This document shows positions 1 to 64,000 of a DNA stretch of 64,000 nt, piece after piece; within the stretch, counting starts at the first letter, position 1, and every line of letters begins with the position of its first letter. The stretch lies in contig JAJYEX010000006.1 in the NCBI GenBank assembly GCA_021785515.1, forward strand, positions 100,251 to 164,250. Reading direction: 5' to 3'. Origin of the DNA: Pseudomonadota bacterium (lineage in GTDB: Bacteria > Pseudomonadota > Gammaproteobacteria > Acidiferrobacterales > UBA6901). A model generated the notes under the pieces. The model ran no database searches, had not been told where the DNA came from, and worked only from the letters and a program-made list of their open reading frames with translations. The translations under genes and the position numbers were made by a program.

Positions 1-97
1 GACCCAAGGTTACCTTGACGGCGTCCGCCAGAATATTCACTCCACGCAGCATGCGAATGCGCGCGGAATCCCCAAACAATACGTCTTTAGCTGCCAT
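1..97 (-). CDS. groEL: Chaperonin GroEL, 5' part (truncated by window edge)
   Basis: Reverse strand from ATG at 97 reads [32 protein letters not shown]; lies directly downstream of groES. Confidence 0.97.
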
Positions 98-141
98 ATG
101 CCTTCCTCACTGAGTTCGTATCACGTCCTAGCAAACAGGAG

Positions 142-435
142 TTACTTGCCCTCGACCACACCCATGATGTCTTCTTCGCGCATCACGAGCAGCTCTTCGT
201 CCCCGACCTTAACCTCGGTACCGGAGTACTTGCCGAACAGCACACGGTCTCCGACTTTCACATCAAGCGGGCGCACCTGCCCATTCTCGAGAATCTTGCC
301 CTTGCCGGCGGCAACGACTTCGCCCTGTATGGGTTTCTCTTTTGCGGTATCTGGAATCACGATGCCGCCGGCGGTTTTGCGCTCTTCTTCTAGACGGCGC
401 ACGATGACACGGTCATGAAGTGGACGAATTTTCAC
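142..435 (-). CDS. groES: Co-chaperonin GroES
   Basis: [34 protein letters not shown]; GTG start at 435 preceded by CAGGAG RBS. Confidence 0.97.
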
Positions 436-535
436 TGATGCTTCTCCTGGTTTCTTTGCGGATTGTGCAGTCATTGCTCTTCCTCCTGATTTGCCAATGA
501 CAGGTCTAACCTTCGAGGCGGGGCGTCACAATTTA

Positions 536-562
536 TTAGCACTCGCCACAGGTGAGTGCCAA
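536..562. promoter_or_regulatory. CIRCE element (HrcA operator)
   Basis: TTAGCACTC-N9-GAGTGCCAA, one mismatch from consensus TTAGCACTC-N9-GAGTGCTAA, upstream of groES. Confidence 0.93.
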
Positions 563-590
563 TGATAGGGTTTATCCCCTTATTGTCAAG
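562..590 (-). promoter_or_regulatory. groESL promoter (sigma70-like, overlapping sigma32-like)
   Basis: Minus strand CTTGACA-N16-TATCAT with CCCTAT at the -10 end, immediately upstream of CIRCE. Confidence 0.65.
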
Positions 591-991
591 TCCTATACGT
601 CGGTTGTCGCTGGCCAATAGTTTTGCAACCCCGGCCACTATCGTGCCAGTCCCCCCGGGCGGAGCCGACGCGCTCCATCAAGCCGAACATCGGACTGCAG
701 CGAGAGCCGGCCTCACCAGGCTTTCAAGGAAATGACCCCCGCCGGAATATGCCGGGAAAATGGCTCTCGGCAGCAGAGTCGCGGGTTCAAACAACGCCGG
801 TGGCAAATGCTGGAACTGGTCCGACTAATTCCGGGTGGTTCAACCCGAACGCCAGGCGCCAACTCGGAGCGGGATTGAGGTCTGAAGATCGCGACTCCCG
901 GTTTTCTACGACAACGGAATAGGAAAAGAGGCCATCGGCAGGGTCCGCGACGGGGGAGGTCTATCCATAAAGACCCCGGCACAGCTTCACT

Positions 992-1029
992 AAAAAAAAG
1001 GGCGACATACACGTATGTTATGTCACCCT
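992..1029 (-). terminator. Intrinsic terminator on minus strand
   Basis: AGGGTGACATA-9 nt loop-TATGTCGCCCT followed by T-run; the single mismatch is a G-U wobble only on the minus strand. Confidence 0.75.
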
Positions 1030-1092
1030 AACCACACAACTTGGCACTCTAGCACCAAGAAGAAGTCCAAGAAAGTGACCGAATAAATCCGA
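992..1092 (-). ncRNA. Candidate small RNA divergent from cutA (5' end approximate)
   Basis: Terminator with no upstream minus-strand gene; small hairpin CTTGGTGC-TAGA-GTGCCAAG and GU-rich single-stranded stretch GTTGTGTGGTT. Confidence 0.4.
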
Positions 1093-1133
1093 TACTGGAC
1101 AATAATTTGCGACCACTCGCCACGGAGCGCCTG

Positions 1134-1463
1134 ATGACTGACCCCCTCTGCCAGATCGTTATCACGACCCTGCCTGACGGCCAAGCCGCACAGCGGCTGG
1201 GCACTACCCTCGTAGGGGAAGGCCTTGCAGCCTGCGTTAACATTCTGCCCGCGGGCCAATCCATATATACTTGGCACGGTAAGATAGAAACTGCGACGGA
1301 GTGCCTGGTTCTCGTCAAATCCCTGACAGCACGCTACAAGGCAATTGAGGAACGGATCCGCGCGCTGCACCCGTACGAACTTCCCGAAATTATCGCTGTC
1401 CCAATCGCGGACGGATTGTCCGCTTACCTAGCATGGCTCCACAACCCGGATACTGCTCCATGA
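1134..1463 (+). CDS. cutA: Divalent cation tolerance protein CutA
   Basis: GLAACVNILP...SIYTW...HPYELPEIIAVP motifs; upstream of dsbD as usual. Confidence 0.95.
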   Translation: MTDPLCQIVITTLPDGQAAQRLGTTLVGEGLAACVNILPAGQSIYTWHGKIETATECLVLVKSLTARYKAIEERIRALHPYELPEIIAVPIADGLSAYLAWLHNPDTAP

Positions 1464-3733
1464 AATCGCTGTACTGCTTTGTGCTGGGCACGGCAATCGC
1501 CCTGTCCGTCGTCTCTTCCGTCCGTGCCGACTCGCTACCGGGGGAAGCGCTTAATCCGGGTGCGGCGTTCGCTCTCAATGTAGAGGTCCAAAACCCCGAT
1601 ACCGTGGTCGCCCACTGGAAGATTGCCAAGGGCTATTACCTCTATCAGGACAAGTTCCGGTTTCTGGCACGCAGTGGGGGTGTCGTGCTGGGGCACCCCG
1701 TCTTCCCTGCTGCCCTCATCAAGCATGACGCTTTTGTAGGGAATGTCGCCGTCTACCGCAACGGCGTAAGCGTGGCGTTGCCATTGATGCGCACCAACCC
1801 GGCAGCCCAAAGTCTGAACCTGCAGGTGACCGCCCAGGGATGTGCTGATATGGGCATATGTTATCCGCCGATCACCAAGACGGTAGCGCTTGTTCTGCCG
1901 CCGGTCGCGGCCGCACAAGCTACAGTCTCCGCCGGAACCAACGGACCATTCCTCAGACGGGGACAGGCTTTCCGTCTCAGCGTCGCACGGCGGGATGCTC
2001 ATACGCTCAGCGCGCGTCTTATCATCGCGCCTGGCTACTATTTGTACCGCGACAAGATTCACTTCCGACTGTTGCCGGGCCAGGGAGTGCACCTGGCACC
2101 TTACGTCCTGCCAAACGGCTCCGTGAAGGTTGATCCCTTCATCGGACGCACCGAAATCTACCGTTCTCCGATAAGAGTGCTTCTGCCTCTGGTCGGAAAC
2201 ACCGCGCAGGTCGGGTCTTTGCGGCTGCGGGCACGCTACCAGGGCTGCGCAGAGAAAGGGATTTGCTATCCGCCGGTCACGAAGATTGTGACCGTGGCGA
2301 TGACCGGGCCTGGAGTGTTGAATGTCGCCACGTCGGCCGGTGGCCCGGCAGTCCCGCTGACACACCATGCTGACTTGGAGACCTATTTGATTGCGATGCT
2401 GGCAGCCTTCGGCACCGGCATTCTCCTGGCCTTCACGCCCTGCGTGCTGCCCATGATCCCGATACTCTCGAGCATCATCGTCGGACAAAGCGACCGTCAC
2501 GTCACCAAGTTGCGCGCCGGGGCGCTGTCAGTGTCCTACGTGCTGGGCACTGCCACGACCTACACCGTCGCCGGGGCGCTGGCCGGGGCCACCGGCGTTC
2601 AACTGCAGGCGTATTTCCAGAATCCCTACGCAATCGGCCTGTTCAGCGCCATATTCGTGCTTCTGGCGCTATCGATGTTTGGCTTCTACGAACTGCAGAT
2701 GCCCGCATTCATCCAGTCGCATCTGCACCGCCACAGCCAGGAACTGCACAAGAAGAGTGGCCAGTTCCGGGGCGGCGCATTCGTGGGCACATTCGCCCTG
2801 GGCCTGCTCTCCGCCCTGATCGTGGGCGCCTGTGTCTCCCCCCTGCTTATCTCGGCACTGGGCATCGCCATTTCGAGCCACGATCCGATGCTGGGTGCCG
2901 CCATCATGTTTTCGATCGCCATGGGCACCGGCGCTGTCCTCATAGCCTTGGGCGTGGGTGCGGGCGCGCTGATTCCGAAAGCCGGGGCCTGGATGGACCG
3001 CGTGAAACACGTCTTCGGTGTGCTGCTGCTCGGCATCGCCATCTACACCCTGAGCGCGCTGCCGCAGGTGCCGGTACTGCTGCTTTGGGCAGCGCTGCTG
3101 ATCGTCACCGGCATCTACCTCGGCGCCACGCAGTCTTTGCCGAAGGGCGCCAGCGGCTGGTACTACCTGTGGAAGGGTCTGGGCACCGTTATGCTGGTCT
3201 GGGGAATCGTGGCGCTGATTGGCGGCCTGAGCGGCCGACGCGATGTTCTTCAGCCGCTTCCGCCCGATGGCATCCCGGGTATCGCCTCCCGGATTGCCAC
3301 CGGCACAACCGGGGGGTTACCGGCGCCGCTGTTCCGACGCTACCCGGCCGGAAAGCAGATTTTGGCCGCCATGGCCACGGCGCGGATGCAAAACAAACCG
3401 GTGGTTCTTGATTTTTACGCCACCTGGTGCGTCGAGTGTGTCCAGCTCGAGCGCGGTACGTTTGCTGATTCGCGCGTGCGCGCCGCGTTGCAACCTTTCG
3501 TCACATTGCAAGCGGACGTCACCGACACCAATGCCACAACCCAGGCGTTCAAGCAACGGTTCGGCATCCTCGGGCCTCCGGCGGTATTGTGGTTTGCGCC
3601 GGATGGAAGGGAGCTGAAAAACCTCAACTTCTACGGGTACCGTTCCCCGGCTAAGTTTCTAGCCACGGTTCGTCGGGCCGAGGCTGAATTTTCGGGAAGG
3701 GAGCCGGCTGGCTCACCATCGGGAGCATCATGA
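1460..3733 (+). CDS. dsbD: Thiol:disulfide interchange protein DsbD with duplicated N-terminal domain
   Basis: Two GYYLY...QGCAxxGICYPP domains, TM domain AFTPCVLPM / GACVSP, C-terminal thioredoxin DFYATWCVEC. Confidence 0.95.
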   Translation: MKSLYCFVLGTAIALSVVSSVRADSLPGEALNPGAAFALNVEVQNPDTVVAHWKIAKGYYLYQDKFRFLARSGGVVLGHPVFPAALIKHDAFVGNVAVYRNGVSVALPLMRTNPAAQSLNLQVTAQGCADMGICYPPITKTVALVLPPVAAAQATVSAGTNGPFLRRGQAFRLSVARRDAHTLSARLIIAPGYYLYRDKIHFRLLPGQGVHLAPYVLPNGSVKVDPFIGRTEIYRSPIRVLLPLVGNTAQVGSLRLRARYQGCAEKGICYPPVTKIVTVAMTGPGVLNVATSAGGPAVPLTHHADLETYLIAMLAAFGTGILLAFTPCVLPMIPILSSIIVGQSDRHVTKLRAGALSVSYVLGTATTYTVAGALAGATGVQLQAYFQNPYAIGLFSAIFVLLALSMFGFYELQMPAFIQSHLHRHSQELHKKSGQFRGGAFVGTFALGLLSALIVGACVSPLLISALGIAISSHDPMLGAAIMFSIAMGTGAVLIALGVGAGALIPKAGAWMDRVKHVFGVLLLGIAIYTLSALPQVPVLLLWAALLIVTGIYLGATQSLPKGASGWYYLWKGLGTVMLVWGIVALIGGLSGRRDVLQPLPPDGIPGIASRIATGTTGGLPAPLFRRYPAGKQILAAMATARMQNKPVVLDFYATWCVECVQLERGTFADSRVRAALQPFVTLQADVTDTNATTQAFKQRFGILGPPAVLWFAPDGRELKNLNFYGYRSPAKFLATVRRAEAEFSGREPAGSPSGAS

Positions 3734-4278
3734 TGAAGAGATTTGTATTACTGGCATCAGCCGCGATCATCGCGGGTATCGTTGGCGTATGGCTCGGGCA
3801 ACGCCTGCACCACACCTCCAACTCCGCCACCCTGACTCCCTTCGCACCGGTCGCGGTGACGAGCAAGCATGCTGCCGCCTTCACGCTCCCGGACCTCCGG
3901 GGACACGAGCGGAGCATTCAGGACTGGAAGGGCAAGGTCCGCATCGTGAATTTCTGGGCGACCTGGTGCCCCCCCTGCCGGGAGGAGATCCCGGAGTTCA
4001 TCCGGGCCCAGCGTCGCTACGGGCCTAAGGGATTGCAGATCATTGGCATTGCGGTCGATCGCACCTCCCGGGTGATCGCCTTCTACCGGGCGCGAAACAT
4101 GAACTACCCGGTGCTGCTGGGAGAAGGGGCAGGTCCGGAACTTATGGCAAAATACGGCGACAGCGAGGGAGGCCTGCCCTACAGCATCATTCTTAACCGC
4201 CAAGGACACATCGTGGCCCGGAAGCTGGGTGCATTCACTGAAACCGAACTGAACGACACCCTGAAGCGTTTGCTCTAG
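3730..4278 (+). CDS. TlpA/ResA-family thiol:disulfide oxidoreductase
   Basis: N-terminal TM anchor, VNFWATWCPPCREEIP, GLPYS. Confidence 0.92.
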   Translation: MMKRFVLLASAAIIAGIVGVWLGQRLHHTSNSATLTPFAPVAVTSKHAAAFTLPDLRGHERSIQDWKGKVRIVNFWATWCPPCREEIPEFIRAQRRYGPKGLQIIGIAVDRTSRVIAFYRARNMNYPVLLGEGAGPELMAKYGDSEGGLPYSIILNRQGHIVARKLGAFTETELNDTLKRLL

Positions 4279-4472
4279 TCCATGGCGGAAAAACCTAAAA
4301 TGCGCCAGTCCGGCCGCTTCACCCATCGAACTCCGGCGAAATCGCCGCAATCTGCCCTGAACTGGACATTACCTACGCATCTGCGTACTATCCTCAGCCC
4401 GAACCACACCGTGGTGGCATGAAAACGTGTACCGTTCCGCCCTAGGCAGCGGGCGACATCGACCGGAGGGCT

Positions 4473-4955
4473 ATGGCCGAGATACTGGTACTCAATGGTC
4501 CGAATCTCAATCTGCTTGGGGTGCGGGAACCGCAACACTACGGTTCTACCGATCTTGGCACGATAAACTCCGAACTGGTGCGGATCGCGCAGGGAACCGG
4601 GCACAATCTGAGCTTTTTCCAGAGCAATGCCGAACATGAACTGGTGCAACGAGTGCACCAGGCCATGGAGCAGAAAACCAGTTTTATCCTGCTGAATCCG
4701 GCTGCCTTCACCCATACCAGCATTGCATTGCGCGATGCGCTCGCGGCAACGGGCATTCCGTTCATTGAGATCCATCTCTCGAACGTTCATGCGCGCGAAC
4801 CGTTCCGGCACCGCTCCTATTTCTCTGATCTCGCCTGTGGCGTCATCAGCGGCCTCGGTGCTCAAGGCTATGAGTTGGCACTGGCAGCTGCGATCCGGCA
4901 CTTAAAAAACCAGGACAAAAAAAGTGGACATACGCAAAATCAAGAAACTCATTGA
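4473..4955 (+). CDS. aroQ: Type II 3-dehydroquinate dehydratase
   Basis: [42 protein letters not shown]. Confidence 0.97.
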
Positions 4956-5385
4956 GATGCTTGAGGAATCCAACCTCTCGGAAATCGAAATCCGCGAGGG
5001 GGAAGAAACCATCCGGCTGAGCCGCATACTGACCGCTCTTCCGGCTGCACCGATCCTGACGCAGGCGCAATTCCCGGTTTCGGCGGCGCCCGCGGCGGCC
5101 CTACCCGCTGCGGAGGCCGGCAGGCCTGCGGAAGCCGCTGCTGCTCCATCCGGTCACGTGGTGACTTCTCCGATGGTCGGCAGCTTCTACCGCTCGCCCT
5201 CTCCCAATGCGGCGCCGTTTGTGGAGGTGGGCGCTCAGGTCAAGGTGGGCGACACCTTGTGCATCATCGAGGCAATGAAGATGCTAAACCCGATCGAGGC
5301 CGACAAGGCAGGGGTGATCAAGGCCATCCTCAAGGAGAACGGCCAGCCTGTGGAATACGGTGAACCGCTGTTTGTCATTGAATAA
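4924..5385 (+). CDS. accB: Biotin carboxyl carrier protein
   Basis: [11 protein letters not shown]..., [13 protein letters not shown] biotinylation motif. Confidence 0.98.
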
Positions 5386-5408
5386 TCATTGTCCGGCCTG
5401 GCAACACC

Positions 5409-6749
5409 ATGATCGAAAAAATTGTTATAGCCAATCGCGGTGAAATCGCACTGCGCATCCAGCGCGCCTGTCGCGCTCTGGGCATCCGTACCGTGGCGTT
5501 GCATTCGGAAGCCGACCGCGACGCGAAATACGTCAAACTGGCTGACGAGTCGGTATGCATTGGTCCCCCGCCCGCCCGCGACAGTTACCTGAACATACCA
5601 GCGGTCATTAGCGCCGCCGAGGTCACCGATGCCGTCGCCATTCATCCCGGCTACGGCTTTTTATCGGAGAACGCCGATTTTGCTGAGCGCGTCGAACAGA
5701 GCGGATTCATATTCATCGGTCCGCGGGCCGAAACCATACGGCTTATGGGAGACAAGATTTCCGCGATCCGCGCGATGAAAAAGGCCGGGGTACCCTGCGT
5801 ACCCGGCTCCGACGGACCGCTTTCCGGTGACGACGATGAAAACCTGCGCTTGGCCGAGGACATCGGCTACCCCGTGCTCATCAAAGCCACGGGTGGCGGT
5901 GGAGGCAAGGGGATGCGCGTGGTCCACAGCGAGGCCGCGCTGCGCAACGCCATCTCTCTCACCCGTGCCGAAGCCAAGGCCGCGTTCAATAATGACATCG
6001 TCTACATGGAGAAGTACCTCGAGAATCCTCGGCACGTGGAGTTTCAGGTACTGGCCGACGAGCACGGCAACGCGATCCATCTGGGTGAGCGTGACTGTTC
6101 GATGCAACGGCGCCACCAGAAGGTTGTGGAGGAAAGTCCCGCCCCAGGCATATCGGACAGGGTGCGGCAGCGCATGGGCGAGCGCTGCGCCGACGCCTGC
6201 CGCAAAATCGGATATCGGGGCGCCGGGACCTTCGAGTTTCTATATGAGAATGGCGAGTTCTATTTTATCGAGATGAACACGCGGGTGCAGGTCGAGCATC
6301 CCGTAACCGAGCTGGTCACGGGCGTGGACATTGTCCGCGAACAGCTTCTGATCGCATCGGGCGAACGCCTGTCGTACCGACAGAAGGACATCACATGGCA
6401 GGGGCATGCAATCGAGTGCCGCATTAATGCCGAAGATCCACGGACCTTCATGCCCTCACCGGGACGCATCACCCAATTTCATCAGCCTGGGGGTCCCGGA
6501 ATTCGGGTTGATTCCCATGTCTACAACAATTACGTGGTCCCCCCCTACTACGATTCGATGATCGGCAAGCTCATCGCATACGGTGCAAACCGCGAAACTG
6601 CCATGGCGCGCATGCGCATCGCGCTCAGCGAGATGGTGATCGACGGAATACGGACGAACATCGCCCTGCATCAGGACATCATGAACGACGCCGCGTTCGG
6701 TGTCGGCGGAGTAAACATCCACTACCTTGAAAAGAAGCTTGGACTATGA
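5409..6749 (+). CDS. accC: Biotin carboxylase
   Basis: [44 protein letters not shown]. Confidence 0.98.
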
Positions 6750-6865
6750 GTTTCCTGCCTGGGCTTGCAAGCTCATCCGTCAGGGTCCGGAACACGAACC
6801 CGGCTCAGCCGCGGCGCAGGCGACCCTCAGAGCGTCGCCCGACGAAAGCCATCGGCTGATCGGCC

Positions 6866-7759
6866 GTGCCCTGGCTTCGCATACGCCTGAAAACCGGCCG
6901 TGAGCAGGCCGACAGCGTCTCCGAAGCCATGGAGCGTTGCGGCGCATTGGCGGTCATGCTGGAGGACGCGGGTGATGAAGCCCTTTTTGCCGGCCCTGGC
7001 CATGACAGCCCGCGCCTGTGGGCGCAAACCAGTCTGAGCGCGCTGCTGCCGGCGGACATCGAACCGACGCGGTTTGCAGATGAGGTGGCGGCACTGCTGG
7101 GCATCGACAAACCGCCGGCCTGGGAAACCGATCTGCTGCCGGACCAGGACTGGGAGCGGGTGTGGATGGACCGGTTCCAGCCGCTGCATGTCGGCGCAGA
7201 CCTGTGGATCTGTCCCAGCTGGCTTGCACCGCCTCCGCCACCGGCGATATCGGTCGTGCTGGATCCCGGTCTCGCATTCGGCACCGGCACCCACGCGACG
7301 ACCTCGCTGTGCCTGGAGTGGCTTGCAACCCACTCGCTGGCGGAATGCGAGCTCGTGGATTTTGGCTGCGGCTCCGGCATTCTGGCGATTGCCGCATTGA
7401 AGCTTGGCGCACGCAGCGCCTGGGCCATCGACATCGATGATGGAGCGCTGGCGGTCACCTGCGAAAACGCCGTGCGGAACGAGGTGCACGGCCGCTTGAC
7501 CGCCACGCTTCCGGACTCCCTTCCGGCCGGCATCCAGGCCGACGTCGTGGTTGCGAATATTCTGGCAGCCCCGCTGATCGAACTGGCGCCCCACCTGGCT
7601 GCACTGACCCGTACTGGCGGCGTACTGCTGTTGTCCGGAATGCTGGAACAGCAAGCGGCTGAAGTCGGGCTGCACTACTCGCGGAACTTCATCGTCGAGT
7701 CTTGCCAGCGCGACGGCTGGGCCCTGCTTGTATGCCGCAAGACTCCATCGGGCGACTGA
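6866..7759 (+). CDS. prmA: Ribosomal protein L11 methyltransferase
   Basis: LDPGLAFGTGTHATT, DFGCGSGILAI, ANILA. Confidence 0.96.
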   Translation: MPWLRIRLKTGREQADSVSEAMERCGALAVMLEDAGDEALFAGPGHDSPRLWAQTSLSALLPADIEPTRFADEVAALLGIDKPPAWETDLLPDQDWERVWMDRFQPLHVGADLWICPSWLAPPPPPAISVVLDPGLAFGTGTHATTSLCLEWLATHSLAECELVDFGCGSGILAIAALKLGARSAWAIDIDDGALAVTCENAVRNEVHGRLTATLPDSLPAGIQADVVVANILAAPLIELAPHLAALTRTGGVLLLSGMLEQQAAEVGLHYSRNFIVESCQRDGWALLVCRKTPSGD

Positions 7760-7762
7760 ATC

Positions 7763-8515
7763 ATGTACACCCGCTGCCCGCAATGCCAGACCATATTCAA
7801 GCTCTCCGAGGCCGAACGCACCGCACGTGGGGGCTTGGTGCGATGCGGCCGGTGCGCCACCGTATTCCAGAGCAACAATACGCTGCTCGCGGAACTACCT
7901 CGCAAGGAGACAACGGACACGCCTCAACCCGCTCGGGTCCGGGTCGAACACTCCGTGGACGCCACGGCCCCAGGCGCCGCCCCGGATCCCAAGATCGCGG
8001 AATTCCCGCTGCTTGGCCGTGTCCGACGGCCGCGCACGCGCACGCCATTCTGGATTCTCGGCAATCTGCTGCTGCTGCTGCTGCTCAGCGCCCAGGGCCT
8101 GTATTTCTACGGCGCGACGCTTGCGCAGCGCTACCCGCCGCTCAGCCGGATTGCGACAGACATGCGACAGTGGCTGGGCCTGCGAACGGTGGCGCGGACC
8201 GATATCTCCCTGATCGACCTGGAAAGGGCTCAGATAGCCTTGCGCCCGAACCTTGCCAATGCGCTACGCATTACCGCAACGCTGGTTAATCGCGCGTCCT
8301 ACAGGCAACCCTTCCCGCTGCTGGAGGTCACGTTCAACGGAAACGGCGGCGAGGTGATTGCAAGACGCGTGTTTTACCCCCGCGAATACCTCGGCACAAC
8401 CCCACCCCCCGCCGACATGCCCCCGAATGTTGCAGTTCCGGTCTCATTCGACGTGCTCAATCCCGGAAACAGAGCCGTCGGCTACGAAATCCAGATCTTC
8501 TCCGGCGGGCGGTAA
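7763..8515 (+). CDS. Zinc-ribbon + DUF3426 membrane protein
   Basis: MYTRCPQCQT...VRCGRC zinc ribbon, single TM, conserved prmA-dusB position. Confidence 0.85.
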   Translation: MYTRCPQCQTIFKLSEAERTARGGLVRCGRCATVFQSNNTLLAELPRKETTDTPQPARVRVEHSVDATAPGAAPDPKIAEFPLLGRVRRPRTRTPFWILGNLLLLLLLSAQGLYFYGATLAQRYPPLSRIATDMRQWLGLRTVARTDISLIDLERAQIALRPNLANALRITATLVNRASYRQPFPLLEVTFNGNGGEVIARRVFYPREYLGTTPPPADMPPNVAVPVSFDVLNPGNRAVGYEIQIFSGGR

Positions 8516-8645
8516 CTACTGTCCGTCAGCAGACATACGGAGTCCGGCGACACGGGACCACCGCGCGTCCTGGAACCTCTTCCCTGTATGCACAATTTGT
8601 GAGTATTATGCCGCCCTTTCCCTCTGCGACTTGAACAAGACCTCG

Positions 8646-9644
8646 ATGCGACTGGGTCCCTGCACGCTGACGAACAACCTTATCGTCGCCCCAATGGCCG
8701 GGGTCACGGATCGCCCGTTTCGCCAGCTGTGTCGCAGGCTCGGTGCCGGCATGGCGGTTTCGGAGATGGTTTCGTCGAATTCACTTCTGTGGGGCAGCGA
8801 GAAAACCCTGCGGCGCGCGAACCATGACGGCGAACCGGAACCGAAGTCGGTGCAGCTCGCGGGAGCCGATCCGGCAATGATGGCCGAGGCAGCCCGTCAC
8901 AACGTGGACCGCGGCGCGCAGATCATCGACATCAACATGGGCTGCCCGGCGAAAAAGGTCTGTAATGTACAGGCAGGATCCGCGCTGCTGCGCGATGAAT
9001 CGCTGGTCGTGCGCATCCTCGAGGCGGTCGTGCGCAGCGTCGACGTTCCGGTATCGCTCAAGATCCGCACCGGCTGGGACCGGGATCACCGCAACGGCGT
9101 GCGAATCGCGCAGATCGCTGAAACAGCCGGGATCCAGGCGCTGGCAGTGCACGGCCGCACCCGTGCCGACGCTTTCCAGGGCGAGGCTGAGTACGAGACC
9201 ATCGCGGCAATCAGGGCAGCTGTCCGCATCCCGGTCATTGCCAATGGCGACATCGACTCTCCACAGAAAGCGAGGCAGGTTCTGGAGAAAACTGGAGCCG
9301 ATGGCGTGATGATCGGCCGCGCCGCCCAGGGCCGGCCATGGATTTTCCGGGAGATCGCCCACTTCCTGCGCACCGGAACACTTCTGCCCGAACCGTCTCC
9401 TGAAGAGATCCGCGACATCTTGCTGGGGCATCTGTCCGATCTGTACGCATTCTACGGCGAACACCTGGGAGTACGCATCGCCCGCAAGCACATATCCTGG
9501 TACAGCAAGGGGTTCGTCGGGGGCAGCACCTTCCGGCATGCGATCAATCAGGCGGAAACGGCTGCAGTCCAGGTGGAGATGATCCAGGAATTTTTCGGGC
9601 GGCAGGCGGACGCGCTCGGGCGCACCGCCGGGATCGCTGCATGA
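8646..9644 (+). CDS. dusB: tRNA-dihydrouridine synthase B
   Basis: APMAGVTDRPFR, DINMGCPAKKV, AVHGRTR; upstream of fis. Confidence 0.97.
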   Translation: MRLGPCTLTNNLIVAPMAGVTDRPFRQLCRRLGAGMAVSEMVSSNSLLWGSEKTLRRANHDGEPEPKSVQLAGADPAMMAEAARHNVDRGAQIIDINMGCPAKKVCNVQAGSALLRDESLVVRILEAVVRSVDVPVSLKIRTGWDRDHRNGVRIAQIAETAGIQALAVHGRTRADAFQGEAEYETIAAIRAAVRIPVIANGDIDSPQKARQVLEKTGADGVMIGRAAQGRPWIFREIAHFLRTGTLLPEPSPEEIRDILLGHLSDLYAFYGEHLGVRIARKHISWYSKGFVGGSTFRHAINQAETAAVQVEMIQEFFGRQADALGRTAGIAA

Positions 9645-9886
9645 AGGAACACCACCGCAAGGGTCCACTCGCGTCCTGTGTCCGCAACGCCCTGGAACGC
9701 TACTTCCAAGACCTGGATGGCGAAAAGCCGGGCAGCCTGTACGCGCTGGTGATCAGCGAAGTCGAACGGCCATTGCTCGAAGCTGTCATGCATCACGCGC
9801 AGAGCAACCAGTGCAAGGCGGCACGGATGCTCGGCATCAACCGCAACACCTTGCGCAAGAAACTCAAACTGTACGGCCTGGACTGA
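9641..9886 (+). CDS. fis: Fis DNA-binding protein
   Basis: EVERPLL...NQCKAARMLGINRNTLRKKL HTH. Confidence 0.95.
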   Translation: MKEHHRKGPLASCVRNALERYFQDLDGEKPGSLYALVISEVERPLLEAVMHHAQSNQCKAARMLGINRNTLRKKLKLYGLD

Positions 9887-10027
9887 CCCGACTCAGGACT
9901 GCAACGGGCGGCGCTCACGGACACCGGGCATGCCCCCTTCCGGCCGGGTACGGGATCGACCGGTCCAGCGGTTTGGCCGCCGTAGTTTCGCCAACAACCG
10001 TCACTTCATATTTTTTAAAGAGGCATC

Positions 10028-11599
10028 ATGTCGAAAATCACGCGCGCTCTGCTCAGCGTTTCGGAGAAGGCGGGCATCGTCGAATTTGCCCGGTTCCTGC
10101 ATGCCCAGGGCGTTGAAATTCTATCAACCGGTGGAACGGCCAGGATGCTCGCCCAAAATGGCGTTCCGGTCGTCGAGGTTTCCGACTACACCGGCTTTCC
10201 GGAGATGCTCGACGGCAGGCTAAAAACCCTGCACCCCAAAATCCACGGCGGCATCCTCGGCCGGCGTGACCTGCCGGCCCACCTTGCAGCCATGAAGCAG
10301 CATCAGATTCAGGCCATAGATCTAGTGGTCGTCAACCTGTATCCCTTTGAGCAGACAGTGGCGCGCAAGGACTGCACGCTTGAACTGGCAATCGAGAACA
10401 TTGACATCGGCGGACCGACAATGCTGCGCGCGGCCGCAAAGAACCACGCCGCGGTCACCGTCGTGGTGGACAACGCCGACTTCGGGGTCGTGACCGAAGA
10501 AATGAAGAATCACGGCGGCGCGGTATCAGACGCGATGCGGTTTGCGCTGGCCGTAAAGGCCTTTGAGCACACGGCCCGCTATGACGGTGCCATCGCCAAT
10601 TACCTCGGCACGATGGGATCCGACGGCACTCAAATGCATTTTCCCAGGACGTTCAACTTCCAGTGCGTAAAAGCGCAGGACATGCGCTACGGTGAGAACC
10701 CGCACCAGCCTGCGGCGTTCTACCGCGAGCACGCCCCGACTGAAGCCTGTATCGCCACCGCCACACAGCTACAGGGCAAGGAGCTCTCATTCAACAATAT
10801 CGCGGATACCGATGCGGCGCTAGAATGCGTAAAGTCCTTTGACGAGCCGGCATGCGTCATTGTCAAGCATGCCAATCCCTGCGGGGTAGCGGTAGCGGAT
10901 TCACCGCTAACCGCCTATGAACATGCTTACGCCACTGACCCCACTTCCGCATTCGGCGGCATCATCGCGCTCAACCGCGCCCTTGATGCAGCCACCGCGG
11001 CGGCAATCATCGACCGCCAGTTCGTCGAGGTGATCATCGCCCCCTCGGTGATGATAGACGCACGTCCGGTGCTCGCCAGGAAACAGAACGTGCGCGTTCT
11101 GGAGTGCGGAGCATGGTCGGCTGAGCGGCCGCCTGGCCTGGATTTTCGGCGCGTGACCGGCGGGCTGCTGGTCCAGGAACGCGATAACGCCTCCGTAACC
11201 CGGTCCGGCCTGAAGGTGGTAACTCGACGCGCGCCAACCACTGCGGAGCTTGAAGATCTCCTGTTTTCGTGGAAGGTCGTCAAGTTTGTCAAGTCCAACG
11301 CCATCGTCTACTGTCGGGACCGGCGCACCATAGGCGTGGGGGCAGGCCAGATGAGCCGTGTTTACAGCGCGCGCATTGCCGCGATCAAGGCGGCCGATGC
11401 CGGACTGGAAGTGCGCGGCTCGGTGATGGCCTCGGACGCGTTTTTTCCGTTCCGGGACGGCCTGGACCAGGCGGCAGATGCCGGCGTTACGGCGGTGATT
11501 CAGCCGGGCGGCTCCATGCGGGACCAGGAGGTCATCGAAGCGGCCGACCAACACGGCATCGCCATGGTCTTTACCGGAATCCGCCACTTCCGCCACTGA
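10028..11599 (+). CDS. purH: Bifunctional AICAR transformylase/IMP cyclohydrolase
   Basis: [42 protein letters not shown] end. Confidence 0.98.
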
Positions 11600-11652
11600 A
11601 TACCCATGCGCCTATACGCCTGTCATTTCTCCCCGGACCTGGATAGTTGCCC

Positions 11653-12936
11653 ATGAAAGTCCTTATCGTCGGAGGCGGCGGACGCGAGCATGCGCTGGCC
11701 TGGAAAGCGGCACAATCCCCAAAGGCCGAAAAAGTGTTCGTCGCACCCGGGAACGCCGGAACCGCGCGCGAACCGGGATGTGAAAATGTCGCGGTCGCCG
11801 CCGATGATGTCGACGGGCTGCTACGTTTTGCGCGATCCGCCGGCATCGATCTGACGATCATCGGCCCGGAAGCGCCCCTGGTGCTCGGTATCGTGGATCG
11901 CTTCCGGGAGGCAGGCCTGAGATGTTTCGGCCCAGGCCGAGTGGCGGCCCAGCTTGAAGGATCGAAGATCTACGCGAAGGAGTTTCTTGCGCGCCATTCG
12001 ATACCGACTGCTGCCTACGGCAGCTTTACCGAGGCCGCTAAGGCCGAGGCCTATATACGGCACGTAGGCGCTCCGATCGTCGTCAAGGCGGACGGACTGG
12101 CAGCCGGAAAGGGAGTGGTTGTCGCCCAGACTGTGGAAGAAGCGACGGCGGCGGTGCGCGCCATGCTGGGCAACAACGCATTCGGTGATGCTGGCCAGCG
12201 GGTGGTCATCGAGGAATTTCTTACGGGGGAAGAGGCGAGCTTCATCGTGATGGCAGACGGGCAACACGTGCTGGCGCTAGCGACCTCGCAGGACCACAAG
12301 CGCCTGCTCGATCATGACCAAGGGCCGAACACCGGCGGCATGGGAGCCTACTCGCCGGCGCCGGTGGTCACAGCGGCGATCCACGACCGGGTTCTGCGCG
12401 AAATCATCGAACCCACCGTGCGCGGGATGGCTGCGGAAGGAAACCCCTATACCGGCTTTCTTTACGCCGGCCTCATGATCGACCTTGAAGGCAACTCCAA
12501 GGTGCTGGAATACAATTGCCGCTTTGGCGACCCCGAGACGCAGCCGGTGATGATGCGCCTTCAATCGGACCTGCTGACCCTGGTGGATGCGGCCATCGAC
12601 GGACGCCTCGACCAGGTGCAGGCACTGTGGGATCCGCGACCGGCTTTGGGCGTAGTCATGGCGGCCGGCGGCTACCCCGGACCGTACCGTAAGGGCGATG
12701 TGATTTACGGACTCGATGCCAAGACCGGTGCAGGGCAGAAGGTTTTTCATGCGGGCACGACGCTCTCCGGCGGGCAGGTGCTGACCCAGGGCGGTCGCGT
12801 TCTGTGTGCGACTGCCCTCGGCGACAGCGTCGCCGAGGCCCAGCAACGCGCCTACGCCCTGGCTCACAACATCAGCTGGACCGGAGCCCAATACCGCACC
12901 GACATCGGCTACCGAGCCATCAGCCGCGGCGGATGA
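11653..12936 (+). CDS. purD: Phosphoribosylamine-glycine ligase
   Basis: [40 protein letters not shown]. Confidence 0.98.
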
Positions 12937-13062
12937 CGTTCCCGGCCCCGCGGGGAGATGGCCCGCCGTCCCTTTCACCGCAACCCGCTGGCTTCAGGGG
13001 TTTCCCTGTATAATCCGGAACGCGCAACCCGACCAAGCATTCAGTTCCCGGAGAACAAACTG

Positions 13063-13569
13063 ATGTCCACGCCTTTCGTAGCCGTTTTGATGGGGTCCGA
13101 TTCCGACCTGCCGACAATGGAGACCACCGCCTCCGTGCTTACCAAGCTCGGAGTGGCGCACGAAATGAAGATCACCTCTGCTCATCGCACGCCGGACGTC
13201 ACGCACGCGTACGTCAGGGATGCCGACGCGCGGGGCTGTGCCGTGTTTGTCGCTGCCGCGGGGCTGGCCGCCCACCTGGCCGGCACCGTGGCAGCGCTTA
13301 CCGTGAAGCCGGTGATTGGCGTTCCCATGGAGGGCGGTCCTCTGAACGGAGAAGACGCGCTGCTCTCGACAGTGCAGATGCCCGGCGGAATTCCGGTAGC
13401 CTGCGTGGCCATTGGCAAACATGGCGCCAAAAACGCCGCCTACCTTGCAGCCGAGATCCTGGCCGTGAGCAACCCGACGCTCGCCAAACGGCTGGTCGAA
13501 GAGCGTGCCGCCAACGCGGCCGAAATTATTGCGAAGGACCGGGCGCTTCAGGCCAAGCAGGGAAAATAG
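13063..13569 (+). CDS. purE: N5-CAIR mutase / AIR carboxylase PurE
   Basis: MGSDSD, SAHRTP, AAHLAG, VQMPGGIPVA. Confidence 0.95.
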   Translation: MSTPFVAVLMGSDSDLPTMETTASVLTKLGVAHEMKITSAHRTPDVTHAYVRDADARGCAVFVAAAGLAAHLAGTVAALTVKPVIGVPMEGGPLNGEDALLSTVQMPGGIPVACVAIGKHGAKNAAYLAAEILAVSNPTLAKRLVEERAANAAEIIAKDRALQAKQGK

Positions 13570-13570
13570 C

Positions 13571-14119
13571 GTGCCGAGACAGGACTTGCGGCGAGCGGCG
13601 GCGGTGATCCGCGCAGGAGGTATTGTCGCCTACGCGACCGAAGCGGTATTCGGGCTGGGTTGCGATCCGCACCAGCCTCGTGCGGTCGCGCGGCTGCGTC
13701 AAATCAAGCAACGCAATTCCCGCAAGGGACTCATTTTAATCGCAGCAGATCCGGCGCAACTTATTCGCTATGTCCGCTCGCTGCCTGAGTGCGCGCTTGC
13801 AAGTTGGCCGGGGCCCCATACCTGGCTGCTGCCGGCGCGCGCAGGAGCCGTTCTGTCCCGGATATCCGGCCGATCCGGTTCAATCGCGGTACGGGTGACG
13901 GCCCACCGCCAGGCCGCGGCGCTTTGTCGTGCCTGCCGCATGGCCATCGTCTCCACCAGCGCCAACCGCGCCGGTCAGCGCCCGGCCCGCAATCCGCGCG
14001 AGGTGCGGCGCCGATTCGGCTGTCTCGTCGACTATGTGTTGCCAGGCCGGGTTGGCGGTCTACGGCGGCCAACCACCATCCGCGATGCGGTGTCCGGTCG
14101 CCTGGTACGCCCCGGCTAG
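13571..14119 (+). CDS. tsaC: Threonylcarbamoyl-AMP synthase (YrdC/Sua5 family)
   Basis: AYATEAVFGLGCDP, KQR...KGLILI, STSAN. Confidence 0.92.
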   Translation: MPRQDLRRAAAVIRAGGIVAYATEAVFGLGCDPHQPRAVARLRQIKQRNSRKGLILIAADPAQLIRYVRSLPECALASWPGPHTWLLPARAGAVLSRISGRSGSIAVRVTAHRQAAALCRACRMAIVSTSANRAGQRPARNPREVRRRFGCLVDYVLPGRVGGLRRPTTIRDAVSGRLVRPG

Positions 14120-14131
14120 CCCGGAACGCTG

Positions 14132-15040
14132 ATGGACAGCCGCTGTATTCACGACGTCATAGTCTACCTGCAGGATTTTCAGGAACGGGTCTGCTCCGAA
14201 CTGGCGCGCATCGATGGAACGCCACCGGCACGATGCGATTCCTGGCAACGCCCAGAGGGCGGTGGCGGCCGCACCCACATACTGACCGACGGTGCCGTAT
14301 TCGAGCAGGCAGGCGTTGGATTTTCGCATGTGTACGGCGAGCGGCTTCCGCCTTCGGCCAGCACGCGGCGCCCGGAGCTTGCAGGATGTTCGTTCCAGGC
14401 AGCGGGCGTTTCAATTGTCATTCATCCACGCAATCCCTATGTGCCCACCACCCACTGCAATGCGCGCGTCTTCGTGGCAGACAGGCCCGGACAAGAACCG
14501 GTCTGGTGGTTCGGCGGCGGCTACGACCTGACCCCGTATTATGGCTTTGAGGAAGACGCCGTGCACTGGCACCGCGTCGCCCGCAAGGCGTGTGAACCGT
14601 TCGGGGCAGAATGGTATCCACGCTTCAAGCAGTGGTGCGACGACTATTTTTTTCTGAAACACCGCGGCGAGCCGCGGGGCATTGGTGGAATCTTCTTTGA
14701 CGACCTCATCGAACCCGGATTCGAACGCTGTTTCGCCTTCCTGCGCTCGGTCGGCGACAGCTTCCTGCCCGCATACCTGCCGATCGTCGAACGGCGCCGC
14801 AGCACAGTATTCGGGGAACGCCAGCGCGACTTTCAGCTTTATCGCCGCGGACGCTACGTGGAATTCAATCTGGTGTACGACCGCGGCACCCTGTTCGGCC
14901 TGCAGTCCGGAGGCCGGACCGAGTCGATCCTGATGTCCCTACCGCCACTCGTGTGCTGGCGATACGACTGGCAGCCCGCGCCAGGAACAGAGGAGGCGCG
15001 CCTGTATGACATATTCCTCAAGCGCCGCGACTGGGTTTAG
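14132..15040 (+). CDS. hemF: Oxygen-dependent coproporphyrinogen III oxidase
   Basis: [42 protein letters not shown]. Confidence 0.97.
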
Positions 15041-15073
15041 TCGCGGTCTTCCCGGCCGGCCGCCACATTTCGT

Positions 15074-15835
15074 CTAGGCCTGGCTCTTCGCCAGGCTGTC
15101 GCGTAGCGTGGTCAGGATGTCCACGGGCAGCGGAAACACGATGGTGGAGCTCCGGTCGCCGGCAATGGTGACCAGCGTCTGCAGGTAGCGCAGCTGCAGT
15201 GCCTGTGGATTCTGGCTAATGAGCTGGGCGGCCTGCACGAGCTTTTCCGCCGCCTGAAACTCGCCCTCGGCGTTGATCACCTTGGCGCGCCGCTGGCGTT
15301 CGGCCTCGGCCTGCTGCGAGATGGCGCGTACCAGAACGCTGTCGATGTCCACGTGCTTGATTTCCACGTTTGCGACCTTGATGCCCCAGGGTTCGGATGC
15401 CGTATCCAGGATTTTCTGAATATCGGAATTGAGCTTGTCGCGCTCGGCCAGCATTTCATCCAGCTCATGCTTGCCCAGGACGCTGCGCAGCGTGGTTTGC
15501 GCAAGCTGGCTGGTCGCCGCCTGAAAATCCTCCACCTGGATGATCGCGCGCTGCGGATCGATGACCCGGAAGTAGACGACTGCGCTTACCTTCACGGAAA
15601 CGTTATCGCGTGAGATTACGTCCTGCGGCGGAACCTCGAACACTATCGTGCGCATATCCACCTTGACGGACTGCTGGATCACGGGAATCACGATGATCAT
15701 GCCCGGGCCCTTCACTTTCCAGAACCTGCCAAGCTGGAAGACCACGCCGCGCTCATACTCGCGCAACACGCGTAACGCAGAGACCAGAAAAACCAGCACC
15801 ACCAGCACAATGACGACCAATGACAGGAATTCCAT
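15074..15835 (-). CDS. SPFH/slipin (stomatin-like) protein
   Basis: [46 protein letters not shown]. Confidence 0.93.
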
Positions 15836-15836
15836 G

Positions 15837-17207
15837 TTAGCTGACCTCCTCCCCGTACGGTTCAACAATCAGCACCAGGCCGTCCATGCCGACTACCTTG
15901 ATTTTCTGACCATGCACCAGGGGACGGCTGGTGTGCGCCTGCCATTCCTCCCCGTGCACCCTTACCCGCCCACTTTTCTGAAAAGCGGCGAGCGCCTCGC
16001 CGGCCGACCCGATCATCTGTTCCCGCCCGCTGACTACCGGCCGCCTGTGGGCCCGCAGCGCCAGGCTTGCAACGGTCATGATAAAGGCCGCGCTCAGCAG
16101 CGCCATGCCCCCGATCAGCCACCATGACGGTCCGAATCCCGACGCCGCCGTGTCGAGCAGCATCACTGAGCCGATGACGAACGCGGCGGCGCCGCTCAGC
16201 CCGAGCGTGCCAAAAGCGGGCACGAATACCTCAGCCACCATCAGGCCGATCCCGAGCAGCATCAGTCCCAGGCCAGCGAAACTTACGGGCAGAACCTGGA
16301 AGGCAAACAGGGCTAGGATCAGGGATATTGCCCCGAGCACCCCCGGGAACACCAGACCAGGATGCATCATTTCAAAAAACAGCCCATATACGCCCAGCAG
16401 GATCAGGACGTAGGCCATGCTCGGATCGGTAATGACCGAGAGCAGGCGGCTTCTCCAGTCGGGTTCCAGACGAAGCACATGGGCACCCGCGGTATCGAGC
16501 CGCACCGAGCCCCCGGGGACACTCACCACACGCCCATTGAGTCTGCGCAGGAGGTCGGGAACATTGCGGGCAACCAGATCGATTACGTGCAGCTTGAGCG
16601 CTTCTGCAGCCGGCAAGCTCACGGCCCCGCGTACCGCCTCGGTCGCCCATTCGGCATTGCGTCCGCGCAGCTGTGCCAGCGCACGGATGTATGCGGCGGC
16701 ATCATTGACGATCTTGCGCGTTTCCGTTCCCACCACGGGATAGACAGTGGATCGGGAAGCCTTGCTGCCCGCACCACCGTGCGAAGCACCGGCCCCCGAT
16801 CCTGGCAGCAACTTGATCTCGACCGGCGTGGCAGCGCCGAGATTCGTGGCCGGCGCCATCGCCGCGATGTTGCAGGCATAGAGTATGTACGTGCCGGCAC
16901 TCGCCGCGCGCGCGCCACCGGGGGCGACAAATCCGGCAACGGGAACCGGGGAGGCGAGAATGTCACGAATGATGCGGCGCATGGCCAGAACCAGGCCACC
17001 CGGAGTGTCCATACGCAGCACCACCAGCGTGGCATGAAGGGCCCGGGCACGCGCCAGTCCGTTATGCACGTACTCGCTGGTCGCCGGACCGATGGGGCCG
17101 CGAATATCGAGCTGCACAATCACAGGCTCCGCGGCACAAACAACCCCCGAAGCCAGAATCAGCAGGGCCGCAAATACACACAGGACCGGCAGGCGCGGGT
17201 GCGACAT
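15837..17207 (-). CDS. nfeD: NfeD-family membrane-bound serine protease (long form)
   Basis: [13 protein letters not shown]-terminal OB domain GEEWQA; adjacent to slipin. Confidence 0.92.
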
Positions 17208-17337
17208 CCCGCTACATTACCAGCAACGCCACGAGTTGAGTAGAAACAAGCCTGCGGCAACGAACCGGCTATTGCGAGTCTGCGCTGGCGCAGCCCGCTC
17301 GCCAGGAAATCCGCGGGCAGAAATGGTCCTGTCCGGT

Positions 17338-18765
17338 TCAGCCGATAACCGGCTTTTCCCTTTGCTTGTACCGGCCCAGCGCGCCGCGCTTGGGCCGAGG
17401 CGCCATCGCTTCGGCGGTGGCTGCCTTGGGGACCTCGGCCGGGACAACTGGCGGCGGAGTCTCACGCTCCGCCCTCGCCGGCTTCGGTTCACCGTGCTGT
17501 CGCGGACGGTCCGGACGCCGTCCCCGCGTCCGCGTGTCCCGCCGGACGGGACGCTCCCGTCGACGTGCCGTCAGACCGGCCGGCTGCACCAGCGCCGGCA
17601 ACAGTTCATCGTTCACGCGCTCAACCGGAATCTTGTGTCCGATGTATTGCTCTATGTCCATCAGCGAGAACGCATATTCTTCGCATGCAAAGCTGATGGC
17701 GTCACCGCTCGCGCCGGCACGGGCCGTGCGGCCGATACGGTGCACATAGTCCTCACAGTCCTGCGGCAGGTCGAAATTGAACACGTGGCTCACATCGGGA
17801 ATATGCAAACCGCGCGCGGCGACGTCGGTCGCTACCAGGATGGGCAGCCTGCCTTCCTGAAATTCGCGCAGCAAGTGCTGGCGTTTGGTCTGCGGCACAT
17901 CACCTGAGAGCACCTCGACATGGAAATCATTCGCCGACAACCATGCGCGCACCCGCTCGGCAGCGCCCTTGGTGTTCGTGAACACGAGGCTGCGCCGCGG
18001 ATCCATCTGCCGCAGCAAACCCACAAGCAGAGGAATCTTCTCCTCATTGGCGGTGTGATAGATCCTTTCGGTCACCTTGTCCGCGGTAATCTTCTCCGGC
18101 TCGATGCGAATCAGCTGCGGATTGTTCATGTGCTCGTAGGCAAGCTCGGTGACGCGGTAAGACAGGGTCGCCGAAAACAGCAGGCCCAGACGCTGGTCGG
18201 GCGCAGGCATGCGTCGCAGCAAGTAGCGGATGTCCTTTATGAATCCGAGGTCGAACATGCGGTCGGCCTCATCCAGGACCATCACCTGGACCGCCCCAAG
18301 TCCGAACACGTGCTGCTTGAAGTAGTCGATCATCCGCCCGGGCGTCCCGATCAGCACATCCACCCCCTGTTCCAGGGCGCGGCGCTGGGACTCGTATCCG
18401 GTTCCCCCATAGACCAGAACCTGCCGCAAGCCGGTGTGAGCCCCCAGCAATTCGGCGTCCTTGTGTATCTGTATGGCGAGTTCGCGGGTCGGTGCGAGGA
18501 TCACGACGCGCGGCTGGTCCGCACGCCTGGCCGGATCCGGCGGATGGCCGAGCAGGTAGTGGAAGGCAGCCAGCAGGAATGCGGCGGTCTTACCGGTACC
18601 GGTCTGGGCCTGACCGGCAACGTCGCGGCCCGCCAAGGCAAGCGGCAGGGCTGCCGCCTGGATTGGGGTGCAGTAGTCGAATCCGAGATCACGGACGCCG
18701 CGCAGCAGGGGCTCCGCCAAGCTCAGGTCGGCAAATCGCCGGTCAGTAAGGTGTTGTGTGCTCAT
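17338..18765 (-). CDS. rhlB: DEAD-box RNA helicase RhlB
   Basis: [29 protein letters not shown]; divergent from trxA-rho. Confidence 0.95.
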
Positions 18766-18965
18766 CGCAAAGTGGCGTTAGAATAACAGGAAATGGGCAT
18801 TTTGGGGACTGGAACTTCTGAAACGCCCACTGAAACCGCGGATTTCCGGGGGCGTCCTTGCAATAGGAGGGACAATCCGCTCACAATAGCCGGGCGGGCA
18901 TGCGGTATGGATTGCCCCACCCGTCACTCGATACCCGTCCCTCGTCACCCCGGAGACAAGCGATC

Positions 18966-19292
18966 ATGAGTCAAGGCATCAGTCACGTTACGGACAACTC
19001 TTTCGAACAGGAAGTCCTCAAAGCGTCAGGGCCGGTGTTGGTGGATTTCTGGGCGGAATGGTGCGGCCCCTGCAAGATGATCGCGCCGGTGCTCGAGGAG
19101 ATCTCCGGAGAGTACGTGGGCAAACTCAAGATCACCAAGCTTAATATCGACGAGAATCCTGCGACGCCTCCCAAGTACGGCATCCGCGGTATTCCGACAC
19201 TGATGCTTTTCAAAAACGGCAACGTCGAGGCCACCAAGGTTGGCGCCGTTTCCAAATCACAGCTTTCGGCATTTATTGACGGCAACCTCTGA
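18966..19292 (+). CDS. trxA: Thioredoxin 1
   Basis: [24 protein letters not shown]. Confidence 0.98.
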
Positions 19293-19496
19293 TCGGCGGG
19301 CGAGCCAGACTAGACGGCAAACAAAACAAGTGCTAAGGTTACAATCTAAGAATCGAAAAATCCCTGTTTGAATTTTCCAAATCCGATTAGTTTTTTTAAG
19401 GTCTAAGCCCTTTTTCAACCCATAGGGCTGCCCGTGGGCAAGCCCGTCGTTTTCCCTCCTATGTACTCAGCTGCCACCGACCCAACCCAGAGACTT

Positions 19497-20753
19497 ATGA
19501 ACCTTTCAGAGCTGAAGAAAAAACCCGCCACCGAACTGGTCGATATGGCCACGGCCATGGACCTGGAGGGCGGCAGCCGTCTGCGCAAACAGGACCTGAT
19601 CTTTGCACTCCTCAAGGCCCAGGCGAAGAAAGGGGAAGATATCACCGGAGAAGGGGTAGTAGAGATTCTCCAGGACGGGTTCGGGTTCCTGCGTTCGGCC
19701 GACAGCTCCTATCTGGCCGGACCTGACGATATCTACGTTTCCCCTTCCCAGATTCGGCGCTTCAATCTGCGCACGGGAGATACGGTCAGCGGCACCATTC
19801 GGCCGCCGAAGGAGTCGGAACGCTACTTCGCGCTGCTCAAGGTCGACCAGGTTAACTACCAGTCCCCGGAAGAAGCCAAGAACAAGGTACTGTTCGAGAA
19901 CCTAACCCCTCTGCACCCGAATCGGCGGCTCAAACTCGAACGTGACAGCACATCGAGTGAAGCCCTTACTGGCCGGGTCATTGATCTGATCGCCCCCATC
20001 GGCATGGGGCAGCGCGGCCTGATCGTGTCTTCGCCGAAGAGCGGCAAGACGGTCATGCTGCAGAATATCGCCCACTCCATCACCGCTAACCATCCGGAGT
20101 GCGTACTGATCGTGCTGCTGATCGATGAGCGTCCGGAAGAGGTGACCGAAATGCAGCGTTCCGTGCGGGGCGAGGTAATCTCTTCGACCTTCGACGAGCC
20201 TGCGACCCGCCATGTCCAGGTTGCTGAAATGGTGATCGAGAAGGCCAAACGGCTGGTGGAACACAAGCGTGACGTGGTTATTCTGCTCGATTCGATCACG
20301 CGCCTGGCACGCGCCTACAATACCGTCGTGCCCGCATCAGGGAAGGTGCTGACCGGCGGCGTCGACGCCAACGCCTTGCAGCGCCCGAAACGGTTTTTCG
20401 GTGCTGCGCGCAACATTGAGGAAGGCGGCAGCCTGACCATCCTGGCAACGGCTCTCATTGAAACCGGCTCCAAGATGGACGACGTCATCTACGAAGAATT
20501 CAAGGGGACGGGGAACATGGAAATTCACCTCGACCGCAGACTTTCGGAAAAGCGGGTCTACCCGGCCATCAACATCAACCGGTCTGGTACGCGGCGCGAG
20601 GAATTGCTGATCGAACCGGCCGAACTCCAGAAGATGTGGATATTGCGCAAGCTGCTACATCCGATGGACGACATGGAAGCTTCCGAATTTCTGCTGGACA
20701 AGATGCGATCAACCAAAAACAACGCCGAATTCTTCGATTCCATGAAACGGTAA
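19497..20753 (+). CDS. rho: Transcription termination factor Rho
   Basis: [36 protein letters not shown]. Confidence 0.98.
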
Positions 20754-20845
20754 GCAGAGTCCGGGCTTGCGCCGCCCGCGAGTTTTGCTTAAGATGCTCC
20801 CCCCTCAGGGTCCTGATCGGCCCCGTCCGGATCAAAGGTAAATCC

Positions 20846-21058
20846 ATGAAAGAAGGCATACATCCCGAATACAAGGAAATCCAGGTAAGCTGCATCTGCG
20901 GGAACGTTTTTGCGACCCGCTCCACGCTGGGCCACGACCTGCAGGTTGAAGTCTGCGCCAGCTGCCATCCCTTCTACACCGGGAAACAGAAGATTGTGGA
21001 CAGCGCCGGGCGGGTTGAGAAATTCCGGCAGAAATACGGGATGAGCTCGAAGCGCTGA
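20846..21058 (+). CDS. rpmE: 50S ribosomal protein L31 (Zn-binding form)
   Basis: MKEGIHPEY, CxC...[13 protein letters not shown]. Confidence 0.97.
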
Positions 21059-21080
21059 CGGCTGCCGAACCATTGCCGGC

Positions 21081-21112
21081 CAAGAAGGCGCCTGACGGCG
21101 CCTTCTTGCTTT
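21081..21112 (+). terminator. Hairpin/terminator after rpmE
   Basis: CAAGAAGGCGCC-TGAC-GGCGCCTTCTTG perfect 12-bp stem followed by CTTT. Confidence 0.7.
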
Positions 21113-21187
21113 GGACTGGCACGGGGCCCGCAGGAGAAGACGGCAATGCCCGACGTTTGGGCCAGCGAACCCGGACCGGATAAATTT

Positions 21188-22486
21188 ATGAATGACGACC
21201 TGAAGCAAGCTGCTCTCGACTATCATGCGCTGCCGGTACCAGGCAAGCTGAGCGTCGCGCCAAGCAAACCCTGTGTTTCCCAGTACGACCTGTCTCTGGC
21301 CTACACCCCGGGTGTGGCGGAGCCGGTGCGCGAGATTTCCAGCGACCCCGAGGCGGTTTATCGGTACACCAACCGCGGCAATCTGGTCGCGGTCATTACT
21401 GACGGCACTGCTGTGCTGGGACTAGGAAATGTCGGTCCGTCAGCGGCAAAACCTGTGCTCGAAGGCAAGGCGGTGCTTTTCAAGTATTTTGCCGGCATCG
21501 ACGTGTTCGATATCGAGATCACAGCCCGCACCAGTGAGGAATTCATCAGCACTGTGGCGTCGATCGCTCCGACATTCGGGGGGATCAACCTTGAGGACAT
21601 CGCGGCACCGGAATGCTTTGTGATCGAAGAGGCTCTCATAAAGCTTCTGGACATACCGGTATTCCATGACGACCAGCACGGGACGGCGGTGATCATTGCC
21701 GCGGGCCTGCTCAACGCCCTGGAACTGCAGAAGAAGCAGCTTGCCGACGCGCGCATCGTGTGCCTGGGCGCAGGGGCAGCAGGACTGACTTCGATGAGTC
21801 TGCTCGAGACTCTCGGTGCCCGGATCGAGAATATCCTGATGGTCGACAGCAAGGGCGTTATCCACAGCGACCGCGACGACCTGAACCCCTACAAACAGCG
21901 CTTTGCACACGTAACTGCGGCGCGCAGTCTTACGGATGCCATGCGTGACGCCGATGTCTTTGTGGGGGTATCGGCTGCAAATCTGGTGACTCCCGACATG
22001 CTCCAGTCGATGGCGCCAAGACCCGTAGTATTTGCCCTGTCCAACCCCGATCCCGAGATCCGTCCAGAAGTCGCACACCGGACCCGCGACGATCTCATCA
22101 TGGCCACGGGCCGGTCAGATTTTCCGAATCAGATCAACAATGTGTTGGGGTTTCCGTTCATTTTTCGCGGGGCGCTGGACGTACGCGCGCGCATCATCAA
22201 CCGCGATATGATGGTTGCTGCCGTCTCTGCCCTTCGGGCTCTGACGCACGAACCGGTGCCCACCCAGGTGCTCGAAGCCTACAAACTGGCAAGCCTGAGC
22301 TACGGGCCCGACTACATCATCCCCAAGCCGCTAGACCGGCGACTGATCGAAGTGGTACCACCCGCAGTGGCCCAGGCAGCAATCGACTCGGGCGTCGCGC
22401 GCGCGCCGTTCCCGGCGCACTATCGCAAGCCGGACCACGGCGGCGTCACACCGGTCCGCCGGCTTGAGGGCCTGCCGTCACGCTAG
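21188..22486 (+). CDS. NAD(P)-dependent malic enzyme (MaeB-type, no PTA domain)
   Basis: LAYTPGVA, DGTAVLGLG, GINLEDI, FHDDQHGTA, TGRSDFPNQINN. Confidence 0.93.
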   Translation: MNDDLKQAALDYHALPVPGKLSVAPSKPCVSQYDLSLAYTPGVAEPVREISSDPEAVYRYTNRGNLVAVITDGTAVLGLGNVGPSAAKPVLEGKAVLFKYFAGIDVFDIEITARTSEEFISTVASIAPTFGGINLEDIAAPECFVIEEALIKLLDIPVFHDDQHGTAVIIAAGLLNALELQKKQLADARIVCLGAGAAGLTSMSLLETLGARIENILMVDSKGVIHSDRDDLNPYKQRFAHVTAARSLTDAMRDADVFVGVSAANLVTPDMLQSMAPRPVVFALSNPDPEIRPEVAHRTRDDLIMATGRSDFPNQINNVLGFPFIFRGALDVRARIINRDMMVAAVSALRALTHEPVPTQVLEAYKLASLSYGPDYIIPKPLDRRLIEVVPPAVAQAAIDSGVARAPFPAHYRKPDHGGVTPVRRLEGLPSR

Positions 22487-22622
22487 CCGACCCTGCGGGC
22501 CGGGACCGGCCCGGGTTGAACGTCGCGGGCGCCAGTCACCCGTAGCGGTCCCGGTCCACGGGAACTCTTTATCCGTCCTTCTTTTCCTATACTAGACAAC
22601 TAGTAGCTTACAAGGAGGGGCC

Positions 22623-23552
22623 ATGGACAAGATTACCATTGTAGGTGCGGGACGGGTGGGCGAATCGACCGCCCACAACCTTGCGAAGGCCGAGTTGTGC
22701 CGGCACATCTCCCTCATCGACATCAAGGAAGGCATGCCGCAGGGTACCGCCCTCGACATCCAGGAGTCCGCGCCGATCTTCGGGTTTGATACCAAGCTAT
22801 CCGGGCACAACGAACTCGGAGCCATGTCCGGATCCGATTTGATCATTATCACCGCCGGCGTACCCCGCAAGCCCGGCATGTCCCGCTCGGACGTGCTCGA
22901 CGTCAACGTGCCGGTAATTACGGCGATCATTGACGAAGCGGTGCGTTCCGCGCCGCAGGCGATGATCCTCGTGGTAACCAATCCCGTCGACGTGCTGACC
23001 TACGTGGCATGGAAACGTAGCGGCTGGCAGCGCCATCGCGTGTTCGGGCTGTCGGGCGTGCTCGACTCGACGCGCATGGCCAGCTTCGTGGCGATCGAGA
23101 CCGGGTTTTCGGTCAAGGACATATCTGCGATGGTACTGGGCGGGCACGGAGACACCATGGTACCGTTACCCCGCTATACCTGCGTCAACGGCATTCCGAT
23201 CAGCCATTTTCTGGAGGAAAAGACCCTGGCTCGCATCGTCGAACGCACGCGCCAGGGCGGCGCGGAGATCCTGGCGCTGCGGAAAACCAGCAGCGCGTAT
23301 GATGCGCCGGCGGCGGCAGTGGCAACCATGGTGGACGCCATCCAGCACGGACGCAGACGCGTGCTGCCGAGCGTGGCTATCCTGGACGGTGAATACGGCC
23401 AGCGTGGGATTTGCATGGGCGTACCGGCGATCCTGGGCAGCAACGGTATGGAACAGGTGATAGAACTGGCACTGAACCCCGACGAATCAGCCCAGTTTGT
23501 CCGTTCGGCAGAACATGTCCGCGCCGATCTCGCCCGCCTCAAGCTCGATTGA
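22623..23552 (+). CDS. mdh: Malate dehydrogenase (LDH-like type)
   Basis: GAGRVG, TAGVPRKPGMSRSD, TNPVD, GGHGDTMVP. Confidence 0.93.
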   Translation: MDKITIVGAGRVGESTAHNLAKAELCRHISLIDIKEGMPQGTALDIQESAPIFGFDTKLSGHNELGAMSGSDLIIITAGVPRKPGMSRSDVLDVNVPVITAIIDEAVRSAPQAMILVVTNPVDVLTYVAWKRSGWQRHRVFGLSGVLDSTRMASFVAIETGFSVKDISAMVLGGHGDTMVPLPRYTCVNGIPISHFLEEKTLARIVERTRQGGAEILALRKTSSAYDAPAAAVATMVDAIQHGRRRVLPSVAILDGEYGQRGICMGVPAILGSNGMEQVIELALNPDESAQFVRSAEHVRADLARLKLD

Positions 23553-23562
23553 TTCGGCGCCG

Positions 23563-24156
23563 TCAGTGCGGCAGGTTTGAGGTCATGCCCGCGGTGATCG
23601 CGAAACGCATGGCATCCTGCATCGACAGCGATACGGGTTTGATTGCAGTGCGCGGCACAAGCACCATGTGCCCGCCAATCTGGTAGCTTAGTGGTATGTA
23701 TACTGCCACCATGCCGGTGCCGCTTAGGTCTTCAGGAAACCCCGAAAAATCCTCGCGGGTGACAAATCCCAGCGTGCTCAGGTTGGTCTGGCCCAGACTT
23801 ACTATCACCACCTGACTGAAGCCGTGGGCCTGACCTCCCGAGAAAAACCCCATCAGGTCGCGAACCGCTCCGTAAATCACCTTGACCAGGGGAATCCGTC
23901 CGAGGATGTTCTCCCCCCAGTCGAACAGGCGACGTACGACGAAGACCTGCATCAGCACCCCCAGCATGAAGACCAGCAGGACTCCTGCGACCACGCCCAT
24001 GCCTACGTGATACATGCCATGCGGCAACACCAGCTTAATCCCGCCCCCCAGGATGGATTCCGCCCAGACAGCTAGCCGTATCAGTACATAAAAAGTAACG
24101 GCTACGGGCAGTATTGCGGCCAGTCCGGTAAGAAACGTTTTACTCAGGCCTTTCAT
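23563..24156 (-). CDS. DUF502 membrane protein
   Basis: FLTGLAAILP..T, RIPLVKVIY, LGFVT, ITAG. Confidence 0.85.
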   Translation of the reverse strand: MKGLSKTFLTGLAAILPVAVTFYVLIRLAVWAESILGGGIKLVLPHGMYHVGMGVVAGVLLVFMLGVLMQVFVVRRLFDWGENILGRIPLVKVIYGAVRDLMGFFSGGQAHGFSQVVIVSLGQTNLSTLGFVTREDFSGFPEDLSGTGMVAVYIPLSYQIGGHMVLVPRTAIKPVSLSMQDAMRFAITAGMTSNLPH

Positions 24157-24295
24157 GTCGCAGCTCTCCTGGGGATCTGATAGGGTTTCCGGTCTCCATA
24201 GTGTACGCTGTTCGGGACGGCCGCGGCCGTGTGCGCACAGGGTTCGGACCTAGAAAGCCGGCAGGATAAGGCCGCCCTGCGGCAGCCCCTTAACA

Positions 24296-25636
24296 TTGTC
24301 ATTTTTCTTGCCAAAGGGTAAATTTTCCTTTTCAGATCATGTCAATCGGCATGATTCTGGTGATCCGAATGAAGGGGGTTTTCTGACTGCCGTACCCGTA
24401 CCAGCCGATGAATCGGAGTGGGTCCGAACGCTTCTGGTGCTCGCCAACACATTGCACCAGACAGCGGACGGCATTGCCCTGCAGGCGCAGCTGGAACAGG
24501 GGAACAGTCTGCGTGCCGATATCCACAGGACAGTGGACCGCGCATTCATCGCGTTCGTACACGCCCTACTCAGCCGCTACAGCAAGAACCCCGGCAAGGA
24601 TCCTGCCACGGGGGTCCGTGCGGTCCTCATCCTGCAGCGGATCATTCCGTATCTCGAGTCCGCTGCGCCTGAATCCGGCCGGTCCGCTGGATCAGTGGAA
24701 AACTTCGAACAGCAAGTGGCATCCCTGTTGTGGTCAACACGGTTTCTCGCCACCGGAGATGTCCCGGGCGAAAGGCCGCGGGCAGACAGTGACCGCCGCC
24801 ATGTCGGCCGAAGGACAGATGACCCCCCCTCCCCGGATTCGGGCCGCATCACCGAGATCCAGTTTGGCCTGAGACACAGCCTGGAGCGGGCACTGTCAGG
24901 GGCAGCCGATTCTGCGGCCCACTTGCGAACCGCACAGTACGCACTTCGTCAGGCGGACAGCCCCGCTGAGGTCGCGGTACTGCGGAAAATCCTTCTGGAC
25001 TGCGCTGACGAGCTGGTGGGTGATCTAGATCGCGTGGCGGAAGACCTGCGTTTGGCCGAAGACGGCGCACGCGAAATGCGGTCGCTGACCGGCCCATTCG
25101 AAAACACCATCACGGCACACCAGGATCCGGAACTGACCGATGCGTTGACGGGTATTCCCAACCGCGCTGCGCTGCTACATCGGCTCAGGGCTGAAGCCGG
25201 ACGGGCACAACGCCATAGTATCCCGCTGGCGCTTGCGATCATTGACCCTGACCGGCTGGACGAGGCAGGAAGCTACGCCGGCCCGGCAGCGGCGGCCAAG
25301 GTGGTCTGCTGCTATGCCCGCGAGATCCTGGCAAGCTTCCGGGGCTATGACATGGTGGCTCGCTGGGGTGAGGACGGGGAATTCGCAGTCCTGTTGCCGA
25401 ATACCGGCCACGAACAGGCGGTCTCGGCGCTGCGAAAGGCCCATCACCGGGTCAGCGCGGCATCCTTTCGCCACCGGGGCCGGCTGCTTTCGGTGCCAAC
25501 ATTTTCATCCGGCCTTGCATGGTATCTCCCTGGCGAATGTCCCGAAGACCTGCTGCAGCGGGCGGCACAGGCCCTGCGCCGCGCCAAGAGCACAGGCATC
25601 AACCGCATCGAGACCTCCCTCCCGGACACCGCCTGA
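24296..25636 (+). CDS. Degenerate GGDEF-domain protein (start uncertain)
   Basis: LTDALTGIPNR, RGYD I-site, WGEDGEF in place of GGDEF, TFSSG, AKSTGINR. Confidence 0.8.
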   Translation: MSFFLPKGKFSFSDHVNRHDSGDPNEGGFLTAVPVPADESEWVRTLLVLANTLHQTADGIALQAQLEQGNSLRADIHRTVDRAFIAFVHALLSRYSKNPGKDPATGVRAVLILQRIIPYLESAAPESGRSAGSVENFEQQVASLLWSTRFLATGDVPGERPRADSDRRHVGRRTDDPPSPDSGRITEIQFGLRHSLERALSGAADSAAHLRTAQYALRQADSPAEVAVLRKILLDCADELVGDLDRVAEDLRLAEDGAREMRSLTGPFENTITAHQDPELTDALTGIPNRAALLHRLRAEAGRAQRHSIPLALAIIDPDRLDEAGSYAGPAAAAKVVCCYAREILASFRGYDMVARWGEDGEFAVLLPNTGHEQAVSALRKAHHRVSAASFRHRGRLLSVPTFSSGLAWYLPGECPEDLLQRAAQALRRAKSTGINRIETSLPDTA

Positions 25637-25693
25637 CCAACGCCTCGCGTGGAGAGGCGGCAAACCCGCCGGAAGCGCCGGCTTCCCGGGGTT

Positions 25694-26089
25694 TCAGTGG
25701 GCGGTCTTTGCGGCCAGGCCGATGTGGAGGACCCCTGCCTTGCGACAGGCATCCATGACCGTCATCAGCTCCTGAATGGAGGCCTGTTTCGCACCTTCAA
25801 TCGTGACGGCGATATGGGCGGGATCGCGGCTTTCCAGGAACGTGGTCAGCATGGACGCCGAAACGATGATGCCTTTAACACTGATGCTGCCGTCCGGTCT
25901 CAGCGATACCACCACCTTCGGGTGCGGCAATGCCGTGGCCGTGGAGCTGCGTGGGAGATTCGCCGGAAGTCCCGATGAGGGAATCATGCGCAGGGTGACC
26001 ATGATGAAGAAAACCAGCAGGAAGAACATGATGTCAATCATGGGGATTATTTCAATCCGCGCCTTTTTCCTCTGGTCGAAATAACGCAC
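25694..26089 (-). CDS. exbD: ExbD/TolR biopolymer transport protein
   Basis: IEIIPMIDIMFFLLVFFIM signature. Confidence 0.9.
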   Translation of the reverse strand: MRYFDQRKKARIEIIPMIDIMFFLLVFFIMVTLRMIPSSGLPANLPRSSTATALPHPKVVVSLRPDGSISVKGIIVSASMLTTFLESRDPAHIAVTIEGAKQASIQELMTVMDACRKAGVLHIGLAAKTAH

Positions 26090-26090
26090 T

Positions 26091-26792
26091 TCAGCCCTCC
26101 CCGGCCCGGATAGCCCGGGGCACAGCGGGGTTAAGACGCTCCCGACCGGATGCGCCAGTGGGCACCGTGACCCGGTAGTGCGGGTACATGCGGTTGATGA
26201 TCATCACCCTGAGGGTTTCGAGCTGGTGCAGTATGGTGCGTACACGGTTGTTGAGGCCGTTGAACAACACCAGCCCGACAATGGCAACAAACAGTCCGGT
26301 AGCGGTAGCCAGCAGTGCTTCGGCGACACCACCGGTCACTTTCGGCGACCCTCCGGAGACGGTGGAGAGCACGTGGAACGTCGTGAACATGCCGAGGATC
26401 GTTCCCAGAAGGCCGAGCAGAGGCGCAAGAGTCACGATGGTATCGAGCACCCACAGAAAGCGGTCTATGCTGGGCGCTTCCCTTAATATGGCTTCCTCGA
26501 TCCGGTCCGAGAGCCGGTCGAAATCGTAATCCAGATCATGCCGGAGTGTCGCGTTCAACACTCGTGCTGGCGGCAGACCCTTGCAACGCTCTCCCAGATC
26601 CCGCAGCTGCTGCGACTCGATCCGGTTCACCGGGTCGAGGTCAGAGATGATCCGTTGTCCTGCGGCGAGCGCACGCCTGAGGTACCAGGCCCGCTCCAGG
26701 GCTATCGTCAGACTGATAAACAGCAGCGCTGCCAGCACATAGACAATGTCGCCGGTAGAGCTGGCCGCCCGCAGCAAGATGTTGAGATTCAT
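26091..26792 (-). CDS. exbB: ExbB/TolQ/MotA proton channel protein
   Basis: APLLGLLGTILGM, GVAEALLATATGL. Confidence 0.9.
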   Translation of the reverse strand: MNLNILLRAASSTGDIVYVLAALLFISLTIALERAWYLRRALAAGQRIISDLDPVNRIESQQLRDLGERCKGLPPARVLNATLRHDLDYDFDRLSDRIEEAILREAPSIDRFLWVLDTIVTLAPLLGLLGTILGMFTTFHVLSTVSGGSPKVTGGVAEALLATATGLFVAIVGLVLFNGLNNRVRTILHQLETLRVMIINRMYPHYRVTVPTGASGRERLNPAVPRAIRAGEG

Positions 26793-26915
26793 TTATTTGT
26801 CCCCATGAACGTCAAGTTTTCAGCCGGAATCCGGACGCAGCTGGGACCGGCCAGGACAGCATGCCGATCGACCACGCCGGGCCAGCGCCCTTATCCGCGG
26901 TTCCGGGACGGACAC

Positions 26916-26949
26916 ACTCTAAATGGGGAATATGACGCGATTGTGACGC
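26916..26949 (-). promoter_or_regulatory. Pho-box-like direct repeat plus -10 element upstream of exbB
   Basis: Minus strand GCGTCAC-AATC-GCGTCAT, 10 nt spacer, TAGAGT. Confidence 0.5.
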
Positions 26950-26997
26950 TCAGGTTAACCCAGCTCGGCGCAGTCAGCCCCGGTTTGCCGGGGGTCT

Positions 26998-29490
26998 TCA
27001 GGAGAATTGACGCAGGGTTTCCAGGGGCGGGCGCGTGAAAACAAAGCGCGTACCCCACATGCCGAACAGGCCCACGCCAACCCCCCCGGCGGCAGGTCCG
27101 ATGATCCATGGCCTCAGATCCACGGGATAGTGAAGACGAAAGATGCGCAGTGCGATGACGTGCCCTGCGACGGTGGCGCCCAGGGCAGCGAGGAATCCAG
27201 CGATCAGTCCGAGCGTTACAAATTCCACCGCCAGGCTCTGTGCCAGCTGCCGCGTGGTCGCCCCAATCGCCCGCATGAGGGCAGCTTCCCGCACGCGCTC
27301 ATCCTGGGTGGCCTGGACGGCCGCATAAAGCACGGTCAGCCCCGCCAACAAGGTGAACATGAAGACGTACTCCAGAGCCATATTCACGCGGCGCATGATG
27401 CCGCGCACCTGGGCAATCAGGGCCTGCACATTGATGATCGTCAGATTGGGAAAACGTTGGATCATTTTCTCCAGCAGGCCGTGCCGGTTTGCGGCCAGGT
27501 GAAAACTCGTTATGTATGTTGCCGGGTATTTGTCGAGAAGACCGGGCGGGGTCAGAATGAAAAAATTCGCGCTGAACGTGTCCCACTCCACGTGCCGCAG
27601 GCTCTCGACCCGCAGGGAAACATTCCGGTCCGCAATCCGATATTCAAGAGTATCACCGAGCTTGATTCCCAGCGTCTTCGCCAGCCCCTGCTCCACCGAC
27701 GCCACGGGCTGGCCGTACTGCGCGGCAGTCCACCACCGGCCGACCACAATGCGGTTGTCACGCTGCAGCCGTTTTGCCCATGACAGATTGAAGTCCCGTT
27801 CGGCCAGGTGGCGGGCACGGATGCCCGTATAGTGCAATGCGCGCACCGGTATGCCGTTGATTGCGAGCAGACGGCCACGCACCATCGGATAAAGCACTGC
27901 GGTTTTCAGTCCGCCGTCAACCAGAAAGTGGCGCAGTGATACGACCTGACCCGGCTGGACGTTGATGACAAACTGGTTCGGGGCATCCCGCGGAAGACTG
28001 CGCTCCCAGGCACCGAGCAGGTCGCTGCGCACCAGAGAGAGCAGAAGAAGAAGCATGATACCGACACCGAAGGCGACCACCTGCACGATACTGGAATAGG
28101 TCCGTCGGGTAATACCCGCAAGCCCCAAGTGCAAGATCGCCCCGGAGTGTGCGCGCATGAACTTGACGAAGCGGACCAAGCCATACGCAACAGTACCCAG
28201 TGCGGCAATCGTGCCAGCGGTAAGCACCAGCATGTAGCCGGTAAGTCTCAGGTCACGTGCCTGCCCCAGCATGAGCACGGCCACCACCATCAGCGCGGCA
28301 GCATAAGCCAGTCCGGTTCGCGCAGGAACCTGTCCAAGGTCGCGCCGCAGCACCTGCAGGGGCGGGACATCCCGCAACCGCAACAGCGGTGGAAGCGCAA
28401 ACCCCAACAGGACGACCAGGCCTGTCGACAGCCCCGCGACTACCGGCATCCAGGTTGGCGGGGGCAGCGACGCCGAGATCAGACTGGCGAGCAGGCGCAC
28501 CAGAACGAACTGGGCAAGGTAGCCGAGGCCACAGCCGACCATGCCGGCGACCAGACCCAGCCATAACATCTGCAGTACATGAAGCGACACGATATCGCGC
28601 TGTGTCGCTCCGAGGCAGCGCATGACCGCGGCGCCGTCAAGATGGCGCGCAGTGTAACGTCGCGCCGCCGTGGCAATGGCCACTCCTGCAAGCAAAACGC
28701 TTGCCAGCGCCGCCAAACCAAGGAATTTTCGCGCCTGACGGAGCGCCTCCCGAAGTTGCGGACTCGCATCACGCACCCCTTCAAGGCGAAGCCCCGGACC
28801 CAGGTGCGGTTGCACCCAGCGCCGGAACGCAGCCAGGGCTGGCACCGGACCCGCGATCAGCAGCCGATAAGTGACCCGGCTGCCCGGTCCGATCAGACCG
28901 GTAGTCGTGAGATCCCGCATGTTCATGAGCAGACGCGGCGCGATGCTAAACAGATCGCCACTGCGGTCGGGCTCGTAGCTAAGCACCCGGGCAATCCGCA
29001 ACGTGGAGGAACCGAGCTGCAGGCGGTCCCCCACTTGCAGCCCCAGTCTGCTCATCGCATGCGGACCCAGCCACACGCTGCCGCGCGCCGGGATCGCCGT
29101 GGCGGGAGAATCCGGTCCGTAAGGTATCGCCGACACCCGCAACACACCACGGAGCGGATACCCTTGGCTCACCGACTTTACGGCCAGCAGTTCGGTCCTG
29201 CCCTTGGCAAGCACAACACTCGGAAAGCTGACGGTCACAGCCGTGTGCAGTCCAAGGCGGCGAGCGTGGCGGGAAAACAACGAATTCACCGGATCGGATG
29301 AAATTATTGCCAGATCGGCACCCAGCAGCGCCGAAGCCTGACGTTCCATAAGCAGCTGGATCCGGTCCGCAAAAAATCCTACCGCACTGGTGCTGGCAAC
29401 GGCGATGACTAGCGCCAGCGCTAATACTCGCAACTCGCCGGCCCGCCAGTCGCGCGTCACGCCCGCGAGCGAAAGCCTAAATGTTTTCAC
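26998..29490 (-). CDS. ybbP: YbbP-like ABC (FtsX/MacB-type) permease
   Basis: RDWRAGELR, LLGADL, two FtsX-like halves, APNQFVINVQ; next to ybbA/tesA. Confidence 0.9.
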   Translation of the reverse strand: MKTFRLSLAGVTRDWRAGELRVLALALVIAVASTSAVGFFADRIQLLMERQASALLGADLAIISSDPVNSLFSRHARRLGLHTAVTVSFPSVVLAKGRTELLAVKSVSQGYPLRGVLRVSAIPYGPDSPATAIPARGSVWLGPHAMSRLGLQVGDRLQLGSSTLRIARVLSYEPDRSGDLFSIAPRLLMNMRDLTTTGLIGPGSRVTYRLLIAGPVPALAAFRRWVQPHLGPGLRLEGVRDASPQLREALRQARKFLGLAALASVLLAGVAIATAARRYTARHLDGAAVMRCLGATQRDIVSLHVLQMLWLGLVAGMVGCGLGYLAQFVLVRLLASLISASLPPPTWMPVVAGLSTGLVVLLGFALPPLLRLRDVPPLQVLRRDLGQVPARTGLAYAAALMVVAVLMLGQARDLRLTGYMLVLTAGTIAALGTVAYGLVRFVKFMRAHSGAILHLGLAGITRRTYSSIVQVVAFGVGIMLLLLLSLVRSDLLGAWERSLPRDAPNQFVINVQPGQVVSLRHFLVDGGLKTAVLYPMVRGRLLAINGIPVRALHYTGIRARHLAERDFNLSWAKRLQRDNRIVVGRWWTAAQYGQPVASVEQGLAKTLGIKLGDTLEYRIADRNVSLRVESLRHVEWDTFSANFFILTPPGLLDKYPATYITSFHLAANRHGLLEKMIQRFPNLTIINVQALIAQVRGIMRRVNMALEYVFMFTLLAGLTVLYAAVQATQDERVREAALMRAIGATTRQLAQSLAVEFVTLGLIAGFLAALGATVAGHVIALRIFRLHYPVDLRPWIIGPAAGGVGVGLFGMWGTRFVFTRPPLETLRQFS

Positions 29491-30202
29491 CGGCGGTCTC
29501 CTGCAGCCCGGTCTGCGTGTTGATGCCCGTTACGGCCGGGCCGTGCAGGTGTCCACCCGCAAGTCGCAGGATACGTTGGCAGTGCGCGGCAACTGCATCA
29601 TCGTGGGTGACGAGCAGTATGGTGGTTTTATGTTCGCGATTGAGCGCGAACAAAAGATCAATCACCCTCTCCCCCGTAGTCTGATCGAGATTCCCGGTAG
29701 GTTCATCGGCAAACAGGATCTTTGGACTGCCCGCAAACGCGCGCGCGATCGCCACGCGCTGCTGCTCACCACCTGACAGCTGGCTCGGATAGTGGCGCAA
29801 ACGATCCCCGAGTCCGACGCGCTCCAGCGCCTCCCGTGCCGTGCGGCCCGGGGCCGGGCGGCCAACAATCTCCAAGGCAAGCATGACGTTTTCCAGCGCA
29901 GTAAGGGCCGGCAGAAGCTGGAACGACTGAAACACGAAACCCACACGCCCGGCACGCAGCCGCGCGCGGCCATCTTCGTCGAGCGCGCTCAGGTCAACAC
30001 CGTCGAGCACAACGCGCCCGGCGGTGGGCACATCCAGCCCGGCAAGCAGACCCAGCAGGGTCGACTTGCCGGATCCGGACGCGCCGACAATGGCACACGC
30101 CTCGCCCGCCGCAAGCTGCAGGTCAACGCCGTCCAGCAATGTCAGCGTTCCTTCCGGACTGACCACGCGCTTGCCGAGTTTTTGCGCCTGCACCATGTAC
30201 AT
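29477..30202 (-). CDS. ybbA: YbbA-like ABC ATP-binding protein
   Basis: [29 protein letters not shown]. Confidence 0.92.
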
Positions 30203-30216
30203 GATCTAATGCCTCC

Positions 30217-30876
30217 GTGACTCGACCGCTTTTGGTGTTTCTGCTTGTGCTGTATTGCGGCAATGCCGCGGCTGCAACGCCTGTGATCCTGGTCATTGGC
30301 GACAGTCTCAGCGCCGGCTACGGCGTGGCGCTGGGCTCGGCTTGGCCGTCGCTGCTGCAGCAGAGACTGGAGCGTCAAGGCTATGCTTACCGGGTAGTGA
30401 ACGCCAGCATCAGCGGCGATACGAGCAGTGGCGGCCGCGCGCGCCTGCCGGAAGCGCTGTTGAACCACCAGCCCCGCATCGTAATCATAGAACTCGGAGC
30501 CAACGACGGCCTGCGCGGACTTCCACTAACGGAGATGCGCGCCAACCTCTCGGCCATGATCGCATTGGCGCTGCATCGCGGCGCCCGGGTGCTGCTGATC
30601 GGAATGTACCTGCCGATTAATTACGGTCAGGCCTACTCCCGGGCTTTTCATGGCGTCTATATGGACCTTGCCCGCGAGTACCACGTTCCGCTGGTTCCGT
30701 TCCTGCTTCAGGGGGTAGCGTTGAAGCCACAGCTGATGCAGACGGACGGAATGCACCCGCGGGCGGTGGCAGAACCGAGGCTGCTCGACAATGTCTGGTC
30801 CGTGCTGCGGCCGATGCTTCATCCGCCAACCCGTCGCACACCACAGCCCGCGGTGCGGGCGCCGGGGATGAAGTAG
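30217..30876 (+). CDS. tesA: Periplasmic GDSL arylesterase/thioesterase TesA
   Basis: Signal peptide, GDSLSAGYG, NASISGDT, ELGANDGLRG, DGMHP. Confidence 0.93.
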   Translation: MTRPLLVFLLVLYCGNAAAATPVILVIGDSLSAGYGVALGSAWPSLLQQRLERQGYAYRVVNASISGDTSSGGRARLPEALLNHQPRIVIIELGANDGLRGLPLTEMRANLSAMIALALHRGARVLLIGMYLPINYGQAYSRAFHGVYMDLAREYHVPLVPFLLQGVALKPQLMQTDGMHPRAVAEPRLLDNVWSVLRPMLHPPTRRTPQPAVRAPGMK

Positions 30877-30925
30877 AGATACCCGAACAGCCCGTTGCAC
30901 CCACGCTTCTGCCGGGTAGCGGTGT

Positions 30926-31993
30926 TCAACGTGGTTTCGCCCTTTCGTATTGCACCGGCCACGCCAGGTCGACCCCTAGCAAGCGCGCCGCATGCAGCGG
31001 CCAGTAGGGATCCCGCAACAGCTGACGGGCAAGCAGTACTGCATCGGCAAGGCCGGTTGCGACAATCTGTTCGGCCTGGAACGCATCCGTAATCATTCCC
31101 ACGGCGCCCGTGGGGACCTGCGCACGGCTGCGGACCGCGGTCGCGAAGGGCACCTGGAATCCGGGGCCTGCAGGAATACGCGCGTCCGCAATCAAGCCAC
31201 CGCTCGAACAATCGATGAAATCGATTCCTGCTGTCCGGAGATGGCGTGCCAGCTCGATCGACTGCTCTAGGTCCCAGCCGCCATCGGCCCAGTCGGTGGC
31301 CGATATGCGCACGAACACCGGCAGGTCCTGGGGCCACACGTCGCGCACTGCACGCGCGACGCGCAGGGGAAGGCGCATCCGGTTCTCCAGACTGCCGCCG
31401 TACTCATCATCCCGCCGATTGCTGAGCGGCGACAGGAATTGATGCAGCAGGTAACCGTGCGCCATGTGTATTTCCGCCACGGCGAAGCCAACGCGGGCGC
31501 TGCGGCGCGCCGCATCGGCAAACTCGGTCACTACATGGTCGATATCGGCAGCGGTAAGCGCGGCCGGAACCGGGGAACCGGGGGAAAAAGGTACCGCGCT
31601 TGGCGCCAGGGGCTGCCAGCCGCCCGCATCCGGCCGCAGGGGCGCACCTCCACGCCATGGCGCATCCGTAGACGCCTTGCGTCCGGCGTGCGCCAGCTGT
31701 ATGGCAGGTACCGCGCCCTGATCGGCGATGAAGTGCGCAATGGGGGCGAGCGCCTCGGCGTGGGCCTGTGACCAGATTCCAACATCATGAGGTGAAATGC
31801 GGCCCGCCGCACTCACCGCGGCCGCCTCAGTCATGACCAGGGCGGCGCCTCCGACCGCACGGCTACCCAGGTGAACCAGGTGCCAGGACGTGGCAAAGCC
31901 GTCCGGCGCCGAGTACTGGCACATCGGTGAAACGAAGATGCGATTCCGGAAACGGAGTCCACGCATCTGCAGAAACGAAAACAGCTGGCTCAT
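30926..31993 (-). CDS. Old Yellow Enzyme family NADH:flavin oxidoreductase (YqjM/NamA-like)
   Basis: SPMCQYSA, QLAHAGRKAS, HMAHGYLLHQFLSP, LLRDPYWP. Confidence 0.92.
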   Translation of the reverse strand: MSQLFSFLQMRGLRFRNRIFVSPMCQYSAPDGFATSWHLVHLGSRAVGGAALVMTEAAAVSAAGRISPHDVGIWSQAHAEALAPIAHFIADQGAVPAIQLAHAGRKASTDAPWRGGAPLRPDAGGWQPLAPSAVPFSPGSPVPAALTAADIDHVVTEFADAARRSARVGFAVAEIHMAHGYLLHQFLSPLSNRRDDEYGGSLENRMRLPLRVARAVRDVWPQDLPVFVRISATDWADGGWDLEQSIELARHLRTAGIDFIDCSSGGLIADARIPAGPGFQVPFATAVRSRAQVPTGAVGMITDAFQAEQIVATGLADAVLLARQLLRDPYWPLHAARLLGVDLAWPVQYERAKPR

Positions 31994-32120
31994 TAACTCG
32001 GCTCCTCAGACAGCTTTGCCGCGGCATCCGCAACGGACACCACCCGGGGAAATTTCAGCAGCTTTGGAGCGCCACCGCAATGGCGATGGACAGGGCGATA
32101 TCGTACAATTCGCGCTCGTC

Positions 32121-33044
32121 ATGATTCTGAATTCCCGCCGACAAGCCGCTACCGTGCGCCAGCTTGTGCTCTGGGGCGAAAAACAGCTGCTGCAAGCCGG
32201 AATCGCATTCGGGCACGGCACCGATAACGCCCTGGATGAAGCGGCGTGGCTGGTGGGTTCGACGATCGGCATCACGCCGGATGCTCTCGATCGGTCGCTT
32301 GACCGCCACCTGAACCCGGAGCAGGTGGCCGCGGTACACCGCATCATCGACGCGCGTATCAGAAACCGCAAACCAGCGGCATACCTGCTGCAGGAAGCCT
32401 GGTTTGCGGGCCTGCGGTTTTACGTGGACGAGCGGGTAATCGTTCCGCGGTCCCTGATCGGCGAATTCGTGCTGGAGCAATTCCAACCATGGATCGACGG
32501 AGCGCGGGTACATCGGGTGCTGGATCTGTGCACCGGCAGCGGCTGCATCGCGGTTGCTCTGGCAAAGGCGTTTCCGCAGGCCGGCGTGGACGCAGCGGAC
32601 ATTTCCGCAGAGGCGCTCGACGTGGCCCGGATCAATGTCGCTGCCTACGGCCTGGACGACAGGATACGCCTGCTGCGTTCCGACCTATTTGATGCCCTGG
32701 GCGGCGAAAAATACGACCTTATCGTCAGCAACCCGCCGTATGTGTCAGCCGGGGAGTTGGCGGCGCTGCCGGAAGAGTACCGCCATGAACCGCAGCTGGC
32801 GCTGGCCTCCGGGACCGACGGACTGGACGCTGTTACCCGTATTCTCACCGAGGCCGCGGACCATCTCTTGCCGGGCGGAATCCTGGTCGTGGAAGTCGGA
32901 AACAGCCGGCCAGCGCTGGAACAACGCTTCCCGCAGCTTCCGTTTATGTGGCTATGCACGCAGACCGGCGATGAGAGCGTTTTTCTGCTTGACCAGGCCC
33001 AGCTTACGCCGCGCGATCCGGGGAGAATTGAGAGTCCTGAATGA
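32121..33044 (+). CDS. prmB: Ribosomal protein L3 glutamine methyltransferase
   Basis: FGHGTDNALDEA, FYVDERVIVPRS, DLCTGSGCIA, SNPPYV. Confidence 0.95.
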   Translation: MILNSRRQAATVRQLVLWGEKQLLQAGIAFGHGTDNALDEAAWLVGSTIGITPDALDRSLDRHLNPEQVAAVHRIIDARIRNRKPAAYLLQEAWFAGLRFYVDERVIVPRSLIGEFVLEQFQPWIDGARVHRVLDLCTGSGCIAVALAKAFPQAGVDAADISAEALDVARINVAAYGLDDRIRLLRSDLFDALGGEKYDLIVSNPPYVSAGELAALPEEYRHEPQLALASGTDGLDAVTRILTEAADHLLPGGILVVEVGNSRPALEQRFPQLPFMWLCTQTGDESVFLLDQAQLTPRDPGRIESPE

Positions 33045-33080
33045 GTCCGCCCACTGGCGAAGGGCGTGTGGAGATCCGTT

Positions 33081-34817
33081 TCACTGCGGATCGTGGGGCT
33101 GCTCCGGAGTGCGGTACATTTCCTCGATCTCCCTGGCAAAGTGCTCCTCGATCCTGCGCCGGCGCAATTTGAGCGTCGGCGTCAGCAGCTGATTCTCGAC
33201 AGTCCAGGGCTCGGTGACCCGGGCGATGTGGCGCACCCTGGCGTATCCGGGAAAGCTCCGCAGCCGGTCATTGGCCCGCTGGCACAGGACGCGCTCATCG
33301 GCCAGCTCGCTGACCACCAGCAGCCCGAGATGAGGCCGACCCTCGCCTACCACCATCACCTGCTGGAACACCGGATCGAGCAGGATCATCTGTTCAGCGT
33401 CCGCCGGCGGGATTTTTTCCCCGTTGCTAAGCACGATAATTTCCTTGGCACGACCCACGATGTAAATCCGTCCATCCTTGATGTGCGCCAGGTCTCCCGT
33501 ATGCAGCCAGCCGTCGGCGTCGATCATGGCGGCGGTAGCCGCGGCATTGTTCCAGTAACCCAGCATCACCTGAGGGCCGCGCGCCAGCAGTTCGCCGCTG
33601 TCGAGCGTTCTGACCTCGACCCCAGCGATCGGCCGGCCTACGGACGTCGGATCGTTGTCGCCGAGGCGATTGCAGCTCACGACCGGCGAGAACTCAGTAA
33701 GACCATATCCCTGCAACAGGGGTAGACCGAGGCCGAGAAACGTGCGTGAAAGCTGGGGCACCAGGGCCGCGGCGCCGGAAACAATCAGACGCATGCGACC
33801 ACCGAGATGGCCGCGCAGCTTGCGGCCAACCAGCGCGTCCAGCACCGGCCACAGCAGGCGGTCGCGCACGCGCAACTGTCCAGTGAACCGCCGCCATCCG
33901 ACATCGACTGACATGTCGAACAGGCGTCGGCGAAACGAACCTGCCGGCAGATTCTCCTGCATGCGTGCATAGATGCGCTCGAAGATCCGCGGTACGCACA
34001 CCATAAGCGTCGGACGCTGGCTCAGCAGGTCCTCGGAGAGCTGCGGTATGCCACGCGCAAAAACGGTGAGGGCCCCGACGCAGACTGCCATATAGTAGCC
34101 AACGGTACGCTCGAACATGTGTGAGAGCGGCAGAAACGACAGAAAGACGTCGTCCGCAGCGACACTGGGCACGGCATCGAGGCTGGTGCTCATGTCGCTG
34201 ACGATGTTACGGTGGCTCAGCATCACGCCCTTGGGCCGCCCGGTTGTCCCTGAGGTATACACCAGGGTCGCCAGATCCGCGGGTTGTGCCGGACCGGATT
34301 CCGGTAATTCACCCTCGGCCGGTAACCATGCGGACAGGGCTACTGCGGTTGCGTCACCCGCCGGCGCATTGTTGACGCAGACCACGCGCATAAGCGCCGG
34401 CAACTGTCCGTGTAGGCTGCGCCACAGTTGACCATCTTCGAGGAGAAGAAGGCGCACGCCGGCGTCATCCATGCACCAGGCCATGTTATCCGGCCTGTCG
34501 TTGTAGAACAGTGGTACCACCACCAACCCGAGGCCCAGGGCCGCCTGGTCGAACAGCACCCACTCGATCCGGTTTCGCATGCACAGCGCCACCCGGTCTC
34601 CAGGTCTGAGACCTTCGCTGCGCAGCGCCACCCGCCAGCGTCCCACTTCGACCCCTGCCTGCGCCCAGGTAATATCTTGCCAACACCCCCGGTTTTCATC
34701 GTCCGGCGCGTCCGGGTCCGGATGATGCTGGCGGTAGGCCGGCACGTCCGGCGTATCGGCGATGCGCGCCAGAAACAGCTCCGGCAAGGTCGTTCGCTCG
34801 GTGACCGGAATCCGCAT
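33081..34817 (-). CDS. Long-chain fatty acyl-CoA synthetase (AMP-dependent)
   Basis: YTSGTTGRPKGV, LPLSHMFER, QGYGLTE, WLHTGDL, LTPTLKLRR. Confidence 0.93.
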   Translation of the reverse strand: MRIPVTERTTLPELFLARIADTPDVPAYRQHHPDPDAPDDENRGCWQDITWAQAGVEVGRWRVALRSEGLRPGDRVALCMRNRIEWVLFDQAALGLGLVVVPLFYNDRPDNMAWCMDDAGVRLLLLEDGQLWRSLHGQLPALMRVVCVNNAPAGDATAVALSAWLPAEGELPESGPAQPADLATLVYTSGTTGRPKGVMLSHRNIVSDMSTSLDAVPSVAADDVFLSFLPLSHMFERTVGYYMAVCVGALTVFARGIPQLSEDLLSQRPTLMVCVPRIFERIYARMQENLPAGSFRRRLFDMSVDVGWRRFTGQLRVRDRLLWPVLDALVGRKLRGHLGGRMRLIVSGAAALVPQLSRTFLGLGLPLLQGYGLTEFSPVVSCNRLGDNDPTSVGRPIAGVEVRTLDSGELLARGPQVMLGYWNNAAATAAMIDADGWLHTGDLAHIKDGRIYIVGRAKEIIVLSNGEKIPPADAEQMILLDPVFQQVMVVGEGRPHLGLLVVSELADERVLCQRANDRLRSFPGYARVRHIARVTEPWTVENQLLTPTLKLRRRRIEEHFAREIEEMYRTPEQPHDPQ

Positions 34818-34818
34818 G

Positions 34819-36864
34819 CTAGGCCTGCGACCCGGCGTCACGGGTGAAGAGATCAGACCTCCCCCACGCCTCATCGGGTTCGAAACGGGGCCCGTATTCC
34901 TGCGCCAACCGCCGCAGACTGCTGGAGATGCCAACCTCGCCCAGCGCTTCAGCGTAGCGCATGGGCCCGCCGAGATAAGGGGCAAAACCGGTACCGAAAA
35001 CCATGCCTGCATCAACCGCGTCGAGATTATCCACTACCCCTTCGCGCACACAGGCGACGGCTTCGTTCAGCATACGCAGGATAAGTCTTTCGGTGACGGG
35101 CAGGTCGCTGTGCCCGCGAACCGGGCGGCGCCGTGGCTTGCCGGACTTGTCGTAGGCATAAAAACCTTTTCCGGACTTTTTTCCGAGATCGCCGCGACCA
35201 ACCGTCTCACGCAGACGTTCGGGCACCGGAATACCGAGCGGACCGGAAAGCATCTCCGCCACCGACAGGCAGATATCGAGGCCGACGGTGTCAGCCAGCA
35301 GCACCGGGCCCATCGGCATGCCGAAGCGGGTCGCGGCATCATCGATCTCCTCGATGGCGACACCTTCCTGCGACAGCATCATCGCCTCGATGAGATAGGG
35401 CATCAGTACACGGTTCACCAGGAATCCCGGGCTGCTCCGGACATCCAGCGGCATCCGGTCTATGGCGACAGTAAACGCCCGGGCACGCTCCACCGACGAG
35501 TCACTGGTCTGCCGGCCACGCACGATTTCGACCAGCTGCATCTGCGCTACCGGATTGAAGAAATGCAGTCCCACCAGACGCGAAGGATCGCGCAGGGCTT
35601 CGCCCAGTACTTCCAGGGGGATACTTGAGGTGTTGGTGGCCAGCAGCGTCTCCGGTCGCACCCTTCGCTCGATGTCGCGAAGCAATTCACACTTGGTAGC
35701 CGCCTTCTCCACGATCGCCTCGATAACGAGATCGGCCCGCCCCAGTCCGTTGCCATCGAGGTCGGGCATCAACCGGTCCATGGCGTCCTGGATTGCCACC
35801 GGCTTTTTGAGTTTTTTCCGATAGAATCCATAGGCCTTCTTGATCGTTCCGGCCAGAGCCTCTGGCCGCTGGTCCTGCAGGCTGACACGAAAGCCCCTGG
35901 ACGCAGCCCAGATGGCGATGTCACCACCCATGATACCGGCACCCACAACATGGACATGGGCCACACCGTGCGGCTGCCGGCGTCCCTGGCGTTTTAGCTT
36001 CTCGCCGAGCAGAAAAATGCTCACCAGGTTCCTGCTGGTGCGCCCAACCATCAACTCACTCAGCGATCGCGCCTCCTCTTCCTGCGACGCGCCTCGGCGC
36101 CAGAGCTCAAGCGCCCGATAGGGGGCGGGATAATGGTCGGGATTGACCTTTTTCCGCAGCTGCCGCTGCAGCAGGCGCGTCACCGGTTTGCGCAACGGCG
36201 ACCAGGCGGGTACCCGTTTCCACCAGGCCGCGCGACGCTGCCGGGGATGGCGCGCGACGAATGCGTGCGCGGCACGGAGCAGATGTCTTTCGGGTACCGT
36301 CTCGTCAACCAGGCCGAGAGCACGCGCCTGGTGGGCGCTCACGGTGCGCCCCGACAGAATGAGGTCGAGCGCCGCCAGGTCACCAATGAGCGGTGGCAAG
36401 CGAACCGTTCCGGCAAAACCCGGATGGATTCCCAGCCGCACTTCTGGCAGACCCAGCCTGGTCGCATCGTCCTCGCGTGCGATACGATAGGTACAGGCAA
36501 GCGCAAGCTCCAAACCGCCGCCCAAACAGTGTCCGTGAATCAGCGCCACACTGGGATACGGCAAGCGGGCCAACCGGTTGAACACCGCCTGCCCAGCACC
36601 GGCAAGGGAAACTGCCTGCGCCATGTCCGAGATTTTTTGGAATTCATTGACATCCGCGCCTACGATGAAGCTGTTGGATTTGGCCGAACGGATAATCACA
36701 CCATTGAGCGGACGGCTTTCGATCTGAGCCAGGATGCGGTCAAATTCTGCGAGCACTTCTGCAGACAGTGCATTGGCTCGCTGGCCCGCCACGTCAAGCG
36801 TCAGCACGATGGTTTCGTCAACCTCCTCGCTGCGCCAGTGTACGGCGTCGATATCGGAGCTCAT
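34819..36864 (-). CDS. fadJ: Multifunctional enoyl-CoA hydratase/3-hydroxyacyl-CoA dehydrogenase (FadJ/FadB type)
   Basis: GGGLELALAC, LPEVRLGIHPG, GAGIMGGDIA, ATNTSS, HFFNPV, PGFLVNR; ATGA overlap with thiolase. Confidence 0.9.
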   Translation of the reverse strand: MSSDIDAVHWRSEEVDETIVLTLDVAGQRANALSAEVLAEFDRILAQIESRPLNGVIIRSAKSNSFIVGADVNEFQKISDMAQAVSLAGAGQAVFNRLARLPYPSVALIHGHCLGGGLELALACTYRIAREDDATRLGLPEVRLGIHPGFAGTVRLPPLIGDLAALDLILSGRTVSAHQARALGLVDETVPERHLLRAAHAFVARHPRQRRAAWWKRVPAWSPLRKPVTRLLQRQLRKKVNPDHYPAPYRALELWRRGASQEEEARSLSELMVGRTSRNLVSIFLLGEKLKRQGRRQPHGVAHVHVVGAGIMGGDIAIWAASRGFRVSLQDQRPEALAGTIKKAYGFYRKKLKKPVAIQDAMDRLMPDLDGNGLGRADLVIEAIVEKAATKCELLRDIERRVRPETLLATNTSSIPLEVLGEALRDPSRLVGLHFFNPVAQMQLVEIVRGRQTSDSSVERARAFTVAIDRMPLDVRSSPGFLVNRVLMPYLIEAMMLSQEGVAIEEIDDAATRFGMPMGPVLLADTVGLDICLSVAEMLSGPLGIPVPERLRETVGRGDLGKKSGKGFYAYDKSGKPRRRPVRGHSDLPVTERLILRMLNEAVACVREGVVDNLDAVDAGMVFGTGFAPYLGGPMRYAEALGEVGISSSLRRLAQEYGPRFEPDEAWGRSDLFTRDAGSQA

Positions 36865-38159
36865 TTCGGCTCTCCCTGAACACGCACGAGCATCGCGCCA
36901 CCCTGACCGCCACCGATACACAGCGTGGCGACGCCGAGCCCTCCGCCATGACGTCGCAGCGAGCGCAACAGGTGCAGGACAAGGCGCGCGCCGCTTGCTC
37001 CGACAGGGTGGCCGGTTGCGACCGCGCCGCCGTCGATGTTCAGACGCGATGGATCCATGGGGCCAGGAGGCGCGTCGAGGCCAAGTTCATCGCGGGCGTA
37101 CTCAGGACTCGCCCAGGCAGCCTGGCAGGCGAGAACCTGTGCTGCGAAAGCTTCGTTGAGCTCCATCTGCTGAATATCCCTCATCGCTAGGCCGAAACGG
37201 CCGAGCAGTTTCGACACTGCATGAACCGGACCGAGCCCCATCTGGGCTGGATCGACCCCAGCCCATTCATCGCCAAGAATCTCACCCAGCACCGGCAGAT
37301 TGTAACGCTGCACCGCGGCCTCGCTGGCCAGCACCAACATGGCTGCGCCGTCAGTCACCTGTGAACTGTTGCCGGAGGTCACGGAGCCGTACTTGCTGTC
37401 AAACACCGGCCGGAGTCTGGCCAACTGCTCCATGTCTGAATCCCGGCGCAGGCCGGTGTCTTCCTGATAGATGCGGCCGCGGCGATCGTACAGCGGCTCG
37501 ACCTCGCCGCGCATCTGCCCGGTGTCGTAGGCAGCGGCCAGACGCTGGTGGCTGCTCAGCGCGTAGGCATCCTGCTCTGCCCGGCTGATGTCGAAGCGGT
37601 GTGCAACAATCTCTGCCGTCTGTCCCATGTTCAATTTCACCAGAGGATCAGTCAGGCCGAGCAACAGTGTGTATACCGGCACCAGATGGGACAGACGGAA
37701 CCCGCCGATGGCCCGCAGACGCGCAATGGGATTGCGCGCCCGCATGACCGCGGACAGCCAGCCCACCATGGCAGTGTTCCACTGGATCGGCGCGTGACTC
37801 ATCGCCTCGGTGCCACCAGCCAGCACCAGATGCGACCGTCCCTGGGCGATGCGTTCGCGCGCGGTCGCCAGCGCCTGCAGCCCGGAAGCACAATTGCGCT
37901 GGACGGTGAACGCAGGAACGGTCTTGCCGCATCCCAGGCGCAGCCCGATAATGCGTGCGATATTCGCTTCGTCCGGTGCCGGAATCACACAGCCGACGAT
38001 GATCTCATCGATGTGGTCCGGCGCAAACGGCGCGCGCGCCAGCAACGGGCGGGCAGCAGCCACCGCCAGATCGCCGGCACTGAACTCGTTCGCCTGGCCG
38101 CGCGCCTTCAGAAATGGCGTGCGTGCACCGTCGATGACGTAAACCTTCGCATCCGACAT
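36861..38159 (-). CDS. fadI: 3-ketoacyl-CoA thiolase (FadI type)
   Basis: RNCASG, NEAFAAQ, GHPVGASGAR, CIGGGQG. Confidence 0.9.
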   Translation of the reverse strand: MSDAKVYVIDGARTPFLKARGQANEFSAGDLAVAAARPLLARAPFAPDHIDEIIVGCVIPAPDEANIARIIGLRLGCGKTVPAFTVQRNCASGLQALATARERIAQGRSHLVLAGGTEAMSHAPIQWNTAMVGWLSAVMRARNPIARLRAIGGFRLSHLVPVYTLLLGLTDPLVKLNMGQTAEIVAHRFDISRAEQDAYALSSHQRLAAAYDTGQMRGEVEPLYDRRGRIYQEDTGLRRDSDMEQLARLRPVFDSKYGSVTSGNSSQVTDGAAMLVLASEAAVQRYNLPVLGEILGDEWAGVDPAQMGLGPVHAVSKLLGRFGLAMRDIQQMELNEAFAAQVLACQAAWASPEYARDELGLDAPPGPMDPSRLNIDGGAVATGHPVGASGARLVLHLLRSLRRHGGGLGVATLCIGGGQGGAMLVRVQGEPK

Positions 38160-38271
38160 AGTGGTCTCCAAAAAATTCTCCGCGCGACGAAAAGCTGTCG
38201 CTGATGCTGCTTGTTGTTATCAAAATAAAACATGCCTCACAGACCCGCCCGCGATTTGCAGTAGCTGGATA

Positions 38272-41200
38272 CTATGACCCCGGACGTCGCCTGCCGCCAA
38301 ACCCTTCGCCGTCAGACGCGAGGTCGCCGTGGGTCCCCAGCCGCTGCAGCAGCACCGGCACCCATTCTTCGATCGCACCCACACAGCGGATCACCTGCGG
38401 CCCCGGATTCTGGTGGGACCAGCTAAAGATGGGCGCGCCCGGATCGCGGTTTATGGCCACCACCACCGCGCCCGGATCGATCCAGCCCATGTGTTGGGGA
38501 GCCCCGGATATGCCCAGTGCCACCAGCAGCGCAGGCGCCACCCGCACACCGGTCTGGCCGATCTGCCGGTCAACCGGCAGCAGCTTGAGCTCCTGGGTAA
38601 CCTTGCGGCTTGCCCCCAGCTCCACGTTCGTCCCGCTCAGCCGCGCGAGTGCCGCACACAACGGCGGCACCAACTGCGGGTAATCCGGCCGGCTCGCGGC
38701 GCCAAGACCAACGTCGACGATTAGTCTGGCTGTGGGCAGGCCTGCGGGCGGCTGGTCATGGCTGCGCGCCAGCGCCGGACTGCGCAGGCGCTCCACGGGC
38801 AAGCGGCTCACCGGGATCACGGCCGATGGCGATGCGCCGAGCGTCGGTCCACTGTATCCCCGACCGACTACCAGCACGGCTGCATCCGGAAGGGGATATT
38901 CCACCTCGTAGCCGTCACTGGAGCAGGTTACGACCCGCGGGCTTATACCGCTTACCCCGTCCAAAAACCTTAGCCCGAGGCGAGCGGCGAGCACCGCCCC
39001 AAGCGCACCGTGTTCCGCATCGAGGATCAGACGACGCGACGCACCCAGCTGGCCGGCCAACAACCCAGCCAGCGCCGCCGGCAGTGCTTCCCCGTTTATC
39101 GGCAGCTGCCACAGACCCCTGAATCCCGGCTGGGCCAGAAGCGCTGCGGGTGCGGGAGGCGTAGCGGCGGCGGAATGCCATGCCAGCACACCGAAACTGA
39201 TACCGAGCCCGGCAAGCACCTGCAATGCTGGTGCCCGACCGGCACCTGCCAGCGTGTCTGTCGAGGTCAACCACAGCGTGCCGTCGGGCAGTGGTGAATT
39301 CCCAGGACGGGTGGCCGCTGCCCGGTCCGATGTGGCGCCAGCACCGAAGCGCTTCTGCAACCACGCGGCCAGTTCATTGGCATCGGCAAATTGCTGAGGG
39401 AGGTCCGTACCAGGAGGCGGCGCCTGGGACCGCACGGCGGTGGGCGCCAACCCCCCGGCCACCTCGGCACGTGGCACTGGCTCCCGCAAGGCCGCCAGCC
39501 AGCTACGCACGCTGTAGCGCGTGGCCCGATCTCCTGGTTTCAGATCCCAGGCCAGAGCTATGCGGCGCGCGTCGGCCGCATAGCGCCGCCGCCAAGACGC
39601 GTCGTCGAGCCAGAGTCCGCGTCTGCGCAAACCGATGGCCGTCACATTTTTTACCAAAACCGCGGCAATTGACTCGGACATGCCGGAAACGAAAGCCGCG
39701 TCTCCGGCACTGGCCGCGGAACAGCCCAGCGCCCAGCGCCCGAGTGCCGGCCAGACACCCAGAATTACGCTAGCGGCATCGGACGCCGAAACGGGGCCAG
39801 CGGGTTGGACGACATGCAGGACTTCAGCACCCGCGGCCTGCAGCCGGCGCAAGGAGTCCGCGATGCCGGGCGGTCCGATCGCAGCAATCTTCACCCGCAT
39901 GGACGAACACCCATCGGACCAGCACAGCATCCTGTCGAGCACTGCCAAATCGGCAGAATTCCATCCGGCCCATTCGAGGCGGCCCCCCACGGGCTCAAAG
40001 CGGCTGCGCAGCACCACGCCCCAGTCCCCCACTAACGCACCGACAGCGACGGGCTCGTCTTCGGCGCTTCCGGTCCGGGACAGCGCTGCCCGGGCCAGTG
40101 CCAGACCGGCGTCTGCCGGATCCGGACCTGCTCTGCGCTCGGCCCTGGCGAAATCCGCCTGTATCATGTCGGCCACTTCCCGCGCATGCCGGGCGATATC
40201 GGTTTCGCTGTCCCGCAGGCGGGCGATGTTCTCCCGGTCTGCGGGGTCCCCCAGAGATTCCAGCAACCGGACGCGTTCGTGCAGCGCTGCCCAGCCGTAA
40301 AGTTCGGCTAGCCAGTCGACCACAGGAAACCAGCGCGCCTGCAGATCTGGATTCTGCCACAGACCGGAATCCAGCCCGGCCACGCGTGCCGCGGTGAATT
40401 GGCGAAACTTCTGCAGCGCCTGCTCGAGTTCGGCATTGTCGTGGACGGAGACAGCTGGCTCGCGCAGCAGCGCCGGAAGATCCTTCAATACGAGGAACCT
40501 TTGAACCTCGTTGGTGCCTTCGTAAATGTTCAGGATCCGTATATCGCGCCGCCACTTTTCCAGCATCACCTCGCAGGCAGCGGCGTCCGCGCCATACAGT
40601 GTATCCAGCCAGCCGAGAATGCGATGTGCCCCCTCGGAGGCGAGATACTTGGAAAGCGCTGCTTCAATCCGGAAATCTCCCTGCCGCAGGTCGGCCCGAT
40701 CCATCAGACCCATGAGGCGCGCGGCCAGTGTCTGCAGGCGGTCGCACTCCGCCTGGGCCGCGCCATGCAGCTGCGGATCCTTGCGCCACACTGGCAGGAA
40801 ATCCCGCAGTGCGCGTTCCGCGAGCGCTGCGCAACTCATAACGAGACCGCCGCGCCCGACGCTCAGCGTCTCGAGCGCGTTCACCTGGCCGTGGCCCGCG
40901 AAACCGATCATCTGGTCGGCGCTTACGCGCACCCGGTCGAGGGTGAGCTCATTGGTGGGCGACGCGCGCTGGCCAAGCTTGTTTTCATTCGGACCGATAT
41001 GCAAACCTTCTGAACGCCGCTCCAGCATGAAGCCGGTCTCGCCGAATCCGGTCTGCGCATACAGGCAATAGCGATCGGCGACCGAACCGTTGGTTATCCA
41101 CATCTTGTTTCCCGACAGCTCCCAGTAGCGATAGCAGGCCTTGCCGTTACGGACGACAATCGTTCCGATATCGTCGTAGGGATAGGTATGATCGCCCGTG

Positions 41201-44200
41201 CGTATCTGGCGTCGCCCGCAATTGCGCGCCATGTCCCAGTCGCTGTCGTCGAGACTGGCCAGGCGGCCATCCGGCAAGCGGAAAAACGGGCGGCGGCGCT
41301 CGAATACCAGACGCTGCGCATCCAGCAGCAGGCGCGGTTTTCCGTCCACGTTGAACCGGTACAGGCCGTGCTCGTCCTGCTGCACCTCCGCCTCCCTCAG
41401 TAATGCGCGCGTCTGGATGCCGCCGGTGTCGGAACCGGCTGCCGGCTCGGTCAGCGCAAAGGCGCTGATCTGCCCGCAGGCGAGAAACTGCAGAAAGCGC
41501 TGATGGGCGCCGGTGCGCGCCTCGATTTCGCCCTGCTCGTCCGCGAGCCGTGCCCGGGCCTGCGGCAGACCGTCGCGAGCGCGCTGCAGACAGTCGGCCA
41601 GCGCCCTGAGGTCACTGGCCTTGGCCGCCGCCACAGTCTGCTGCACCAGCTGCAGAAAATCGCGCACCAGGTACTTCAGCGTCGAACCCGGAAAGAGAAA
41701 CAGGCGCTGCACCAGCGCCCCGGTATGCTCCAGCGCACGCCGGAGCGCACCACGCTCGGGACGCTCCACTATCCGGATCAGCCGGTCCAGGCCGTCCTGC
41801 AGCGACTGCCACCCGGCCGTATCGGCCAGGCACCCGGACGTCTCCTGCCGCAGCCGCGGCAGATCCTTTTCGAGCCCGAGCAGCACGGGCATGGTGCCAA
41901 TGCTGGTGCTGGCCATGATCAACAGGCCGGTGGCCGTGTCCTTTTCGGCCATGCACAGATTGGTAAGCACCGAGTATTGCGCCTTGCTCCAGTTCTTCCC
42001 TCCGAATACTTCCGGCACGATGGTGGCAAAGGCGTTGAAATCACGCAGCAACTGGATGTCGGCCGGCGGCATTCCGTGCATTTCGTCGATATAACGACCG
42101 TATGGCTGCTTGCGGTTCGGGCTGCGAAAGCCGCGACGCAACAGCCGCAGCACATCGGCGCGCGTACGACGCAACAGCGGGTCTCGGCGGAAATGCTCCG
42201 GGACGAGCAGGCTGTCCGGTGCAAGCAGCTGGCCGTTCAGGAAGCTGCCGCTGTGATAGGCGAACCGGACATGCGGCTTCCATCTGAGCGGGCGAACCGG
42301 CGCCGGCGGCCGGCGTTGAAGGATTGCGGCCCGGGGCGGTGCTAGCGCCCCCAAATGCTGGTGACTGTCTGCAAGGCAGGTCAGACTCTCGGATACGACG
42401 GGATCGACGTCGGATTCCGGTGCCCACTTGAGCACGCGCGCGCCGAAACCGGGATCGGTTTTGCCCAGCGCGCGGGATCCAGGCCACTGGCTGAACACGA
42501 TGGCGTCACGGTAACGCGGCGCCAGAATGTCCTCTTCGGAATAGGCCATGCCTCCGAACGCCTGTCCGGCGAGCCAAGGCACGGCGGTCATCCACGGACC
42601 CATGCACTCCCGCACCAGCAGTAACACCTGTTCCGGTTCACGTTCGCACCAGCAGCGCGCCAGACCGAGCAACGTGCAGGCGTATTCAATGCCTGCCAGC
42701 ATCTGCTTTACCGCTCCGAATTTTGCGATGCTCTCGCGGCCTTCACTGTCACGAAGTTCGCCGCGAAACTGGACGCGGGTCGATGCGTAATCCACCGCCC
42801 GACGACGCAGCTCGGCAGCCTGGCCGAGGGCCAGAGCCAAGCCAAGCTCTGCTGCCGCAGATGTGGCATGGAAACCGCCTGGATCCTGCTCCACGAGCCG
42901 ACGCACCGGCTGGGCGGCATCGGCACCAGCGCCGTGCGCAACCGCTCCCCCGGCATGCAGCACGCTCCCGTCAGCCGCTACAAGCACCTCGGCAACGGCC
43001 GGCAGCCAGTTCGAGCTTCCGTCTTCCTCGCGCCACAGCGGCGCTGCAATGAGATGTTCGATAGGCCGTCGTGCGCAGATTTCGGCCAGGTAATGTCCTG
43101 CGGCGATCCAGGCGAGGGCGCCTGACCAGGTAGCGAGCCATTCGACTGCGGTCGTACGGTGACTTCGCGCGGCGGCGATCCACGCACACAGGACGTTGCG
43201 GCTCCCCAAATCCCAGGGCGCCTGCGCCAGAGCCTTCAGCCTGTCTGCCGAGAAATACCGCTGCAGCTGCTCCCACTCATGCCGCCTACGCAGATCTGCG
43301 TGCACACCGGGTTCGCGCACACCGCGCGTGTCGACTGGCAACGCCCCGGCCTGCTCCAGCAGCGCCCGAGTTTCGCTTTCCATCCAGCCGTAGGCCTGAC
43401 GCTTAAGCCAGGCCTCGAGCCGCACCACCGTGGAATGCGTCAGTCCGCTTGCAGGAACCTCCCCCAACAGCCTTGCCCAGGCACGCGGCCATTCCGCCGT
43501 CACCATTGCCGGTCGGACACGCAACGAACAATACAGACGCTGCCAAGAGGTGATCTCCGATTGAATGAGATGGAGCGCGTCTTGCGGAGGCGGATCCAGG
43601 TTCGATGTCACGGAAGAATCCAGACCGCTGCGGCTATCCCCGGGCACCCGGTAGGCAAACCGGTGGCCGCTGGTGCGGTTCCAGTCCACGCCCGGCACCG
43701 TCACGCGACAGGATTCGCATTTGATGCAGTTTTCGTGCTGGCTCGCAACACCGCCGAGGCGGCCAGCCAGGCTGTAGACTTCGGCGGGACAGACGTTGCG
43801 CAACTGCCGGGCTGCGGAGCCAAGATCCACGGGAACCGTGATATGTCGCGGATCGGGCCGGTAACGCAGCAACGGAGCGATCCAGCCGGTGGGGGACAAG
43901 GGGCTGCGGTGGGCACCGCCCCAGTCCAGCTTCTCGCGCGCCTTCTCTTCATAACCGTGGTAGGGCAGCTGCTGCAGTGCCTGCAGGCGCAAACGGCCTG
44001 TGCGGTAGGCCGCAAGATCAGAGAGCAGTGCGGCACCGCCCGCCAATGCGCCGAGAGACAGGCGGGTAACCCGCGGCAGCACCAGCGGTGCGCGCACCAT
44101 GCTACGCCAGACCATCGCCACGCGGTCGGAAAATTCGGGCAGGCGTCGGCCATAGAAATGGCCGATCGCCTGAGCCGCCAGCTGCAGCAGCGGGTCGTTC

Positions 44201-45603
44201 TTCGCCGCGATCGGAGCGGGCGGGCCGCAGGCGCCTGATGTCAGGAACTGGACCGCCAGGGGCTCGACCGCATATTTCACGCGCCGCTTGGGCCCCATTC
44301 CACGCGCCAGCCGCAACAGCTGCGTCGAGTCACGCCGCAGGCGCGTGAGCTCCATGCCCAACGCACGTCGACGCTGGGCGCGCGCGGCGGCCGGAGCTAG
44401 GCGGCTTGCATCCACCAGCTGGCCCAGCAGGGCGGGAATATGGTCAAACAGCGCCGGGCCCCTGTGAAGCGTCGTCGGCCATCGGCGGATGAGTGCAGCA
44501 TTGCGATAATCGGTGGTGCCGCGCAATGCCTCGGCATATTCAAGCTCCAGTTCATTACGAGTGTAACGGGAGCCCTTGCTGCGTATGCGCAGCACCGCAT
44601 CGGCAAAAGTCAGTGCGCTGGCAATGGCGGGGGCAACAAAGTTTGGATAGGGCACCTCCTGCCCGAGTCCGAGGCAGCCGCCGCCAACCGCCAGTCCGTC
44701 TCGCACCCACTGCGGCGTCTCGTCAACTCCCCCCGAACGGATCACCTTGGCGCCATAAGCGATTTGCTGCGCGCCTTCAAGATAGTAAGCAATGGACGAG
44801 AGCGCGCGCACCCGCTCAAACAGATGAGCGTGGTCGGCAACAGACTGCTGTGCCAGGCGCTCGAGCGGAAGCACCAGTCCAAGCGAGAGGGAGTTTTGGT
44901 TCGTATACAGGAAAGCGGTCACATTAAGCCGCACGGCATGGCCCGCGTAGCGACCGTTGCGCAACATCCATTCCTGCGCCACGCCTTCGCCCGGACTCAA
45001 TTGGAAGCGCTCCTCGATCCGGGCCGCCGGCAGGGAGAACAGCGCCTTGATGCCTTGCGCGTAATGCAGATGCGCCTGACGTTCCAGTCCCTCGCGTGCC
45101 AACAGCCCGGCCGCGTCGCCTTCCGCGAGAAAGACCACTTCGGCGTTGATCGCGCCGCGGTCAGTCGTTACGCCTACAACGCGGTCTCCACTGTAGCGCA
45201 GACCCGTCGCAGTCGTATCCGTGAGCAGCGTCACCCCAAATTCGACCGCGCGACTGGCCAGCCACCGGTCGAGCTTGGGGCGCAGGACCGTCCAAGCCTC
45301 GCCATAGTCGTTTCCCGCATGGGAGCGCGCCTCGAAGCCGGCCGCGTTGATGCCATCGTGCAGGAACAGGCTGCGACTGACGATGCGCCGTTCCTTGGGC
45401 GCCCGGGCCCACAGCTCCTGGCCGAGCACGTCTTCGCGCAGCAGGCCCTCCGCATGATAGACGCAGCCTGACCAGTTCTCCGCCCCGGCGTATTCGGCCC
45501 CCTCGATCAACATCACCGCAACTCCAGCGCGAGCCAGCCGCAGCGCCGCTGCGGTGCCAGCGGGCCCGGCTCCGATGATGAGGACTTCTGGCGGGGAGGG
45601 CAT
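38272..45603 (-). CDS. ~2,440-aa fusion: FixC/FixX (ETF-QO-like) + two acyl-CoA dehydrogenase modules + EtfB-like + EtfA
   Basis: GAGPAG FAD motif; CPAEVY...CIKCESC Fe-S motif; RVQF / QAFGGMAY; FALTEPAAGSD, KMWITNG, IYEGTNEVQR; C-terminal GASR..., QIGQTG, GISGAPQH, AINRDPGAPIF; uninterrupted ORF; start at ATG 45603 inferred. Confidence 0.9.
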   Translation of the reverse strand: MPSPPEVLIIGAGPAGTAAALRLARAGVAVMLIEGAEYAGAENWSGCVYHAEGLLREDVLGQELWARAPKERRIVSRSLFLHDGINAAGFEARSHAGNDYGEAWTVLRPKLDRWLASRAVEFGVTLLTDTTATGLRYSGDRVVGVTTDRGAINAEVVFLAEGDAAGLLAREGLERQAHLHYAQGIKALFSLPAARIEERFQLSPGEGVAQEWMLRNGRYAGHAVRLNVTAFLYTNQNSLSLGLVLPLERLAQQSVADHAHLFERVRALSSIAYYLEGAQQIAYGAKVIRSGGVDETPQWVRDGLAVGGGCLGLGQEVPYPNFVAPAIASALTFADAVLRIRSKGSRYTRNELELEYAEALRGTTDYRNAALIRRWPTTLHRGPALFDHIPALLGQLVDASRLAPAAARAQRRRALGMELTRLRRDSTQLLRLARGMGPKRRVKYAVEPLAVQFLTSGACGPPAPIAAKNDPLLQLAAQAIGHFYGRRLPEFSDRVAMVWRSMVRAPLVLPRVTRLSLGALAGGAALLSDLAAYRTGRLRLQALQQLPYHGYEEKAREKLDWGGAHRSPLSPTGWIAPLLRYRPDPRHITVPVDLGSAARQLRNVCPAEVYSLAGRLGGVASQHENCIKCESCRVTVPGVDWNRTSGHRFAYRVPGDSRSGLDSSVTSNLDPPPQDALHLIQSEITSWQRLYCSLRVRPAMVTAEWPRAWARLLGEVPASGLTHSTVVRLEAWLKRQAYGWMESETRALLEQAGALPVDTRGVREPGVHADLRRRHEWEQLQRYFSADRLKALAQAPWDLGSRNVLCAWIAAARSHRTTAVEWLATWSGALAWIAAGHYLAEICARRPIEHLIAAPLWREEDGSSNWLPAVAEVLVAADGSVLHAGGAVAHGAGADAAQPVRRLVEQDPGGFHATSAAAELGLALALGQAAELRRRAVDYASTRVQFRGELRDSEGRESIAKFGAVKQMLAGIEYACTLLGLARCWCEREPEQVLLLVRECMGPWMTAVPWLAGQAFGGMAYSEEDILAPRYRDAIVFSQWPGSRALGKTDPGFGARVLKWAPESDVDPVVSESLTCLADSHQHLGALAPPRAAILQRRPPAPVRPLRWKPHVRFAYHSGSFLNGQLLAPDSLLVPEHFRRDPLLRRTRADVLRLLRRGFRSPNRKQPYGRYIDEMHGMPPADIQLLRDFNAFATIVPEVFGGKNWSKAQYSVLTNLCMAEKDTATGLLIMASTSIGTMPVLLGLEKDLPRLRQETSGCLADTAGWQSLQDGLDRLIRIVERPERGALRRALEHTGALVQRLFLFPGSTLKYLVRDFLQLVQQTVAAAKASDLRALADCLQRARDGLPQARARLADEQGEIEARTGAHQRFLQFLACGQISAFALTEPAAGSDTGGIQTRALLREAEVQQDEHGLYRFNVDGKPRLLLDAQRLVFERRRPFFRLPDGRLASLDDSDWDMARNCGRRQIRTGDHTYPYDDIGTIVVRNGKACYRYWELSGNKMWITNGSVADRYCLYAQTGFGETGFMLERRSEGLHIGPNENKLGQRASPTNELTLDRVRVSADQMIGFAGHGQVNALETLSVGRGGLVMSCAALAERALRDFLPVWRKDPQLHGAAQAECDRLQTLAARLMGLMDRADLRQGDFRIEAALSKYLASEGAHRILGWLDTLYGADAAACEVMLEKWRRDIRILNIYEGTNEVQRFLVLKDLPALLREPAVSVHDNAELEQALQKFRQFTAARVAGLDSGLWQNPDLQARWFPVVDWLAELYGWAALHERVRLLESLGDPADRENIARLRDSETDIARHAREVADMIQADFARAERRAGPDPADAGLALARAALSRTGSAEDEPVAVGALVGDWGVVLRSRFEPVGGRLEWAGWNSADLAVLDRMLCWSDGCSSMRVKIAAIGPPGIADSLRRLQAAGAEVLHVVQPAGPVSASDAASVILGVWPALGRWALGCSAASAGDAAFVSGMSESIAAVLVKNVTAIGLRRRGLWLDDASWRRRYAADARRIALAWDLKPGDRATRYSVRSWLAALREPVPRAEVAGGLAPTAVRSQAPPPGTDLPQQFADANELAAWLQKRFGAGATSDRAAATRPGNSPLPDGTLWLTSTDTLAGAGRAPALQVLAGLGISFGVLAWHSAAATPPAPAALLAQPGFRGLWQLPINGEALPAALAGLLAGQLGASRRLILDAEHGALGAVLAARLGLRFLDGVSGISPRVVTCSSDGYEVEYPLPDAAVLVVGRGYSGPTLGASPSAVIPVSRLPVERLRSPALARSHDQPPAGLPTARLIVDVGLGAASRPDYPQLVPPLCAALARLSGTNVELGASRKVTQELKLLPVDRQIGQTGVRVAPALLVALGISGAPQHMGWIDPGAVVVAINRDPGAPIFSWSHQNPGPQVIRCVGAIEEWVPVLLQRLGTHGDLASDGEGFGGRRRPGS

Positions 45604-46192
45604 GATTTTATTCTTCCGTATCCTAGTAGTTATAGCAAAGCCGGGCAGGAAGACAGCGACCACCGGGCACGCTGGATTAATGGAGCATGGCGCGAGAGCC
45701 TGGGCGTAACCTTGGGTGGTGACCGACATGGGTGAGGGCCGCCTCTAACGAAAAGGTGGATGGACCGCAATCGGCAATATGTGGGTCGTGGGCAGCCCCG
45801 AGCGATGCGTTCAGGAAAGAAGGCGAATGAAGCGGCCATCGCGGGCTTTGGGAATATTGGGCTTCTGGCAGAGCGGGCGACCGGCAAACAGATTTAATGG
45901 TACGCCCGATGGAGGCGTTGCAGTGGAGCGACGCAACTTGGACCGCGCACCCCGACACAGCCGGACTTTTCGGGGCGCACCCGGGTCAAAGCACCGGTCG
46001 ATACTAAAGCGGTCAGTGCTTATGCCCCGTTTCTATGCCCCGGGCCACAGCAGCGGCGGCGTTGGTTGCGTGCTAGGGCGGTATGCAATTTTCCCTGAGC
46101 GCGGTAAATGCCCTTTTTTGCCAGCCCTGCTGCCAGTCAGCCCCGAGGCGCAGGGAATGGAAAGCATTAGATATGTAACCTATCATTTGTCC

Positions 46193-46221
46193 TATAATTA
46201 AATATTAGCAATGTCTAATAT
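46193..46221 (+). promoter_or_regulatory. -10 box and palindromic operator
   Basis: TATAAT at 46193-46198 followed by ATATTAG-CAATGT-CTAATAT (46202-46221) just before GGGAGG RBS. Confidence 0.65.
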
Positions 46222-46234
46222 ATTGGGAGGCAGC

Positions 46235-46717
46235 ATGGCTGACGCCGACAGGATCGCCTTGGCAGAGCGCGCTTATTGCACTGCTTTGCGCTATGAGCTC
46301 GATTACGGCTGTTGCCCCCAATGCGTACTGGTGACAATCCAGGAAATCGTGGGCCTGGTGGACGACGCCACGATTAAGGCCAGTCACGGCCTGTCCGGCG
46401 GTGGGGGGCTAAGCGGCAAAGGGGCATGTGGCGCCCTGGCCGGCGGCCTCCTGGCTCTGGGTGCCAAGCGCGGCCGTGATCGCGACAAGCTGAGCCAAGG
46501 TCGCGGCATGGGCAACTTTCAGAAGGCGCGCGAACTGGTCGACCGGTTCCGCTGTGAATTCGGCGGAATCACCTGCGAGGACCTTCAGCGGCGTTTCACC
46601 GGTCGCACTTACGATATGTGGAACCCGGCGGAATACACCGCTTTCAGTGAGGCCCGCGGCAACCAGTGCGCCCACGCCACTGCGACCGTCACCCGGTGGG
46701 TTGTCGAGATGCTCTAG
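46235..46717 (+). CDS. C_GCAxxG_C_C family putative redox-active protein
   Basis: GCCPQCV, GACGALAGG, FGGITCEDLQ, QCAH; ATG 46235 follows GGGAGG. Confidence 0.85.
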   Translation: MADADRIALAERAYCTALRYELDYGCCPQCVLVTIQEIVGLVDDATIKASHGLSGGGGLSGKGACGALAGGLLALGAKRGRDRDKLSQGRGMGNFQKARELVDRFRCEFGGITCEDLQRRFTGRTYDMWNPAEYTAFSEARGNQCAHATATVTRWVVEML

Positions 46718-46733
46718 GCTCTAGGCTCTAGGC
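46711..46733 (+). repeat. Short tandem repeat (GCTCTAG)x3 spanning the stop codon
   Basis: gctctag gctctag gctctag gc. Confidence 0.85.
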
Positions 46734-46926
46734 AGGTCGCGGACCCGAGGGTGCGCGCACCCGCAACACATTGGCCCCGATGTCCATTCCCGGATGGAAC
46801 CCCACACCACAGGCTGCGCGCGGCTGGGGAAAGTAACCGGAGCGGGAAATCCATCATGGCACGATGCGGGCCACATCGATTACAGTAACGAGATTGCCGA
46901 ACCATCAGGAAAACGGAGACCGCCCC

Positions 46927-47724
46927 ATGAACACACGCGTGATGCGGGCATGTTGCCGCGCATCGTTTGCTGGACTCCTCTTCGCAGCCTGGTTTCCCGT
47001 TCACGCTGCCACATTCCCCAGACCCGCCGCCAACAGCACGGTGGATGTTGCGGTGGCCGCCGACTTCATAGATACCCTCAAGGCCCTCGGCACAGCCTAC
47101 GCCCGTGCGGATGGAGGCCATCTGGTGATCAGCGCTGCATCGACCGGCACGCTGTACACCGAGATCCGCGACGGTGCGCCCTACGATGTGATGCTGTCGG
47201 CCGACGCCGCCACGCCCCGTCTTCTGGTTAAGCAGGGCCTGGCGGTAGCCGCGAGCCGCTTCACCTACGCACGCGGCCGCCTGGTTCTGTGGAGCCGCTC
47301 GCCGCGGCGCGTGGACAGCAAGGGTCGCGTGCTGCGAACGGGGAAATTCCGTCACCTCGCCATCGCCAACCCGCAATTTGCACCATACGGACAGGCTGCG
47401 CGCGCAGTTCTGCGCAATCTGGGCCTGTGGCATAGCCTGCATCCGCGCATCGTGTACGGGGAGGACGTCGGACAGACATTCCAGTTCGCCGCGAGCGGCA
47501 ATGCCGGACTGGCGTTTGTCGCACTGGCCCAGATCAGGGATCCGGCATTCAGGGTCAACGGGTCCTATTGGATCGTTCCGCAGAAACTGTACGCCCCGAT
47601 TGAACAACAGGCGGTACTGCTGTCACGCGCCCGCAACGATGCCGGGGCCCTCTTTTTTCTGAAGTTTCTACACAGCGCGCAGGCACGGGCAATTATCCGC
47701 CGTCATGGCTATGGCGTCGACTGA
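46927..47724 (+). CDS. modA: Molybdate ABC transporter substrate-binding protein
   Basis: VAVAADF, ASTGTLYTEI, AIANPQFAPYG, GEDVGQ, PIEQQAVLL. Confidence 0.95.
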   Translation: MNTRVMRACCRASFAGLLFAAWFPVHAATFPRPAANSTVDVAVAADFIDTLKALGTAYARADGGHLVISAASTGTLYTEIRDGAPYDVMLSADAATPRLLVKQGLAVAASRFTYARGRLVLWSRSPRRVDSKGRVLRTGKFRHLAIANPQFAPYGQAARAVLRNLGLWHSLHPRIVYGEDVGQTFQFAASGNAGLAFVALAQIRDPAFRVNGSYWIVPQKLYAPIEQQAVLLSRARNDAGALFFLKFLHSAQARAIIRRHGYGVD

Positions 47725-47782
47725 TCCGGCGCCGCTCACCCGGCGGAAATTTTTTTTACGGAACATGGGAGCAGGATAGGGT

Positions 47783-48466
47783 GTGAGCTTAACGGCCATG
47801 AACCTTTCCCCGGTATGGCTGACGCTGCGCCTGGCCGCGGTTTCCACCTCGCTGCTGCTGGTCATTGGTACGCCGGTCGCGTGGTGGCTCGCCCGCACGC
47901 GATCACTTTTCAAGCTGCCGGTCGAATCAGTGGTGGCGCTGCCGCTGGTTCTTCCGCCCACGGTGCTTGGTTTCTATCTGCTAGTTGCCCTGGCGCCGAC
48001 CGGTTTTCTGGGCAGGGCCTGGCACTCTATTGGTGGTGGTTTGTTAGCCTTCAGTTTCACCGGTCTGGTAATCGGATCGGTGCTGTATTCACTGCCCTTT
48101 GTCGTGCAGCCGCTCCAGACCGCGTTCGAGGCGATCGGTGAACACCCCCTGCGGGTGGCAGCGATGCTCGGTGCAGGCCCGGTGGACCGGTTTTTCACCG
48201 TCGCGCTGCCGCTTGCGCGGCGTGGACTCGTGACAGCGCTCACGCTCGGCTTTGCCCACACCGTAGGCGAATTCGGAGTTGTGCTCATGATAGGCGGCAA
48301 CATCCCCGGAAAAACCGAAGTGCTGTCCATCGCGATCTACAACCATGTGGAGGCGCTTGAGTACGGGCGGGCGCGCCTGCTATCAGCCGGGCTGCTTGTG
48401 TTCTCGTTCATGGTGCTTTTCATCGTACATTTCAGTAACCGGAGACTGCGGGCGCGCGAACCATGA
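47783..48466 (+). CDS. modB: Molybdate ABC transporter permease
   Basis: LPLVLPPTVLGFYL, FAHTVGEFGVVLMIGGNIPGKT. Confidence 0.96.
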   Translation: MSLTAMNLSPVWLTLRLAAVSTSLLLVIGTPVAWWLARTRSLFKLPVESVVALPLVLPPTVLGFYLLVALAPTGFLGRAWHSIGGGLLAFSFTGLVIGSVLYSLPFVVQPLQTAFEAIGEHPLRVAAMLGAGPVDRFFTVALPLARRGLVTALTLGFAHTVGEFGVVLMIGGNIPGKTEVLSIAIYNHVEALEYGRARLLSAGLLVFSFMVLFIVHFSNRRLRAREP

Positions 48467-49539
48467 GCCACATCGACGCGCGTCTGACACTGCGCCGAGG
48501 AAAATTCCTGCTGGAAGCGGCATTCCGGACGCCGGCGCAGGGCGTAACCGCCCTGTTCGGTCCGTCGGGTTGCGGAAAATCGACTCTTCTTCACTGCATT
48601 GCCGGTCTGGAGCCAGCGGTGCGCGGGCGGCTGTCCTTGGCAGATGAGGTATGGCAGGACAGCGAATCGGCGATCTTCATTCCGCCGCACCGGCGGCGCG
48701 TGGGCTATGTATTTCAGGATGCGGGCCTGCTTCCCCATCTGAGCGTGCGTGGCAACCTGGGGTATGGAATGAGGCGCGCCGGACGCGCACGGCAAGACAC
48801 GAATTTCGCGCGAACGGTGGAATGGGCCGGGATCGGGCCGCTGCTCGAGCGTCGCATCGAGGGACTTTCCGGCGGCGAGCGCAGCCGGGTCGCGATTGCC
48901 AGCGCTTTGCTGCGGGATCCGGTGATGCTGCTCATGGATGAGCCGCTCGCCGCTCTGGATGCGCAATCCAAGGCAGATCTGTTGCCGTATCTGGAGCGTC
49001 TGCACAGCGACCTGTCGATTCCCATCCTCTACGTCAGCCACGCCATAGACGAGGTTGCGCGCCTGGCTGATCATCTGGTCAGTCTCGAACCCGGGCGCGT
49101 CGTGGCCAGTGGTGCCCTGCATGACATGCTCACCCGTCTGGATCTGCCGCTTGCCCACAGCGACGATGCGTCCGCGATTCTCGATGCCGTAGTCACCGGA
49201 TTTGACGAACAGTTTCAGCTGGTGTTACTGGATTTTGCGGGCGGGCATCTGTCGATAGCCCAGCAGAAACTGCCCTTAGGCACGGCGGTGCGGGTGCGTG
49301 TCCTGGCACGTGACGTCAGCCTGAGTCTTGAACACCACCGCAATACGAGCATCCTCAATATCTTTCCGGCACAGGTGCTCGAAATCACGGAAGACCGGCC
49401 GGCACAGGCCATCGTCAGACTGGATGCGGGGGGGAGTGTACTGCTTGCGCGGGTAACGCGACGGTCGGTGCATTCGCTGCAGCTGGTTCCGGGTGCGGTC
49501 ATGTACGCCCAGGTCAAGAGCGTCGCGCTGTTACGATAG
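48463..49539 (+). CDS. modC: Molybdate ABC transporter ATP-binding protein
   Basis: GPSGCGKST, LSGGERSRVA, MDEPLAALD, C-terminal TOBE/Mop domain. Confidence 0.96.
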   Translation: MSHIDARLTLRRGKFLLEAAFRTPAQGVTALFGPSGCGKSTLLHCIAGLEPAVRGRLSLADEVWQDSESAIFIPPHRRRVGYVFQDAGLLPHLSVRGNLGYGMRRAGRARQDTNFARTVEWAGIGPLLERRIEGLSGGERSRVAIASALLRDPVMLLMDEPLAALDAQSKADLLPYLERLHSDLSIPILYVSHAIDEVARLADHLVSLEPGRVVASGALHDMLTRLDLPLAHSDDASAILDAVVTGFDEQFQLVLLDFAGGHLSIAQQKLPLGTAVRVRVLARDVSLSLEHHRNTSILNIFPAQVLEITEDRPAQAIVRLDAGGSVLLARVTRRSVHSLQLVPGAVMYAQVKSVALLR

Positions 49540-50025
49540 CGTGCCCGCGGCACCCTCGAAGTAATTGCGCAGAGTCCGGGTATGCAACACCAGACTCAGG
49601 ACCACGAACAGGCAGGCGGCGAGCAACCCGGCGACCACGCCCGTCGAACCCAGCGCACGCATCGCGTCGGCACGTTCGAGCCACGCCGACCAAAATGCGA
49701 TCATTGCGGGAAGCGCGCCAATAATTGCGGCCAGCGCCAGATTCCACCAGATGGCCATGCCCCGACTCCACGGGGTGCGGCGCAGCAGACCCAGAGCACA
49801 CACCGCGGTGTAGAGGGTGGCAAAACCGAGCAAACCGGTGTATGCCAGTTGTGAACCGGGCAGCGTCAGATTCCACTGGCGCGCCGCATAGACGTCACGT
49901 GCCCCGTGAGCGAGCGCGACTCCGGCCCAAAGGTACAGCAGCACATTGATCCGAACAACCAGCTTTTGCACGGAGATCCTACCCATGTCGGGCAATACCG
50001 GCCTGAAAAGCGGCACCCCGCCCAA
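49531..50025 (-). CDS. Hypothetical integral membrane protein (about 4 TM)
   Basis: Four hydrophobic segments; co-oriented directly after the PilZ gene. Confidence 0.6.
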   Translation of the reverse strand: MGGVPLFRPVLPDMGRISVQKLVVRINVLLYLWAGVALAHGARDVYAARQWNLTLPGSQLAYTGLLGFATLYTAVCALGLLRRTPWSRGMAIWWNLALAAIIGALPAMIAFWSAWLERADAMRALGSTGVVAGLLAACLFVVLSLVLHTRTLRNYFEGAAGTLS

Positions 50026-50033
50026 TGGGCACC

Positions 50034-50372
50034 TTATAGCAGCTCTGGCAACCTAGGTTTGGCAAAAACCAGCTTGATCAGAGGAACATAACCTTGGGAA
50101 CCGGTGCGGTCGAACAGCAGCCCCACGCCGTCAGTACTCGTGTGCACAATCTGGGCATGAAATTGCCTCGTCCGGCGCGGGGCAGCCGAGGGCACGTTCA
50201 CCGCCAGCTCAACCGAACCCTCGGGAACGGGCTTGGTTCCACGGAACTGCACAAACACCCCGCTGAGACTGATGTCCCGCGTCCTGCATGGCTGGGAGTG
50301 GTAGCCCCCGCCAGTAATCGTGGCGTCGAGCACGAATGGGATTCGCGGCGTATCACGACGTTCATTTGGCAT
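50034..50372 (-). CDS. Single-domain PilZ protein
   Basis: ERRDTPR (RxxxR) and DISLSG (DxSxxG), GVGLLF. Confidence 0.88.
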   Translation of the reverse strand: MPNERRDTPRIPFVLDATITGGGYHSQPCRTRDISLSGVFVQFRGTKPVPEGSVELAVNVPSAAPRRTRQFHAQIVHTSTDGVGLLFDRTGSQGYVPLIKLVFAKPRLPELL

Positions 50373-50473
50373 GACTGCCCTCCCCACTTCCTTGCCCCAC
50401 AACCCCGCACGGGAATCGACTCATCTTACCTCCAGCCACGGTTCCAATAAAACTGGTCCTTTCGTTGTACCCC

Positions 50474-51811
50474 TCAGACCTCGGAGCCCGGCGGAGCCGC
50501 GAGTGCGGGCCTGGTCTCTACGAACAACACATGCGGTGGCGGGGCCGTGTGGGCCTCTTCGATGGCACCGGCGACCCGCTCCATGAGCGCAGCCGCATCC
50601 TCACCGGCTGCCAGCAGACCCACCGCGCTGAAAAACGCCGGAAGCATGCGCGTCTCCCCCTCCAGCGGCAGATGAGTCTCGACGGCGCGCTTTTGCGCTT
50701 TTGCGAGCGCTCGCACCGCTCCATCACGCTGGACCCCGGGTAGCAGCACGGCAAACTGATGGCGGTCGTAGATGGCGACATAGTCGTAGGTACGGAAACC
50801 GGCCAAAATCTCCTCGGCGTAGCAGCGCAGAACCGCCTGTTCAGCGCCTTCGCCGTAACGGGCTATCAAGGCGTCAAGTTCTGCGATACCAATCAGCGCC
50901 ACCGCCAGCGAGCCGGTGTGGCGGCGCACACGCTCAATCTCGGATGTCAGCTGCTCGAGGAACGCTTCGCGGCGCGGCAGAACCGCGGTGCGCCGGACCC
51001 GCTTCCCGCCCGCCCGCACGGCCACGGTCTGTCGCGGGCTCCGGGTACGGCGCTGGCGCGCCCGGTCGAGCTCGGTACGCAGACGTTCGCGGTCCGATTC
51101 CACGGATTTGATGTGATCGGTAGCGCTGGCAAGCTGCCGCTCAAGCTCCATGCGTTCTCGCCGCAGCTCATCGAGGCTCCCGGCCCAGAGCTGTTTGAGA
51201 CTTCTAAAATCCTTGATGGCCCCGTATATTGCCCGCCAGGCACCAAGTTCCGACCGGCGCAAGCTCGCGTACCGCTGTTCCCCATCCCTTGCGATATGCC
51301 GATCACCCAGTGCGTGGTCCAGCCACTCCGCCAGACCCCCGTTGCCGTTCTCCGGTTCGTCCCGGGGCGGCACGGAACCGGACATCGGCAACTCATCGGT
51401 CTGCGGCTGGGGATACTGGTCAATGACAACCGGTTTGGGTGGCGCCGGCGTGAGCGGCTCTCCAATCCGGTTGATGGCATCGATATAGGACTGGAACGGG
51501 TTGTTTCGCACAGAGGCGCTGCCCGCTGGCACGAGATAGGGTGCGATGTGTTGCTGGATGACCCGGGCCTTGATGCGCAGTGCTGGCGGATTGTCGTCAT
51601 CGGAGGCATAGGCTCCAAGCTGGGCGTGCAAGCGGCCAACTGAAGCGCCACCCAGCTGCCGTCCCGATGCGGCCTCTTCGTTCTGATCGAGACCACACTC
51701 GAGGAGCCGCACCAGCCCACCGCCGTGGCCGCTGCGCCGCAGGCCTTCCACATGACGCCTCAGGGTTTGTGTCAGAGTCGGATCCGCGGAAACGAATTCG
51801 CTGACAGACAC
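50474..51811 (-). CDS. Degenerate GGDEF-domain protein with coiled coil
   Basis: Coiled-coil middle; RTYD I-site, DRHQF in place of GGDEF; C-terminus resembles the 24296 protein (CYAxEILAxFRxYDxVA). Confidence 0.75.
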   Translation of the reverse strand: MSVSEFVSADPTLTQTLRRHVEGLRRSGHGGGLVRLLECGLDQNEEAASGRQLGGASVGRLHAQLGAYASDDDNPPALRIKARVIQQHIAPYLVPAGSASVRNNPFQSYIDAINRIGEPLTPAPPKPVVIDQYPQPQTDELPMSGSVPPRDEPENGNGGLAEWLDHALGDRHIARDGEQRYASLRRSELGAWRAIYGAIKDFRSLKQLWAGSLDELRRERMELERQLASATDHIKSVESDRERLRTELDRARQRRTRSPRQTVAVRAGGKRVRRTAVLPRREAFLEQLTSEIERVRRHTGSLAVALIGIAELDALIARYGEGAEQAVLRCYAEEILAGFRTYDYVAIYDRHQFAVLLPGVQRDGAVRALAKAQKRAVETHLPLEGETRMLPAFFSAVGLLAAGEDAAALMERVAGAIEEAHTAPPPHVLFVETRPALAAPPGSEV

Positions 51812-52012
51812 TGGGCCGGTTCCTCAGAGCCACTGGATGTGGCGGGGTTGTCTTCAATAGAATGTACCGCTCCATGCAGGAAATAACAATACGTTGGGTG
51901 CAGACTTCCAACGGCAATCTAGATCAAGGTTGCAAACGAAGACCCAGATACGTTGCGGACCAGCCGCGATTCCTCGTCGCACCGCTGTGAGACGCTTGTT
52001 ATGATGCCGCCC

Positions 52013-54202
52013 ATGGACGTCACGCACCTCCTCGACAATCTTAACGAGGCACAGCGGCAGGCCGTCACGGCACCGCCAACCCCCCTGCTCGTATTGGCGG
52101 GTGCCGGAAGCGGAAAAACGCGAGTGCTCACCCACCGTATCTCCTGGCTGGTGGAAACCCAGGGCGTTTCGCCGCTGACGATCATGGCCGTAACATTCAC
52201 CAACAAGGCCGCTCACGAAATGCGCGGGCGCATCGAGGCGATGCTCGGGTTTTCGGTATCGGGAATGTGGGTGGGCACTTTTCATGGCCTTTCGCACCGG
52301 CTTCTGCGGGCACATTTCCGGGAGGCTGGGCTTCCGCAGAACTTTCAGATTCTCGATAGCGACGACCAGCTGCGCATGGTACGGCGCACGCTCAAATTCC
52401 TGGAGCTCGACGAAGCGTACTGGCCGCCGCGGCAAGCTCAGTGGTTCATCAATGGCCACAAGGAGGCTGGCCGACGCCCCGCCCAGCTTGCCGCAGGCGT
52501 CGACCCGCAGACACGCCAATGGCTACGGGTCTATGAAGCATACGAGGAAGCCTGCCGGCGAGCCGGCGTCGTTGATTTCGGCGAGCTGATGCTGCGTGCG
52601 TACGAACTGCTGCGTGATGACAGCCACCTGCGCGCGCACTATCAGTCGCGGTTCCAGCACATTTTGGTCGACGAATTCCAGGACACAAACGCCATCCAGT
52701 ACAGCTGGCTCAAGCTCTTTGCCGGCACCCGCGGCAAACTCTTCGTTGTCGGCGACGATGACCAGTCCATTTACGGCTGGCGCGGTGCCATGGTGGAAAA
52801 CATTCGACGCTTCGAAAAGGACCAGCCTGGCACTGTGGTCATTCGACTGGAGCAGAATTACCGGTCCACCGGTACCATACTGGATGCGGCCAACAGCGTC
52901 ATACGGAACAACTCCGGCCGTCTTGGCAAGGAGCTCTGGACACGCGGCAGCCGTGGCGCACCCATCCGCATCTATGCTGCCTACAACGATATCGACGAGG
53001 CCCGTTTCGTCTTGGACCGGATCGAAGCATGGGTCACAGCCGGTCACCGCCGGTCCGAAGTTGCCGTGTTGTACCGTTCCAACGCCCAATCACGGATTTT
53101 CGAGGAAACCCTGATCAACGCCGGCGTTCCCTACCGGGTGTACGGCGGCTTGCGGTTCTTCGAGCGCGCCGAAATCAAAGATGCACTCGCCTATCTGCGG
53201 CTGGTGGCCAATCGGCATGACGATCCGTCATTCGAACGTGTGGCTAACGTGCCGACCCGTGGCATCGGCGAGCGGACGCTCGAAACCCTGCGCGCGATTG
53301 CACGCAAGGGGCCACTATCGCTTTGGGAATCCGCCACCAAGGCCATAGCTGACGGCGAGATCGGCAACCGTGCAGCCGGGGCGTTACGTGCATTTCTGGA
53401 CCTGATCGAGCGCATTGCCGCTGAAACCGCCGGCCATCCGCTGGCAGAGCAGATCGAACAGATGCTGCGGTTGAGCGGGCTGGCGGATTTTCACCGTAAC
53501 GACAAGAGCGAGAAGGCCGAGATGCGGGCCGAGAACCTCGAGGAACTGGTCAATGCCGGGCGCAATTACCGGCATGATGAGAGTTCCGGGGTGGACCTGC
53601 TTTCCGCGTTTCTCGCCCATGCTGCGCTCGAGGCGGGCGAGGGCGAGGCCGACAGCTGGGAGGACTGTGTACAGCTCATGAGCCTGCATTCGGCCAAGGG
53701 ACTCGAGTTTCCGCTGGTATTTCTCACTGGCATGGAAGAAGGACTGTTTCCCCACCAGCGCTCGCTGCAGGAACCCGGGCGCTTGGAGGAGGAACGGCGC
53801 CTTTGCTACGTTGGTATGACACGCGCCATGAAGGAGCTGTATTTGACCAGTGCCGAGGTCCGCCGGCTTTACGGCAGAGAATACTACACTAGCCCGTCGC
53901 GGTTTCTTACGGAGATCCCACCGGAGCTCACCGAACAGGTGCGGTTCGGGTCAAGCGCTGCCGGGCGTCACGGGCCTGCGGCACCTTCCGCCACCGGGGT
54001 GTCTGCGACCGTCCGGGAGCCCGGTACAACCTACACCCAGAACGGGCTGCGTTTGGGCGGGCGCGTGCGTCATGAGAAGTTCGGTGAGGGCATCATACTC
54101 AGCGTCGAGGGGCGGGGCGAACACACCCGGGTCCAGGTGAACTTCCAGGACACCGGCGCAAAATGGCTGGTAGCCGCCTATGCCAAACTGCTTCCGATCT
54201 GA
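52013..54202 (+). CDS. uvrD: DNA helicase II
   Basis: LAGAGSGKTRVL, VDEFQDTN, VGDDDQSIYGWRGA, HSAKGLEFP, EEERRLCYV, C-terminal Tudor-like domain. Confidence 0.97.
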   Translation: MDVTHLLDNLNEAQRQAVTAPPTPLLVLAGAGSGKTRVLTHRISWLVETQGVSPLTIMAVTFTNKAAHEMRGRIEAMLGFSVSGMWVGTFHGLSHRLLRAHFREAGLPQNFQILDSDDQLRMVRRTLKFLELDEAYWPPRQAQWFINGHKEAGRRPAQLAAGVDPQTRQWLRVYEAYEEACRRAGVVDFGELMLRAYELLRDDSHLRAHYQSRFQHILVDEFQDTNAIQYSWLKLFAGTRGKLFVVGDDDQSIYGWRGAMVENIRRFEKDQPGTVVIRLEQNYRSTGTILDAANSVIRNNSGRLGKELWTRGSRGAPIRIYAAYNDIDEARFVLDRIEAWVTAGHRRSEVAVLYRSNAQSRIFEETLINAGVPYRVYGGLRFFERAEIKDALAYLRLVANRHDDPSFERVANVPTRGIGERTLETLRAIARKGPLSLWESATKAIADGEIGNRAAGALRAFLDLIERIAAETAGHPLAEQIEQMLRLSGLADFHRNDKSEKAEMRAENLEELVNAGRNYRHDESSGVDLLSAFLAHAALEAGEGEADSWEDCVQLMSLHSAKGLEFPLVFLTGMEEGLFPHQRSLQEPGRLEEERRLCYVGMTRAMKELYLTSAEVRRLYGREYYTSPSRFLTEIPPELTEQVRFGSSAAGRHGPAAPSATGVSATVREPGTTYTQNGLRLGGRVRHEKFGEGIILSVEGRGEHTRVQVNFQDTGAKWLVAAYAKLLPI

Positions 54203-54340
54203 TTCGGGTGTGCGGGCGCGGATTTGACACTTTGTCTGCGCCGGGCCAATCTGTGGGGTGGAGGGGCCGTCTGTCCGTTACGGTCGGACGTGAAAAGCTG
54301 TGGGTTATGGTAATACTTTAGGTCCAGAACGGGGTAAGCC

Positions 54341-55114
54341 ATGCCGAGTCATGCTGCGAAAACATCCGGGGGGACGCGGTCGCAAGTGCTGCTGCTGCTG
54401 ACAGTGGCACTGGTCATATTCGCAGGGAGCGCGGCGGTCAACCTGCTGATCGTCTATACCGGATCGGTGGCCAGACCGCCGCTGGTCCTGGTGCTTGCGG
54501 GGTCGGCACTGATGACAGCGATCCTGGTGCCCACCGTGTACGCCCTGATCAGGGCGCCGCTGGCGCGTGCATATGCACAACAGCTGCAGGCGGCCGGCCT
54601 TGACGACAGCAGTCAATCAGCCGTGACTGACCCGGTAACACGCCTTGCCAACCGGCGCGGTATCACTTCCAGCCTGATTGAGGCCATGGCCCAGGCGGAA
54701 CGCTATGGGGATCCTCTGTCAGTGGCGATGGCCAAAATCGACGATCTCGAGCGGATCGCCAACGCCCATGGGCGCAAGGCCACCGAACAGGTTCTTCAGA
54801 CCGTGGCCGCAGTCCTCGGGGAGACCCTCCGGATGCCTGATCGCGCCGGGCGATACAGCGAAAGGGAGTTTCTCATCCTGCTGCCACATACCAAACTGAA
54901 AGACGCCAGCAAGATCACCGAGCGCGTGCGTCGGGGCGTAGCTGCCGCGTCGTTGTCGCTGGGCGAGCGCAAGACAAAGATCGGCGTCACCCTCGGAGCA
55001 ACGGAATTTCGCAAGGGCGAAGACCTCGAACAGCTGCTGAGCCGCGTGGAAAAGTCGGCGTCCGGCTCCAGTAAACCCTCTTCCGGTCGCGCCGGCGGCA
55101 AGAAGTCGGCCTGA
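54341..55114 (+). CDS. Membrane-anchored degenerate GGDEF protein
   Basis: Two N-terminal TMs, TDPVTRLANRR, RMPD I-site, SEREF in place of GGDEF. Confidence 0.8.
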   Translation: MPSHAAKTSGGTRSQVLLLLTVALVIFAGSAAVNLLIVYTGSVARPPLVLVLAGSALMTAILVPTVYALIRAPLARAYAQQLQAAGLDDSSQSAVTDPVTRLANRRGITSSLIEAMAQAERYGDPLSVAMAKIDDLERIANAHGRKATEQVLQTVAAVLGETLRMPDRAGRYSEREFLILLPHTKLKDASKITERVRRGVAAASLSLGERKTKIGVTLGATEFRKGEDLEQLLSRVEKSASGSSKPSSGRAGGKKSA

Positions 55115-55142
55115 AGGCAATGGGTCCGGCGGGGACCCCAAG

Positions 55143-56078
55143 CTACCGGATCATGGCCTCGACCACGGCGGTCCAGGCGCCGGCCAGATTGTCGCGATCG
55201 TACCCTCCTCCGCCCATGACCACCATGCGCCCGCAGCAGCATTCATCGGCCAGCTGACGCAGTCGGGCCGTAACATGGCTGTGCACCGCGACGGTGTAGT
55301 TCAGGTGCGTTAGTGGATCTCCGGCAATACTGTCGGCCCCTGCCTGCAGCAGAATGAACTGCGGATTCCTGGCCCGGATAAACTCTTCCATGCGTGGCCA
55401 TGCGCGCTGAAAATCGGCGTCGTCCGCCCCCGGCTTCATGGGGACATTGAGTTTTGTGCCGACTGCAGGGCCGGTACCCGTCTCGCTCGCGGCGCCGGTA
55501 CCCGGATACAGATAGCGGCCGTCCTCGTGCACGTCGACGATAAATATATCGGGATCGCTATCGTAGGAGTAGAAGACACCGTCGCCGTGGTGGGCATCGA
55601 TATCGACGTAGGCGATGCGGCGAATATTGTGTACCGTGCGCAGCGTCTCGATAGCCATCCCGATATCATTGAAAACGCAAAAACCGCCCGCCGCATCACG
55701 GCGGGCGTGATGCAGGCCTGCGATCGGCACGAAGGCCCGTACCCCACCCGCCATCACGCGCCTGACTGCGTCCAGCGTGGAGCCGGCCACGTACGATGCC
55801 GCCTCGAACACCCCGGGATATGCGGGCGTGTCACCACCATCCAAGTAGCCGCCCCCGGCGTCCGACATGCGGCGCACGCGCGCCACGTATTCGGGGGCAT
55901 GGAAACGCAACAGCTCGGATTCGGTGGCAGCGACCGGTCTGACAACGTCGACCTCCAGGTCCAGACCTTTGCGTGTACAAAGCTGCCAGAAGGCACCCAA
56001 CCGGTCAGTACCGAAGGGATGGCCGCTGCCAAAACCGTAGCGCGCCAGCTCAGCGCCGTAATACAGTTGCAGCCGCAT
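55143..56078 (-). CDS. Zn-dependent deacetylase (histone deacetylase/AcuC family)
   Basis: AGLHHA, GFCVFND, DIDAHHGDG, YPGTG, GGGGY. Confidence 0.92.
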   Translation of the reverse strand: MRLQLYYGAELARYGFGSGHPFGTDRLGAFWQLCTRKGLDLEVDVVRPVAATESELLRFHAPEYVARVRRMSDAGGGYLDGGDTPAYPGVFEAASYVAGSTLDAVRRVMAGGVRAFVPIAGLHHARRDAAGGFCVFNDIGMAIETLRTVHNIRRIAYVDIDAHHGDGVFYSYDSDPDIFIVDVHEDGRYLYPGTGAASETGTGPAVGTKLNVPMKPGADDADFQRAWPRMEEFIRARNPQFILLQAGADSIAGDPLTHLNYTVAVHSHVTARLRQLADECCCGRMVVMGGGGYDRDNLAGAWTAVVEAMIR

Positions 56079-56185
56079 ATCGATGCGCCTCGCGATCCAC
56101 CGCCGCCCTGCCTGAAGGGGGGCGTGGGGGGAAAGAAACGGCCACCGAAGCAGTCGCCAGCACGTTTCATGCGTCTGCGTTGCTG

Positions 56186-56965
56186 TTAACCGAACACGTC
56201 CTCATAGCTGTGGTACATCCCGCCAACCAAAAACGGCAGGCTTACCACGCCGAGGACAAACAGCATCAGGTAGTCCTTTGGAAAATCCAGCGCGAAATAC
56301 AGCACGTCTGCGACCGCGCTGACAACCGCAAATGGAATGCCGAAAACCACGAGTGACGCGGCGTTGCGGAGACAGGCGCGAAAACTCTTCTGGATCGCCG
56401 TCAGCGGGTATTCCTTCTTGAACAGCACCAGGGGCACGGCATAAAAGATCGCCATCACCAGGGAAACCTCCAATACCAGCACAATCACGAGACTCACGAG
56501 GGCCGGCAGCCAGATCGCTGGTCCGACGCTGCCTGCAAGCATGGCCGGGAGTGCCGGACCGCCCACCTTGAGCAGCTGGGCAAGAATCTCGATCACGACT
56601 GCGGCGCTCAGCGTCAGCGTGCTGATCACCATGATCGGCATCAGCTCCTCTTCCCGGGAAAAGCCGCTGAACAGCTGACGCACCGCGCGATGCAGATGGC
56701 CTCCGGCGCCGCGCGCGCTCCGTCCCTTTATGCCCTGCGCCTGGTCCTGGAGCTCCTGTGCGCTGCGCAGCACCCCAGCAAGCAGGGCGGGGCTGATCAG
56801 GATAAGAATGAGCACCCCTACAAACGGGATCATCTGGAGTGCAACGGCAATGGCCATGTATATGCCGACCATGCCCAACCAGAGTGTCCAGTCCTTGCTA
56901 ATCAGACCCCAGCTACCAGCGATCCAAGACAGGCCGCGCAGAGCCTTGCTATTCATTGATCTCAA
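56186..56965 (-). CDS. BPSS1780-family-like membrane protein
   Basis: RGLSWIAGSW..., multiple TMs, C-terminal YHSYEDVFG. Confidence 0.75.
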   Translation of the reverse strand: MRSMNSKALRGLSWIAGSWGLISKDWTLWLGMVGIYMAIAVALQMIPFVGVLILILISPALLAGVLRSAQELQDQAQGIKGRSARGAGGHLHRAVRQLFSGFSREEELMPIMVISTLTLSAAVVIEILAQLLKVGGPALPAMLAGSVGPAIWLPALVSLVIVLVLEVSLVMAIFYAVPLVLFKKEYPLTAIQKSFRACLRNAASLVVFGIPFAVVSAVADVLYFALDFPKDYLMLFVLGVVSLPFLVGGMYHSYEDVFG

Positions 56966-57428
56966 TGCTGCAACCCTCTTTTAGACTGGACAGATACCGC
57001 GCATGACCGGAGGCGCCATGCTGCGCACACAACCGCAGCGCTGGGGACGATCCACTAGCCTGCCCGGACAGCACCCGGCACATCTCCATAATGCGAAAAA
57101 TGCGCATCGTAAAGCGCGTGCGAGCAGCAGCGCAAGGGCAACCTGGCCTTGCGCTGCGGCGCGACCGACGACTGCGCCGATACCGCACCAGACAGCGCGT
57201 CAGCGATGCTCTTGCAGACCTTGCCCAAGCGCCGAGGGACGTCCTGTGGGCAATAGGGCAACGGCCTCCCGCTGGGGAGGATTGCGTCGTAGCGGCCGAA
57301 TATGGCAGGCAGACGCAAGTTCGCGTCTGCCTGCCAGAACCGGGGGGCACATTGGGACCCGCGCTGCGCTATCGCGCCAGCGCGGCGAAGGGGCCGGCAA
57401 AAATCCGGCGGCCAACAGCGCTAGGACC

Positions 57429-57788
57429 TCAAAAATGCCGGATCAGCCACATTGGCGGGGATAGCCGCGGCGCAATATTGCTGCGACTGAAATGCCCGCC
57501 GCCGCGTCGGTCGATAAGGTAATAGGGTGGGCCTTTTTCAGGTATCACCTCGATCATGTACAGCACCCCATTCATGCGGTATTCCTTGTATCGGGTCGTC
57601 CCGCGGGTCGTTATGGTGATCTGCGGGGGCGGCAACCGGTCCGTGGATTCCGCCGGAGGTTGCGGCATGGGGGGTTTTGCCACCGGCGCCGGTGACTGCA
57701 CGTCAGGCGTATTGCCGTGGCGGTCGGCCGCTGATGTCGTCGCATACGGCAGGAGTATAAGAAGCGCCAGCAGCCAGTGCCTACGCAT
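57429..57788 (-). CDS. DUF2782 family exported protein
   Basis: Signal peptide, EYRMNGVLYMIEVIPEKGPPYYLID, PPMWLI; typical neighbour of LOG/polA. Confidence 0.85.
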   Translation of the reverse strand: MRRHWLLALLILLPYATTSAADRHGNTPDVQSPAPVAKPPMPQPPAESTDRLPPPQITITTRGTTRYKEYRMNGVLYMIEVIPEKGPPYYLIDRRGGGHFSRSNIAPRLSPPMWLIRHF

Positions 57789-57817
57789 GAATAATCCCGC
57801 GCCCGACGTTTCGCGAC

Positions 57818-58558
57818 TCACAGTTCAAGCTCCTTCTCCCGCTCTTCAGCGGATAGTCCGAAACCGCCACGTCCTTCATAATACCGGAATATGGCATCCA
57901 GCACATCTTGCGGCTGATCTGCCAGGACGAACAGCTCCAGGTCGCGCTCACCGATCGTGCCTTCGACCACCAGGGTATCCTTGAACCATTCGACCAGGCC
58001 TGACCAGAACGGCCGATGCACGAGTATGATCGGGATACGCCTGCCTTTTCCGGTCTGCACCAAGGTGAGTATCTCGGCCAGCTCGTCGAGGGTGCCGAAA
58101 CCGCCTGGCAGAACGACGTAGGCGGACGCATATTTCACAAACATGACCTTGCGCGCAAAGAAATGGCGGAAACTCAGGCTGATATCCTGGTAGGGGTTGC
58201 TGTGCTGCTCGTGCGGAAGCTTGATGTTCAGTCCGACGCTTGCGGATTTTCCCGCAAAGGCCCCCTTGTTGGCGGCCTCCATGATTCCCGGGCCACCACC
58301 ACTTACAACCGAGAAGCCTGCGTCGGACAGCAGCCGGGATATTTCCTCGGCGGCAACATAGTACGGATGTCCCGGCGGGATACGGGCCGATCCGAAAATA
58401 CTTACGGACGGGCGGATGAGGGCAAGACGCTCGAATCCCTCCACGAATTCGGCCATGATCTGGAAGATCTTCCATGACTCGCGGGCCAGCGCCGACGACG
58501 GGGAGGCAAGAGAATCCAGGGATTTCGGGGATATCGGAGCGTCGTTCTTCATGATCAA
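57818..58558 (-). CDS. LOG family (TIGR00730) nucleotide phosphoribohydrolase
   Basis: FGSAR, SGGGPGIMEAANKG, RKVMF, PGGFGTLDEL. Confidence 0.93.
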   Translation of the reverse strand: MIMKNDAPISPKSLDSLASPSSALARESWKIFQIMAEFVEGFERLALIRPSVSIFGSARIPPGHPYYVAAEEISRLLSDAGFSVVSGGGPGIMEAANKGAFAGKSASVGLNIKLPHEQHSNPYQDISLSFRHFFARKVMFVKYASAYVVLPGGFGTLDELAEILTLVQTGKGRRIPIILVHRPFWSGLVEWFKDTLVVEGTIGERDLELFVLADQPQDVLDAIFRYYEGRGGFGLSAEEREKELEL

Positions 58559-58596
58559 TGTTGCCTTTGTAGCACAAAGCGGGGCATCCTCACAGC

Positions 58597-61287
58597 ATGA
58601 ATGAATTTAGGCCAATGGTGCTGGTGGACGGATCGTCTTACCTGTACCGGGCATTTCATGCCATGCCGAAGCTGACCAACTCCCGGGGCGAGCACACCGG
58701 GGCGGTCTACGGGGTGGCCAACATGCTGCGCAAGCTGTTATCGGACTATGAACCCGAGTACATAGCGGTCGTGTTTGACGCGCCCGGCAAAACCTTTCGC
58801 GACGCCATCTACGAGGAATATAAAGCCAACCGGCCGCCCATGCCGGCGGAGCTGAGCGCACAGATCGGACCGCTCTACGCCCTGGTACGGGCCATGGGGC
58901 TGACACTGCTCCAGGTTGAGGGTGTCGAGGCTGACGACGTCATTGCCACGCTCGCCACCCAGGCAACCGATCGCGGCATGGACACGGTGATTTCTACCGG
59001 CGACAAGGACCTGGCACAGCTCGTGAGCGACCACGTAACCCTGATTGATACGATGACCGGCACAACGTATGACCGCGCCGGCGTTATCGGCAAGTTTGGC
59101 GTACCCCCGGAGCGCATCGTGGATTATCTGGCCCTGGTGGGGGATTCAGTCGACAACATTCCCGGCGTGCCAAAGGTTGGGCCAAAGACTGCCACCCAGT
59201 GGCTGCAGCAGTACGGGTCACTGGACGCCATTGAGCAACACGCCGGTGAGATCGGCGGCAAGGCTGGAGAAAATCTGCGCGCCTCGTTCGAAACTGTGCG
59301 GCTATCGCAACGCCTGGCAACGGTGGACCGCCACGTCAAGCTCGATTTGGCTGTGCCCGATCTGCAGCGGCGCGAACCAGACGCGGCACAGCTGCGGCAA
59401 CTGTACATGGATCTTGAATTCAGGAGCTGGCTGGCAAATCTTGGGGGAATAAACCGTACCTCCGAAGTCACGACCGGCAATGCCAGCTATGACACCATTC
59501 TCGAGCTGGCACAGCTGGATCGGTGGATAGAACGTCTGCGCGCCGCGCCGTTGTTCGCGGTTGACACCGAGACCACCGATCTTGACGTCATGAATGCGGA
59601 GCTCGTCGGCCTGTCCTTCACCGACCACTGCGGCCAGGGTGCGTACGTGCCGATCGGACACACCGGACCGGGGACACCGACGCAACTCGACCGCAAACTG
59701 GTGCTACAGAAACTAAAGAGCCTGTTTGAGGATGACAGCCGCAAGAAAGTGGGACAAAACCTGAAGTATGACCTGAGCATCCTATCCAACCACGGAATCG
59801 ATCTGCGCGGGATCGAATTTGACACGATGCTTGAATCCTATGTGCTGGACAGTACCGGCTCGCGCCACGACATGGATAGCCTTGCGCTCAAATATCTCGG
59901 CTACAAGACCGTTACGTACGAGGACGTTACCGGAAAAGGCAAGAATCAGATCAACTTCAGCGAAGTTCCCTTAGACCGGGCAAGCCACTACGCAGCCGAG
60001 GATGCGGACATTACCCTGCGCCTGCATGAGAGCCTGTGGCCGCGACTTCAGGAGTTGCCGTCCCTTGCAAAGCTTTTCCGGGAGATTGAAATGCCGCTGG
60101 TTCCAGTGCTCTCCCGGATTGAGCGCCACGGCGTGCGGATCGACACGGATATGCTCCGGCGCCAGAGCGGCGAGCTGGCACACCGGCTGGCGGAGCTGGA
60201 ACAGGAGGCATACCGGATCGCAGGCCAACCCTTCAATCTGGCGTCGCCACTACAGATCCAGGAAGTGCTTTTCAATCAGTTGAAGCTGCCCGTTCTGAAG
60301 AAAACTCCAAAAGGGCAGCCATCAACCGCCGAGGAAGTCCTGCAAGAGCTGTCGATTGACTATCCGCTGCCGCGCGTGATCCTGGAATACCGGGGCATCG
60401 CCAAGCTGAAATCAACCTATACCGACAAGCTTCCGGACATGGTCAACCCGCGCACCGGGCGGGTACACACTTCTTACCACCAGGCGGTTGCTGCAACCGG
60501 CCGGCTGTCATCCTCCGACCCGAACCTGCAGAATATTCCGGTGCGCACCGCCGAGGGCCGCCGCATCCGCCAGGCTTTTGTTCCGGAGGACGGAAACCTG
60601 TTGCTGTCGGCAGACTATTCCCAGATCGAGTTGCGCATCATGGCGCATCTTTCCGGAGACCGGGGTCTGCTTGCAGCCTTCGAGCAGGGTTCGGATGTAC
60701 ACAGGGCCACTGCCGCCGAAGTCTTCGGCATGCCGCCGGAACAGGTTACCGACGAGATGCGCCGCAATGCCAAGGCAATCAACTTCGGTCTGATCTACGG
60801 CATGTCCGCGTTCGGGCTCGCGCAGCAGCTGCGGATCGACCGCGGCGCTGCTCAGGCCTACATCGATCTCTATTTCGCGCGCTATCCCGCGGTCAAGGAA
60901 TTTATGGATCGCACGCGCGCCCAGGCGCATGCCACCGGTTATGTGGAAACCGTGTTTGGACGCAGGCTGTATCTGCCGGAGATCAATACCGCCAACCAGG
61001 CGCGCCGGCAATACGCCGAGCGCACCGCGATCAACGCGCCCATGCAGGGGACGGCCGCTGATCTGATCAAGCTGGCGATGCTGGCAGTGGATGCCTGGAT
61101 CCTCGATTCCGGAATCCGGGCACGGATGATCATGCAGGTGCATGACGAACTGGTCTTTGAGATTCCGGAAACGGAACTGGAAACGGTGAGTCACGAGATC
61201 CGCCGGCTTATGACCGGCGCGGCCCAATTCGCCGTTCCCCTGGTCGTGGATATTGGCAGCGGGCGCAATTGGGATCAGGCTCACTGA
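58597..61287 (+). CDS. polA: DNA polymerase I
   Basis: VDGSSYLYRAFHA, DTETT exo motif, TGRLSSSDPNLQNIP, ADYSQIELR, QVHDELV. Confidence 0.98.
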   Translation: MNEFRPMVLVDGSSYLYRAFHAMPKLTNSRGEHTGAVYGVANMLRKLLSDYEPEYIAVVFDAPGKTFRDAIYEEYKANRPPMPAELSAQIGPLYALVRAMGLTLLQVEGVEADDVIATLATQATDRGMDTVISTGDKDLAQLVSDHVTLIDTMTGTTYDRAGVIGKFGVPPERIVDYLALVGDSVDNIPGVPKVGPKTATQWLQQYGSLDAIEQHAGEIGGKAGENLRASFETVRLSQRLATVDRHVKLDLAVPDLQRREPDAAQLRQLYMDLEFRSWLANLGGINRTSEVTTGNASYDTILELAQLDRWIERLRAAPLFAVDTETTDLDVMNAELVGLSFTDHCGQGAYVPIGHTGPGTPTQLDRKLVLQKLKSLFEDDSRKKVGQNLKYDLSILSNHGIDLRGIEFDTMLESYVLDSTGSRHDMDSLALKYLGYKTVTYEDVTGKGKNQINFSEVPLDRASHYAAEDADITLRLHESLWPRLQELPSLAKLFREIEMPLVPVLSRIERHGVRIDTDMLRRQSGELAHRLAELEQEAYRIAGQPFNLASPLQIQEVLFNQLKLPVLKKTPKGQPSTAEEVLQELSIDYPLPRVILEYRGIAKLKSTYTDKLPDMVNPRTGRVHTSYHQAVAATGRLSSSDPNLQNIPVRTAEGRRIRQAFVPEDGNLLLSADYSQIELRIMAHLSGDRGLLAAFEQGSDVHRATAAEVFGMPPEQVTDEMRRNAKAINFGLIYGMSAFGLAQQLRIDRGAAQAYIDLYFARYPAVKEFMDRTRAQAHATGYVETVFGRRLYLPEINTANQARRQYAERTAINAPMQGTAADLIKLAMLAVDAWILDSGIRARMIMQVHDELVFEIPETELETVSHEIRRLMTGAAQFAVPLVVDIGSGRNWDQAH

Positions 61288-61330
61288 AGCACCTACCGGG
61301 TCTGGCTGGAATTATTTTTCCGGGCACTCT

Positions 61331-61358
61331 GGAACTTTCACCAGCAGCGGAAGTCTTT
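61331..61358 (+). promoter_or_regulatory. sigmaE/AlgU-type ECF promoter
   Basis: GGAACTT-N16-TCTTT (consensus GGAACTT-N16-TCTAA/TCAAA). Confidence 0.55.
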
Positions 61359-61363
61359 GGAGT

Positions 61364-61479
61364 ATGGACGGTAATGCGTCCTACCCGCTCCTCCTCCCTG
61401 AGCGGGGAAAGTCCCGGACATTTTTCCGGGATTGCTTGTAAGCCCCGGACTCTCTCCCCTTGTTTCCGGGGTTTTTTTT
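61364..61479 (+). ncRNA. Candidate sRNA downstream of polA with four stem-loops and C-rich loops
   Basis: Hairpins 61366-61381, 61384-61406 (loop CTCCTCCCT), 61412-61431, 61443-61471 (loop CTCTCTCCCC...) ending in T8. Confidence 0.65.
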
Positions 61480-62109
61480 GTCCTGTTCCCCGGCCACTCC
61501 CAGCCACTGCAACACCCGGACTTGGGCCTCATTCACCCCTTCGCGCGTGAGCGCAGAGAACAGCTGCACCGACACGACGAACCCGCCGTCGGCCGCCTCC
61601 AGCATCCTGCGCGTGGCCGCCAGCGCCTCGGCGGCTGCACCATGACTCAATTTGTCGCACTTGCTGAGCAGCAGATGGACCGGCAACCCGGCGCTCTGGC
61701 ACCAGTCCAGCATCTGCCGGTCAAGCGGTCCCAGCGGCTGCCGGACGTCAGCCACCATCACGACACCGCGCAGGCTGCGGCGTTCCCCGAAAAAGGCTGC
61801 AATGGACTGCTGCCAGCGCGCCCTCACCGCCGCGGGGACTTTCGCGTAGCCGTATCCGGGCAGATCCACCAGGCGGCGCGACGGGCCAACCCCGAAGAAA
61901 TTGATCAGTCGGGTCCGGCCTGGAAGCTTGCTGGTGCGGGCCAGTGATCGACGACCGCAAATCGCATTGAGGGCACTGGATTTGCCCGCGTTCGAGCGTC
62001 CGGCAAACGCAACTTCGGTGCCATCGTCAGGCGGCAATTGTTCCGAGTTCTCGACACTCTGGAGAAACAACACCTCCGGAAAAAATGTGCCCGGTATTTG
62101 CGCCGGCAA
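61381..62109 (-). CDS. engB: Ribosome biogenesis GTPase YihA/EngB
   Basis: GRSNAGKSS, SKLPGRT, DLPGYGYAKV, SKCDK; TTG start after GGAGG. Confidence 0.95.
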   Translation of the reverse strand: MPAQIPGTFFPEVLFLQSVENSEQLPPDDGTEVAFAGRSNAGKSSALNAICGRRSLARTSKLPGRTRLINFFGVGPSRRLVDLPGYGYAKVPAAVRARWQQSIAAFFGERRSLRGVVMVADVRQPLGPLDRQMLDWCQSAGLPVHLLLSKCDKLSHGAAAEALAATRRMLEAADGGFVVSVQLFSALTREGVNEAQVRVLQWLGVAGEQDKKNPGNKGRESGAYKQSRKNVRDFPRSGRRSG

Positions 62110-62353
62110 ATTGACCTCCGTACAGGCTCTTGGTATGCAGGGGCACCGCTGGACTGGCTTAGTTGACCCAATTGGTGTGGATTAATTGACCTAAGTTGTG
62201 TCGCGCCCTGTCCGCCCCACTTAAACTAGTGCGAGCGGCTCGCTCCGGGCAAGCCGCCGATATCCACAAGTGTACATTGCCGTAAGGGTTTCTGCCCAAC
62301 CTGCCCCAATTGGGGGCTGTGGACGAACTATCGAAGAGGGGGACTATAGAGCT

Positions 62354-62962
62354 ATGCGCAAGCCAGTAACATTAGTTCTGGGTTTATTCATCGCCGGGTC
62401 CATGGCCCCGGTCCATGCCGCGGGCAATGCCGCGGCCGGAAAGACGAAGTCGGTTGTCTGTCAGGGCTGTCACGGGACCGACGGAAACAGCAGCAATCCA
62501 AGCTATCCGAAGCTTGCCGGGCAAAGCGCCAGCTACCTGGTCAAACAGCTGACTGATTTCAAGGATGGCAAACGCAGCAATCCGATCATGTCAGGCATGG
62601 CCGCCCCTCTGTCGCCACAGGACCGGGCGGATGTCGCCGCCTACTTCGCGGCCCAGAAGCCGGTCCCGGGCACCGCCAACGCCAGCCCGGAAACGATCAA
62701 GCTCGGGGAACAGCTGTTCCGGGGAGGCAACCGCAAGTTCGGAATTTCGGCGTGCATGAGCTGCCACGGGCCGGCCGGCGCCGGAATTCCGCCACGGTTC
62801 CCGCGCCTGGCCGGACAGTATGCAGGCTATGTCAAGGCACAGCTGATTGCCTTCAAGAACGGGCAGCGCACGAACGATGACCACATCATGCAGAGCATCG
62901 CCTTCCGTATGTCACTGACCCAGATCGACGCGGTGGCGCAGTATATCCAGGGACTGCACTAG
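62354..62962 (+). CDS. Diheme cytochrome c4
   Basis: Signal peptide, CQGCH and CMSCH, YPKLAGQ/FPRLAGQ; divergent from engB as usual. Confidence 0.93.
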   Translation: MRKPVTLVLGLFIAGSMAPVHAAGNAAAGKTKSVVCQGCHGTDGNSSNPSYPKLAGQSASYLVKQLTDFKDGKRSNPIMSGMAAPLSPQDRADVAAYFAAQKPVPGTANASPETIKLGEQLFRGGNRKFGISACMSCHGPAGAGIPPRFPRLAGQYAGYVKAQLIAFKNGQRTNDDHIMQSIAFRMSLTQIDAVAQYIQGLH

Positions 62963-63092
62963 CCCGCATTTTACTCGTACCGCCCGGAACCGCTTGGGTT
63001 CTGGGCGGTTCTGCCCATGGGCGTCACCACTGCCCCGGCGCGCATCCCGGTACGGGTGTAGCCTGCTTTACCCCTCACTACTATCTATTCTA

Positions 63093-63137
63093 AATCAATG
63101 GATTACAGAGAATGACGATCCTGGCACAGCTCTTGCT
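63093..63137 (+). promoter_or_regulatory. IHF site plus sigma54 promoter
   Basis: AATCAA-TGGA-TTA (63093-63105) matches WATCAANNNNTTR; TGGCAC-AGCTC-TTGCT (63122-63137) matches the -24/-12 consensus. Confidence 0.75.
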
Positions 63138-63220
63138 GCTAAGTTCACCAAAGCCAGCGCATCCGGGCGCAGTCTGCGGGAGGACGGGCCCGGAAGCCAA
63201 ATCGGACAGGAGTAGCCATC

Positions 63221-63457
63221 ATGCTAAGCTTCATTGTCAGCCTGGTAAACAGCTACGAACAGAACCATGGGGTGCGTCCCAACCTGGTGTACATGAACGA
63301 GACGCACTACAGCTATCTGCGCGAAGAACTTCCCGGGGTACGGGATCATGACGATGTCACCGCAATTCTCGGCGTCGACATCGCCTTGAGCGATGAAACC
63401 CTGCGTCCACATGTGGCGGCAGTGAAGTTTGGCGACGAATACATACTTTCAAGCTGA
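63221..63457 (+). CDS. Small hypothetical protein (78 aa)
   Basis: CAGGAG RBS, protein-like composition, own promoter and terminator. Confidence 0.75.
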   Translation: MLSFIVSLVNSYEQNHGVRPNLVYMNETHYSYLREELPGVRDHDDVTAILGVDIALSDETLRPHVAAVKFGDEYILSS

Positions 63458-63513
63458 GTCAGGGCAACAAGGGGAACAACAAATCCGGACCAGCATGTTG
63501 GGGTGTGGGCCTC

Positions 63514-63551
63514 AAAGGCCGAGGGATCAGATCAGCCCCCGGCCTTTTTTT
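63514..63551 (+). terminator. Intrinsic (possibly bidirectional) terminator
   Basis: AAAGGCCG...CGGCCTTTTTTT between convergent genes. Confidence 0.7.
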
Positions 63552-64000
63552 ATTCGAGGCCACCAAAAACGGTAGCGGCAGCTTCTAGGGTTGCGGCAAT
63601 ATCAGCGTCGGTGTGGGCCGCGGACACGAAGCCCGCCTCGAATGCGGACGGCGCCAGGTAGACGCCCGCATCGAGCATCCCATGGAAGAAACGTCGGAAA
63701 CGTTCGACATCGCAAGCCATCACCTGTGAAAAACGCGTAACCTGCTCTTCAACGGTGAAGAACAGGCCGAACATCCCTCCGACCGACTGTGCCAGAAACG
63801 GAATTCCAGCAGCCCGCGCTCGCGTCTGTAACCCTTGGCAAAGCAAACGGGTCTTCCTGCCCAGCTCCTCGTGAAACCCCGGCTGTCCCAGGGCCTGTAG
63901 AGTGGCCAGCCCGGCAGCCATTGCCAGCGGATTGCCGGAAAGCGTACCGGCCTGGTAGACCGGACCATCCGGGGCAATCCGGTCCATGATGTCCGCGCGA
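63550..64000 (-). CDS. hemL: Glutamate-1-semialdehyde 2,1-aminomutase, 3' part
   Basis: [32 protein letters not shown]. Confidence 0.96.

What the first reader, a model, noticed from the sequence alone, without database searches (positions are those of the whole stretch)
38272..45603. Single-chain acyl-CoA-to-quinone electron wire: ETF-QO(FixCX)-ACAD-ACAD-EtfB-EtfA mega-fusion heading a beta-oxidation operon
Seen: one uninterrupted ~2,440-aa ORF. From N to C it carries a FixC-like FAD oxidoreductase (~45600-44350; GAGPAG) and a FixX/ETF-QO-type Fe-S segment (~43870-43630; CPAEVY...NCIKCESC, four Cys, so one [4Fe-4S]). Next come an ACAD remnant (~43300-42480) and a catalytic ACAD (~42260-40480). 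It ends with an eroded EtfB-like region (~40030-39480) and an EtfA FAD domain (~39300-38300; GASR, QIGQTG, GISGAPQH, AINRD). It is co-oriented with thiolase, FadJ and acyl-CoA synthetase, and no separate fadE/etf genes are in the window. Known: ACAD -> ETF -> ETF-QO -> quinone normally needs four or more polypeptides. Inference: the whole first step of beta-oxidation and its electron relay is encoded in one chain, replacing FadE+EtfAB+ETF-QO. I do not know of a characterised enzyme with this architecture.
Basis: partly seen in the sequence, partly recalled or inferred. Interest (0 to 1): 0.92.

Follow-up and report, generated by a model that had tools for sequence, protein, structure and literature searches.

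The report
Single-chain acyl-CoA-to-quinone flavoenzyme fusion
One giant bacterial gene joins the fatty-acid dehydrogenase, its electron-carrier protein and the membrane enzyme that hands electrons to quinone, normally four or five separate proteins, into a single chain that seems never to have been studied.

Summary
Window 38272-45603 (- strand) is one stop-free gene of about 2,443 aa (2,485 aa from an unconserved upstream ATG).

In order they are:
- a full-length FixC-like flavoprotein;
- a hydrophobic linker;
- a FixX/ETF-QO-type domain with four invariant Cys, so probably one [4Fe-4S];
- a degenerate ACAD-like domain;
- a catalytic VLCAD-like ACAD;
- an EtfB-like domain;
- EtfA.

It is not an assembly artefact. 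49 of 70 related loci keep a frame of at least 2,250 aa, including closed genomes of cultured Acidiferrobacter. The family occurs in Acidiferrobacterales, Nitrospirota, Verrucomicrobiia and Planctomycetota.

In this genome the fusion holds the only detectable ACAD. The only free ETF genes are a nif-linked fixABCX cluster. In Acidiferrobacterales the gene heads a thiolase-FadB/J-acyl-CoA synthetase operon.

New here: the "ACAD remnant" is conserved. It keeps exactly the R-x-Q-F and Q-x-x-G-G motifs that the catalytic ACAD has lost. This suggests an intramolecular pseudo-heterodimer like the alpha2beta2 ACADs.

Function is inferred, not shown. No 3D model could be made, and six literature searches found no description. 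Verdict: a new fused variant of a known pathway, interest 0.72.

The parts
38272..45603 (-). Whole fusion gene from the likely start ATG (residue 43 of the longest ORF) to the stop; about 2,443 aa. The longest ORF extends to 45729.
   Evidence: ORF. (first 42 residues unconserved). (purine-rich stretch before the ATG at 45603). (full-length homologues).
44410..45603 (-). FixC-like FAD/quinone oxidoreductase module (residues 43-440; GAGPAG dinucleotide motif)
   Evidence: NCBIfam FixC PRK10157: E 2.5e-39, residues 49-435 against profile 8-383 of 428, but 135 bits against a 610-bit cut-off. Family profile against T. maritima FixC 7koe_C: E 1.9e-54, 1-430 against 1-431 of 438. 31% identical to the genome's own FixC. 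Weak ETFQO_UQ-bd hit at residues 272-330, E 0.0063, below cut-off.
43897..44409 (-). Linker with a hydrophobic segment (residues 441-611; query segment LSLGALAGGAALLSDLAAY around 560-578)
   Evidence: Best 19-residue Kyte-Doolittle window is 1.37 in the query. It is 1.13-1.92 in the 20 Acidiferrobacterales-type sequences and 1.92-2.66 in all 30 other members. No PDB match.
43630..43896 (-). FixX/ETF-QO-type iron-sulfur domain (residues 612-700; Cys647, Cys668, Cys671, Cys674)
   Evidence: Segment profile A6 against T. maritima EtfX 7koe_D: E 1.8e-7. Against pig ETF-QO 2gmh_A residues 518-570: E 1e-4. hhalign to the genome's own FixX: 91.8%, E 7.4e-7. The four Cys are invariant in 50 of 50. The segment holds 4 Cys, against 10 in the genome's own FixX.
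43123..43629 (-). Spacer of unknown fold (residues 701-869), weakly conserved
   Evidence: Identity 0.25-0.37. Only chance-level PDB matches.
42460..43122 (-). Non-catalytic ACAD-like domain (about residues 870-1090). It keeps R985-x-Q987-F988, G1055-Q1056-x-F-G1059-G1060..S1064-E1065 and Y1073-R1074-D1075, and lacks the catalytic Glu.
   Evidence: phmmer to BCAD 1buc_A: E 0.015, residues 941-1086 against 224-370. Profile A4 to 1buc_A: E 8.8e-5. To 2dvl_A: E 0.0014, chain residues 70-351. Profile A4 reaches canonical 338-385 aa ACADs at library-wide E 2e-7 to 4e-7. Motifs invariant in 50 of 50. The position of the catalytic Glu is P/L/A/V/other, and Glu in 1 of 50.
42145..42459 (-). Poorly conserved linker (residues 1091-1195)
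   Evidence: Identity 0.17 and gap fraction 0.19 over residues 1101-1150.
40480..42144 (-). Catalytic acyl-CoA dehydrogenase (residues 1196-1750), with insertions in the N and middle domains. Motifs TEPAAGSD 1427-1434, WITNG 1544-1548, YEGTNE 1736-1741.
   Evidence: Pfam ACAD_M 52 bits and ACAD_1 53.7 bits, both above cut-off. VLCAD 3b96_A: E 7.8e-29 with the single sequence and 3.8e-60 with the profile. Motifs invariant or nearly so in 50 sequences. The R-x-Q-F-G and Q-x-x-G-G equivalents are not conserved.
40162..40479 (-). C-terminal helical extension of the ACAD, as in VLCAD and long bacterial ACADs (about residues 1751-1856)
   Evidence: Profile matches run on into the C-terminal extensions of VLCAD 8ca1_B (chain 240-616), 3owa_A (177-549) and 2z1q_A (172-521). 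Boundaries are approximate because they are profile positions.
39460..40032 (-). EtfB-like domain (about residues 1900-2090), strongly diverged in this clade
   Evidence: No PF01012 hit in the query itself. hhalign of the family to the genome's own FixA/EtfB: 94.7%, E 6.4e-8, residues 1921-2087 against 65-241. Segment profile A5 against ETF beta chains: 6fah_B 3.2e-21, 4kpu_B 9.3e-21, human 1efv_B 3.5e-16 over 3-251 of 255. PF01012 is above cut-off in the relatives P0074 and P0061. No invariant column in A5.
38320..39312 (-). EtfA module (about residues 2140-2470), with the FAD domain at 2331-2414
   Evidence: PF00766: 58 bits against a 27-bit cut-off. mft_etfA: residues 2213-2435, E 3.6e-17. 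Human ETF alpha 1t9g_R: E 4.9e-32, chain 22-332. G2372, R2375, QIGQTG 2389-2394, SGAPQH 2408-2413, N2427 and D2429 are present in 49 of 49 sequences that cover the region.
36861..38171 (-). Thiolase, next gene downstream
   Evidence: Thiolase_N E 8e-66 and Thiolase_C E 3.3e-38. Found directly downstream in 22 of 70 related loci, all Acidiferrobacterales-type.
34819..36921 (-). FadB/FadJ-type enoyl-CoA hydratase / 3-hydroxyacyl-CoA dehydrogenase
   Evidence: ECH_1, 3HCDH_N and 3HCDH. Conserved position.
33081..35015 (-). Acyl-CoA synthetase (AMP-binding). The longest-ORF start overlaps fadB/J, so the true start is probably further in.
   Evidence: AMP-binding E 4.2e-76. Conserved position.

Best explanation
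The gene encodes a self-contained acyl-CoA:quinone oxidoreductase of about 265 kDa.

Proposed electron path (inferred):
1. The catalytic ACAD domain oxidises acyl-CoA to enoyl-CoA on its FAD, with Glu1737 as base.
2. The fused EtfB-EtfA module takes the electrons one at a time on its single FAD. That FAD sits in the EtfA C-terminal domain, which presumably swings as in free ETF.
3. It passes them to the single [4Fe-4S] cluster of the FixX/ETF-QO-type domain.
4. From there they go to the FAD of the FixC-like domain and on to membrane quinone.
5. A hydrophobic linker segment and the FixC module hold the protein at the membrane.

The non-catalytic ACAD-like domain probably pairs with the catalytic ACAD inside the same chain. 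It would supply the Arg/Gln/Gly contacts to the ADP-ribose part of the ACAD's FAD, which in ordinary ACAD dimers come from the neighbouring subunit. One chain would then carry one complete active site: 3 FAD and 1 [4Fe-4S] in all.

In Acidiferrobacterales it is the first gene of a beta-oxidation operon, and in this genome it is the only ACAD.

Shown: the domain homologies, their order, motif conservation, operon context and genomic uniqueness. Inferred: cofactor content, the intramolecular pairing, direction of flow, independence from free ETF, and membrane attachment.
For: Module homologies:
- FixC: E 1.9e-54, full length.
- FixX/ETF-QO Fe-S domain: E 1.8e-7 and 1e-4.
- Catalytic ACAD: VLCAD E 3.8e-60.
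- EtfB: E 3.2e-21.
- EtfA: E 4.9e-32.

Cofactor and catalytic motifs are invariant or nearly so in 50 sequences from four phyla. These are TEPxAGSD, WI[TS]NG, YEGTNE, four Cys, and the EtfA motifs QIGQTG/SGAPQH.

The Fe-S domain has four Cys, like ETF-QO, not the 10 of the genome's own FixX.

Complementary motif loss between the two ACAD-like domains:
- R-x-Q-F and Q-x-x-G-G are invariant in the non-catalytic domain (50 of 50).
- They are absent at the aligned places of the catalytic one.
- In human SCAD, R297, Q365 and G369 of the adjacent monomer hydrogen-bond the FAD (PMC13027082, passage read).
- In ChsE4-ChsE5 the beta subunit binds the ADP-ribose of FAD (PMC11153573, passage read).

Genome and context:
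- PF00441 matches once in the 3.05 Mb, 99.9%-complete genome, inside this gene.
- PF01012 matches only fixA/fixB beside nifV.
- Thiolase and FadB/J (plus acyl-CoA synthetase in 21) follow the gene in 22 related loci.
- A full frame is kept in 49 of 70 loci and in closed Acidiferrobacter genomes.
- A natural EtfB-then-EtfA single-chain ETF is a working enzyme in Sulfolobus acidocaldarius (PMC12042025, passages read).
Against: - No structure, complex prediction, expression data or biochemistry could be obtained.
- The EtfB-like part has no invariant column, and PF01012 does not detect it in the query. Its nucleotide (AMP) site may be lost.
- The query's FixC, Fer4_ETF_QO and ETFQO_UQ-bd scores are below the curated cut-offs.
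- The hydrophobic linker is weak in the query's own clade (1.37).
- Profile-profile comparison of the two ACAD-like domains with each other is not significant (E 0.075 and 0.13). The pairing idea therefore rests on motifs alone.
- Outside Acidiferrobacterales the gene has no beta-oxidation neighbours. Of the 40 non-Acidiferrobacterales loci, only L058 has thiolase and FadB/J downstream. One Acidiferrobacterales-type locus (L010) also lacks them.
- The genome does own a free FixAB ETF that could in principle interact with the fusion.
Confidence: 0.68

Rival explanations
1. The chain is not autonomous. It works as a homodimer or larger assembly, in which catalytic ACAD domains of two chains pair as in VLCAD, and/or it exchanges electrons with free FixAB or other carriers. 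The middle ACAD-like domain would then be a scaffold or regulatory module, not an FAD-completing partner.
For: The best structural relatives of the catalytic ACAD are VLCAD and ACAD9, which I recall to be homodimers. The two ACAD-like domains show no significant profile-profile similarity to each other. A free FixAB exists in the genome.
Against: The catalytic domain lacks the R-x-Q-F-G and Q-x-x-G-G motifs that a homodimer partner would have to supply, and the middle domain keeps them invariantly. The fixABCX genes sit beside nifV and cysE, not with beta-oxidation genes.
Confidence: 0.17
2. It is an electron-bifurcating or confurcating Fix/EtfABCX-type machine fused to an ACAD. It would couple NAD(H), a low-potential ferredoxin or flavodoxin, quinone and the acyl-CoA/enoyl-CoA couple.
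For: The N-terminal module is closer to FixC of the bifurcating T. maritima EtfABCX (7koe_C, E 1.9e-54) than to any other solved protein. The best EtfB matches are the bifurcating CarD and A. fermentans EtfB.
Against: Only four Cys are conserved in the Fe-S domain, so one cluster rather than the Cys-rich FixX type (10 Cys in the genome's own FixX). The EtfB-like part, which would hold the bifurcating FAD and bind NADH, is the least conserved module, with no invariant column. The top EtfA matches are the human (mitochondrial) ETF alpha chains 1t9g_R and 1efv_A, which I recall to be non-bifurcating.
Confidence: 0.08
3. It runs in reverse as a quinol-dependent enoyl-CoA reductase, at least in the menaquinone-using anaerobic lineages.
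For: The gene stands without beta-oxidation neighbours in the Verrucomicrobiia, Nitrospirota and Planctomycetota loci examined. From my own knowledge, the enoyl-CoA/acyl-CoA couple lies above menaquinone in potential.
Against: In the window's clade the operon partners are thiolase, FadB/J and an acyl-CoA synthetase, which is the classic degradative set. Nothing else bears on direction.
Confidence: 0.05
4. It is an assembly or annotation artefact: separate genes merged by a lost stop or a frameshift.
For: The window comes from a metagenome-derived draft of 22 contigs.
Against: 317 long homologues were found. 49 of 70 loci from other assemblies keep a stop-free frame of at least 2,250 aa. The frame is 2,288 aa in a closed 3.40 Mb Acidiferrobacter sp. 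SPIII_3 genome and 2,294 aa in A. thiooxydans records. Contigs of four runs show no indels.
Confidence: 0.01

Closest known systems
Mitochondrial and proteobacterial ACAD -> ETF (EtfAB) -> ETF-QO chain (e.g. MCAD:ETF 1T9G/2A1T, human ETF 1EFV, pig ETF-QO 2GMH)
   Same: Same modules in the same functional order. There is a catalytic Glu in YEGT, an ETF alpha FAD domain and a single four-Cys [4Fe-4S] domain (C..CxxCxxC, matching 2gmh_A residues 518-570), followed by an FAD/quinone module.
   Different: There, four or five separate polypeptides meet by diffusion. Here all are in one chain. The quinone module is FixC-like rather than ETF-QO-like in sequence. A hydrophobic linker of about 170 residues separates it from the Fe-S domain. 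EtfB is strongly diverged.
Fix/EtfABCX membrane-associated bifurcating complex (T. maritima, PDB 7KOE) and the genome's own FixABCX
   Same: FixC, FixX, EtfB and EtfA homologues are all present. 7koe_C is the best solved match of the N-terminal module, over its full length. 7koe_D is the best match of the Fe-S domain.
   Different: There the subunits are separate, there is no ACAD, NADH is the donor, and FixX is Cys-rich (10 Cys in the genome's own FixX against 4 here). The fusion's FixC is only 31% identical to the genome's own FixC.
Alpha2beta2 heterotetrameric ACADs of steroid degradation (ChsE4-ChsE5, ChsE1-ChsE2)
   Same: A catalytic ACAD is paired with a non-catalytic ACAD paralogue. According to PMC11153573 (passage), that paralogue binds the ADP-ribose part of the FAD. 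Here the non-catalytic domain keeps just the motifs that contact a partner's FAD.
   Different: There, two genes and a tetramer. Here, both halves and the whole downstream electron chain are in one polypeptide. The non-catalytic domain is much reduced (about 220 residues match ACADs). The pairing itself is not shown.
Very-long-chain ACAD / ACAD9 and long bacterial ACADs (2UXW, 3B96, 8PHF, 3OWA, 2Z1Q)
   Same: These are the best solved matches of the catalytic domain, including a helical C-terminal extension.
   Different: Those keep R-x-Q-F-G and Q-x-x-G-G-x-G in the same chain (seen in the VLCAD row of the alignment). From my own knowledge they form homodimers. The fusion's catalytic domain has lost both motifs and has extra insertions between the N and middle domains.
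Natural single-chain EtfB-EtfA ETF of Sulfolobus acidocaldarius (PMC12042025)
   Same: EtfB followed by EtfA in one polypeptide, which functions as an ETF (passages read).
   Different: That protein is an ETF only. It is bifurcating with two FADs and is not joined to its partners.

Membership tests
Acyl-CoA dehydrogenase (catalytic domain, residues 1196-1750) | Pfam middle and C-terminal ACAD domains above the gathering score | tested here: met
   PF02770: 52 bits against 33.3. PF00441: 53.7 bits against 22.4.
Acyl-CoA dehydrogenase (catalytic domain, residues 1196-1750) | Catalytic glutamate in the Y-E-G-T motif, and the FAD/substrate motifs TEPxxGSD and W-I-[ST]-N-G | tested here: met
   E1737 is present in 50 of 50. 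TEP.AGSD is present in 50 of 50. W-I-[TS]-N is present in 50 of 50, with G in 49 of 50. The motif names are recalled.
Acyl-CoA dehydrogenase (catalytic domain, residues 1196-1750) | R-x-x-F-G and Q-x-x-G-G motifs that contact the partner subunit's FAD | tested here: not met
   The aligned positions 1645-1655 and 1708-1719 are unconserved except G1713. So this is an atypical ACAD that needs these contacts from elsewhere.
Acyl-CoA dehydrogenase fold (middle domain, about residues 870-1090) | Significant similarity to canonical ACADs | tested here: met
   Profile A4 against 1buc_A: E 8.8e-5. Against canonical ACADs P0254, P0256 and P0257: E 2e-7 to 4e-7 in 1.84 billion proteins. No Pfam ACAD hit on the query for this stretch.
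Acyl-CoA dehydrogenase fold (middle domain, about residues 870-1090) | Catalytic glutamate | tested here: not met
   Position 1083 is P22, L15, A5, V2, S2, one each of F, W and M, and E in 1 of 50.
ETF-QO (electron transfer flavoprotein:ubiquinone oxidoreductase) | C-terminal [4Fe-4S] domain with C..C-x2-C-x2-C | tested here: met
   Four Cys are invariant in 50 of 50. The segment profile matches 2gmh_A residues 518-570 at E 1e-4. PF05187 on the query alone gives only 15.1 bits against a 24-bit cut-off. It is above cut-off in the relative P0074, at 33.2 bits.
ETF-QO (electron transfer flavoprotein:ubiquinone oxidoreductase) | Ubiquinone-binding domain | tested here: inconclusive
   PF21162: 17.5 bits against a 27.7-bit cut-off, E 0.0063.
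FixC | Full-length similarity to FixC | tested here: met
   7koe_C: E 1.9e-54 over 1-431 of 438. It is not an equivalog by NCBIfam: 135 bits against a 610-bit cut-off.
Fix/EtfABCX bifurcating system | Cys-rich FixX/EtfX (two clusters by my recollection of 7KOE) and a conserved EtfB site for the second FAD and NADH | tested here: not met
   4 Cys against 10 in the genome's own FixX. No invariant column in the EtfB-like segment. The second-FAD site itself could not be examined without a model.
ETF alpha subunit | PF00766 FAD-binding domain above cut-off | tested here: met
   58 bits against 27. Human ETF alpha: E 4.9e-32.
ETF beta subunit | PF01012 domain / similarity to EtfB over its length | tested here: inconclusive
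   Not detected in the query by Pfam. It is met at family level: 6fah_B 3.2e-21, and human ETF beta residues 3-251 of 255 at 3.5e-16. hhalign to the genome's own FixA gives 94.7%.
Acyl-CoA:quinone oxidoreductase activity in one chain | Acyl-CoA-dependent quinone reduction without added ETF; 3 FAD + 1 [4Fe-4S] | not testable with these tools
   Needs purified protein.

The most novel reading that the evidence does not exclude
A single polypeptide is a complete, ETF-independent acyl-CoA:quinone oxidoreductase. Its ACAD active site is built by an intramolecular pseudo-heterodimer: a catalytic ACAD plus a stripped-down partner domain that only completes the FAD pocket. This single enzyme serves as the only acyl-CoA dehydrogenase of the cell, for all chain lengths. 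It would be a natural frozen ACAD-ETF-ETF:QO supercomplex, invented once and kept in at least four bacterial phyla.
Probability: 0.45. Interest if true: 0.85.

Novelty: new variant of a known kind. Interest (0 to 1): 0.72.

Why it matters
How ETF docks in turn on its dehydrogenase and on ETF-QO is known only in part. From my own knowledge, an MCAD:ETF crystal complex and the bifurcating EtfABCX cryo-EM structure exist, but no canonical ETF:ETF-QO complex has been solved.

A natural chain that holds all partners at 1:1:1 would make the whole acyl-CoA-to-quinone wire accessible to one cryo-EM or kinetic experiment. It would also offer a compact part for engineering beta-oxidation.

It further shows that the alpha/beta division of labour seen in steroid ACADs may have arisen independently inside a fusion.

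The gene is annotated only as 'FAD-binding protein', 'Protein FixC' or 'acyl-CoA dehydrogenase family protein'. Metabolic reconstructions that count separate fadE, etfAB and ETF-QO genes could therefore score beta-oxidation as incomplete in Acidiferrobacterales, Nitrospirota and Verrucomicrobiia MAGs.

Cultured Acidiferrobacter thiooxydans carries it, so it can be tested.

Tried and rejected
Structure and complex tools:
- Complex prediction did not complete six times. The request was catalytic ACAD alignment A7 + residues 160-400 of A4 + FAD. The same request was repeated as the tool advised, and no result exists.
It then could not read the new 495-aa segment. I dropped it.

Analyses that led nowhere:
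- Internal duplication test: hhalign of the middle domain against the catalytic ACAD of the same family gave E 0.075 and E 0.13. Neither is significant. The ACAD nature of the middle domain rests instead on matches to canonical ACADs.
- Split forms: a search for shorter proteins carrying residues 860-1195 found only P0121, 1,275 aa.
- The exhaustive profile search listed some long proteins that begin with the Fe-S domain and lack FixC (P0130, P0131). It also listed FixC-headed proteins of 1,409-1,713 aa without Pfam ACAD hits (P0198 was the one checked).
- Expression: no RNA holder was listed.
- Promoter and terminator scans gave no more sites than shuffled sequence: 2 against 2.8 and 11 against 10.6.

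Literature:
- Six searches for the architecture found nothing on it.
- The Nitrospina genome paper (PMC3578206, passages) mentions only separate ETF and ACAD genes.
- PMC3726044, PMC4489319 and PMC47174 are not held. The identity of the FAD-contacting residues therefore comes from PMC13027082 (passage), plus my own mapping of its residue numbers onto the motifs, which is recalled.
- Supplementary files were not consulted.

Rejected: assembly artefact (see rival explanations). Also rejected: a mobile-element origin, since the window is chromosomal core with rho, polA, uvrD, purH and dsbD.

Caveat on the tree: clade labels for L017-L034 were assigned by me from similarity and record titles that mostly read 'Proteobacteria bacterium'. 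The tree is midpoint-rooted FastTree on 2,225 columns of 50 sequences. The 21 loci without a frame of at least 2,250 aa were left out.

Full report
**The object.** The - strand of the window carries a stop-free frame from 45729 to 38272, 2,485 aa.
- Against 27 full-length homologues, the first 50 residues have mean identity 0.07 and gap fraction 0.81. Conservation starts at residue about 45.
- The ATG at 45603 (residue 43) is preceded by a purine-rich AGGA..GGAAG stretch.
- GC content (0.63-0.69) is like that of the flanks.
- The window is ordinary chromosome, with rho, polA, uvrD, purH and dsbD.

**Domain map.** Pfam on the query gives:
- an N-terminal FAD-oxidoreductase Rossmann region (residues 48-216);
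- ACAD middle and C-terminal domains (1532-1600 and 1613-1749);
- the ETF-alpha FAD domain (2331-2414), all above the gathering scores;
- sub-threshold hits to ACAD_N (1208-1283) and ETFQO_UQ-bd (272-330).

NCBIfam aligns residues 49-435 to FixC at E 2.5e-39, far below the equivalog cut-off. It aligns 2213-2435 to an EtfA model.

More distant relatives still score for the modules the query has blurred. P0074 (Verrucomicrobia-type, 2,474 aa) has:
- Fer4_ETF_QO at 608-675;
- ACAD_N at 1191-1264;
- ACAD_M at 1494-1566;
- ACAD_1 at 1579-1724;
- ETF (PF01012) at 1908-2073;
- ETF_alpha at 2339-2422.

A profile of 28 full-length members matches three groups of solved structures:
- T. maritima FixC 7koe_C at E 1.9e-54, over 1-431 of 438;
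- VLCAD and ACAD9 at E 1e-56 to 1e-60, running on into their C-terminal extensions;
- human ETF alpha at E 4.9e-32.

**Segment profiles.** To reach the unclear stretches I cut segment alignments from the window and 49 related loci.

*Linker and Fe-S segment (441-700).*
- It matches the ferredoxin-like EtfX/FixX chain 7koe_D (E 1.8e-7) and the [4Fe-4S] domain of pig ETF-QO (2gmh_A 518-570, E 1e-4).
- It matches the genome's own FixX at hhalign 91.8%.
- Cys647, Cys668, Cys671 and Cys674 are invariant in 50 of 50 sequences.
- The segment has four Cys in the query, against ten in the genome's own FixX.

*The 1880-2130 segment.*
- It matches ETF beta chains: CarD 3.2e-21, A. fermentans EtfB 9.3e-21, human ETF beta 3.5e-16 over 3-251 of 255, and T. 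maritima 8.9e-12.
- The family profile aligns residues 1921-2087 to the genome's own FixA at 94.7%.
- It is the least conserved module, with no invariant column, so 'eroded EtfB' is fair.

*The middle segment (701-1195).*
- It matches butyryl-CoA dehydrogenase 1buc_A (E 0.015 single sequence; 8.8e-5 profile).
- It matches T. thermophilus ACAD 2dvl_A over chain residues 70-351 (E 0.0014).
- In an exhaustive search of 1.84 billion representatives, the same profile found 198 proteins at E <= 1e-3 (83 at <= 1e-30).
- The strong hits I checked with Pfam (P0130, P0131, P0122, P0198) are members or pieces of this family. Many other strong hits are 2,200-2,900 aa long.
- The weak tail reaches ordinary 338-385-aa ACADs at E 2e-7 to 4e-7.

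**Not an artefact, and widespread.**
- The word-indexed search found 317 proteins of 1,366-4,349 aa at E <= 1e-3. The 120 listed are almost all 2,000-2,900 aa with the same Pfam set.
- In one genome per species, 286 stretches encode a relative. Of the 70 loci kept, 49 have a stop-free frame of at least 2,250 aa. Most of the rest are cut by contig ends.
- In the window's own order, 30 of 102 other genomes carry it: 13 of 18 in the same family, 16 of 19 in a second family, and 1 of 1 in a third. Four more genomes match only through a FixC paralogue.
- One carrier is a closed 3.40 Mb genome. Its 2,288-aa protein is AWP24771.1 / WP_110138391.1 of Acidiferrobacter sp. SPIII_3.
- Its 90% cluster holds 2,294-aa proteins of A. 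thiooxydans, named 'FAD-binding protein' or 'Protein FixC'.
- A quick tree of the 50 full-length sequences groups them by phylum. Acidiferrobacterales fall in two subclades, set against Nitrospirota, Verrucomicrobiia and Planctomycetota. One 'Betaproteobacteria' MAG sits inside the Nitrospirota clade.
- Contigs of four mine-drainage metagenome runs of one study cover the gene without differences or indels. Three of these runs may be the source, so this is weak support.

**Context.**
- Downstream and co-oriented are a thiolase, a FadB/J-type bifunctional enzyme, an AMP-binding acyl-CoA synthetase and, further on, an OYE-family flavoprotein.
- By tblastn, thiolase and FadB/J follow the gene directly in 22 of the 70 loci, all Acidiferrobacterales-type. 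The synthetase follows too in 21 of the 22; L024 ends inside fadB/J.
- Seven more loci of that type end at or inside the gene.
- One (L010) has unrelated opposite-strand genes downstream.
- Among the 40 other loci, only L058 has thiolase and FadB/J downstream. Neighbours checked in three loci are unrelated housekeeping genes.
- In the window's genome (3.05 Mb, 99.9% complete), PF00441 matches once, inside this gene.
- PF01012 matches only two adjacent genes on contig 3. Together with FixC and FixX these lie beside nifV and cysE.
- The fusion is therefore the only recognisable ACAD, and the only non-Fix ETF and ETF dehydrogenase.
- Five other genomes of the genus gave 1, 1, 1, 1 and 2 PF00441 matches. 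I did not verify that each single match is the fusion.

**The two ACAD-like domains complement each other.**
- The catalytic domain keeps TEPxAGSD, W-I-[TS]-N-G and Y-E-G-T-N-E in all or nearly all of the 50 sequences.
- At the places where VLCAD has R-T-Q-F-G and Q-I-M-G-G-M-G-F, it has unconserved residues.
- The middle domain is the mirror image. R985, Q987, F988, G1055, Q1056, G1059, G1060, S1064, E1065, Y1073, R1074 and D1075 are invariant in 50 of 50.
- Its stretch equivalent to the beta-sheet domain is shortened. The position of the catalytic Glu is Pro, Leu, Ala or another residue, and Glu in only 1 of 50.
- In human SCAD the FAD lies at the dimer interface. R297, Q365 and G369 of the adjacent monomer hydrogen-bond it (PMC13027082, passage). 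By my own mapping, which is recalled, these are the Arg of R-x-x-F-G and the Gln and Gly of Q-x-x-G-G.
- In the alpha2beta2 ACADs ChsE4-ChsE5, the alpha subunit holds the isoalloxazine, the catalytic Glu and the substrate. The beta subunit binds the FAD's ADP-ribose (PMC11153573, passage).
- The simplest reading is that the two domains form such a pair within one chain. This is an inference from motifs.
- The two domains are not significantly similar to each other by hhalign. No model could be made.

**Membrane attachment.**
- Between the FixC and Fe-S modules lies a hydrophobic stretch.
- Its best 19-residue hydropathy is 1.92-2.66 in all 30 non-Acidiferrobacterales members (28 of them at or above 2.0).
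- It is only 1.13-1.92 in the 20 Acidiferrobacterales-type sequences, and 1.37 in the query.
- Both flanking modules need cytoplasmic partners, so a re-entrant or monotopic anchor is more plausible than a membrane-spanning helix. This is inference.

**Mechanism and rivals.**
- The best reading is a one-chain acyl-CoA:quinone oxidoreductase. The path is ACAD-FAD -> ETF-FAD -> [4Fe-4S] -> FixC-FAD -> quinone.
- A bifurcating Fix-like role is unlikely. The Fe-S domain has the ETF-QO-like four Cys, and the EtfB part, where a second FAD and NADH would bind, is the least constrained.
- Dimerisation between chains, or use of free FixAB, cannot be excluded.
- An EtfB-then-EtfA fusion that works as an ETF is known from Sulfolobus acidocaldarius (PMC12042025, passages).

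**Novelty.**
- Six full-text searches found no description of an ACAD-ETF-ETF:QO fusion. Database names are generic.
- The parts and the pathway are textbook.
- The covalent union of the whole relay, the FixC/FixX-derived ETF-QO with a hydrophobic linker, and the apparent internal ACAD pseudo-heterodimer are new variants.
- I rate it 'new variant of a known kind', interest 0.72. It is still high because the fusion makes the ACAD-ETF-ETF:QO interplay directly testable in a culturable organism.

Noticed in passing
L005 (G000 contig 3: 58000-70000), 4184-10144, - strand: A fixA-fixB-fixC-fixX cluster lies next to serine O-acetyltransferase and nifV homocitrate synthase. The organism is probably a diazotroph, and its only free ETF is the nitrogenase-linked Fix system.
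   Followed up: partly
window 30926-31993 (-): An OYE-family NADH:flavin oxidoreductase (355 aa) lies downstream of the operon. It is conserved at the same place in the five closest loci (L006, L009, L011, L014, L015; 76-82% identity). It may be an accessory enoate or dienoyl reductase for unsaturated acyl-CoAs, but this was not tested.
   Followed up: no
window 45779-46717 (+): Two small genes run divergently from the fusion's start: a 140-aa ORF with no Pfam family and a C_GCAxxG_C_C putative redox protein. The latter recurs upstream, on the opposite strand, only in L006.
   Followed up: no
P0130, P0131, P0122 and P0198 (search hits): Some relatives start with the Fe-S domain and lack FixC (2,219 and 2,311 aa). 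Others carry a FixC N-terminus in a 1,409-1,713-aa protein with no Pfam ACAD hit. These could be split or intermediate forms of the fusion, or products cut at contig ends.
   Followed up: partly
L069 (MAG labelled Betaproteobacteria): Its fusion protein nests inside the Nitrospirota clade of the tree. This points to horizontal transfer or a binning error.
   Followed up: no
window 40948-41081 and 41888-41917: Short, deeper contigs in the four metagenome runs match only these conserved ACAD stretches. One shows a diverged 67-base middle part. This suggests related strains or species with the same gene in the same samples.
   Followed up: no
window 34819-35015 and 36861-36921: The longest-ORF calls of the synthetase/FadB/J pair and the FadB/J/thiolase pair overlap by 197 and 61 bases. 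The true starts are probably internal, so the genes are tightly packed or translationally coupled.
   Followed up: no
window 24296-25636 (+) and 50474-51811 (-); L005 961-2169 (+): Several GGDEF diguanylate cyclase genes are scattered around both loci.
   Followed up: no

Follow-up and report, generated by a model that had tools for sequence, protein, structure and literature searches.

Flavin sites that are assembled from two non-equivalent ACAD folds are already known from the α2β2 steroid ACADs and from the fused protein CasC, and the idea of a split site is therefore not new in kind. In ChsE4-ChsE5 and ChsE1-ChsE2, the α-subunit is reported to hold the isoalloxazine as well as the glutamate and the substrate site, whereas the ADP-ribose portion of FAD is bound by the β-subunit (PMC11153573). 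One FAD is described per heterodimer of α2β2 ACADs, and in CasC from Rhodococcus jostii RHA1 two ACAD domains are fused, with the glutamate residing in the C-terminal domain only and the N-terminal domain being needed for FAD (PMC8399759). With respect to electron transfer, a natural single chain containing EtfB followed by EtfA (SaETF) has been published (PMC12042025). In the literature searched, we found no published description of an ACAD combined with ETF and FixCX in one chain.

Such a chain is encoded in the window analyzed here, a stretch of 64,000 nucleotides from a Pseudomonadota bacterium of the Acidiferrobacterales (contig JAJYEX010000006.1). It contains a single open reading frame of 2485 amino acids on the minus strand (38272..45729, translated from 45729 to 38275), the strand that also holds all other features described below. 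The true start is likely M43 at window position 45603, giving a protein of 2443 residues, with homologue matches starting at about residues 29-48 of the 2485-residue frame and the ATG at 45603 being preceded by GGAAG. Uninterrupted frames of at least 2200 residues are found in 51 of 69 related loci. The megaprotein is arranged in the order FixC-FixX-ACAD'-ACAD-EtfB-EtfA, and the FixC flavoprotein, the FixX cysteine motif and both ETF domains are all present. The preliminary description had recognized two ACAD modules in one chain; this assignment holds, but the fold of the first, module A, starts about 155 residues further upstream than proposed (residue ~805, window 43317) and the pair is part of a much larger gene, a FixC/FixX-ETF megafusion. 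The nine motifs quoted there are all found at their places within this frame.

The flanking modules match FixC, EtfA and EtfB, but in FixABCX/EtfABCX (7koe) and in the SaETF system an ACAD, if there is any, is a separate protein. At the N-terminus, a FixC-like FAD quinone-reductase module (residues 48-440; 44410..45588) is recognized by the NCBIfam FixC family (E 2.5e-39), and its family profile finds FixC in the PDB (7koe_C, E 1.6e-54). It is followed by a FixX-like [4Fe-4S] cysteine motif (43708..43791) consisting of C647 and C668-x2-C671-x2-C674, whose match to Fer4_ETF_QO is weak (E 0.13) and whose four cysteines are invariant in 46 full-length homologues. A bundle of AF2-predicted helices ahead of module A (residues ~720-800; 43330..43572) finds generic helical-bundle matches only (VIA-align Z 7.7-7.9). 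Behind module B, a helical extension (residues ~1757-1898; 40036..40461) resembles the additional domain found at the C-terminus of VLCAD-type ACADs, with matches to 2z1q_A and 3owa_A extending about 100 profile positions past the ACAD core and a weak ACAD C-domain match (E 0.0015). The chain is completed by an EtfB-like module (residues ~1899-2127; 39349..40035; profile against 4kpu_B 9.6e-21 and 6fah_B 1.9e-20) and an EtfA-like module with its FAD domain (residues ~2142-2467; 38329..39306; 1t9g_R 4.3e-36, Pfam ETF_alpha 9.7e-16).

Module B (residues ~1176-1756; 40462..42204; Pfam Acyl-CoA_dh_M and Acyl-CoA_dh_1) is a catalytic, VLCAD-like ACAD with helical and β inserts. Its best sequence matches are VLCAD/ACAD9, with an E-value of 3.2e-29 for VLCAD obtained with the single sequence and of about 1e-53 for the profile against VLCAD/ACAD9 and bacterial long ACADs (2z1q, 3owa), and Foldseek aligns it to ACADs with a TMt of ~0.8. 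The module displays FALTEPAAGSD (1424-1434), KMWITNG (1542-1548), KLGQRAS (1584-1590), ILGWLDTLYG (1704-1713) and IYEGTNE (1735-1741). Within these stretches, T, E, P, G and D of TEPAAGSD (T1427-D1434; 41428..41451), the KMWITN leading into WITNG (W1544-G1548; 41086..41100) and the entire IYEGTNE around YEGT (40513..40524) are invariant in the homologue alignment. The YEGT sequence aligns to the FEGTN of VLCAD, and E1737 is presumably the catalytic base, by analogy with the glutamate of MCAD and VLCAD. Module B thereby combines VLCAD/ACAD9 similarity, the glutamate in [YF]EGT and the C-terminal helical extension, but VLCAD/ACAD9 and the bacterial long ACADs form symmetric homodimers containing two FAD sites, in which each subunit keeps RTQF and QIMGG, whereas in an alignment to human VLCAD these are found opposite VWRK and TLYGA of module B, which thus lacks an RxQF and a QxxGG of its own for a symmetric homodimer.

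Module A (residues ~805-1132; 42334..43317) is a true ACAD fold, reduced, yet no active ACAD. Its AF2 model (pLDDT 88.0, pTM 0.80) contains the N-terminal α, middle β and C-terminal α domains of the fold, with the β domain shortened to about 50 residues. ACADs account for 24 of the 27 PDB matches of its family profile at E≤1, the best being 1buc_A (6.9e-7), and VIA-align superimposes it on whole ACAD chains with Z-scores of 17-20.7, including 7xp7_A (Z 20.7, rmsd 3.8, 263 aligned) and residues 2-384 of 4iv6_B (Z 19.7, rmsd 3.9, 275 aligned). Other measures count against it: Foldseek TM-scores are only 0.36-0.46, and PF00441 scores 17.0 bits for the copy in the window, below its cut-off of 22.4, with only 4 of 14 homologues tested exceeding this value and Pfam recognizing the N and M domains of ACADs in none of them. 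A direct hhalign comparison of the two modules is not significant (probability 0.3%), although the expected QxxGG...RD stretch is aligned. The module carries AVDYASTRVQF (978-988), IAKFGAVKQMLA (1001-1012), AGQAFGGMAYSEE (1054-1066) and RYRD (1072-1075), and in the profile alignment to 1buc its RVQF (R985-F988; 42766..42777), QxFGG (QAFGG, Q1056-G1060; 42550..42564) and YRD (Y1073-D1075; 42505..42513) are located opposite RVQF, QIFGG and MRD. Conversely, the flavin-ring motifs TEPxxGSD, WITNG and YEGT are absent, and the position of the latter is occupied by WPG (42478..42486), devoid of the catalytic glutamate. The motif losses that had been noted in both modules are thus real.

To assess the reciprocal pattern across homologues, we used a census of 120 listed proteins, including the one in the window, with 35-78% identity and originating from Acidiferrobacterales, Nitrospirota, Leptospirillia and Verrucomicrobiae. 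In module A, RxQF is found in 119 and QxxGG in all 120 proteins, with R985, Q987, Q1056, G1059, G1060 and YRD each present in 120/120, F988 in 119/120 and P1083 of the WPG in 111/120, while TEPxxGS and W[IV][TS]N are each found in 0/120 and [YF]EG[TS] in 1/120. In module B, TEPxxGS is present in 118/120 and both W[IV][TS]N and [YF]EG[TS] in 120/120, RxQF in 2/120 and QxxGG anywhere within the module in 15/120, with the aligned column of the second glycine being occupied by proline in 107 proteins and by glycine in none. Taken together, the pattern is conserved in 120/120 homologues from several phyla, so that the objection that relatives might not share it falls away. In 31 further giant proteins from a 50%-identity library, RxQF and QxxGG precede TEPxxGS in every case (31/31), and 27 of them contain the full order under strict patterns. 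Judged from the sequences, the reciprocal pattern is not due to chance.

The mutual arrangement of both modules was investigated in structure predictions. An AF2 model of residues 691-1760 as single chain is compact (pLDDT 84.4, pTM 0.83). A complex of module A (residues 746-1090) and module B (residues 1176-1756) with FAD, modelled as two chains, scored 0.87 compared to 0.00 for the best of three controls. Among solved complexes 116 of 157 attain this mark, and among mismatched pairs 2 of 215, although this calibration is only rough here because the alignment was our own and the chains were modelled together with a small molecule, and the score may reflect the model's memory of many solved ACAD homodimers, thus denoting likeness rather than proof of binding. 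Runs of this model share at least 85% of their contacts, with a partner pLDDT of at least 77. The predicted interface involves V986-R989, Q1056, G1059-G1060, A1062-E1066 and Y1073-R1074 of module A and A1430-D1434, W1544, E1582-G1586 and 1699-1745 of module B, including the pairs D1434(B)-Q987(A) and I1735(B)-G1059(A) and contacts of Y1073 and R1074 to R1728 and R1731. Ten of the 15 invariant residues of module A are among the 41 interface residues of the 345 modelled (Fisher p 3.8e-7). Module A is thus placed against the flavin-site loops of module B (the GSD loop, W1544 and IYEGT) and not away from them. Based on the neighbouring protein contacts and on MCAD structures, R985, Q1056 and the two glycines would contact the FAD.

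Conservation and the two-chain model together support the earlier proposal that the modules may complete one FAD site, and we consider it probable that the region forms the dehydrogenase core in an acyl-CoA:quinone oxidoreductase consisting of one chain, whose tandem ACAD folds jointly form one FAD and active site. Modules A and B would be packed against each other as subunits are in ordinary ACAD dimers. Module B would provide the substrate pocket, the putative catalytic E1737 and the flavin-ring loops TEPxxGSD, WITNG and YEGT, while being devoid of the two motifs that cross to the FAD of the partner in a normal dimer. Module A has lost its own flavin pocket and catalytic glutamate, but retained the cross-acting RVQF and QxFGG and residues of the dimer interface. 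In light of this complementary loss and retention, we infer that the pair yields a single complete FAD and active site where a normal dimer has two. Electrons would pass from module B to the FAD of the fused EtfB/EtfA and from there, via the FixX-like iron-sulfur cluster and the FixC-like FAD, to quinone.

The same complementation might instead take place between chains, with each module A completing the module B of another polypeptide. The protein would then be a domain-swapped dimer that contains two FAD sites, and not a monomer sufficient by itself. VLCAD-type ACADs are dimers, the two-chain model fits one chain or two alike, and the A-B linker of about 43 residues (~1133-1175; 42205..42333) is long, variable in length and modelled with low confidence (pLDDT 44-55 over model residues 440-490). 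We nevertheless regard swapped pairing as unlikely, since the single-chain model is compact, a linker of this length would be long enough to bridge both modules intramolecularly, and the fused precedent CasC is described as working with both domains in one polypeptide (PMC8399759).

Still less probable appears a role of module A as mere scaffold or spacer, derived from a duplicated ACAD and packing on module B without contributing to FAD binding, with its motifs kept for folding or for docking of the ETF or FixC modules. Such a role would be in line with its reduced β domain, the loss of its flavin pocket, the protein-protein contacts of the conserved S1064, E1065, Y1073 and R1074 in the model, and the indirect assignment of its contact to FAD, but the invariant residues R985, Q987, F988, Q1056, G1059 and G1060 (119-120/120) are exactly the motifs that face the FAD site of the partner, module B has lost exactly RxQF and QxxGG, and the equivalent subunit of α2β2 ACADs is reported to interact with FAD by binding its ADP-ribose portion (PMC11153573). 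Finally, that module A, although a complete and confidently folded three-domain unit, would act as independent ligand-binding or catalytic entity with a cofactor or nucleotide site of its own, unrelated to the flavin of module B, is highly improbable given its lack of TEPxxGS and W[IV][TS]N (both 0/120) and of YEGT-like sequences (1/120), the truncation of the β domain forming the flavin and acyl pocket to about 50 residues, and the inability of module B to contribute cross-acting motifs to a site of this kind.

A single flavin site shared by both modules would assign the α role of the mycobacterial α2β2 ACADs to module B and the β role to module A, with both parts fused into one polypeptide as they are in CasC. 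The division of roles between subunits named in the preliminary description agrees with what is reported for ChsE4-ChsE5 and ChsE1-ChsE2 (PMC11153573). As in these systems, only one of the two ACAD folds carries the catalytic glutamate, and the FAD elements are split at the level of motifs in 120/120 proteins, with the ring side on the catalytic and the ADP side on the non-catalytic unit, and are placed side by side in the modelled interface. The same split of labour is found in IpdE1-IpdE2 and Tcur3481-Tcur3483, but α2β2 ACADs are encoded by separate genes and act on steroid substrates. Module A superimposes on 4x28_C (Z 18.3, rmsd 3.8, 265 aligned) and 6wy8_A (Z 19.1, rmsd 3.6, 263 aligned) with scores that tie with those of ordinary ACADs. 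ChsE or Tcur chains are found neither among the 27 PDB matches of the module A profile (E≤1) nor among the 54 matches of module B (E≤1e-10), and these match lists thus point to no particular relationship to the steroid ACAD clade by sequence. CasC similarly contains a dead first and a live second ACAD domain in one polypeptide (PMC8399759), but it is a stand-alone protein that is encoded in a steroid gene cluster and acts on CoA esters of bile acids, whereas here the pair resides in a 2485-residue ETF/FixCX fusion with a VLCAD/ACAD9-like module B and generic neighbours. The megaprotein looks like a fatty-acid-type instance of a split-site ACAD, presumably of independent origin, where a dead and a live copy of one fold seem to share a single flavin site in a design so far known from steroid-degrading enzymes.

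The genome context is that of β-oxidation, and the immediate neighbours include no steroid-catabolism genes. The megaprotein gene heads an operon and is directly followed by genes encoding a thiolase (36861..38171; Thiolase_N 8e-66, Thiolase_C 3.3e-38), a FadB-like enoyl-CoA hydratase/3-hydroxyacyl-CoA dehydrogenase (34819..36921; ECH_1, 3HCDH_N, 3HCDH) and a fadD-type AMP-binding acyl-CoA synthetase (33081..35015; AMP-binding 4.2e-76), whose listed start is probably over-extended. Since it is also the sole ACAD detected with three Pfam models in the 3.05-Mb, 99.9%-complete genome, it must be functional if the pathway runs. The order thiolase, FadB-like protein and AMP-binding ligase is kept in 10 related loci.

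The two acyl-CoA dehydrogenase (ACAD) modules located at window positions 40490-42850 in the preliminary description fall within a single open reading frame of 2485 codons (window 38272-45729, minus strand), of which the ACAD pair makes up only the middle third. Matches in Pfam and NCBIfam, together with profile comparisons to proteins of known structure, assign a FixC-FixX-ACAD'-ACAD-EtfB-EtfA order to this chain, here called the megafusion, along whose 2485 residues we number all positions. It opens with a FixC-like flavoprotein (aa 48-440; 7koe_C, E 1.6e-54) and a FixX-like cysteine motif (C647, C668, C671 and C674), which is invariant in 46 full-length homologues, followed by a helical bundle, the non-catalytic module A (aa ~805-1132), a poorly modelled linker, the catalytic module B (aa ~1176-1756), a helical extension of the kind found in VLCAD-type enzymes, and EtfB-like (aa ~1899-2127; 4kpu_B, 9.6e-21) and EtfA-like parts (aa ~2142-2467; 1t9g_R, 4.3e-36), all encoded on the minus strand. 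A fused EtfB-EtfA chain has already been published (PMC12042025). Since homologue matches begin at about aa 29-48 and conservation sets in from about aa 44-48, the true start is probably M43 (ATG at 45603, with GGAAG upstream), in which case the first 42 listed codons (window 45601-45729) would not be translated.

All nine motifs on which the two-module description was based are present at their proposed places in the frame. Module A contains AVDYASTRVQF (aa 978-988), IAKFGAVKQMLA (aa 1001-1012), AGQAFGGMAYSEE (aa 1054-1066) and RYRD (aa 1072-1075), and module B contains FALTEPAAGSD (aa 1424-1434), KMWITNG (aa 1542-1548), KLGQRAS (aa 1584-1590), ILGWLDTLYG (aa 1704-1713) and IYEGTNE (aa 1735-1741). 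Module B is closest to VLCAD and ACAD9 (3b96_A, E 3.2e-29), and in its alignment with VLCAD the motifs TEPxxGSD, WI[TS]NG and [YF]EGTN are all matched, while VWRK and TLYGA face RTQF and QIMGG, bearing out its proposed loss of RxQF and QxxGG. As judged from its sequence, module B is a catalytic ACAD. The secondary structure of the AF2 model displays two large inserts in this module compared to ordinary ACADs, namely a long-helix bundle inside the N-terminal domain (aa ~1265-1417, window 41479-41934, minus strand) and an extra beta-rich stretch preceding KMWITNG (aa ~1445-1535, window 41107-41394, minus strand), for which ETF docking or membrane contact are possible roles.

Module A is a complete but eroded ACAD fold, as established by profile matches to PDB sequences, an AF2 model and VIA-align 2 superpositions taken together. 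Its description as an ACAD module was thus correct, whereas its extent was not, as the start initially assigned lies some 155 residues downstream of where the fold (aa ~805-1132) begins. Pfam does not report the module when run on the whole protein and yields E-values of 0.025 and 0.007, under the cut-off, on sub-segments, with the copy studied here scoring 17.0 bits compared to a cut-off of 22.4; proteins of this kind would consequently be annotated as one ACAD domain next to a long unexplained stretch. Among 14 homologous module A segments, PF00441 matches 12 at E<=1 and 4 above the cut-off, and the ACAD N-terminal and middle Pfam domains match none. When a profile built from 52 segments of module A was searched against all PDB sequences, it returned 27 matches at E<=1, including 24 ACADs, the ACAD-fold enzyme DnmZ and two unrelated proteins at E>0.5. 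The best of them, 1buc_A (6.9e-7), aligns with RVQF on RVQF, QxFGG on QIFGG and YRD on MRD. In structural comparisons, Foldseek matched module B alone when given the 1070-residue model, and a separate model of aa 718-1132 was then made (pLDDT 88.0, pTM 0.80). VIA-align 2 superimposes this model on 7xp7_A (Z 20.7, rmsd 3.8, 263 aligned) and on residues 2-384 of 4iv6_B (Z 19.7, rmsd 3.9, 275 aligned), with steroid ACADs in a similar range (6wy8_A, Z 19.1; 4x28_C, Z 18.3). Its Foldseek TM-scores against ACADs are modest (0.36-0.46), which would fit a shortened beta domain in the model. A direct hhalign comparison of modules A and B, although aligning the expected QxxGG...RD stretch, gives a probability of 0.3% (E 0.19) and by itself no support for homology between them, the relationship of each to ACADs being shown separately.

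The reciprocal pattern, with RxQF and QxxGG in module A and the TEPxxGS, W[IV][TS]N and YEGT motifs in module B, was proposed for a single protein and proves to be conserved across homologues. A search restricted to proteins of 1366-4349 aa identified 260 relatives, the best 120 of which (35-78% identity) originate from Acidiferrobacterales, Nitrospirota, Leptospirillia and Verrucomicrobiae. A contig scan adds MAGs of Planctomycetota, Gemmatimonadota, Acidobacteriota and Lentisphaerae, so that MAGs from no fewer than eight groups at phylum level contain relatives of 2300-2900 aa. In these best 120 of 260 relatives, module A contains RxQF in 119, QxxGG in 120, TEPxxGS and W[IV][TS]N in none and [YF]EG[TS] in one, and module B contains TEPxxGS in 118, W[IV][TS]N and [YF]EG[TS] in 120 each, RxQF in 2 and QxxGG, counted anywhere in the module, in 15; in its aligned column for the second glycine, Pro occupies 107 of 120 sequences and Gly none. 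The module A residues R985, Q987, Q1056, G1059, G1060, S1064, E1065, Y1073, R1074 and D1075 are each found in 120/120 relatives and F988 in 119/120. Because the mean column identity of module A is only 26%, the invariance of its motifs constitutes strong sequence-based evidence for selection. Another 31 giants from a library of representatives at 50% identity all carry RxQF and QxxGG upstream of TEPxxGS, and 27 display the full ordered pattern in its strict form, the remaining four each lacking one strict module B pattern. We reject the reading of the locus as a decayed pseudogene, as the frame is unbroken both here and in 51 of the 69 related loci and the motifs of module A are invariant. For four relatives of 2240-2610 aa (P0075, P0079, P0082 and P0089), ACAD and ETF Pfam domains are listed and FixC-type domains are not; these may be forms without the fused quinone reductase or partial gene calls.

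A single-chain AF2 model of aa 691-1760 is confident (pLDDT 84.4, pTM 0.83), and the mutual arrangement of the modules was investigated in a complex prediction of module A (aa 746-1090) with module B (aa 1176-1756) and FAD. The complex reached a score of 0.87, compared to 0.00 for the best of three controls, with runs sharing at least 85% of contacts and a partner pLDDT of at least 77. Among solved complexes 116 of 157 attain that mark, as do 2 of 215 mismatched pairs, counts that are only a rough guide here, where a custom alignment and a ligand were employed. As ACAD homodimers have been abundantly solved, this score may reflect likeness to them and not independent evidence of pairing. In the model, module A is placed against the flavin-site loops of module B as anticipated, with low-error pairs including D1434(B)-Q987(A) and I1735(B)-G1059(A). 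The interface comprises V986-R989, Q1056, G1059-G1060, A1062-E1066, Y1073-R1074 and the WPG region of module A, and A1430-D1434 (the GSD loop), W1544, E1582-G1586 and helices 1699-1745 including I1735, Y1736 and T1739 of module B. The modelled contacts are pseudo-two-fold, with the degenerate QxxGG stretch of module B (T1710-A1714) contacting the degenerate YEGT stretch of module A (S1080-R1086). Ten of the 15 invariant residues of module A are among its 41 interface residues out of 345 modelled (Fisher p 3.8e-7). R985 is not part of the protein-protein interface, as would be expected if it points at the cofactor. The presence of two modules with reciprocal motif loss is confirmed, and their reading as one complementary flavin site is supported.

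The genes that follow directly downstream on the same strand encode a thiolase, then a hydratase/dehydrogenase of FadB-like type and an acyl-CoA ligase of the AMP-binding kind. This thiolase-fadB-ligase order is repeated in 10 of 69 related loci, and five further loci contain a thiolase and/or fadB gene within the available flanks, with none in the other 54, many of which are short. In its own genome (3.05 Mb, 99.9% complete), the megafusion is the only match to the three ACAD Pfam models. A separate, conventional fixABCX-like operon on contig C3 of the same genome (~60704-65679) encodes EtfB and EtfA together with a FixC-like protein that matches ETFQO_UQ-bd, and contains a frame of 95 aa matching Fer4_ETF_QO weakly, and the fused ETF and FixCX modules are therefore paralogues and not the sole set of the cell. 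Further downstream of the megafusion on the same strand are an Old-Yellow-Enzyme-type NADH:flavin oxidoreductase (window 30926-31993) and a pair of MacB-like ABC ATPase and FtsX permease (window 26998-30202).

So far, asymmetric one-flavin ACAD pairs have been regarded as a special feature of the breakdown of steroid side chains and rings, where the asymmetry is thought to widen the substrate pocket. In ChsE4-ChsE5 and ChsE1-ChsE2, the isoalloxazine site and the Glu reside in the alpha subunit, and FAD's ADP-ribose moiety is bound by beta (PMC11153573). According to a review, alpha2beta2 ACADs contain one FAD per alpha-beta heterodimer, and CasC of R. jostii is made up of a pair of ACAD domains fused together, the C-terminal one alone carrying the Glu and the N-terminal one being required for FAD (PMC8399759), a domain order equal to that of the present pair. 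The principle of a complementary ACAD pair is thus already known, and the present case is a variant of it. While the division of labour resembles the steroid enzymes, module B is nearest instead to VLCAD and ACAD9, the gene context is that of ordinary beta-oxidation and no ChsE or Tcur chains are found among the PDB sequence matches of the module A profile or of module B. By these comparisons the pair does not belong to the steroid ACAD clade, and we infer that its origin was probably independent. In our literature searches, an ACAD-ETF-FixCX fusion in one chain was the subject of no paper, and those on fused ACADs likewise gave none describing this protein family.

The reciprocal loss of motifs in a VLCAD-like enzyme, conserved in several phyla and serving as the sole ACAD of a beta-oxidation operon, suggests that the design also has other causes, here likely that a single dehydrogenase site is matched to the single ETF and the single quinone reductase fused to it. 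With one live ACAD site per chain, a polypeptide of 2443-2485 aa would hold each redox centre (ACAD FAD, ETF FAD, [4Fe-4S] and FixC FAD) exactly once and would act as a self-contained monomeric acyl-CoA:quinone oxidoreductase, in which the dead face of module A may have been re-used to dock the flavin domain of the tethered ETF. This full scenario, in which a one-FAD pair evolved convergently from a VLCAD-like fatty-acid enzyme for the sake of stoichiometry, is a tentative proposal to which we assign somewhat less than an even chance. As a structural object, the protein tethers the ACAD, ETF and ETF-QO partners of the electron pathway at a fixed 1:1:1 stoichiometry, so that a single particle might capture the geometry of docking events that are normally transient.

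A search for module A outside the megafusion, with its profile against 1.84 billion representatives (E<=0.001), gave 489 matches, from which 142 newly returned proteins were analysed. These include 31 giants of at least 1900 aa, 78 short proteins that look like fragments, their match extending to one of the termini, and 33 others, and none is a convincing free-standing module A, in a library where fragments and whole proteins are indistinguishable. Pfam analysis of 16 of the 33 others identified one ordinary ACAD (P0255), six unclear or partial cases and nine FixC-headed proteins that contain none of the ACAD motifs RxQF, TEPxxGS and YEGT. The latter (P0195, P0204, P0208, P0210, P0216, P0244, P0246, P0248 and P0261) form a family of ~1400-1700 aa with a FixC-like head, a CxxCxxC motif and partial matches to the profile of the module A region. 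Some of them may be truncated genes, and P0244 contains an ETF domain near its end.
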